Below, in pieces: positions 1 through 32,000 of a stretch of 32,000 nt of DNA; the first letter of the stretch is position 1, and every line of letters starts with the position of its first letter. The position numbers were made by a program, and so were the translations under genes. A model generated the notes under the pieces. That model did not search any database. It was not told where the DNA came from and saw only the letters and a list, made by a program, of their open reading frames with translations. This stretch comes from Erysipelotrichaceae bacterium MTC7. Lineage in GTDB: Bacteria; Bacillota_I; Bacilli_A; Erysipelotrichales; Erysipelotrichaceae. The DNA is taken from positions 60,001 to 92,000 of the forward strand of contig LVZN01000023.1 of assembly GCA_001695645.1 (NCBI GenBank). Direction: 5' to 3'.

Positions 1-683
1 GAAACCACAGCGTTAAGTGCACCCCCAAAAACTAGCGGTTTAGTAAACTGAATTTGTGATAAACCTTCCGCATACGCCAGTTTGAACAGCATCGGTGATA
101 AAACAAAACTCGGTACAGTTTTGGCAGAAATCCCTTGAGTTTCAAGTGTTTCTCTAAGTTTTTCTTTCATATGGTATAAACGCGAATGCACCGTTCCTTC
201 TGGGATTTGTAAAATGTCTGCAATCTCACTAACCGAAAGTTCATCATAATAACGCAAGATACCCACTGTGCGAAGTGGTGTTTTCAAGGTTTGCATACTT
301 TCATAGATCGTTTTCTGCAACTCTTTATTTTCCAATATCGCCTTTGCATCTTTTTGCTTTAGATCTTCAAATTGCTCAATTGAGTAGTCATCACCAAGAT
401 CTACTACTTGTTCTTTTTTCTTATCATAGTCGTTACAAACGTTGTAGGTGATGCGCATCAACCATGTGTAAAACGCACTTGCATTATCAAGTTTTTCAAT
501 ATTCTTATACACTCTTAGAAACACTTCCTGCACAATATCTCTTGCTAGACTTTCATTGTGAAAATAGTTCATCGCCTTAAAGTATACGTTGTTTACATAC
601 GCATAATATAACTCTTCAAACGCATGCGAATCACCCTTTTTTACTAAAGTGATTAACTGCGTCAACTTCTCTTTATCTTTCAT
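1..683 (-). CDS. ECF-type RNA polymerase sigma-70 factor; 3' end runs off the window (at least 227 aa), with extra C-terminal sequence after region 4
   Basis: ATG at 683 (MKDKEKLTQLITLVKKGDSHAFEELYYAYVNNVYFKA...). Region-2-like FYTWLMRITYNVCNDY and region-4 HTH LSVSEIADILQIPEGTVHSRLYHMKEKL. I checked this frame by hand and it stays open to base 3, giving at least 43 aa beyond region 4, including the hydrophobic VPSFVLSPMLFKLAYAEGL. Missing from the ORF track because it has no in-window stop. Confidence 0.8.
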   Translation of the reverse strand, partial: MKDKEKLTQLITLVKKGDSHAFEELYYAYVNNVYFKAMNYFHNESLARDIVQEVFLRVYKNIEKLDNASAFYTWLMRITYNVCNDYDKKKEQVVDLGDDYSIEQFEDLKQKDAKAILENKELQKTIYESMQTLKTPLRTVGILRYYDELSVSEIADILQIPEGTVHSRLYHMKEKLRETLETQGISAKTVPSFVLSPMLFKLAYAEGLSQIQFTKPLVFGGALNAVV

Positions 684-789
684 GTCACACATTCCTTTTT
701 TTCTAATTCTAACCTGAATTCATCACACTTTAAATTGCTCTTTGTACTTCGTTGGTTTGCTATGTAGCAAGCAACTACTAAGAGTGGAT

Positions 790-818
790 AAAGCTAGTAA
801 TAGGATATCACTAGCTTT
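790..818. terminator. 9-bp stem hairpin between the adhesin stop and the sigma gene
   Basis: aaagctagt (790-798) pairs with actagcttt (810-818), 11-nt loop. The T-run lies on the plus-strand side only, so function on the minus-strand transcript is uncertain. Confidence 0.3.
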
Positions 819-829
819 TTCATTATCTT

Positions 830-3337
830 CTATTGTTCTTTTCTTCTTTTCTTATAGGCAATGCAACAAACCACAATGGCACTTAACACAGCGTATATTA
901 ATAGAGTATTTACTGGATTGTTGTCCCCTGTTTTTATACTTGGTAAAGCTTCCAATTCTTTACTCACTGCAGTTTGCGGTAGTTGACGAAACGGTTCATC
1001 CTTCGATTCTTCTTTTGGATCTCCCTTTGGATCATCCTTTGGTTCCTCTTTAGGTTCCTCTGTTGGCACTTCAACTATTTTCTCATTATAAGCTTTGACG
1101 ATAATTGTTTGCGTGGTTTGTGCATCAATTGTAAATTCAAGTTTTTCTGTTGATAACGTGTACCCGTTTGGTGCTTTTGTTTCTACAAAATAGTACGATC
1201 CTTCTTGTAACTTTTCAACTGTTATTTCACCATACATGTCAGTCACATAAGCAACATCATTGAGCTTGATATCATCTTGACCAGTTGCGACTTTGTATAA
1301 ATCAAAGTGTGCATCATCCAATGTTACAGTGTCATTTCTTCCTTCTTCATATTTGATAAGTTTCACATCTACTGTGTTTAACTTTCTGTTATACACGTTG
1401 GTAACAATGGACGCTTGCCCATAGTTTTGAATCACAACTTCAAATACATGCGTTTGACTATCTGGGCTTGCATCCAGTTCATATATGGCATCTTCTACGG
1501 TATATCCGTCTGCTGCTTTCAGTTCTTTCCAATAATAATATCCTGCATCCAAGCCACCAACTTTAGCGGTTCCCCATGGATTTGTGATAACTTCTTTAAC
1601 TAACGTATCATTTTTCGAAGGTGTTGTACCATCTGCAACTTTATATAAACCAAATGTAGATTCTGCAATGGTTTGTTTTACATCTTCATCTTTTGTTGCT
1701 AGATCATATTTCTTAACAGTTGCACTACCCTTAGCATCGCCAACGATAGTACCGCTATACGTACTAAATACAACTTTCTTTTCATCAGATGCTACTGTAC
1801 CATTTTTCCAATACATATTTGCTTGGTTTGTAACATTTTCGCCTTCCATCATTCCATCAGCAAAACTTGTTTTCAACTTAATGGTATATGCAGGAATCAC
1901 ATAACCTACTTTTGCAAATTCCGTGTCTAAATACTTGGCTTGTTCTTTTGTAAATATTTCTTCATCTTCCTTAACACCATCAACTTCAACTTCTCTTGTT
2001 AGTGATCTTAAATAAGATTCAAACTTTGTTCGCCCTTCAACCTCTTCCATATTTTTCACACATGTAAGATCTGTAAATTTAACTCCAGTGAACGTATCAT
2101 CTGTACTATCTCCTAAATCCCCTAAATAAACAAGTACGGTCGTACTCACCAGACCATTCGTATCTAATTCTTTATAAATTAAAATCGTTTGTCTTTCTGC
2201 TTGATCTAAGAAACTTTCTTTAAGTTCATCATATGCCATTCCAGCTTCAAAGTTATAGCCTTTTTCAGCAAAGGCTTCATTTGACTCCTTATCATATTCA
2301 ATATAAGTAAATAAATCCTTAGTATTCTCATTGTAGAACGTTAGCCAATTGTAAACTTTGTCAGAATATTGTCCAACGTCTCCATTTTCGATACCTTTAG
2401 AAGCATAGTCAATTGGTGTTCCATCTTTTTCGGTTGTTGCATATGCATTTAGTTGCAACTGTACTGTGATGCTTTCCAACGTTTGGTTGAACGTCAGCTT
2501 ATCTTCAACATATGCATTTGCTCTAGCGTTTTTAATCTTGCCTTTATCATCTTTTTGTCCATTGCTTAATGCTGCATAATAATCATAAGCAGGATGCAAT
2601 GTCCAAGTTGCTCTTTTTGCCACATTATCGTAGATACCTTCTTTAAGTAAACCAGGCACTGACTCTTTTGGATTTGCTCCAGTGTCAACAACCACCGGCT
2701 TTTCAGGTGAGGTGATGGGATTATCTTCACCAAAAACGCTTTCTCCATTCACAGTTAATCCAGAATCCATCTCGTACTTCACAATCTTTCCTTTAGCATA
2801 TAAAGAACCTGATCGTACAACGTATGGAGAATCTGGATCATCTCCATGCGGCAAATCACCGATCGTCACTTTCATTACTGTGCGCCCTGTATTTGCATTA
2901 GCATCCACTGTAAAGGTTCCAATTTCTTTGTCGGTTACATCCAATAAAGAAAACGGATTCCCGTTGCCATCCGTGAATAGAAAACCGAATCCTTCTTTGT
3001 CACCAAAGTTTTCTTCTTGAATTTCAAAACTAAATGTATCTCCAGTTTGTAAAAGAAGATATGTGCTATCTCCATCTTTGTATACTGCTTCCCAATCAAT
3101 TTTCAAGCGGATTTGTGTCCACTTGTTTAACTCGATAACGCCACCTTCTGGTTTCGTTACATCATGCCAATCTTTGTTCCAGTCTTCATACTGCAATGTG
3201 ATTGCTTTTGTTGTAATTTTATTTGCCCCTGTCATGTCCTCTAATTCTTCAGCAGCTTGTACACTCATGTTTCCTGCAAAAATAGCAGTGACTAGCATGA
3301 ATATTGTCATTACAACTCCTATTACTTTCTTTTTCAT
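830..3337 (-). CDS. Cell-surface adhesin (835 aa): signal peptide, collagen-binding-like A region, Cna-B/SpaA-type domains, Pro/Lys/Glu-rich stalk, C-terminal sorting-like signal
   Basis: I chose the internal ATG at 3337 (MKKKVIGVVMTIFMLVTAIFAGNMSVQAAEE, a Sec signal) because AGGAGG lies just upstream. The 887-aa track ORF start has no RBS. Cna-B-like motifs: FGLYKVADG...GYYYWKELKAADGYTV and FDLYKVATG...GSYYFVETKAPNGYTL. Tail: ...LPQTAVSKELEALPSIKTGDNNPVNTLLIYAVLSAIVVCCIAYKKRRKEQ. Confidence 0.85.
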   Translation of the reverse strand: MKKKVIGVVMTIFMLVTAIFAGNMSVQAAEELEDMTGANKITTKAITLQYEDWNKDWHDVTKPEGGVIELNKWTQIRLKIDWEAVYKDGDSTYLLLQTGDTFSFEIQEENFGDKEGFGFLFTDGNGNPFSLLDVTDKEIGTFTVDANANTGRTVMKVTIGDLPHGDDPDSPYVVRSGSLYAKGKIVKYEMDSGLTVNGESVFGEDNPITSPEKPVVVDTGANPKESVPGLLKEGIYDNVAKRATWTLHPAYDYYAALSNGQKDDKGKIKNARANAYVEDKLTFNQTLESITVQLQLNAYATTEKDGTPIDYASKGIENGDVGQYSDKVYNWLTFYNENTKDLFTYIEYDKESNEAFAEKGYNFEAGMAYDELKESFLDQAERQTILIYKELDTNGLVSTTVLVYLGDLGDSTDDTFTGVKFTDLTCVKNMEEVEGRTKFESYLRSLTREVEVDGVKEDEEIFTKEQAKYLDTEFAKVGYVIPAYTIKLKTSFADGMMEGENVTNQANMYWKNGTVASDEKKVVFSTYSGTIVGDAKGSATVKKYDLATKDEDVKQTIAESTFGLYKVADGTTPSKNDTLVKEVITNPWGTAKVGGLDAGYYYWKELKAADGYTVEDAIYELDASPDSQTHVFEVVIQNYGQASIVTNVYNRKLNTVDVKLIKYEEGRNDTVTLDDAHFDLYKVATGQDDIKLNDVAYVTDMYGEITVEKLQEGSYYFVETKAPNGYTLSTEKLEFTIDAQTTQTIIVKAYNEKIVEVPTEEPKEEPKDDPKGDPKEESKDEPFRQLPQTAVSKELEALPSIKTGDNNPVNTLLIYAVLSAIVVCCIAYKKRRKEQ

Positions 3338-3423
3338 AACCCTCCTTATTTCACACATACAATTGTAATTTTCACCTATTTGCATAGGCAAGGATTCCAA
3401 GGCTTCACTTTTTATTCTGTCAT

Positions 3424-3455
3424 ATAAAAAAGTGCCCATGTGAGAAAACGGCACT
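3424..3455 (-). promoter_or_regulatory. Intrinsic-terminator-like hairpin inside the adhesin 5' leader (candidate attenuator)
   Basis: Minus strand reads agtgcc-gttttctcacat-gggcact followed by TTTTTTAT, about 90 nt upstream of the adhesin ATG. No coding gene ends immediately upstream of it. Confidence 0.45.
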
Positions 3456-3876
3456 GAAAAAGAATAGTTGATATTCGAGTTCCCTTTATTCACACACTTA
3501 CATCTTTTCTACACAACACAATCCCTTGTTTCCTTTATCTACCTTCAAAATAGTTTTAAAAGTAGATAAAGGAAAGCAATCCATAGTAGCAGATTGCTCT
3601 CTGACTTCAGGTTTTATGTGTGTGGAAGTCAAAACCAACCTATACAACAGGGATGTATAAACTTGGTTTCACTTATATAGACTTCCATAAAATAAAAATC
3701 TTCAAAAATTTGATAACTTTTTTTAAAAAAATTTACATTTGCACGCAATGAAGACTTAATGTAGACCAATTACATATACTTTAGTATATTCATAACATAT
3801 GATATTGTCTATATATTTGCCTAAAATCAGTAAATACAAGCAGTAAGTATGTACCTCTTAGCAAAATATGCACAAC

Positions 3877-3922
3877 CAAAAAATAACAATCCTTACGTAG
3901 GGATGTAAGGATTGTTATTTTC
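3877..3922 (-). terminator. Strong rho-independent terminator downstream of the pfl genes
   Basis: Perfect 15-bp stem aataacaatccttac / gtaaggattgttatt with an 8-nt loop. On the minus strand it is followed by TTTTT. T-rich on the plus side too, so possibly bidirectional. Confidence 0.75.
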
Positions 3923-4079
3923 TTCATGTTTACTGTGTGTGTTGAAGTTACAAGGAACATCGTGAGATTTCACTTTACGTTCCTTCACCTACATAGAGGT
4001 TAATGTCTAGCCTATGCTTCGCAAAACGTAAAAAAAACACCAACTGTAAACGTTGATGTCTTTCATATAAACTTTTGTA

Positions 4080-4313
4080 TTACATTCCTTCGTGCATTGT
4101 ACGGTGGATAACATCATCTTGTTGTTCTTTGCTCAACTTGTTGAAGTTAACAGCGTATCCTGATACACGGATTGTAAGTTGTGGATATTTTTCTGGGTGT
4201 GCTTGTGCATCTAATAATGTTTCACGATCAAATACGTTAACATTTAAATGGTGTCCACCACTTTGTGCATATCCATCGATCATTGTTACTAAGTTTTCTG
4301 CTTTGTTGCTCAT
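4080..4313 (-). CDS. Stand-alone glycyl-radical domain protein (77 aa), equivalent to the C-terminal Gly-radical domain of PflB; GrcA/YfiD-like
   Basis: [77 protein letters not shown] carries the PFL/GrcA fingerprint HLNVNV...[19 protein letters not shown] at 4313 lies 8 nt after AGAAGGAAG. The track start at 4322 is a GTG that overlaps this RBS. Confidence 0.85.
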
Positions 4314-4333
4314 TTTTGTCACTTCCTTCTATA

Positions 4334-6340
4334 TTAGTCTTCGTCTTTTCCAAGAGCGTCTGGCACAATTGAGAATGTGTTAGAAATTCCATCACGTGAA
4401 TATTCGTATGGTAATTTTGCAACCGATTCAAGTGAAGCTACCGCACCATGTGTATCACGTCCATGCATTGGGTTCGCTCCTGGTGCAAATGGTTCTCCAG
4501 CTTTACGACCATCAGGTGTATTACCAGTTTTCTTACCATAAACAACGTTTGAAGTAATCGTCAAGATACTCATTGAAGGAACTCCATTACGGTATGTACG
4601 GTGTTCTTTAATCATGTTCATGAATGTTTTTACTAGGTCAGCTGCAATACGGTCAACGCGGTCATCGTTGTTTCCGTAAGTTGGGAATTCTCCTTCAACT
4701 TCGTAGTCAACAACAATTCCATCTTCATCACGTACAGCTTTAACTTTAGCATATTTAATTGCAGATAATGAGTCAGCAACAACTGACAATCCTGCAATAC
4801 CTGTAGCGAAGAAACGACGTACATCGTGATCGTGTAATGACATTTCTAATGCTTCGTATGAGTATTTATCGTGCATGTAGTGGATTACGTTTAATGTGTT
4901 TACGTATAATCCTGCTAACCATGACATCATTTGTTTATATTTTTGCATAACTTCTTCGTAGTCTAAGTATTCTGAAGTTACTGGTTCCATTCTTGGTGAA
5001 ACTTGGATTTTTTTCTTTTCATCAACACCACCGTTGATTGCGTAAAGTAAACATTTAGCTAAGTTTGCTCTAGCTCCAAAGAATTGCATATCTTTACCAA
5101 CACGCATACAAGATACACAACATGCAATTGCATAGTCATCACCCATTTCAATACGCATCAAGTCATCGTTTTCATATTGAATTGAACTTGTTTCAATTGA
5201 AATCTTTGCACAGAAACGTTTGAAGTTGTGTGGTAATCTTGTTGACCAAAGAACTGTTAAGTTTGGTTCTGGTGCTGGTCCTAAGTTTACAAGAGTGTGT
5301 AAGAATCTAAATGAGTTCTTTGTTACTAGTGAACGTCCATCTAGTGACATACCACCAATACTTTCTGTAACCCAAGTAGGGTCTCCAGAGAATAGTTCGT
5401 TATATTCAGGTGTACGCATGAATTTAACCAAACGTAATTTCATAATGAAGTGATCAATCATTTCTTGTGCTTCTTCTTCTGTGATTAATCCAGCTTCTAA
5501 ATCTCTTTGGATGTAAATATCTAAGAATGTAGATGTACGTCCAAGTGACATGGCAGCTCCGTTTTGATCTTTAACTGCTGCTAAGTATCCAAAGTATACA
5601 GCTTGAATGGCTTCTTGTGCTGTTACTGATGGTTCTGAAATATCAATTCCGTAAATCATTGCCATTTCTTTAAGGGCAATTAGGGCACGAATTTGTTCAC
5701 TAACTTCTTCACGATCACGAATTCTTTCTTCTGTCATTGATCCAAGAAGAACTGTATTTAATAAGTTTTGTTTGTCTTCAATTAAGAAATCAACACCGTA
5801 TAGGGCAATACGACGGTAATCTCCAATGATACGTCCACGTCCGTAAGCATCAGGAAGTCCAGTAATAATTCCACAAGTACGTGCACGGCGCATTTCTTGT
5901 GTATAAGCATCGAAAACACCTTGATTATGTGTTTTACGGTATTTTGAGAATACTTCTTTAATTTCTGGATCCAATTCGTATCCGTAAGCTTGCAAAGCAG
6001 TTTCACTCATACGAATACCACCAAATGGTTGTAATGAACGTTTGAATGGTTTATCTGTTTGGAAACCAACGATTTTTTCTAAATCTTTATTTAAGTATCC
6101 AGCCTTGTGGCTTGTTAATGATGATACAACTTTTGTATCTGCATCAAGAACACCTCCTGCAGCTGCTTCTTCTTTATTTAATTCTGTAACTTGATCCCAA
6201 AGCGCTTTTGTTCCTTCTGTTGGGTCTGCTAAGAAACTTTCGTCTCCTTCATATTCTGTATAATTACGTTGGATAAAATCACGAACATTGATTTCGTCAG
6301 TCCAGTTTCCTGAGTTAAAACCTTGCCAACCTTTGTACAT
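4334..6340 (-). CDS. pflB: Pyruvate formate-lyase catalytic large ORF (668 aa), lacking the glycyl-radical domain
   Basis: Start [27 protein letters not shown] at 6340, preceded by AAGGAGAGG. Active-site Cys pair in [15 protein letters not shown]. Ends ...[13 protein letters not shown]-stop, the point where full-length PflB continues into the Gly-radical domain. Confidence 0.9.
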
Positions 6341-6465
6341 ATGTCTACCTCTCCTTCTTAAGGGAAAAACCCTTATCATTTTCAACGAGTGAAGTATAAC
6401 ACGATTGTATATACTTGTCACACTTTATATAAAATCCTATATATTACCATTCCACTACATATCAT

Positions 6466-6493
6466 ATTTTATGAGATATATAATTATTTGCAA
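6466..6493 (-). promoter_or_regulatory. Candidate sigma-A promoter for pflB
   Basis: Minus strand: TTGCAA, 16 nt, TAAAAT, about 120 nt upstream of the pflB ATG. A second candidate, GTGACA-17-TATACT, lies closer. Confidence 0.4.
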
Positions 6494-6519
6494 TTTATAT
6501 ATCACTTTATAAGTTTTTT

Positions 6520-6852
6520 TTAATGCATGTGATTGGCTTTGTATTCTTCCATCTTTGACTCAAGATAAATCTGTAAAATCTCTTCTGGTTGATACCCTTG
6601 AACTTTACTGATTAATTCATCTTTATATAAGAATAGAATTGTTGGAACTTGATGAACATCATAGTAAGTATTGATATCTTTATTGTTTTCATTTGCGTCC
6701 ATCAAATACACTTTTAAGTTGTCAAACTTACGTCCCATACTTTGGACAATCGGTGACATGGTTGTACAATTTGCACAACCATCACCACTAATTAAGACCA
6801 AAGAAAATTCATTCTTTGTAAATTCATTTCTAAAATTATCATTTGTTAACAT
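6520..6852 (-). CDS. Thioredoxin-fold protein with a CANC active-site motif (110 aa)
   Basis: SLVLISGDGCANCTTMSPIV gives a CxxC at the position of Trx WCGPC. HQVPTILFLYKD matches the cis-Pro VPT loop. The start overlaps the pflA stop by 14 nt (6839-6852). Confidence 0.7.
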   Translation of the reverse strand: MLTNDNFRNEFTKNEFSLVLISGDGCANCTTMSPIVQSMGRKFDNLKVYLMDANENNKDINTYYDVHQVPTILFLYKDELISKVQGYQPEEILQIYLESKMEEYKANHMH

Positions 6853-7615
6853 GTTTTTTCACTCCTAAAATTTCTTTTGTTCGATCGATGACTTCCTTTG
6901 TTGGTTTATCCACACCTTCCAAAGGATATGGAATATTCAAATTCTGGTACTTTGCAATTCCCATGGTGTGGTATGGCAAGACTTCGATCTTTTCGATATT
7001 TTTGTAACCACTTAAATATTCATGCAACTTCTCAACATCTTTTTGATCATCACTATATCCAGGTACAAGCACATAACGTACCCATACTGGTTTGTTGTGA
7101 TCTGCTAAGTAGTCCATAAAGTCCCGTGGATTGCGATTATCTTTCCCCGTTAGTTTTTTATGTTTTGCCGGATCGATGTGTTTTACATCAAGTAAAAACA
7201 AATCAGCAACTTCCAATAGTGCATCAAACTTTTCGATTACTGCTGGACTGTCTTTGACAAAGGTAATTCCACTGGTATCAACAGCGGTGTGCAATCCTTC
7301 TTTTTTCAAACGTTTTAATAGTTCTGTCACAAATTCGATTTGGACAAGTGGTTCTCCTCCACTTATGGTCACGCCTCCATCTTTAATGTAGTTTTTGTAT
7401 TTTTTTATTTGGTCGACTACATCATCAACGCTGTAAACATCGCCGCCGCTACCAATCTTCCACGTATCTGGATTGTGGCAATACAAACAACGCATCGGAC
7501 AACCTTGCATAAATACCACAAAGCGAATACCGGGACCGTCGACAGTTCCAAAACTTTCAAAGGAGTGGATTCTCCCTAATACTTGTTCATTCAACTCCAT
7601 CACCTCTTTACACAT
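6839..7615 (-). CDS. pflA: Pyruvate formate-lyase activating enzyme (radical SAM)
   Basis: GRIHSFESFGTVDGPGIRFVVFMQGCPMRCLYCHNPDTW contains the CX3CX2C cluster motif and the PflA N-terminal signature. Start is ambiguous: ATG 7615 sits 2 nt after a TGcTATAAT box, and ATG 7600 (MELNEQVLGRIHSF) sits right after GAGGTG. Confidence 0.9.
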   Translation of the reverse strand: MCKEVMELNEQVLGRIHSFESFGTVDGPGIRFVVFMQGCPMRCLYCHNPDTWKIGSGGDVYSVDDVVDQIKKYKNYIKDGGVTISGGEPLVQIEFVTELLKRLKKEGLHTAVDTSGITFVKDSPAVIEKFDALLEVADLFLLDVKHIDPAKHKKLTGKDNRNPRDFMDYLADHNKPVWVRYVLVPGYSDDQKDVEKLHEYLSGYKNIEKIEVLPYHTMGIAKYQNLNIPYPLEGVDKPTKEVIDRTKEILGVKKHVNK

Positions 7616-7758
7616 GCATTATAGCACAATAAACTTTAAGCTAAATCATTTTGCCCATATATACTATAGCGAATAATTCCCTACTTTATGCCAAAATCTA
7701 TATAGTGTTACAACTTTCTTGCTTCACTTAGACAAATCTTCTTTTTTGCAGTAGATGT

Positions 7759-7787
7759 TTGCCTTTTTTGGCATAGCAATTTATACT
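7759..7787 (+). promoter_or_regulatory. Promoter of pyrR; predicts a leaderless mRNA
   Basis: TTGCCT (7759-7764), 17 nt, TATACT (7782-7787), 6 nt, ATG (7794). No Shine-Dalgarno sequence upstream of the ATG. Confidence 0.5.
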
Positions 7788-7793
7788 TGTTAT

Positions 7794-8303
7794 ATGATGA
7801 AACAAGTACTAGACGCAAATGGTATGCGTCGCTCACTTATACGAATCACCCATGAAATTCTTGAACACAACAAAGGTGTGGATCAAATTGTTTTGGTCGG
7901 TATAGAAACCCGTGGAATTGACCTAGCAAAACGAATTCAAGCAAACCTTGAAGCTTTCGAAAACAAACAGGTCGAATGTTATGGAATCAATGTGTATCCT
8001 TGGCGTGATGATGTAAAAGCTGAAGCAAAACCAACAATCGATTTACCCATCAACAATAAGAAAGTGATTCTTGTTGATGATGTGCTATTTAAAGGAAGAA
8101 CGGTACGTGCCGCCATGGATGCTTTGATGGCAAATGCTAGGCCCAAAGAAATCCAACTTGCCGTCTTGATTGATCGAGGACATCGGGAATTACCCATACG
8201 TGCAGATTACGTTGGAAAAAACATTCCAAGTTCCATCGATGAGATTATCCGTGTAAAAGTAGAAGAACAAGATGGCATCGATGCTGTTGTCATTGAAAAA
8301 TAG
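7794..8303 (+). CDS. pyrR: PyrR, bifunctional pyrimidine operon regulator / uracil phosphoribosyltransferase
   Basis: MMKQVLDANGMRRSLIRITHEILEHNKG..., PRPP-binding loop VILVDDVLFKGRTVRAAMDAL, and DRGHRELPIRADYVGKNIP. The track ORF start at 7755 is a hydrophobic extension inside the promoter. Confidence 0.85.
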   Translation: MMKQVLDANGMRRSLIRITHEILEHNKGVDQIVLVGIETRGIDLAKRIQANLEAFENKQVECYGINVYPWRDDVKAEAKPTIDLPINNKKVILVDDVLFKGRTVRAAMDALMANARPKEIQLAVLIDRGHRELPIRADYVGKNIPSSIDEIIRVKVEEQDGIDAVVIEK

Positions 8304-8317
8304 GAAGAAGGAGCATT

Positions 8318-9358
8318 ATGAATTTTAATAAAGATTATGTTTTAAAAATTGCTAAAGAATTATTGAGCATTGATAGCCCGACTGGTTACACCAGCAAGGC
8401 AATCGCTTACTTAGAAAAAGAAGTACAAACACTTGGTTTTACAACTTCACGTAACGCCAAAGGAAACTTGATTGTTTCTTTAAAAGGAAAAAGCGATTAT
8501 ACCGTTGGTTTATGTGCACACACCGACACCCTTGGTTTAATGGTTCGTTCCATTTCAAGTGATGGTTCACTTGCATTAACCAACTTAGGTGGACCTATTA
8601 TTCCAACCCTTGATGCAGAATACTGTCGCATTCATACAAGAAACGGTGATGTTTACACAGGAACCATTCTTGCCAATGTACCAGCTAGTCACGTATATCC
8701 AGATGCATCAACAAAAGAACGTAAGCTTGAAAACATGCTTGTACGTGTTGATGAAGTTGTTAAAAGCAAAGAAGACACAGAAAAACTAGGTATCCAAAAC
8801 GGTGACTTTGTGGCCATTGATCCAAAAGTAGAAATCACAAAAAGCGATTTTATCAAATCAAGATTCTTAGATGATAAGATTTCTGTTTCCATTTTAATGG
8901 GTATCCTCGAAACAATAAAAATGAACCAAATCGAGCTTCCTTACAACGTAGAAATGATTTTCTCTACCTATGAAGAAGTTGGACACGGTTCAAGCAACAT
9001 CCCTTCTCATATCAATGAACTTTTAGCTGTTGACATGGGGTGTATTGGTTTGGATCTTGCATGTACGGAATATGATGTAAGTATTTGTGCCAAAGATTCA
9101 AGTGGACCTTACGACTACAACATGACGACAAAACTTGTCAATCTGGCAAAAGCCAACGAACTGTCATATGCAGTGGATATCTATCCATACTACGGAAGCG
9201 ATGTTAGTGCTGCATTACGTGGTGGAAACAACATCCGTGGTGCCCTTGTTGGACCTGGCGTTCATGCAAGCCACGGAATGGAACGTACGCACTACCAAGC
9301 AGTGGAAAACACAATGAAACTTGTTTATGCTTATATTACCGACAAAGACCTCGCGTAG
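8318..9358 (+). CDS. M42 family aminopeptidase (glutamyl aminopeptidase / FrvX-YpdE-like)
   Basis: RBS GAAGGAG. Motifs GLCAHTDTLGLMV, SRFLDDKISV and STYEEVGHGS are typical of M42 metallopeptidases. Confidence 0.8.
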   Translation: MNFNKDYVLKIAKELLSIDSPTGYTSKAIAYLEKEVQTLGFTTSRNAKGNLIVSLKGKSDYTVGLCAHTDTLGLMVRSISSDGSLALTNLGGPIIPTLDAEYCRIHTRNGDVYTGTILANVPASHVYPDASTKERKLENMLVRVDEVVKSKEDTEKLGIQNGDFVAIDPKVEITKSDFIKSRFLDDKISVSILMGILETIKMNQIELPYNVEMIFSTYEEVGHGSSNIPSHINELLAVDMGCIGLDLACTEYDVSICAKDSSGPYDYNMTTKLVNLAKANELSYAVDIYPYYGSDVSAALRGGNNIRGALVGPGVHASHGMERTHYQAVENTMKLVYAYITDKDLA

Positions 9359-9375
9359 GTCTTTTTTTCTTGGCC

Positions 9376-9402
9376 AAAAAAAACCAACGATTATCTCGTT
9401 GG
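9376..9402 (-). terminator. Rho-independent terminator overlapping the stop codon of the small wHTH gene
   Basis: Minus strand: ccaacga-gataa-tcgttgg followed by TTTTTTTT. A weak plus-strand hairpin gacct-cgcgt-aggtc plus T7 at 9347-9368 probably serves the M42 gene. Confidence 0.7.
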
Positions 9403-9570
9403 CTCCCATTTGCATCGTACAGGTGATACAATTGCTTCCTCTTTTTTAAGTTCTTTGAAAGCTTTATCGATGTCTTTACGATCAAGTCCAGACAGTTTTT
9501 CAACTTCTCCAGCACTCATTGGTTGACCGTGTTCTTTCATCACTTCCAATACTTTTTCTTTTACATCCAT
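9391..9570 (-). CDS. Small winged-helix-like DNA-binding protein (59 aa)
   Basis: MDVKEKVLEVMKEHGQPMSAGEVEKLSGLDRKDIDKAFKELKKEEAIVSPVRCKWEPTR. RBS AAAGAGGTG lies 6 nt before the ATG at 9570. The pattern resembles short wHTH proteins; this comes from recollection, not a search. Confidence 0.55.
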   Translation of the reverse strand: MDVKEKVLEVMKEHGQPMSAGEVEKLSGLDRKDIDKAFKELKKEEAIVSPVRCKWEPTR

Positions 9571-9930
9571 GCTATGCACCTCTTTCTATTTCTAGATATA
9601 GTATAGCAAATCAGTCACTTCCAATTAACTAAAATGCTTAAGAAAAAAGTAGGGTTCGCCTGCTTTCTCACCTGTTTTACAAATTCAAGTTTTTTCTTTT
9701 CGAGACATCAATCAAATCGACTATGATGCTTTGAAATATATAAATATTTTTCTTTGAAGTAGCATTAATTTTTGCAAACAAATTGTCTGTATTGAATTTT
9801 TATGGAATGTTTGTGATATTTTATGATGTTGTTTAGAATCGCTTGAGACGATTTGCACATGATGCTATCATATACATGTTTTCATACAAATCCTCTGTTA
9901 TTGAAAACGTATCAATCAAAATCTCGATAA

Positions 9931-9970
9931 AACGCAAAAAAGTTTCCCATAACAGGAAACTTTTTGCGTT
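9931..9970 (-). terminator. Terminator of ptsI
   Basis: aacgcaaaaaagtttcc / ggaaactttttgcgtt form a ~16-bp stem with one bulge and a 7-nt loop, starting 7 nt after the ptsI stop. Flanked by A/T runs. Confidence 0.75.
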
Positions 9971-9976
9971 TATATC

Positions 9977-11683
9977 TTATTTATTGATAACTGATTCTAC
10001 GTAAGCTTCAACTTCAGCAGCCGTTTCAAATGTTAAACATTTTTCAGCAACAGCTTCCATTTCTTTCTTATCTAATGAAGTAATCATTTTACGAGCACGT
10101 AAGATTGAAGTCGCTGACATAGAGAACTCATCAAGTCCAAGTCCTAGAAGGATTGCAACTGCATTTGGTTCACCAGCCATTTCTCCACACATACCAGCCC
10201 ATTTGCCTTCTTTGTGCGCTCCATCGATTGTCATTTTAACTAAACGAAGGATTGCTGGGTTATATGGTTGGTATAAGTAACTTACTTTTTCACTCATACG
10301 GTCAGCTGCCATTGAGTATTGGATAAGGTCATTTGTTCCAATTGAGAAGAAGTCAGCGTGTTTAGCAAATTGGTCAGCAAGTACTGCAGCAGCAGGAATT
10401 TCAACCATCATACCAACTTCAATGTTGTCACTTACTTCAACACCTTCAGCAATTAACTCAGCTTTACATTCTTCGAAGAATGCTTTTGCTTCTACGAATT
10501 CATTCACTGTCGCAATCATTGGGAACATAATACATAATCTTCCGTAGATTGATGCACGACATAATGCACGTAATTGTGTTCTGAAGATATCTTTTCTATC
10601 TAAACATAGACGAATTGCACGATATCCTAAGAATGGATTCATTTCTTCTGGGAATTCAAAGTAAGGAAGTTTTTTATCTCCACCGATGTCTAATGTACGA
10701 ACAACGACACGTTTTCCTTGCATTCCTTCAAGTACCATTTTGTATGCGATGAATTGTTCATCTTCTGTTGGGAAGTCTTGTGAGTTCATGTACAAGAATT
10801 CTGTACGGTAAAGTCCCACACCTTCTCCACCATTTTCAAGAACACCTTCAACATCTTTTGGTGTACCGATGTTTCCAGCAAGTTCTACATGGTGTCCATC
10901 TTTTGATACTGATGGTTGGTCAACTAATACTTTAAGTGCTTCTTTTTCTTCTTCGTGAGCAACACGTTTAGCTTCGTATTCCACTTTTTGTTCAGCCGTA
11001 GGATCTAAAATTACATCCCCTTTAATTGCATCAAGGATAACTTCTTGACCGTGTTTTGCTGTTTCAAGGATTCCAGCACATCCAACAACTGCAGGAATTT
11101 CTAAACTTCTTGCCATAATTGCCGAGTGACTTGTTCTACCACCAATTTCAGTAGCAAATCCTTTTGTATATTTTTTATTTAACTGTGCTGTGTCAGATGG
11201 TGTTAAATCGTATGCTACGATTACAACTTCTTCGTCGATAGCCGTTAAATCAGGAATTTGAACTCCTAATAAGTTTGCTTTTAAACGTACGGTAACATCT
11301 TTAATATCCGCTGCACGTTCACGCATGTAAGCATCATCCATTGATTCAAACATTGAAACATACATACTTGCAACACTATCAGCTGCGTATTCTGCATTAC
11401 ATTTGTCTGAGTTGATTTGTCCTTCAACAGCACCAATGAATTCTGGGTCTTGTGCAACCATTAAGTGGGCATCAAATACAGCAAGTTCTTCTGCGCTTAA
11501 GTTTGATGAAGCTCTTTCTTTAATAGCTTCAATGTCCTTAACCGTTTGTTCAACTGCAGCATTTAATTTTGCAATTTCCTCTTCTGGGTTTGCTTCTTTC
11601 TTTTCGATTTTCATTTCTGGCATTTCAAGTTTGTAGACTTTAGCAATCGCTACACCACTTGACGCCGCAATACCTTTTAACAT
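9977..11683 (-). CDS. ptsI: Phosphoenolpyruvate-protein phosphotransferase (PTS enzyme I)
   Basis: Start [19 protein letters not shown] at 11683 with GGAGGA upstream. Phospho-His region [24 protein letters not shown]-utilising C-terminal motifs [12 protein letters not shown] and MCGEMAG. Confidence 0.95.
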
Positions 11684-11721
11684 TTTGCATCCTCCGAATC
11701 TCTTATTAATCTCTAATGTCA

Positions 11722-11749
11722 ATTATACCAAACTCATTCCTAAAATCAA
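11722..11749 (-). promoter_or_regulatory. Candidate sigma-A promoter of ptsI
   Basis: Minus strand: TTGATT, 16 nt, TGgTATAAT (extended -10), about 38 nt upstream of the ATG. Confidence 0.55.
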
Positions 11750-11766
11750 ACAAGTTATAGCACTTT

Positions 11767-11799
11767 TGAAACCGTTCACATATTCGTGACATCTGTCAC
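11767..11799 (-). promoter_or_regulatory. Two adjacent operator-like palindromes upstream of the ptsI promoter
   Basis: Minus strand: TGTGA-cagatg-TCACg, a near-perfect TGTGA-N6-TCACA. It is followed by aTGTGAAcggtTTCAaaa, which matches cre (TGWAANCGNTNWCA) at 13 of 14 positions and also resembles a Rex box (TTGTGAA-N4-TTCACAA). Confidence 0.35.
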
Positions 11800-11818
11800 A
11801 AAAAAAGGAAAAGACAAT

Positions 11819-12496
11819 TTATGCTTTCCCTATTCTTTCATTCTCATTCATTTTTAAGATTGCATCGCAAGCTTCTGACATTGTATCAACAATCATATCT
11901 GCCTCACTTTGATTAATGCCAAAGTTATAATCTTTGATGGCAATGACAAACATACCAGCCCGTTTTCCCGCCTTGATTCCATAATACGAGTCCTCGATTA
12001 CCACACACTGTTCTGGTTGTAAGGAAAAGTGAGCTGCACAAGTTAGGTAGATTTCAGGATTTGGTTTACTGTCTTTAAACATTTCACCAGAAATGACCCA
12101 ATCCAAATAGGGATACAAGTTGCAGTTTTTTAAATTTTGTTCCAATGATTCTTTGCGTGAAGAACTTGCAACAGCCACATACATACCATGATCTTTCAAT
12201 CGTTGGAAAGCTTTTGGAACATCAGGAAACATAATCTCCTTGTAGTTCAACTTACGCACATGTGCACGGTGTTCCCATAAGTGTTCGCGAAAGACTTCAT
12301 ATGAATACGGTGCATTTGCATGTTCATAAACCTTATGCCACAAATCCATCTGTGGTGATGAACCAATCAAGTTTTTTAGTTCTTGCTCATCATACGGTAA
12401 TTCCATTTTCTTCATAAATTTCTCATTGGATTCCACCATTAACACTTCTGAGTCAACAATGACACCATCGAAATCACTAAATATCGCTTTTATCAT
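11819..12496 (-). CDS. HAD-superfamily hydrolase (beta-phosphoglucomutase / sugar-phosphatase-like)
   Basis: N-terminal nucleophile motif IFSDFDGVIVDSE, VAVASSS, and VVIEDSYYGIKAGKRAGM. Confidence 0.8.
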   Translation of the reverse strand: MIKAIFSDFDGVIVDSEVLMVESNEKFMKKMELPYDEQELKNLIGSSPQMDLWHKVYEHANAPYSYEVFREHLWEHRAHVRKLNYKEIMFPDVPKAFQRLKDHGMYVAVASSSRKESLEQNLKNCNLYPYLDWVISGEMFKDSKPNPEIYLTCAAHFSLQPEQCVVIEDSYYGIKAGKRAGMFVIAIKDYNFGINQSEADMIVDTMSEACDAILKMNENERIGKA

Positions 12497-12530
12497 AATT
12501 TCATTTTACACCTTTTTTACTAAATTGAAA

Positions 12531-12558
12531 GTAAGGTAGAGAATTATCCCTACCTTAC
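12531..12558 (-). terminator. Hairpin between murQ and the HAD gene (partial terminator or processing site)
   Basis: 9-bp stem gtaaggtag / ctaccttac with a 10-nt loop. On the minus strand it is followed by TTTCAATTT. Confidence 0.35.
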
Positions 12559-12562
12559 ACAT

Positions 12563-13453
12563 TTACTTTATATTTCGTATATGTCCTTTGCTTGCTTCAA
12601 GTAAAGTTTCAGCTTCAGTTGCGTCACATTGATGTAAAATCATAACAATTGCAACTTTCACTCGATTTCCACTTGCCGCAATTGCTTGTTCAATGACTTC
12701 ATCACTTGCATCTGTTACTTCTTTAATGATGTTCTTTCCTCTTTGAACAAGTTTTTTGTTTGATAGTTTTACATCGACCATCAAGTTTTCATAGGCTTTT
12801 CCTACTCCAACCATCGCTCCTGTTGAAATCATATTTAAGATTAACTTTTGCGTGGTTCCTGCTTTCAAACGAGTTGATCCGGTTAAGATTTCTGGACCAG
12901 GTACTGCTTCAATTGCTAGTTTTGCAACTGCACCTATCTCACTGTTTTTATTACATGCAATTGCAACGGTATGACATCCAATTTCATTTGCATATCCTAG
13001 TGCTTCAATTACATATGGTGTTCTTCCACTTGCTGCTAAACCAACGATAAGATCTTGTTTGTTTATCTCAATGCGTTTTAAGTCTTCAACACCTTCACTT
13101 AATGAATCTTCACTACCTTCTTTTGCTTTTACAAATGCACTATCTCCACCAGCAATTAAGCCAATAACTGTGTCATAAGAAACGCCAAAGGTTGGGGGAC
13201 ATTCCACAGCATCAAGTACACCTAAACGTCCCGATGTTCCTGCACCCATGTAAATGATTCGTCCACCGTTATTTAATGCTTCAATTCCCCACGTAATTGC
13301 TTGTGCAATTTCAGGTAGTACTTTTTCTATCGCTTCAGGAACTTTTTTGTCTTCCTCATTCATTTTCTTTGCAAACTCTAGTGGTGACAAAACATCCAAA
13401 TCCATCGTATCTGGATTTCTTTGTTCCGTTGTTAATTTTGTTAAATCTATCAT
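12563..13453 (-). CDS. murQ: N-acetylmuramic acid 6-phosphate etherase
   Basis: LTTEQRNPDTMDLD, SIS-domain GAGTSGRLGVLDAVECPPTFG, and GSTRLKAGTTQK. RBS AAGGAG. Confidence 0.9.
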   Translation of the reverse strand: MIDLTKLTTEQRNPDTMDLDVLSPLEFAKKMNEEDKKVPEAIEKVLPEIAQAITWGIEALNNGGRIIYMGAGTSGRLGVLDAVECPPTFGVSYDTVIGLIAGGDSAFVKAKEGSEDSLSEGVEDLKRIEINKQDLIVGLAASGRTPYVIEALGYANEIGCHTVAIACNKNSEIGAVAKLAIEAVPGPEILTGSTRLKAGTTQKLILNMISTGAMVGVGKAYENLMVDVKLSNKKLVQRGKNIIKEVTDASDEVIEQAIAASGNRVKVAIVMILHQCDATEAETLLEASKGHIRNIK

Positions 13454-13484
13454 GCGTACTCCTTACCGAATAATGTAGTCTACT

Positions 13485-14186
13485 CTATTCCTTTTCAGAA
13501 AACTTAGCAACTTCAGTAGCGAAACGTTTTGTTAGTATTTCTGGACGCGTAATACTCGTTCCAACTACCACAGAATGCGCTCCACTTTCCAATGCCATTC
13601 TCGCCTCATTAGGTGTTTCAATTTTTCCTTCTGCGATAATAGGTGTATTTGTAAACGCCGCTATGTCTTCAATTAACTTCAAGTTTACAGACGTGACATT
13701 CGAACTTTCACTCGTATATCCAGAAAGTGTAGTTGAAAGTATATCAAATCCAAGTGTATCAGCATATTTTGCCTCTTCTAATGTTGAAATTTCTCCCATC
13801 ACCAAGACATCTGGATAATTTTGTTTAATTTTTAATACTATGTCCTTAATGTTCTCCCCATTAGGTCTAGCCCTTTTTGTTGCATCAAGAGCGATAATTT
13901 CAATACCAACTTCTAGTATTTCTACTGCACTCTCATATGTTGGTGTGATATAAACTTCACAATCGTCACGAAATTGTTTATTTATTCCGATTAATGGTAA
14001 ATCTACTTTTTCTTTAATCGCTAATAAATTATCTTTTCCAGTTGCACGAATACCAACTGCACCACCTTCTTTAGCAGCAGTAGCAAATGCTGCCATGATT
14101 GATGTGCCATACATCGCCCATCCAACACGAGCTTGACATGAAACAATCAACCCACCTTTGATTTCTTTCATTATTTGATTTTTCAT
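13485..14186 (-). CDS. nanE: Putative N-acetylmannosamine-6-phosphate 2-epimerase
   Basis: GGLIVSCQA..., LPLIGINK, VYITPT, IALDATKRARP, STTLSGYT, IIAEGKIETP and VVVGTSITRP follow the NanE pattern. The ATG abuts the stop of the upstream PTS gene. Confidence 0.85.
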   Translation of the reverse strand: MKNQIMKEIKGGLIVSCQARVGWAMYGTSIMAAFATAAKEGGAVGIRATGKDNLLAIKEKVDLPLIGINKQFRDDCEVYITPTYESAVEILEVGIEIIALDATKRARPNGENIKDIVLKIKQNYPDVLVMGEISTLEEAKYADTLGFDILSTTLSGYTSESSNVTSVNLKLIEDIAAFTNTPIIAEGKIETPNEARMALESGAHSVVVGTSITRPEILTKRFATEVAKFSEKE

Positions 14187-15779
14187 TTAGAACATCCCAA
14201 TCATCTTTCCAACAATTCCAAGAATAAAACTTACAATTACACAAATGTACATTCCTTTTTTGTTTTTCATTAGTAATTGGTAGAATCCCAAAGTAATCAA
14301 TAAAGGAATTAAGCATGGCAAAATTGAGTCTAATAATTCTTGAACAACTATTTCTTTTTCTCCAAAAGTCCATACATAAGCAACTGGTGCTTTTACAAAT
14401 CCTACAATCATCGCACCAACAACCATCATTCCGACAATTGTTGCACCTTGTACAAACTTATCAATCAAGTTACCTTCTTTCATACGGGCAACAATGCTTG
14501 TTCCTAGAGCATACCCGTGTTTAATAAATAACCATCTTGATCCTACGTTTAAAATCAAGTTAGGAACAATAAAGATAATTGGTCCTAAAATGCTACCATC
14601 TAATGCAAGACCTGCTCCAATAGCAGCAAATACCGTCATAAAGGTTGCCTTAAATACAGAATCTCCAATTCCTGATAAAGGACCCATCAACGCAGCTTTT
14701 GTAGAAGAAATTGCTTCTCCTGTAATTGGTTTTCCTAACGCTCTTTGTTCCTCAAGTGCTAATGACACACCCATTACAGCATTTCCTGTGTATGGATGAC
14801 AGTTAAAGAACTCATTGTGACGTGTTAATGCTTCTGTCAAATCATCTTGATTTGGATAAAGTTTCTTAAGTGCAGGAATCATTGCAAACGCAAACCCTAA
14901 ACTACAGTAACGTTCATAGTTAATACTAGTCATCGAGAAGAATGAACGGAAGAATGTAGAACGTAACTCTTTTTTTGTAAGAATATGTTCAAGTTCTTCT
15001 GGAGCACTTGATCCACCATCATCATCTAAATCAAATTCATCTTTTGGTTCGTTTTTCTTTTCAAAGATGAACATTGCTGCTGCAATACCAAATCCGAGCA
15101 ATGAAACTGGTAGAACTGCTAAATTAACATACGTAGCTAATACGAAGCCAATTAAGAAGAATGGCCAATATTTTTTCATATCCATCATCTTCAATAGCAT
15201 TGCCATACCAACAGCTGGTAAGATTCCTGATGCGACCTTCATTCCATCTGTGACGATAGCAGGTAAACTTGCAACAACATTGTTTACAAAATCACTACCA
15301 AAGTATACTGCCAAAAATGACGGAATAAAGAAAACAATAAAGAATATCGGTAATCCCGCTAAGTGAGCAAATTCTACTTTACGGATTTCACCTTTTGCTA
15401 AATATGTATCTGCACGGTGCATAATAATGATGTTAATGTTCCATGCAAACATAATAAGTAATTGAGCAAGCATTCCGATTGGCAATGCCAATGTGATCCC
15501 TACTTCAGGATTACCACCGTTTTGAATGGCAAACACTGTTGAGAGCATACCTGCAATTTGCGCATTTGGTGGTACACTACCCCCAATAGGCAAGATACCC
15601 ATATACATAAGTTCAACACTACCACCTACAATAAGTCCAGTTTGAACATCTCCTAAAATTAATCCAATTAATGGTCCTGCGAAAATCGGACGTGAAATCA
15701 TCCAATATCCGTAACCATAATTCTCAGTTATTACTATTCCAATAAATACACTTAGTAATAACGCAGTTACTAATGACAT
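14187..15779 (-). CDS. PTS mannose/sorbose-family EIIC and EIID fused in one 530-aa polypeptide
   Basis: The N-terminal half is EIIC-Man-like (ISRPIFAGPLIGLILGD...GGSVPPNAQIAG). An acidic linker (EKKNEPKDEFDLDDDGGSSAPEE) follows. The C-terminal half is EIID-like (LTKKELRSTFFRSFFSMTSINYERYCSLGFAFAMIPALKKLYP...). RBS GAGGGAA. Confidence 0.85.
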   Translation of the reverse strand: MSLVTALLLSVFIGIVITENYGYGYWMISRPIFAGPLIGLILGDVQTGLIVGGSVELMYMGILPIGGSVPPNAQIAGMLSTVFAIQNGGNPEVGITLALPIGMLAQLLIMFAWNINIIIMHRADTYLAKGEIRKVEFAHLAGLPIFFIVFFIPSFLAVYFGSDFVNNVVASLPAIVTDGMKVASGILPAVGMAMLLKMMDMKKYWPFFLIGFVLATYVNLAVLPVSLLGFGIAAAMFIFEKKNEPKDEFDLDDDGGSSAPEELEHILTKKELRSTFFRSFFSMTSINYERYCSLGFAFAMIPALKKLYPNQDDLTEALTRHNEFFNCHPYTGNAVMGVSLALEEQRALGKPITGEAISSTKAALMGPLSGIGDSVFKATFMTVFAAIGAGLALDGSILGPIIFIVPNLILNVGSRWLFIKHGYALGTSIVARMKEGNLIDKFVQGATIVGMMVVGAMIVGFVKAPVAYVWTFGEKEIVVQELLDSILPCLIPLLITLGFYQLLMKNKKGMYICVIVSFILGIVGKMIGMF

Positions 15780-15797
15780 ATAGTTCCCTCTATCTTT

Positions 15798-16262
15798 CTA
15801 AATTAGTTTCATTAAATCTTCACTTGAATCTGAAGGTGTAGTTCGTATATCAAGTGCAACACCATTAGCATCTAACTTTTTGAAGTCTTCAATCATCGCA
15901 TCATCAACGTATACGGTTTTTGAAAGCTGACGTCGTCCTTCTTTAAAGTAAATACCTCCCACATTAATTGAGTCGAATGCAACTCCATTGTTCATCATTT
16001 TAACAAGAACTCCTGGTTCTTTTACAACGATGAAGAAACGCTTATTTTCGTTTCTTTCTAAAAACTTTACTGCTTTTTCATCATCAACAACTAAGCATTT
16101 CAAACCTGCGGGGCAAGCCATTTCTAATAATGATTTTTGAAAATCATCTTTAGATACTTCGTTATCAACAACCATTACTACGTCTACTTTATACGCAGTG
16201 GTCCAAGCAAAAGCAACTTGGCCATGAATTAATCTTTCATCAATTCTTGTAATTGTAATCAT
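15798..16262 (-). CDS. PTS mannose/sorbose-family EIIB
   Basis: MITITRIDERLIHGQVAFAWT contains the phospho-His of EIIB-Man. RBS GGAGGA. At 154 aa there is no fused EIIA domain. Confidence 0.9.
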   Translation of the reverse strand: MITITRIDERLIHGQVAFAWTTAYKVDVVMVVDNEVSKDDFQKSLLEMACPAGLKCLVVDDEKAVKFLERNENKRFFIVVKEPGVLVKMMNNGVAFDSINVGGIYFKEGRRQLSKTVYVDDAMIEDFKKLDANGVALDIRTTPSDSSEDLMKLI

Positions 16263-16291
16263 TTGGTATCCTCCATTTTCTTTACACCTTC

Positions 16292-16319
16292 ATCATAAAC
16301 TAATGAAACTATATGTCAA
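16292..16319 (-). promoter_or_regulatory. Promoter of the amino-sugar PTS operon, with a GTTTCAT half-site in the spacer
   Basis: Minus strand: TTGACA, 16 nt (tataGTTTCATtagtt), TATGAT, about 30 nt upstream of the EIIB ATG. Confidence 0.6.
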
Positions 16320-16338
16320 TAAACTAGGCGCATAACGA

Positions 16339-16367
16339 AACAAAGTTTCATATAATGAAACTTTGTT
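16339..16367. promoter_or_regulatory. Perfect 13-3-13 palindrome, a candidate RpiR/MurR operator, overlapping the regulator stop codon
   Basis: AACAAAGTTTCAT-ATA-ATGAAACTTTGTT. The ATGAAAC/GTTTCAT half-site recurs at 16303-16309 inside the promoter spacer. Confidence 0.5.
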
Positions 16368-17202
16368 AATTTGTGATTCGTGTTTTATTTACCTTTTCTA
16401 CTGCTTTATCATAGTCTAGTTGAAATACTAATGCATATAAGACATCCACAATATATAGCTGCGTAATTCGCGAAGCCATTGCACCACTTCTAAACAAAGT
16501 TTCTTTGCTACTCACAGCAATCGATACATCCGCAATTGAAGCTAACGTATTCGATGTACTGCTTGTTATACATATAACATAACATCCATTTTTTTGACAC
16601 TCATTTGCAATCTCAATCATCTCTTTTGTTTCACCACTATATGAGAAGACCATTGCAACATGTTCTGAACTTGAGTTTAATGCTTGTACCCATTGTCTAT
16701 CATTTAGTTGATAGCAAGCAACGTTTTTTCCAATTCGCATAAATTTATATGTAGCATCCAAAGCAACTACATTTGATGCTCCAATACCATAAAAATCGAC
16801 AACCTGAGCTTTATGGATATTTTTAGCAGCCTCAACTAAACTTTCTTCGTTTAAGATCAATCGTGTTTCTTCAATTGAGTGGACATCAATATTCGTAATC
16901 TTATCAATTACTATTTTAGGAGTGTCTTCTCGATTGACGGTTGTTGTATCTAAAACATTCAAATGTACATTTTCAAAACCTTGTAACTCTGAAGCTATCA
17001 TAATTTTGAATTGGTTAAATCCTTTTGCCCCTACTCGCTTACATAGACGAACAACAGTAGCTGTAGACGTAAATGTTTGCTTAGCTACTTCATATATAGT
17101 CATATCTACGATATCTTTAGGGTTTTGTAAAATAAAATCTCTAATTTGCTTCTCTGCTTCAGGAAGATTACGATAATCTCTTAACTTTATAAGTACACTC
17201 AT
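16366..17202 (-). CDS. MurR/RpiR-family transcriptional regulator (HTH plus SIS domain)
   Basis: N-terminal HTH (TIYEVAKQTFTSTATVVRLCKRVGAKGFNQFK) and C-terminal SIS domain (VDFYGIGASNVVALDA..., VFSYSGETKE). RBS GAGGTG. Confidence 0.85.
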   Translation of the reverse strand: MSVLIKLRDYRNLPEAEKQIRDFILQNPKDIVDMTIYEVAKQTFTSTATVVRLCKRVGAKGFNQFKIMIASELQGFENVHLNVLDTTTVNREDTPKIVIDKITNIDVHSIEETRLILNEESLVEAAKNIHKAQVVDFYGIGASNVVALDATYKFMRIGKNVACYQLNDRQWVQALNSSSEHVAMVFSYSGETKEMIEIANECQKNGCYVICITSSTSNTLASIADVSIAVSSKETLFRSGAMASRITQLYIVDVLYALVFQLDYDKAVEKVNKTRITN

Positions 17203-17221
17203 GTTTCACCTCGTTTGTTTC

Positions 17222-17250
17222 ACTATAACAAAGTGTATATTATTTATCAA
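17222..17250 (-). promoter_or_regulatory. Candidate promoter of the RpiR-family regulator
   Basis: Minus strand: TTGATA, 17 nt, TATAGT. Confidence 0.5.
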
Positions 17251-17254
17251 ACAT

Positions 17255-17278
17255 TAAAAAAACAGCTCACGCTGTTTC
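17255..17278 (-). terminator. Terminator of the EIIA-Glc gene
   Basis: Minus strand: aacagc-gtga-gctgtt followed by TTTTTTT, directly after the stop codon. Confidence 0.7.
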
Positions 17279-17279
17279 A

Positions 17280-17759
17280 TTATGCTACGTTAATACGGTC
17301 TTCTTCTGCAAGTTCACATGGACCAGTTTTTACTTCTACACTTTGTCCATCTAAATTTAAGAAAATAACCATGACATCAGTTGAAGGTACTTTTGGTGCA
17401 ATTGCTTGCAGATCCATCAAGGCAATTGGTTCTCCTGCAACGACTTTTTGCCCTTCTTTTACTTTTGACGTAAACCCTTCACCTTTTAGGTTTACCGTAT
17501 CAATACCCATGTGTACCATGATTTCTTTTCCATCATTTGCAACCATAGTAATCGCATGTTTTGTCGGGAAAATTGATCCAATGGTTCCGCTTGCTGGAGC
17601 ACAAATTGTTCCTTCTGTTGGTGCTACTGCATATCCATCACCCATGGCTTTGCTAGCAAATACTTGATCTTCTACTTCTGTAATTGGTTTAAGACTTCCT
17701 TTTGCGACTGTCACAATTCCCTTCTTTGCTTCTACTTTTACTTTCTTTTTAAAAAACAT
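17280..17759 (-). CDS. crr: PTS glucose-family EIIA (Crr-like), stand-alone
   Basis: VFASKAMGDGYAV, FPTKHAITM and IMVHMGIDTVNLKGEGF carry both conserved His residues of EIIA-Glc. RBS AGGAGGA. Confidence 0.9.
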   Translation of the reverse strand: MFFKKKVKVEAKKGIVTVAKGSLKPITEVEDQVFASKAMGDGYAVAPTEGTICAPASGTIGSIFPTKHAITMVANDGKEIMVHMGIDTVNLKGEGFTSKVKEGQKVVAGEPIALMDLQAIAPKVPSTDVMVIFLNLDGQSVEVKTGPCELAEEDRINVA

Positions 17760-17802
17760 CTTGTCCTCCTGTGCACTTCATTGTTTTAAAACTAACTCTA
17801 GT

Positions 17803-18342
17803 TTAACACAAAAATCCACTTTTTTTAAATGATGGATCAAAGGTAAGTAAGTCACATTCCACGGCTTGTCGTGGGATCACATAGCGACCATCTTTTTTCA
17901 CTGGATTTTCTGCAAGATCCAAACTTACATTTATGACAAGTTTGCTATTTAAGTCAATTTCCCATGTTCGCATATTTTGTGCACTTCGCATGTATTGCTG
18001 CATGACACCAAGCACTTTTCTTGATGTCGTTTTGTGAATATACAAATGTTGCTTGTGACTAAAGTCCAAATACATGGCAACATGGTAGTCATCCAATCCT
18101 TGTAGTTTTGTTGCAGTCAGCAAAGCTTGTTGCCACAACCATTCAAGATTTCGTAGTTCAACTTCACATACTCCCTCTAACACTAAGGGATAGTAGGTGC
18201 GCTCGTGGACAAAAATGACACGATAACTATCCTGCAACTCCACAATGTTACAATACCACGAAAACAGTGAATTGTAGTCCACTTGGATTTCTTCGCAGAC
18301 AACAACATGTTTTAATACCTTCTTCGTGCAAAAAAAGTTCAT
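17803..18342 (-). CDS. Conserved hypothetical cytoplasmic protein (179 aa)
   Basis: Good RBS (GAGGTG). MNFFCTKKVLKHV...LFSWYCNIVELQDSYRVIFVHERTYYPLVLEGV. From memory, the N-terminal pattern resembles a widespread Firmicute DUF family that starts M..HCTKKLL...LFSWHANL. This is unverified. Confidence 0.5.
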   Translation of the reverse strand: MNFFCTKKVLKHVVVCEEIQVDYNSLFSWYCNIVELQDSYRVIFVHERTYYPLVLEGVCEVELRNLEWLWQQALLTATKLQGLDDYHVAMYLDFSHKQHLYIHKTTSRKVLGVMQQYMRSAQNMRTWEIDLNSKLVINVSLDLAENPVKKDGRYVIPRQAVECDLLTFDPSFKKSGFLC

Positions 18343-18373
18343 CCAGTCACCTCGTTTTCATCATAACATGATG

Positions 18374-18398
18374 AAAAAAAGAGGCAAGAAGTTGCCTC
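18374..18398 (-). terminator. Terminator of the phosphofructokinase gene
   Basis: Minus strand: gaggcaa-cttc-ttgcctc followed by TTTTTTT. Confidence 0.75.
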
Positions 18399-18446
18399 GA
18401 TTTATTTTATAATTATTTTGTTTTGTATCTTATTATGAAAGTAAGA

Positions 18447-19664
18447 TTATTTTGCTTGCATGTAGTAAGGAACTACGTAAGCAGGTACCCCATTTTCCAT
18501 AATTAAGTCTGGTTCACCCATGATTAATGGTTGAATGTAATCGTGACCTTCTTGTGTAAGACCAGCGTAGTTAGGTAAAATCCATTCAGCAGGAATGTTT
18601 TTTACGTGGTTAGCGAAATCGTGAGCAGGTCCAGCTACGTAATCAACATCGTATTCTTTACCTGGTTTACGAACAACACCAACAACTTGTCCAGTGTATT
18701 CTGGGTTCATTGAACGCATGTGTGCACTTTGTCCAAGTTTGAAACTTTCTTCAACATCTACTTTAGATTGGATGTAGTTAGCACAACGTTGTGCAGTACT
18801 TAAATCTTGTACTTTTGCACGTGGTGCAACACCAGCTTCTAAGATCATGTTTTTAAGAGCGTTACCAGCTCCACCTAATACAGCATGTCCGAATCCATCG
18901 TTGCTTGCTTTAGCAGCAGCAAGGTAAGAACCGTCAGCGTAGTGAGCACCTTCACTAACTACAACGTAACATTTTCCTTTTTCGTCCATTACTTTTTTAA
19001 CTTGTGCTAAGAATAAGTCTTGATCGAAGTCTACTTCTGGTAATACTAAGATATCAACTTTTCCTGATACTACTGAAGATCCTGCTAACCATCCAGCATC
19101 TCTTCCCATTGTTTCAAGAATGAATACTTCTGGGCGAGTTTCTGGAGCGTAAACATTTAAGTCTAACCAAGTAGATACAACAACTGCGTTAACAAATTTT
19201 GCTGCTGAAGCAAATCCTGGACAGTGGTCAGTAACCATAAGGTCGTTATCTACAGTTTTTGGACATCCAACGAAACGTTTGTTGATTCCGTTTTTCTTAG
19301 CCCATGAACTTAATGCATCAACTGTATCCATTGAGTCGTTTCCACCGATGTAGAAAAGAATTTCAATGTCATATTTTTCCATGATATCAACTAAACGTTG
19401 GTAATCTTTATCGTCATCTCTTTTTAATTTGTAACGACATGATCCTAACGCACTTGATGGAGTTTGACAAAGAATTTGGTTTTCTCTATCACTCATGTTT
19501 GTTAAGTCGTAGAATCTTTCTTCTAAAATTCCTTCAATACCGTTTAGTCCACCATATACAGTGTCATAAATTGGGTTTAATTGGTTTGCTTTAACAATTC
19601 CCGCTACTGTAGCGTTAATAACTGTTGTAGGTCCACCAGATTGTGCAATTAAACAATTTGCCAT
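18447..19664 (-). CDS. pfp: 6-phosphofructokinase, PPi-dependent type by signature residues
   Basis: Start MANCLIAQSGGPTTVINA at 19664 with AGGAGG upstream. IGGNDSMDT has Asp where ATP-PFK has the GGDGS Gly. VGCPKTVDNDL has Lys where ATP-PFK has the PGTIDND Gly. Both substitutions mark PPi-PFKs. Confidence 0.8.
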   Translation of the reverse strand: MANCLIAQSGGPTTVINATVAGIVKANQLNPIYDTVYGGLNGIEGILEERFYDLTNMSDRENQILCQTPSSALGSCRYKLKRDDDKDYQRLVDIMEKYDIEILFYIGGNDSMDTVDALSSWAKKNGINKRFVGCPKTVDNDLMVTDHCPGFASAAKFVNAVVVSTWLDLNVYAPETRPEVFILETMGRDAGWLAGSSVVSGKVDILVLPEVDFDQDLFLAQVKKVMDEKGKCYVVVSEGAHYADGSYLAAAKASNDGFGHAVLGGAGNALKNMILEAGVAPRAKVQDLSTAQRCANYIQSKVDVEESFKLGQSAHMRSMNPEYTGQVVGVVRKPGKEYDVDYVAGPAHDFANHVKNIPAEWILPNYAGLTQEGHDYIQPLIMGEPDLIMENGVPAYVVPYYMQAK

Positions 19665-19819
19665 TTCTAAAGTCCTCCTGTAATTATACAATACCCTAAT
19701 ATATTACCATTTGCCTAACCGCTTTTCAATAAAACTTGAGATTTCTTTCACGAACTTTGAAAAGTATGTATAATATTTCTATGACAAGTTCAAAACAACA
19801 ACGAAATTGGTGGATGATC

Positions 19820-20365
19820 ATGAATATAACTGGATTATTCCTACTTCCTGGACTATCCATCTACATTGCCACAAGAAGTCATTTACTGTATGAAAACTTT
19901 ACCTATGTGGGAAATCAAAGCGCGTATCGCCCCATCTTTTTGACTTGGGGAATTTTGCTATCGATGCATATGTTAGTGACCTTTATCGCCTTGTTGAAAA
20001 TCACGCATAACCAACATGCTAGTTATATCTTACTTGTAAGCATTCTAGGTATCTTGCATGGTATCTCTTATGTACTTCCTTACAACAAGGATACAAGTTT
20101 GCTTGCAAGCGAATTGCATGTGTACATATCAATTGCAACTTTTATTGGCTACATCTTGCTTTTGCTTTTGTATATGTACCGTTTACATAATTTTTATTTA
20201 TTTATCACAACTGTCAAAGCAATGATCACACTTTTGGTTGCCATGTTTTTTAGTTTAATGCTTACTGGCGACATCTCAAGTGTGGTGGAACTTATCAACA
20301 CCAATTATATGTCCATCTTCATGCTATACTTGCTTAAGAAAACAAAACGTTATCAATATGGGTAA
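19820..20365 (+). CDS. Polytopic membrane protein of unknown function
   Basis: About six hydrophobic segments. A TGtATAAT box at 19765-19772 lies inside the 209-aa track ORF, so the start must be downstream. Candidates are ATG 19820 (GGTGG 6 nt upstream, chosen here), 19781 and 19814. Confidence 0.5.
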   Translation: MNITGLFLLPGLSIYIATRSHLLYENFTYVGNQSAYRPIFLTWGILLSMHMLVTFIALLKITHNQHASYILLVSILGILHGISYVLPYNKDTSLLASELHVYISIATFIGYILLLLLYMYRLHNFYLFITTVKAMITLLVAMFFSLMLTGDISSVVELINTNYMSIFMLYLLKKTKRYQYG

Positions 20366-20375
20366 GTGTTCTTGT

Positions 20376-20636
20376 ATTGTTCAACTTTGTTCAGTCAATT
20401 TTCACCATTCATTCTAAATGTTATCATGCCCTTGGTTTATGATATAGACAGTTAAGGAGGTGAACATGAGCCAAGAAGAAATCATGCTGGCTTATATTCT
20501 TAAGCTAGTTGCAACGAAAAAGAAATAATATTCTCTTTATACATACACACATAAACATAACAAAAATTTATATTCTCCCTTTTAAAATAAAATAATTGTA
20601 GAAAGCAATGCATCCTCCCCTGCATTGCTTTTTTTA
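20376..20636 (+). ncRNA. Module A of a tandem pair: direct-repeat box, -10, SD, 20-codon sORF, CU-rich motifs, terminator
   Basis: TTGTTCA (20377), TTGTTCA (20387) and ATTTTCA (20398) are spaced 10 and 11 bp apart. TATGAT at 20438. AAGGAGGTGAAC-ATG. Motifs TATTCTCTTT and TATTCTCCCTTTT. Terminator aagcaatgca-tcctcccc-tgcattgctt plus T7 (20603-20636). Confidence 0.5.
20466..20528 (+). CDS. Small ORF, 20 aa: MSQEEIMLAYILKLVATKKK
   Basis: Canonical SD AAGGAGG 5 nt upstream, own -10 box and own terminator. Not conserved in module B, so translation is uncertain. Confidence 0.4.
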   Translation: MSQEEIMLAYILKLVATKKK

Positions 20637-20667
20637 CTCTCATGTATTTTTTCCATATTGTTTTCCC

Positions 20668-20930
20668 ATTGTTCAACTTTGTTCAAACAATCTTCACAAA
20701 GTTTCCTTATGAATATCATAGACAAGGGCTATGATATAGACAGTCAAGGAGGTGAACAAGAAAGCAAGAAACATGAGCGTTTCTTACATACGAAACACAT
20801 AAAAAATAATATTCTCCCTAAAATATTATAATTTGAATACAAGATAAATAATGAAAATTTATATTCTCCCTTTTTAAATAAACAACAAATAAAAAAGTAA
20901 CTCATACCTCCCCTTTGAGTTACTTTTTAT
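20668..20930 (+). ncRNA. Module B, a paralogous copy of module A 292 bp downstream; the ATG after the SD is lost
   Basis: Same box (TTGTTCA 20669, TTGTTCA 20679, ATCTTCA 20690) and the same 62-bp distance to TATGAT (20730). Same SD AAGGAGGTGAAC, then AAG instead of ATG. Motifs TATTCTCCCT and TATTCTCCCTTTTT. Terminator aagtaactca-tacctcccctt-tgagttactt plus T-run (20895-20929). Confidence 0.5.
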
Positions 20931-20932
20931 GT

Positions 20933-21622
20933 TTACATATCAAGTGCAAACAGTTTTCTGATACTTAGACACAACTCTTGTTCATTGTAGACAACATAAT
21001 CTGCTTTGACTTCATTACTAGCAACATCTTTCTTCTTCAACCAAATGCATTTCCATCCTGCGTTTTTTGCCCCAACGACATCGTTGGCATAGGAATCACC
21101 TACATAAAGATAATCATCTCCAGTTCCTGCCATTTCAAAGATTTCAAGATTTGGTTTCATGATCCCAACTTCCCCAGAAATGAAGATATTTTCTAGCTTG
21201 AACCAACGTTCAAGTCCAAGTTGTTTAATTTTCATACGTTGATGGGCAGCATCTCCGTTGGTAATCACACCAATGCTCACTTGTTTAGCAACCAGTGCAT
21301 CAAGTAAGTTTACCATATCTTGGGATAGTTCAATTTTTGTTTGATTCGATTGATACGCTTCTTGAAATATCAGTGCTTGTGTACGATCAATGACATATCC
21401 ATAGTGTTCACACATCTTCGTACAACGGTACACGTGCAAATCTTGTAAACTCATTTCACCATTTTGCATTTGCCCAAAGACTTGTTCACTATAGTGTTGA
21501 AAAGTGTCATACACTTCTTGAACAGGGTGGGCAAGCAAGTGAGGAAACACTTGTTTACATGCGCGTGCAAAAGGTTGTACACGATCATATAAAGTATCAT
21601 CTAAATCAAAGTATAATTTCAT
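20933..21622 (-). CDS. HAD-superfamily hydrolase (subfamily IA, YjjG-like nucleotidase/phosphatase)
   Basis: MKLYFDLDDTLYDR (DxD nucleophile motif), GVITNGD, YVGDSYANDVVGAKNAGW. ATG 21622 preferred (GGGAGAA upstream); the track start is 21637. Confidence 0.75.
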   Translation of the reverse strand: MKLYFDLDDTLYDRVQPFARACKQVFPHLLAHPVQEVYDTFQHYSEQVFGQMQNGEMSLQDLHVYRCTKMCEHYGYVIDRTQALIFQEAYQSNQTKIELSQDMVNLLDALVAKQVSIGVITNGDAAHQRMKIKQLGLERWFKLENIFISGEVGIMKPNLEIFEMAGTGDDYLYVGDSYANDVVGAKNAGWKCIWLKKKDVASNEVKADYVVYNEQELCLSIRKLFALDM

Positions 21623-21641
21623 AAGTTCTCCCATCAAAATA

Positions 21642-21663
21642 GAAAGCTAGGATCCTAGCTTTC
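21642..21663 (-). terminator. Perfect 22-bp palindrome overlapping the ABC-F stop codon (weak terminator or processing hairpin)
   Basis: GAAAGCTAGGATCCTAGCTTTC. On the minus strand it is followed by TATTTTG. Confidence 0.4.
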
Positions 21664-23511
21664 CATGTATTCACTGTATTCTTCCCAAAGCTCCATCATT
21701 TGGCTAATCTGTGTATGAACATCATCAATTTGTTCATCAAGTTCGTTCATCTTATTAGCATCTTGATAGTACTCAGGTTCAAAACGCAATTCACGAAGTG
21801 CTTCAAGTTCTTCTTCCGCTTTGGCAATCTTCTTTTCTAAACGTGAAACCTCACGTCCATAATTGATATGTTTTGGCTTTTCTTTTTTTGCCTTTGTGTC
21901 GATTTTACTTTCCACAACCACTTGTGCTTTTTCTTTTTCATGAAACTCAGACAAACTGAGTGGTTGATAGACAGCTACTCCATCATCAATCTTTAGAATT
22001 CCATTGGCTAATTTACTAATGAAATATCGATCATGACTGACAAACAACATCGTTCCATCATAGTTCAACAACGATTCTTCAAGTGCTTCTTTACCGACAA
22101 TATCCAAGTGATTGGTAGGTTCATCAAGCAGTAAGCAGTTTGGCTTTTGTAGCATTAAATCCACAAACGAAAGTCGTACTTTTTCGCCTCCACTAAGAAC
22201 GCGCACTTCCTTGAAGACTTCCTCACCATGAAACAGTAAACTTCCTAGAGCGGAATGTACTTCCGTTCGACTCAAATCAGGATATTTATCCCAAACGGTT
22301 TCTAAAACTGTATCTGTATTGTTTTTAAACTGGGTTAACTCTTGATCAAAATAACCAATTTCAATTTGGTGACCAAACATGAAGGAACCAGACAAAGGTT
22401 CAACCAGTCCCATCAAGGTTTTTAAAAAGGTTGATTTTCCTTGTCCATTTCCACCAATGATGGCAATTCGTTGTCCACGTAAAACTTCTAAGTTAATGTT
22501 ACACAAAGGAACATCATACCCAATGGTTAAATCATTCACACTTAAGACCTGGTTTCCTCCTTTGATGCGACTTTTGAATGAAGCATGAAAACTTCGTGTA
22601 TCACTTTGCATCAAATCGATTTTCTCCATGCGGTCCAAGTATTTCATTTTTGATTGGGCCATTTTCGCTTTATTTGCCTTATAGCGGAACTTTTCAATGG
22701 TTTGCTCGACCCGTTCAATCTCTTCTTGTTGGTTTGCATAAGCACGACGATTTCGTTCCATCTCCACTTTTTTCGCTTCCACATAGTGCGAATAGTTTCC
22801 AACGTATTTATGCATCTTACCAAGTTCAAGTTCATAAACGATATCGACAACCCGATCCAAGAAGGTTCGATCGTGACTCACCATCACGACTGCTTTTGGA
22901 TAATATTGAATATATCCTTCCAACCATTCAATCGTGTCAATATCCAGATGGTTGGTTGGCTCATCCAGCAATAAAATATCTGGTTTGCTTAATAATAATT
23001 TAACGAACGCCAATCTGGTTTTTTGCCCACCAGAAAACTGTGATACTTGCTTTTGCATATCTTCAAGTGCAAAGCCAAATTTCGTGAAAATCGTTTGAAT
23101 TTCACTTTTGTAGGTGTAACCACCAAGTCGTTCGTGTTCTTCTTGAAGCTTTCCATACAGTGCTAATGTCTCTTCACTGTGGTCAATCTCCATTTGTTTA
23201 CTCACATCGATGAGTTGTTTTTCTATGTTATGTAGGTCTTCAAAGATTTTCTCAAACTCTGTTTCGACCGTATGATCCTCACTAAAGAAGGTTGTTTGGG
23301 CAAGATATCCAATTTGGATGTTGCGGTCATGGTGAATATCTCCACCATCCAAACGCTCTTCACCAGCGATAATTTTTAAAAGTGTGGTTTTTCCACACCC
23401 ATTGCGCCCAACAATCGCAACTTTTTCTTTATCTTTGACTTCAAAGGTAAGATTGCTAAAGATATCATGGGCACCAAAGGATTTACTTCCTTTACTTATT
23501 TGATATCGCAT
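21655..23511 (-). CDS. ABC-F family ATPase (two ABC domains, PtIM-like linker, C-terminal coiled coil); translation-factor type, no membrane domain
   Basis: Start MRYQISKGSKSFG at 23511 (GGAGGA 6 nt upstream, 2 nt after the upstream stop). Walker A GRNGCGKTT and GGNGQGKST. Signatures FSGGQKTRL and LSGGEKVRL. Walker B LLLDEPTNHLD occurs twice. Confidence 0.9.
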   Translation of the reverse strand: MRYQISKGSKSFGAHDIFSNLTFEVKDKEKVAIVGRNGCGKTTLLKIIAGEERLDGGDIHHDRNIQIGYLAQTTFFSEDHTVETEFEKIFEDLHNIEKQLIDVSKQMEIDHSEETLALYGKLQEEHERLGGYTYKSEIQTIFTKFGFALEDMQKQVSQFSGGQKTRLAFVKLLLSKPDILLLDEPTNHLDIDTIEWLEGYIQYYPKAVVMVSHDRTFLDRVVDIVYELELGKMHKYVGNYSHYVEAKKVEMERNRRAYANQQEEIERVEQTIEKFRYKANKAKMAQSKMKYLDRMEKIDLMQSDTRSFHASFKSRIKGGNQVLSVNDLTIGYDVPLCNINLEVLRGQRIAIIGGNGQGKSTFLKTLMGLVEPLSGSFMFGHQIEIGYFDQELTQFKNNTDTVLETVWDKYPDLSRTEVHSALGSLLFHGEEVFKEVRVLSGGEKVRLSFVDLMLQKPNCLLLDEPTNHLDIVGKEALEESLLNYDGTMLFVSHDRYFISKLANGILKIDDGVAVYQPLSLSEFHEKEKAQVVVESKIDTKAKKEKPKHINYGREVSRLEKKIAKAEEELEALRELRFEPEYYQDANKMNELDEQIDDVHTQISQMMELWEEYSEYMES

Positions 23512-23513
23512 AT

Positions 23514-24821
23514 TTATTCCTCCAACTGTAAATATGTGGAAATGGAATTGGCTAGCGAAGTAATGATTTGATCTTTTTGTTCCTTCCAAGTATTGGCATC
23601 GTTTTTATTGCTCACAAAACCGAAATAAATATGTAAACTATTCATACCATATGGGTTGTTGTAGGCAAATGACGCCGTTCCCTTTTTCGTATTTTCTGAG
23701 TAAAGACCAGCTTGCGTTGCACGTCCTCCGCTTTCACGGATCCACAAATCACTATCGTAAACCGTACGTTCATCAAGCAATCCAGCTAGCAAGTTGGATT
23801 GAATTACCCCAACTTCATCGGTGGATTTCATATACACTGTACAGCCTTTTAATCCTGTTTTTTGATGGAAATCATACCCGATACGCGCAGCAAACATATT
23901 GCTTGCATGACCAGAATAAAATATATTAAAACCACTTGCATCACTACTTACATCACTATCAAGTGCCAAACGGAAATAGTACTTTGCACCAGCTTCATAT
24001 GCCTTTGCTAAGCGACCATCTCGTCCATAGGTATCAATTGCATCTGAATCGTTACGCAACACCAATACCTTTAACCCTTTGGCTTCTAGTTTTTCTTTTA
24101 AACTTACTGCAGCTTGGTACATTTCTTGGGCTTCCACCAAACCATTTCCTTCATTCCCATTTGTCACCACCCCATTGGTAAATGACGCATCAAGTCCTGC
24201 TGGATCAATGGCAACATCATAGGTATGTTTCTTTATCTTCTTTTCTGTTACTTCAACAAAAAGATAATTCTTTTTCATTTTTATATCGTAATCTTGTAAG
24301 AGATTTTGATTCGTGAAGACTCGCACTTGTTGATTCTTACCATGTCGAGTTATCGTCATAATGGAATCATCAACATCTCCATCAAACACGATACGTTTAT
24401 CTGTTAGATTCTCACTCACGTATAGTTCATACATACCAGGTGTTAAATTTCCTAACATAATTTTTCGGTCCAACCCTTTATCCACCACAAATGGTGTTTC
24501 TTCACCGGTGCAAAGGTTTTTTAACTTTACCGTTAGTGAACTTAAACCATCTGCAAGTTCACCTTTATATGCATCTTTAAATAGTGCTAAACTCTCCCCA
24601 TAAAACGTATAATCTTTAATGGTAAAATCCGCCTTGGCATCTTGATTGATTGCCTTGACGGTCTTTTCCCCGCTATAGTCACAAATTGTATAGTTTTCTT
24701 TTGTTTCTTCATTTTGTCCAAGCAGCAAATGTACCCCTAGGTACGCAATTAAAACAAGCAATGCCAAAAGTGGTATCACAACTTTATAGTTTAATTTTTT
24801 GCGTCTTGGTGCATAACTCAT
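23514..24821 (-). CDS. Membrane-anchored Amidase_3-like (N-acetylmuramoyl-L-alanine amidase fold) protein with apparently degenerate catalytic residues
   Basis: N-terminal TM (VVIPLLALLVLIAYLGVHLLL), a beta-rich middle region, and a C-terminal region that aligns by eye to Amidase_3. VAIDPAGLD matches IDPGHGG, YYFRLALDSD matches lfiSiHaNa, GFNIFYSG matches Gfevyy, and LHIYFGFVSNKND matches LvElGFlsN. Confidence 0.6.
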   Translation of the reverse strand: MSYAPRRKKLNYKVVIPLLALLVLIAYLGVHLLLGQNEETKENYTICDYSGEKTVKAINQDAKADFTIKDYTFYGESLALFKDAYKGELADGLSSLTVKLKNLCTGEETPFVVDKGLDRKIMLGNLTPGMYELYVSENLTDKRIVFDGDVDDSIMTITRHGKNQQVRVFTNQNLLQDYDIKMKKNYLFVEVTEKKIKKHTYDVAIDPAGLDASFTNGVVTNGNEGNGLVEAQEMYQAAVSLKEKLEAKGLKVLVLRNDSDAIDTYGRDGRLAKAYEAGAKYYFRLALDSDVSSDASGFNIFYSGHASNMFAARIGYDFHQKTGLKGCTVYMKSTDEVGVIQSNLLAGLLDERTVYDSDLWIRESGGRATQAGLYSENTKKGTASFAYNNPYGMNSLHIYFGFVSNKNDANTWKEQKDQIITSLANSISTYLQLEE

Positions 24822-25663
24822 TCTGGTGTATCTCCCTTTAAATTGATATCCACAATATGTTTTGGTGCTTGCATCTTGCCTTTTGGATATTCCATGTATA
24901 CGCCACCAATTTCAACTTCCAACAATGCATCTGGATGCTTTGGGATTGGCAACATCGTATCTTCAAAGACATGATACTGAACCGGATATATATCCGCTTT
25001 TTTATAGGCAACTGGTTTCCATGGTTTATCAAAGGTCCAACTTAAATCGTAACCAATCGTTTTGGAACCGCGTTTTTTCGCTTTTGCACTATAGCGGCGA
25101 ATAAACTTCCAGTACTTTGTCTTTAACCATAGTGGATTTCTCATCATGTTTTCAAAAAACGTCACAACAACCATGTACAACAAACTTTTCAAGCGACACA
25201 AAAAGTCGACCCAACGGCGTTCATCTACAAAGTCCACAATAAAGACATCAATAAATAAACCATCACCATCCGTACATTTGTTTTTCAACAAACTATTTAC
25301 CTCTTTAACATAGGTGTTTTTGCGACGCAGTTTCATCGCCGGAATACAAACGTTGTATTCTTTGTGGGTATCAAAACACTGGTAGTAATACTTACTCGAA
25401 TCCATCATTTTGACCACTTGTAAAAAGCGCTTGTAGTCTTCATACATCATGCCAACATCAGCATCATCATCCCAAGGGATAAACCCATTATGACGAACTG
25501 CTCCTAAACATGAGCCACCAGTTAGGTAGTACGGAATATCATTTGCTTTACAAATGGCATCTAAATCTTTCAGCATTTCTAAAAGGACCGTATGCACTTG
25601 TGCAACGGTGACTGGTTCACCATTTTTATCAATTTTAATTACATAGTCGTTATCATTTTTCAT
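24818..25663 (-). CDS. licD: LicD-family phosphotransferase (phosphocholine or polyol-phosphate transfer to wall polymers)
   Basis: LLEMLKDLDAICKANDIPYYLTGGSCLGAVRHNGFIPWDDDADVGM is the LicD nucleotidyltransferase-fold signature. The stop overlaps the next start (ATGA). No SD; a TGgTATTAT box lies 9 nt upstream of the ATG. Confidence 0.85.
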   Translation of the reverse strand: MKNDNDYVIKIDKNGEPVTVAQVHTVLLEMLKDLDAICKANDIPYYLTGGSCLGAVRHNGFIPWDDDADVGMMYEDYKRFLQVVKMMDSSKYYYQCFDTHKEYNVCIPAMKLRRKNTYVKEVNSLLKNKCTDGDGLFIDVFIVDFVDERRWVDFLCRLKSLLYMVVVTFFENMMRNPLWLKTKYWKFIRRYSAKAKKRGSKTIGYDLSWTFDKPWKPVAYKKADIYPVQYHVFEDTMLPIPKHPDALLEVEIGGVYMEYPKGKMQAPKHIVDINLKGDTPE

Positions 25664-25735
25664 ACATTTGCTATAATACCATGTTTACGCGTTTTTTTGT
25701 AGGTCTAAAGACTAAAGATTTCCTGAAGATTGCAT

Positions 25736-25762
25736 AAAAAAACAAGGCATCTACACCTTGTT
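25736..25762 (-). terminator. Terminator of the two-gene cassette
   Basis: Minus strand: aacaagg-tgtagatg-ccttgtt followed by TTTTT, about 50 nt after the stop at 25810. Confidence 0.65.
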
Positions 25763-25809
25763 TTCATTGCAATGAAGCATAGCTTGTAAAAAGCCATGCC
25801 CCTTTACAG

Positions 25810-26238
25810 TTATTGCTTGTTTCTTTGGTTTGTCGGTATCATCAAGTGCGAATCCAAAGCATAGACGACAATTGCTTGTAGAATTGTACTACAGATGATG
25901 AGTGTTATGGTTTGTTGCTGATCCAAAGTAAAGACAGGTTGATGTAAAGTCCCCATACAAAAATGAATCCATACCCGAACCAATAAAATCCACTCACTGT
26001 AATTGCGATAGTTGGGATGATGGTTGCGAATATAATAACTATAGAACTGCACTTGCCAAAGTAAAGATCCATAAAACACAACAAAGTAACAAAGGTTACA
26101 GATGGAACTTGTAGGTACTACATAAAAACAAAGCACCATCAACATGCCACTCAATAACACAAGGAGTGCTCCAACATACTTTGCATATCTTTCTAGATGT
26201 TGCCAAAGACGTCGTTGCAATTTTTCTAGTGCATGCAT
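25810..26238 (-). CDS. Polytopic membrane protein (142 aa), unknown function, translationally coupled to the upstream 121-aa ORF
   Basis: Start MHALEKLQRRLWQHLERYAKYVGALLVLLSGMLMVLCFYVV at 26238, one nucleotide after the upstream TAA (TAAgATG). Three to four hydrophobic segments, rich in aromatic, Cys and His residues. The longer track start (26313) would overlap the upstream ORF by 74 nt. Confidence 0.6.
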   Translation of the reverse strand: MHALEKLQRRLWQHLERYAKYVGALLVLLSGMLMVLCFYVVPTSSICNLCYFVVFYGSLLWQVQFYSYYIRNHHPNYRNYSEWILLVRVWIHFCMGTLHQPVFTLDQQQTITLIICSTILQAIVVYALDSHLMIPTNQRNKQ

Positions 26239-26239
26239 C

Positions 26240-26605
26240 TTAGCGCACCGATGTTGATAAATACGGAATGATACCCCATTGCCAACCAATACTAACCGAT
26301 ACCCCTTTGCCACGAGTAAGTGCGGTTACCGATGCGCTAGCAAAACTTGTTGCTCCGGCGATAAGAAAGGTTGCGGCAAACGCACCAACTGCTACACCAA
26401 GTGGGCCAAAGGCAGCGCATTTACCGGCAACCCAAAAGGCACTGGAACGCACACCCCAAGCTAGTGCTTGCACATTGTACGGGTTGGAACAGATAGCAAA
26501 AGCAATCATGCGCAAGTTTTTATTATTGATGTAAAACCCTTGTCCATCCAACAGTGTACTTTTAGATTCATAAGCTACATAATGTTTTGGTAAAACCATT
26601 TGCAT
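26240..26605 (-). CDS. Small protein (121 aa) with a Gly/Ala-rich, glycine-zipper-like hydrophobic core; unknown function
   Basis: Strong RBS GGAAGGAGAA 4 nt before the ATG at 26605. Sequence ...AFWVAGKCAAFGPLGVAVGAFAATFLIAGATSFASASVTALTRGKGVSVSIGWQWGIIPY.... No Sec signal and no double-glycine leader. Confidence 0.6.
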   Translation of the reverse strand: MQMVLPKHYVAYESKSTLLDGQGFYINNKNLRMIAFAICSNPYNVQALAWGVRSSAFWVAGKCAAFGPLGVAVGAFAATFLIAGATSFASASVTALTRGKGVSVSIGWQWGIIPYLSTSVR

Positions 26606-26639
26606 AAGTTTTCTCCTTCCTGAAGTAAAAGTTACCTCT

Positions 26640-26668
26640 ATTTATGGATAAACAAAAGGCGTGTGCAA
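26640..26668 (-). promoter_or_regulatory. Candidate sigma-A promoter of the two-gene cassette
   Basis: Minus strand: TTGCAC (26663-26668), 17 nt, ATAAAT (26640-26645), about 35 nt upstream of the ATG. Confidence 0.5.
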
Positions 26669-26672
26669 TCCT

Positions 26673-26703
26673 AAAAAAAAGGACAAGTCGTGTGACTGTC
26701 CTT
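26673..26703 (-). terminator. Terminator of the purine permease gene
   Basis: Minus strand: aaggacagtc-acac-gacttgtcctt (one bulge) followed by TTTTTTTT. Confidence 0.75.
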
Positions 26704-26719
26704 CATATGCATCTAGTTT

Positions 26720-28057
26720 TTAGAACCATTTCATCCATACATCCATCGTGAAATACAACACGAAGATGATATCCAAAACGATAACTACTGCACTAACTTT
26801 GTTTGCGCGTTTTGTTGCTAACATCGCAAATGTGTAAATGATGAATCCCCAAGCAATTCCGTTTGCAATTGAGTAAGTTAGAATCATCATAACAACTGTG
26901 ATAAATCCTGCAGCAGCAAATGCAAAATCATCCCAATCAATGTCTTTTAATTGCTGTGCCATCAATACTCCAACAACAACCAATGCTGGTGTAGTAACTG
27001 CACTTGTAACTAACGATAACACAAGTGGTGCAAATAAAATCGAAACTAAGAATAGTACACCCGTTGTAATCGCCGTTAATCCAGTACGACCACCAACAGC
27101 AACTCCACTTGTGCTTTCTACAAATGATGTAACGGTACTTGTTCCAATCATTGAACCAATCACCGATGCAACTGCATCTGCAAGAAGTGCTTTTTCAACA
27201 CCTTCCATTTCACCTTCGTCATTTACCAAACCAATACGGTTTCCAATCGCAACAAGTGTTCCTGCTGTATCAAAGAAATCAACGAACAAGAATGAGAATA
27301 CAATTACGATCATGTTTGGAATGTTTGAGAATAGCTTGTCAAATCCATCCGCAAATCCACCAATGGTTTTCATATCAAAGCTTAGATCAAAACTAGTTGG
27401 TAGTTGTGGCATTCCTTCTACACCTAGAAAACCAAACACCAACCCAACAACTGCCGTAATTACCAATCCAAAGAAGACACCAGCAGGTACATCTTTAGCA
27501 ACCAAGATAAAGGTTACGATAATTCCAAACACTGCTAACATTACGGTTGGTTCTGTAAGTGAACCCATAGCAACACCAGTTGCTTCACTAGCAATGATGA
27601 TTCCTGCATTTTTCAATCCAACAAATGCAATAAAGAATCCAATACCAGCACCAATGGCAATTTTCAATTGTTTTGGAATCGCGTTAATGATAACTTTACG
27701 AACCCCAGTCACTGAAATTAGTAAGAATAGTACCCCAGAAACAAAAACGGCAGCTAAGGCACTTTGCCAAGTTTCTCCCATCAGCATAACTGCTGTATAG
27801 GTAAAGAATGCATTCACTCCCATACCAGGAGCAAGCGCTACTGGGTAGTTTGCAAGCAGACCCATTAATACAGAACCGATTGCAGAAGCAATTGCAGTTG
27901 CAAGGAATACAGATTTTGCATCCATTCCCGCATCACCAAGAATTGCAGGGTTAACAGCAAGAATATAAGCCATTGCTAAAAACGTCGTTACACCGGCAAT
28001 AATCTCCGTTCTTACGGTTGTTTTCTTTTCCGTAAGCTTAAATAATTTTTCTAACAT
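26720..28057 (-). CDS. NCS2/AzgA-family purine (adenine/guanine/hypoxanthine) permease
   Basis: MLEKLFKLTEKKTTVRTEIIAGVTTFLAMAYILAVNPAILGDAGMD... is the PbuG/PurP-type N-terminus. About 12-13 TM segments. RBS GAGGGAGGA. Confidence 0.85.
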   Translation of the reverse strand: MLEKLFKLTEKKTTVRTEIIAGVTTFLAMAYILAVNPAILGDAGMDAKSVFLATAIASAIGSVLMGLLANYPVALAPGMGVNAFFTYTAVMLMGETWQSALAAVFVSGVLFLLISVTGVRKVIINAIPKQLKIAIGAGIGFFIAFVGLKNAGIIIASEATGVAMGSLTEPTVMLAVFGIIVTFILVAKDVPAGVFFGLVITAVVGLVFGFLGVEGMPQLPTSFDLSFDMKTIGGFADGFDKLFSNIPNMIVIVFSFLFVDFFDTAGTLVAIGNRIGLVNDEGEMEGVEKALLADAVASVIGSMIGTSTVTSFVESTSGVAVGGRTGLTAITTGVLFLVSILFAPLVLSLVTSAVTTPALVVVGVLMAQQLKDIDWDDFAFAAAGFITVVMMILTYSIANGIAWGFIIYTFAMLATKRANKVSAVVIVLDIIFVLYFTMDVWMKWF

Positions 28058-28285
28058 ATTTCCTCCCTCAAATTTTGAAATACGTTTTTATTATACCTTT
28101 GTTTTAAAGCCAATGGAAGAGGAAATGCACATTCCATAAGTATTCCCCATAATGCTCTCACCTTGTGCAAAAGAAAAGAGTCAACTGCTTGACCCGTTTC
28201 TTTTGCCATGACTGACATCAATTCTAACTGTATCGTTTTTGTTTTACGTACACGCATCTAGAAATCCAATGATACTGCCTTAGTA

Positions 28286-31200
28286 CTATTTTGTCTTTTT
28301 ACTAGTTTCTCTTCTTTTTATCATGAATACCACCACAAACATACTGACAAGTAACATTCCACCATGCATTCCTACATGAGTTGCATCGTACGTATCAACA
28401 CCCTTAGTTAAAGTTGTATCTTTCGGGTTGGTCGTTTGATTCGCACCAGGTGTAATGCTAGGATCTTGTTTATTTGCGAAAACGCTAAGCACTGCTCCAT
28501 GATATGCTTTGATTTTATAGTTTTCATGTACAGTTCCACCAGTAACTGCGATTTCATACACTCCCGCTTTTGATAAATCTCCTGCTTGGTGTGTAAGAAC
28601 TGGCTCAGTCAGTAACACATTTTCTAACTTATCAGTAGTCGCCAGATTTTTTACCTCGTATGAAAGTGTCGGCATGTTTTCACCTATGATGTGTTGCACA
28701 TCCTTAGCATGGATACTCAACTCACGTTGACCAATCTCAAAGGTTTTTGTTGTTGTTCCTGCATATACATGATTGTTTTTATTTACGGTTACCGTAACTT
28801 TGTAACTTCCAGCATTTTTAGGAATCACATTTGCTCTTGATAATTTTTGTGAATCCGCATGGCTGTATTCATAGATAACATCATAATCAGAAGTTGCAAG
28901 TTCTACGATTTCACCATTTGCATCCACAAAATGAAGGTCACCAATTTTTTTGCTTTTTCCATCATAAACGCTATGTTCCATCGTAAACATAGGAACTAGT
29001 GTTGCTTTTTTATCAACAATGACTTGTAAATCCACAAAGAATGTTTCAAAGTTAGCACTATCTACTTGCAAAGTAATCGTTGCTTGATTGTTTGCGACTA
29101 CATCTGCAAGTGTGAATGCAATCTTGTGATCTTCAGTGATTGACACATGCGACAAGATTTGGTTTTCATCATGTAGTCCACCAAGCGAAAATTGTGTGTT
29201 TCCCAGTTTTTGATTCTTGCTTAATGTTGGCAACAAGTTTGCAATGTCATAAGTATAAGTTGCAGTTTTTTCCTCAATGGCATGGAACTCTTGGTGATTT
29301 CCAACAATTGGTGCTTGCAAGATTGTAACTGTTATATCTTTCGGTTGCAACAATGTGTAGTTATCTTTTTCACTTCCAGTTAATACAATCTTTGTACTCA
29401 CTGCCTTATTCATTCCAGCACTTGCATCTTCAATGGTTCCTTGGTTTGCATCAAATCCAACAAGTCCTTCATCTTTTAAAGCGACACCTTGTAACTGACC
29501 ATTCATTAATTCGACTATGTTTGTTCCATCGTAAACGCGATCGACAGCTGTAACATCAGCAATCGTAAGTTCTTTAGGTGAAATTTTAACTTTCACATCG
29601 GTTGGTTGGACAAGACTGTAGTTATCTTTTTGATTTCCACTCAATTCAATGTTTGTCGTTACAACTTTATTGTTTTCAACATTTGCACTTTCGACAATTC
29701 CATTTCCTAGAGTAAAGGGAAGGTTATCATTTGCAACAACTCCAACAAGCTTTCCACCAGTCAGTTCAACTGTTTTTTCTCCATTGTAGATACGATTGAC
29801 TGCTTCGACATCAGTGATTATAACTTCTCTTGGAGTAATGTTAACTTTCACATATGTTGGATAGGTAAGAATGTAGTTATATTCATCATTACCAGTTAGT
29901 CGAATATCTGTTGTTACTTCTTTGTTTTCTCCAACATCTGGACTTTTCATCCTTCCCTTAAGCAGTCTAAATGCGAGCTTGTCTTTATCTACTTTCTCAA
30001 CACCAACAAGTTTTCCATCTGTCAGTTCTACGCTTAGAGTTCCATCATAAGGACGATTCACTGCTTTTACATCTTGAATCGTGATTTCTTTGATTGAAAT
30101 GTTAACTGCAATAGATGTTGGTTGTTTGAATGTATAATTGCTAAGACCATCTCCAGAAAGTTCTATTTTAGTTGTAACTTTTTTGCTCGTTCCTGCATTC
30201 GGATTAGCGATACTACCTTCTTTCAAGTCAACTGTAAATGTCTCTGTACCAACCAATCCAGCTAGTGTGCCACCAGTTAGTTCTACAATTGTCGTTCCAT
30301 TGTAGGCACGATTAACAGCTTTAACACCTACAATCGTAAGATCCTTTGGTGTAACATTTACTGTAAGATCTGTTGGCTGACGGAATGTATAATTGTCAAG
30401 TCCTGCTCCTCTTAATTGGATATTTGTTGTTACGGACTTGTTGTCACCTGCGTTTGGATCAGCAATACTCCCGCTGTTTAATTCAACATCAAATGTTTCT
30501 GTACCAACCAATCCAACTAGTGTTCCACCAGTTAGTTCAACACTTGTTGTTCCATCGTAAACGCGATTCGTTGTATTTACACCAACGATGGTTAAATCTT
30601 TTGGTGTAATATTAACTGTTACATCAGTCGGTTGCAGCAAGGCGTAGTTATCTTTTGCCTCACCGGTTAATTCAATATTTGTCGTTACACTCTTGTTAGT
30701 TCCAGCATTTGCATCAGCAATCTCTCCACTTATTAAGTCGAATGAAAGCTTATCTTTGTCTGCTTTATCAACACCGACAAGTTCTCCACCAGTTAGAGTT
30801 ACTTTTGTTTTTCCGTTATACACACGACTCGTTGCTTTTACATTTTGAATCGTGATTTCTTTATTTGTAATGCTGACCGTAATATCTGTAGGTTGCTTAA
30901 ACGTATAATTACTAAGACCATTTCCTGTAAGTTGGATGTCAGTTGTAACTTTCTTATTAGCACCTACGTTTGGATCACTAACTGTACCCTTTTTCAAATC
31001 AACTATAAATGTCTCTTTTCCAACCAATCCATCTAGTGTACCACCAATGAGTTTTACATCGGTCGTTCCATCATAGGCACGATCAACAGTCTGCACACCA
31101 ATTATCGATAATTCTTTCGGTGTGACATTCACAGTTAGGTTTGATGGTTGAACAATTGAATAGTTATCTTTTGCCGGTCCGATCAGTTCTACATCTGTAG

Positions 31201-32000
31201 TTACCGTTTTATTTTCACCTACGTTTGGATCAAGCGTGCTTCCACGTTTCAAATTAACGCGCACATCTCCTTTATCATACACGGTTACGTTTTCTAATGT
31301 ACCATCCGTTAGTTCAACAGAGTTAGTACCATCATAAACTTTATTTAGAGTTTTCACTCCCGACAGTGTAAGTGGGCGCTTTTTAATTGTGTAGCTATCT
31401 ATCACAAGTGGTGTTTGAATCGCCTCATATGCACTACCACCACTTGTTGTGATACTTATTTGATAGTCTCCTGCTGCTTTAGGAGGAGTCAAAGACTTAC
31501 TATATACAGTCGAATCAATACCTTCATAGTAGATGTCGATTGTTCCACCATTTGCAGTAGTAAACCCATTGGCACCTTTTACTGTAAATGTATGGGATGT
31601 TCCATCGTAGACATAATCATCAATATTATGCGTGAAATTTGTTAAGCTTGGTTGCTTCTTCTTCACTGTGACATTTAATGGTACAAAACCACTAGCTTTT
31701 GCATTTTCATAGGCAACACCGTGCTTGTCATCTAAAGTATTCCAAGTGGCTGTATTAGCTGGCAACATGAACAATTCATCATCCGTATTCGCAGTATACT
31801 CTTTGTGCTTTCCATCTACGGTATCCCAAGCAATCAGCTCGCCACCATCCGTAGGATGAAAACTTTCTCTATTGATAATATCTGTAGTTTTATTTCCATA
31901 ACTAAAGACAACACCACCACTGATGACAGGCGTAGATTTACCATTCATGATAATCGCAGGATTTGTCGAGTTGAAATTTTGAATTAACCCTCCTGTAACA
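28286..32000 (-). CDS. Giant surface protein with 8 YDG-type repeats plus MBG-like domains and a C-terminal TM anchor; 5' end runs off the window (more than 1237 aa)
   Basis: The frame stays open upstream of the track ATG at 31948 through base 32000 (VTGGLIQNFNSTNPAII-MNGK...), and that ATG has no SD. Repeat unit: TPKDLTIVGV..NRVYDGTT.VELTGGTLVGLVG.ETF.V.L..GSIADPNAG.NK.VTT.I.L.G.GL.NYTF.QPTD.TVN. Tail: ...GVDTYDATHVGMHGGMLLVSMFVVVFMIKRRETSKKTK. Confidence 0.85.
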   Translation of the reverse strand, partial: VTGGLIQNFNSTNPAIIMNGKSTPVISGGVVFSYGNKTTDIINRESFHPTDGGELIAWDTVDGKHKEYTANTDDELFMLPANTATWNTLDDKHGVAYENAKASGFVPLNVTVKKKQPSLTNFTHNIDDYVYDGTSHTFTVKGANGFTTANGGTIDIYYEGIDSTVYSKSLTPPKAAGDYQISITTSGGSAYEAIQTPLVIDSYTIKKRPLTLSGVKTLNKVYDGTNSVELTDGTLENVTVYDKGDVRVNLKRGSTLDPNVGENKTVTTDVELIGPAKDNYSIVQPSNLTVNVTPKELSIIGVQTVDRAYDGTTDVKLIGGTLDGLVGKETFIVDLKKGTVSDPNVGANKKVTTDIQLTGNGLSNYTFKQPTDITVSITNKEITIQNVKATSRVYNGKTKVTLTGGELVGVDKADKDKLSFDLISGEIADANAGTNKSVTTNIELTGEAKDNYALLQPTDVTVNITPKDLTIVGVNTTNRVYDGTTSVELTGGTLVGLVGTETFDVELNSGSIADPNAGDNKSVTTNIQLRGAGLDNYTFRQPTDLTVNVTPKDLTIVGVKAVNRAYNGTTIVELTGGTLAGLVGTETFTVDLKEGSIANPNAGTSKKVTTKIELSGDGLSNYTFKQPTSIAVNISIKEITIQDVKAVNRPYDGTLSVELTDGKLVGVEKVDKDKLAFRLLKGRMKSPDVGENKEVTTDIRLTGNDEYNYILTYPTYVKVNITPREVIITDVEAVNRIYNGEKTVELTGGKLVGVVANDNLPFTLGNGIVESANVENNKVVTTNIELSGNQKDNYSLVQPTDVKVKISPKELTIADVTAVDRVYDGTNIVELMNGQLQGVALKDEGLVGFDANQGTIEDASAGMNKAVSTKIVLTGSEKDNYTLLQPKDITVTILQAPIVGNHQEFHAIEEKTATYTYDIANLLPTLSKNQKLGNTQFSLGGLHDENQILSHVSITEDHKIAFTLADVVANNQATITLQVDSANFETFFVDLQVIVDKKATLVPMFTMEHSVYDGKSKKIGDLHFVDANGEIVELATSDYDVIYEYSHADSQKLSRANVIPKNAGSYKVTVTVNKNNHVYAGTTTKTFEIGQRELSIHAKDVQHIIGENMPTLSYEVKNLATTDKLENVLLTEPVLTHQAGDLSKAGVYEIAVTGGTVHENYKIKAYHGAVLSVFANKQDPSITPGANQTTNPKDTTLTKGVDTYDATHVGMHGGMLLVSMFVVVFMIKRRETSKKTK
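29321..31393 (-). repeat. In-frame tandem array of 8 repeats of ~86-88 codons (YDG-domain repeats) inside the surface-protein gene
   Basis: Repeats span aa 186-876 of the track ORF. Recurrent DNA strings (ccaccagttagttc[t/a]ac, ccatcgtaaacgcgat, aacatttactgt) show nucleotide-level similarity between units. Confidence 0.85.

Follow-up and report, generated by a model that had tools for sequence, protein, structure and literature searches.

A probable two-subunit pyruvate formate-lyase whose glycyl-radical domain is encoded by a separate gene in Erysipelotrichaceae bacterium MTC7

Pyruvate formate-lyase (PFL) is the founding and most widespread glycyl radical enzyme, and textbooks place its radical domain within the catalytic chain. 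In E. coli PflB (PDB 1H16/2PFL) this domain is the C-terminus of one 759-residue chain, whose barrel body holds a Cys-Cys pair and the pyruvate-binding Arg176 and Arg435, and whose radical loop reads RVSGYAV; its activase is PflA. A small stand-alone protein with a PFL radical loop is also known, GrcA/YfiD (E. coli; PDB 6OWR; TIGR04365), which is 127 aa long with a disordered N-terminal half of ~60 aa, coexists with complete PflB and acts only after damage. Phage T4 Y06I is reportedly a further example of this type. GrcA is activated by PflA and delivers its radical in trans to PflB C419, and it restores formate production of PflB-G734A in vivo (PMC12338860). An artificial pair, E. coli tPFL(1-695) plus YfiD, likewise combines a truncated barrel with a separate radical domain and was fully active once the radical had been installed (Andorfer et al. 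2021, PMC8683613), with binding too weak to measure by ITC and poor activation (PMC8683613). Small polypeptides also accompany the catalytic subunit of other glycyl radical enzymes (HPAD gamma; BSS beta and gamma; MASS beta, gamma and delta), and these are Fe-S or rubredoxin-like and never carry the glycyl radical. In a June 2026 review, too, the radical domain belongs to the catalytic chain; there, as in textbooks, separate radical-bearing proteins figure only as emergency spare parts in enterobacteria.

Searches of the open full-text literature, the 2026 glycyl radical enzyme review included, gave no description of a natural PFL with its sole radical domain on a separate subunit, or of a protein called 'GrcA3'. 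What is already known is the pieces, listed in GenBank ("formate acetyltransferase", "GrcA") and in NCBIfam, which has a GrcA3 model. That model, NF038360 ('autonomous glycyl radical cofactor GrcA3', model type 'exception'), has a name that implies a spare part; as accessible in the NCBIfam library the entry gives the name only, with no mention that the neighbouring PFL lacks a radical domain.

We analysed a 32,000-nucleotide stretch of the MTC7 genome (hereafter the window). On its minus strand, a PFL large (catalytic) subunit gene (4334..6340; 668 aa; ATG at 6340, TAA at 4336-4334) is followed, after a junction of 20 nt (4314..4333), by a gene for a glycyl-radical small subunit (4080..4313; 77 aa; ATG at 4313-4311). 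Read from the sequence, the junction carries an SD-like AGAAGGAAG at 4330-4322, with the ATG 8 nt on. The window's SD, GAAGGAAG, is weaker than those of the relatives (GGAGG or AAGGAG, at the same distance). A GTG at 4322 is an alternative start that gives an 80-aa product; the start conserved among relatives is the ATG. The 77-aa product runs MSNKAENLV...RVSGYAV...HEGM. The two ORFs are in different frames, and a TAG closes the small frame just 3' of the large ORF's TAA; therefore an indel of 1–2 nt cannot fuse them. An earlier note on this DNA had described a PFL body followed after 20 nt by an ORF with its own SD and ATG, consisting only of the glycyl-radical region and unfusable with the body by any single indel. 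All these sequence statements were confirmed, the small ORF matching Pfam Gly_radical at positions 53-106 of 106. GenBank already lists two genes here, OCN04512.1 ('formate acetyltransferase') and OCN04511.1 ('autonomous glycyl radical cofactor GrcA').

The large ORF matches the PFL model TIGR01255 with 1143.2 bits (cutoff 994.2) over model positions 2-664 of 744, and in Pfam it matches PFL-like (PF02901; 719 bits, residues 15-602) plus positions 1-50 of the 106 of Gly_radical. It shares 67% identity with E. coli PflB mature residues 7-679. Its Cys407/Cys408 (5122-5117) correspond to E. coli C418/C419, and R170 and R424 align with R176 and R435. The chain stops before the RVSGYAV loop. The G734 equivalent, Gly52 (codon 4160-4158), and the full motif are found in the small ORF only, which covers TIGR01255 positions 665-744 and is 62% identical to PflB 678-759. 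Residues 1-668 of the large and 1-77 of the small ORF tile PflB 7-759 with a 2-residue overlap; therefore nothing is missing, lost or gained at the junction. Unlike in E. coli, PflB residues 678-759 are here a separate gene product.

The break corresponds to E. coli PflB mature residue ~679/680. The earlier note had put it at the start of the homology to GrcA, which was close; the exact boundary did not hold, as the break lies ~14 residues upstream of GrcA's structured homology (GrcA 68-126 aligns with small ORF 18-76, E = 4e-22). The artificial cut in tPFL is 16 residues further downstream, whereas the natural split precedes the helix ahead of beta10. This extra helix (PflB 683-694) distinguishes the small subunit from GrcA, whose disordered N-terminal half it lacks in turn. 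NF038360 was its best match by a wide margin (153.5 bits, cutoff 158; positions 4-78 of 78), and 7 of 10 sampled relatives gave full-length matches above that cutoff (159-171 bits). Against the GrcA model TIGR04365 the small ORF scored 95.8 bits (cutoff 170), covering model positions 64-125 of 126 only. Homologues of ~77 aa form >120 clusters. The small ORF has no cysteine, and any cysteine occurs in just 4 of 78 sampled family members. In contrast to HPAD gamma and BSS beta/gamma, it has no cysteine ligands for a [4Fe-4S] cluster and would itself be the radical carrier. GrcA serves a complete PflB that oxygen has damaged; the small subunit sits behind a PFL that never had a radical domain.

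We asked how widely this arrangement is shared. A stand-alone small ORF was present in 77 of 80 related genome loci, and in 72 of the 80 the gene directly upstream of a separate 76-83-aa glycyl-radical gene encodes a PFL body whose end falls at query residue 665-668. The split loci come from Erysipelotrichaceae, Christensenellaceae, Lachnospiraceae, Ruminococcus, Coriobacteriia and Gastranaerophilales, and every small gene among them has its own SD and ATG. C. phytofermentans, a cultured formate producer, has a locus of the split kind at Cphy_2823 to cphy2820; its strain ISDg and Amygdalobacter indicium (CP118866.1) are examples of complete genomes with the split. Both genes are under strong purifying selection (dN/dS 0.04-0.13 for the large and 0.07-0.12 for the small gene), with synonymous sites near or at saturation. 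The earlier note had proposed a genuine split rather than a frameshift artefact and had named conservation of the junction in relatives as a check; the shared arrangement of stop, SD and ATG in 72 of the 80 loci, across several phyla, together with the purifying selection, bears this out. The converse, in which relatives carry an uninterrupted pflB and this isolate is the lone exception, was not found among the 80 loci. These results demonstrated a genuine two-gene arrangement that is ancient and widespread and evolves under selection. It is common to many gut anaerobes and is therefore a working design, not a broken gene.

Structural data bear on the large subunit by itself. In a Foldseek search of the PDB (April 2026 copy), an AlphaFold model of the large subunit alone, computed with 30 homologues as input, matched E. 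coli PFL with a TM-score of 0.84 normalised to the query. The model had a moderate mean pLDDT of 68.5, and its low-confidence stretches included the Cys loop and residues 594-668; we did not adopt a reading of these stretches as needing the small subunit, since the alignment was too shallow. The search did not return two further PDB chains, 38la (687 aa, ending ...SLVPNSLGKE) and 38lb (739 aa), whose entries must be newer than the copy used. Both chains are large subunits of the split kind, and a chain resembling the small subunit is absent from both entries. Their lengths and C-terminal sequences suggest a match to the large subunits of Amygdalobacter (666 + 21 aa) and Atopobium (718 + 21 aa), respectively. 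With the E. coli PFL fragment structure 1qhm, these large-only chains indicate that the body alone is stable as a protein.

Taken together, we think it probable, judging from the sequences, that the 668-aa and 77-aa proteins form a functional, obligate two-subunit PFL. The 668-aa protein would be the catalytic body, a ten-stranded barrel that contains the Cys-Cys pair and lacks a glycine-radical loop of its own. The 77-aa protein would supply the C-terminal module, in which a single helix is followed by strand beta10, the radical loop RVSGYAV and the C-terminal helix. PflA from the same gene cluster would generate the radical at Gly52 of the 77-aa protein. Docked in the barrel, this protein would bring Gly52 to where it can abstract a hydrogen from the large subunit's Cys408, as happens between G734 and C419 within the single chain of E. 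coli PflB. The steps of assembly, activation and radical transfer between chains are carried over from work on E. coli GrcA and PflB, and we infer them by that analogy. Because the engineered tPFL and YfiD bind weakly and are poorly activated, tight assembly here must rest on other features, for which the extra N-terminal helix of the small subunit (DNLVxMIDGY) is one candidate.

The locus also has a gene for the PFL activase known from E. coli, pflA. It encodes a PFL-activating radical-SAM enzyme (6839..7615, minus strand; 258 aa; TIGR02493, 328 bits, cutoff 231.75), and pflA lies on the same strand as PFL in 62 of 76 analysed loci (the window and three fused loci counted). Between pflA and the large gene is a thioredoxin-fold gene (6520..6852, minus strand; 110 aa) with a CxxC motif, C-A-N-C. 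It is named 'hypothetical protein' in GenBank, matches Pfam Thioredoxin with E = 4e-12 and falls far under the NCBIfam TrxA cutoffs. Within the window's operon type the gene is found at this place in 26 of 27 split loci, with the conserved motifs SG..CANC..P, VPT and GYQPEEILE.W. In the other operon type, a Cys-rich tail or an extra small ORF is the partner instead. The separate ~70-aa Cys-motif protein of that type mimics the N-terminal half of the small subunit. A promoter-like site upstream of the large gene (6393..6421, minus strand; -35 GTGACA, 17 nt, TG-extended -10 TATACT) had the top score in a consensus scan with 10 of 12 matches, which is a consensus match only, and the total of promoter-like sites in the region was not above that of shuffled controls. 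Past the small gene, 16 nt beyond its stop codon, the consensus scan gave a terminator-like hairpin with a T-run (4032..4064, minus strand), which would close a bicistronic large-small transcript. An Rfam scan of the whole window at gathering thresholds gave no matches.

What the split may be good for is a weaker inference. Oxygen cleavage at the radical glycine might cost just the exchangeable 77-aa piece, and PflA may have readier access to a radical domain that is free. The first of these ideas, that of a replaceable part, had been raised in the earlier note. It fits the in-trans function of GrcA with PflB, the thioredoxin-like operon partner, and the orphan extra copies of the small gene, which occur away from PFL bodies and adjoin Fur-family, rubrerythrin and Suf genes; the copies by rubrerythrin and Fur genes and the conservation of the thioredoxin-like gene lend it some support. 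More tentatively, and with a probability that we put well below even, the locus could encode a repairable radical enzyme kit, composed of a long-lived barrel, an exchangeable 77-aa radical cartridge and an obligatory dithiol partner. The orphan cartridge copies near Fur-family, rubrerythrin and Suf genes may then serve after oxygen stress. The dithiol partner may be the thioredoxin-like CxxC protein in the window's operon type, and in the other type a Cys-pair motif on the barrel's acidic tail or the separate ~70-aa protein; its role would be to quench the radical ahead of exposure to oxygen, or to return the active-site cysteines to the reduced state for reloading of the barrel. On this view, the GrcA of Proteobacteria would have branched off from such a cartridge as a derived form.

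Alternatively, the two-subunit enzyme could be real and its fission selectively neutral, a stop-SD-start cassette having become fixed in a surface linker with no advantage for repair or activation. The absence of loss or gain at the junction agrees with this, as does a neighbour-joining tree (unsupported, from a biased sample) in which fused forms adjoin split ones, suggesting easy switching between the two states. The comparison set included three fused loci, and fused close relatives read ...GKSEDAKATNLV... through the split point. Retention of the split over divergences deep enough to saturate synonymous sites, the recurrence of dedicated partners (the thioredoxin-like gene; the Cys-rich tail or extra small ORF) and the company kept by the orphan copies all argue the other way, suggestively, and we regard a neutral split as unlikely. 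As for the fused sequences themselves, one of them (P0191) is on a contig with ~3.8-fold coverage, has a divergent C-terminal third, and lies between a truncated pflA plus trx on its upstream side and a second pflA on its downstream side; it may be a recombinant or an assembly chimera.

A two-subunit PFL would be the wrong description if the 77-aa protein were a classical spare part, a GrcA-type repair protein for some other full-length PFL, and the 668-aa ORF a decaying or non-radical remnant. The names GrcA and GrcA3 given by GenBank and NCBIfam, and the existence of orphan copies away from PFL bodies, point in that direction. However, strong purifying selection acts on the large ORF, in which every catalytic residue checked is retained (the equivalents of C418/C419, R176 and R435), the body-plus-small pair recurs in 72 loci with pflA usually present, and the small protein lacks GrcA's N-terminal region of ~60 aa and stays far below the GrcA model cutoff. 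Furthermore, all but six of the 120 best matches to the body are 658-673 aa long; four are full-length (741-745 aa), with no named full-length match in the same genera. The window itself contains no second full-length pflB within its 32 kb. We therefore consider the spare-part explanation improbable.

Recoding into one ~745-aa chain by programmed frameshift, stop read-through or ribosomal bypass could draw on the short spacers (20 nt in the window, 1-4 nt in loci L003 and L005), but among the split loci spacers range from 1 to 406 nt and some contain a whole extra gene, all three relative frames (0, 1, 2) and stop codons (TAA, TAG, TGA) are represented, the junction sequence is not conserved, every small ORF starts from an SD and ATG of its own, and a -1 shift in the window meets the TAG; we rejected it. 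On the same junction statistics, an error of sequencing or assembly, or a pseudogene that arose very recently in this isolate, for which only the prior expectation of a single-chain PFL speaks, is effectively refuted: both proteins, the truncated large one and the small one, recur unchanged in independent assemblies (NCBI, ENA, Logan), Breznakia blatticola, the nearest named relative, has the identical break with a 23-nt spacer, and the split is conserved and under purifying selection family-wide.

If the two-subunit reading is right, a PFL that naturally consists of two chains is present in abundant anaerobes of the gut and mouth, including Blautia, Dorea, Ruminococcus, Collinsella, Atopobium/Lancefieldella and Erysipelotrichaceae. 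Annotation and metabolic modelling would be affected, with ~668-aa bodies labelled as complete PFLs and small genes as "GrcA", which would mask their mutual need. The split enzyme would offer a clean system for studying the access of the activase to a glycine that the finished enzyme buries, and the entry of the radical domain into the barrel and its removal from there. Further leads from the split are two sets of unstudied partners, namely the thioredoxin-like protein and the family of ~70-aa Cys-motif proteins, and with the split enzyme the idea that fission lowers the cost of oxygen damage becomes directly testable.

The PFL locus of the window consists of two genes on the minus strand, a large ORF of 668 aa (ATG at 6340 to TAA at 4336-4334) and a small glycyl-radical ORF of 77 aa (ATG at 4313 to TAA at 4082-4080, ending ...HEGM), with a 20-nt spacer that contains AGAAGGAAG eight bases 5' of the small-ORF start. 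The large gene is preceded by a promoter-like site (6421-6393, minus), and a terminator-like hairpin (4064-4032, minus) lies 3' of the small one. Upstream are pflA, for the PFL-activating radical-SAM enzyme (7615 to 6839, minus; TIGR02493, 328 bits), and, between pflA and the large gene, a 110-aa thioredoxin-fold gene (6520-6852, minus; C-A-N-C). The large and small ORFs are in different frames, and a TAG just 3' of the large-ORF TAA closes the small frame, so that, as the earlier note argued, a 1-2-nt indel cannot fuse them. Both genes start with ATG in relatives; in-frame GTG codons at 4322 (minus) and 6421 (minus) account for an alternative 80-aa small product (MTKMSNK...), picked by some gene callers (P0003), and for a 695-aa call of the large gene (P0122). 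Searches of the 32-kb window gave no second PFL-family gene and, at gathering thresholds, no Rfam family. The surroundings comprise ordinary sugar-fermentation neighbours (7755-8303, plus; 9977-19691, minus), with a PyrR-like phosphoribosyltransferase, PTS enzyme I, a fused mannose-family PTS IIC/IID and phosphofructokinase, and two surface-protein genes, of 887 aa (830-3493, minus; SpaA (prealbumin-like) domains, C-terminal hydrophobic anchor) and 1220 aa (28286-31948, minus; eight YDG repeats and an MBG domain). Between the former and the PFL operon sits a perfect 19-bp inverted repeat (AAAATAACAATCCTTACGT...) and, after it, a T-rich run (3880-3921, plus), terminator-like on the plus strand.

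Domain models are divided across the two ORFs. Pfam assigns PFL-like (15-602) and Gly_radical positions 1-50 of 106 to the large ORF and Gly_radical positions 53-106 of 106 to the small ORF; TIGR01255 matches the former over model positions 2-664 of 744 (1143 bits, cutoff 994) and the latter over 665-744. Together with the ORF coordinates, this division bears out the earlier description of a PFL body with a separate radical-domain ORF. Large residues 1-668 align to mature residues 7-679 of E. coli PflB (67% identity) and small residues 1-77 to 678-759 (62% identity); in these alignments the catalytic cysteines C418/C419 correspond to large-ORF C407/C408, R176/R435 to R170/R424, and the radical glycine G734 to small-ORF Gly52. 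At the point where the window has ...LGKDED, a stop and the small-ORF N-terminus, the sequence in fused close relatives is ...LGKSEDAKATNLVSLLDGY...; judged from this comparison, nothing is missing at the split junction. The break had been placed at the start of homology to GrcA/YfiD, the E. coli autonomous glycyl radical cofactor. It is indeed near that boundary, but structured GrcA homology begins no earlier than small-ORF residue 18, so the break actually lies ~14 residues upstream, and the small protein has one extra helix, corresponding to PflB 683-692.

A genome scan with the small protein (one genome per species) gave 586 relatives, and the analysis went on with the best 80. By in-frame upstream walk, the small ORF was stand-alone in 77 of these 80; the three fused cases were Enterococcus canintestini and two Clostridia MAGs, so that uninterrupted relatives with this isolate as the sole exception, the case that would have marked a recent pseudogene, were not what the scan returned. 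A PFL body lay directly upstream in 72 of the 80 loci, its alignment ending at query residue 665-668. In the junction table of relatives, every small gene starts with ATG behind an SD of the GGAGG or AAGGAG type, spacers range from 1 to 406 nt, relative frames 0, 1 and 2 are all represented, and the stops are TAA, TAG and TGA; Breznakia blatticola DSM 28867, the nearest named relative, has an identical GKDED-TAA and a 23-nt spacer. Taxa represented among the 80 relatives include Erysipelotrichaceae, Anaeroplasmataceae/Acholeplasmatales, Christensenellaceae, Oscillospiraceae, Ruminococcus, Gastranaerophilales, Amygdalobacter indicium, Lachnospiraceae (Blautia, Dorea, Faecalimonas) and Coriobacteriia (Collinsella, Atopobium, Lancefieldella rimae ATCC 49626). 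In protein searches, the best 120 matches of the small protein were nearly all 76-91 aa, and all but six of the best 120 for the body were 658-673 aa, those named by NCBI being called formate C-acetyltransferase. Compared pairwise with relatives, the small gene of the window has a dN/dS of 0.07-0.12 and the large gene one of 0.04-0.13, with synonymous sites saturated beyond ~80% protein identity. These results exclude, for practical purposes, a recoding event (frameshift, read-through or bypass), given the variable spacers, frames and stops and the small gene's own SD and ATG; a recent pseudogene, given the conserved split and dN/dS of 0.04-0.13; and an assembly error, given the same break in relatives and low dN/dS. 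The earlier view that the split is not a sequencing frameshift thus holds.

Two operon architectures were distinguished. In type A (33 loci, the window among them), the gene order is pflA, thioredoxin-like gene, large, small, and the body ends in LGKDD/ED. In type B (40 loci, all outside the window; Blautia, Ruminococcus, Collinsella, Atopobium, Gastranaerophilales and others), it is large, small, pflA, and a Cys-pair motif takes the place of the thioredoxin-like gene. The type-B body is extended by an acidic tail (DDxVFxGDLDxD...; 13-50 aa) that usually has a cysteine cluster at its end (EPDCACCEPN, DCGCC, GCCE; tails at the large-gene 3' end of loci L014, L022-L024, L028, L032, L037, L039, L042, L045, L049-L051, L053, L055, L059, L061, L062, L066, L070, L073, L075 and L078). 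Long type-B spacers (200-400 nt) hold a further gene with its own SD, 67-86 aa as first called and 66-76 aa when trimmed to ATG (between large and small genes in L031, L033, L035, L040, L046, L058, L060, L065, L067, L069, L072, L074 and L079; also L085, 5001-5207). The N-terminal ~30 residues of this extra protein resemble the small-subunit helix plus beta10 (GrcA3 positions 2-32, E = 4e-6 to 6e-5), and its C-terminal half, to whose end the Cys motif of the type-B tail is related, has C-x(3-6)-A-C-x-x-P-[NT] where the small subunit has its Gly loop. Neither Pfam nor NCBIfam has a model for this family, which forms 196 clusters annotated "hypothetical protein", one in Lachnoclostridium phytofermentans. 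A Cys pair in the tail or the extra ORF was counted automatically in at least 36 of 40 type-B loci, and in two more by eye.

In a neighbour-joining tree of PFL bodies (E. coli root; no support values, biased sample), types A and B separate and the few fused proteins are nested inside type A, adjoining split ones, which hints at repeated fission or fusion. Full-length PFLs of 741-752 aa, 70-81% identical to the window body, are P0191/L083, P0224, P0230/L084, P0233, L041 and L044. P0191, with a truncated pflA and thioredoxin-like gene upstream and a second pflA downstream on a contig of ~3.8-fold coverage, looks recombinant or chimeric.

The pieces are already catalogued and named. OCN04511.1 ("autonomous glycyl radical cofactor GrcA"), OCN04512.1 ("formate acetyltransferase") and OCN04513.1 ("hypothetical protein", the thioredoxin-fold product) are exact GenBank matches from Erysipelotrichaceae bacterium MTC7, the first two showing that two genes are called here in the public record, and ENA and Logan assemblies hold identical large and small proteins. 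The best full-length NCBIfam match of the small protein is NF038360 "GrcA3" (153.5 bits against a cutoff of 158 for the window copy; 159-171 bits in 7 of 10 relatives). The protein falls outside GrcA proper (95.8 against a cutoff of 170, lacking the N-terminal half) and, having no cysteine, differs from the Fe-S small subunits of HPAD, BSS and MASS. In a June 2026 review of glycyl radical enzymes, HPAD, BSS and MASS are the only ones listed with small subunits, and YfiD/GrcA are the only spare-part proteins. We found no description of a natural split PFL or of GrcA3 in the full-text-searchable literature, where a PFL that has its sole radical domain in a separate subunit appears undescribed.

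The split locus probably encodes a functional two-subunit PFL, to judge from its sequence and conservation. Chain 1 would be the barrel with the Cys-Cys pair and chain 2 the radical module (helix, beta10, Gly loop, C-terminal helix); PflA from the same cluster would activate the small protein, which would pass the radical in trans to the body cysteine. Both steps have E. coli precedents, PflA activating the free radical domain of YfiD/GrcA and GrcA passing the radical in trans to PflB C419. PflB cut at residue 695 plus YfiD had wild-type activity once activated, binding and activation being poor (PMC8683613), and GrcA supports formate production by PflB-G734A in vivo (PMC12338860). PDB entries 38la_A (687 aa, C-terminus ...SLVPNSLGKE) and 38lb_A (739 aa), both "Formate acetyltransferase" and absent from the April 2026 Foldseek PDB copy, hence released later, have chains that end at or run beyond the natural split point. 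In length they agree with the large subunits of Amygdalobacter (666 aa) and Atopobium (718 aa) if a 21-aa tag is added, and we infer from length and sequence that they are probably split-type large subunits. Neither entry contains a partner chain similar to the small subunit, which indicates that the body is stable alone, as does the E. coli 1-624 fragment 1qhm; the predicted structure model of the large subunit alone was of mediocre quality. C. phytofermentans, a cultured formate producer, has a type-B split locus (pflA = cphy2820, PFL = Cphy_2823).

Selectively neutral fission of PFL is a live alternative to an adaptive repair or activation rationale, which we consider possible though rather doubtful. 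The idea of a replaceable part fits the orphan small genes, the type-A thioredoxin-like CxxC gene and the type-B Cys-pair motif. Of 27 type-A split loci, 26 have the thioredoxin-fold gene between pflA and the large gene, with conserved CxxC (mostly C-A-N-C) and SG..CANC..P / VPT / GYQPEEILE.W motifs; it is missing in fused L041 and L044 and present beside the possibly chimeric P0191. Orphan small genes with no PFL body upstream occur in L081 (6001-6237), L002 (4001-4231), L016 (4001-4231) and L007 (2898-3128). The MTC7-like genome has a second small-gene copy (P0056, 86% identical) behind three DegV genes; a Fur-family gene and rubrerythrin lie ~2 kb downstream of it. The orphan of L002 (an Erysipelotrichaceae MAG) is followed directly by a Fur-family gene and rubrerythrin, and that of L016 (an Anaeroplasmataceae MAG) lies directly 3' of rubrerythrin and SufS/SufU/SufB; Fur-family and rubrerythrin genes recur in L002 and L081, and three DegV genes in L081 and L007. 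These recurring neighbours suggest a link of the orphan copies to oxidative stress.
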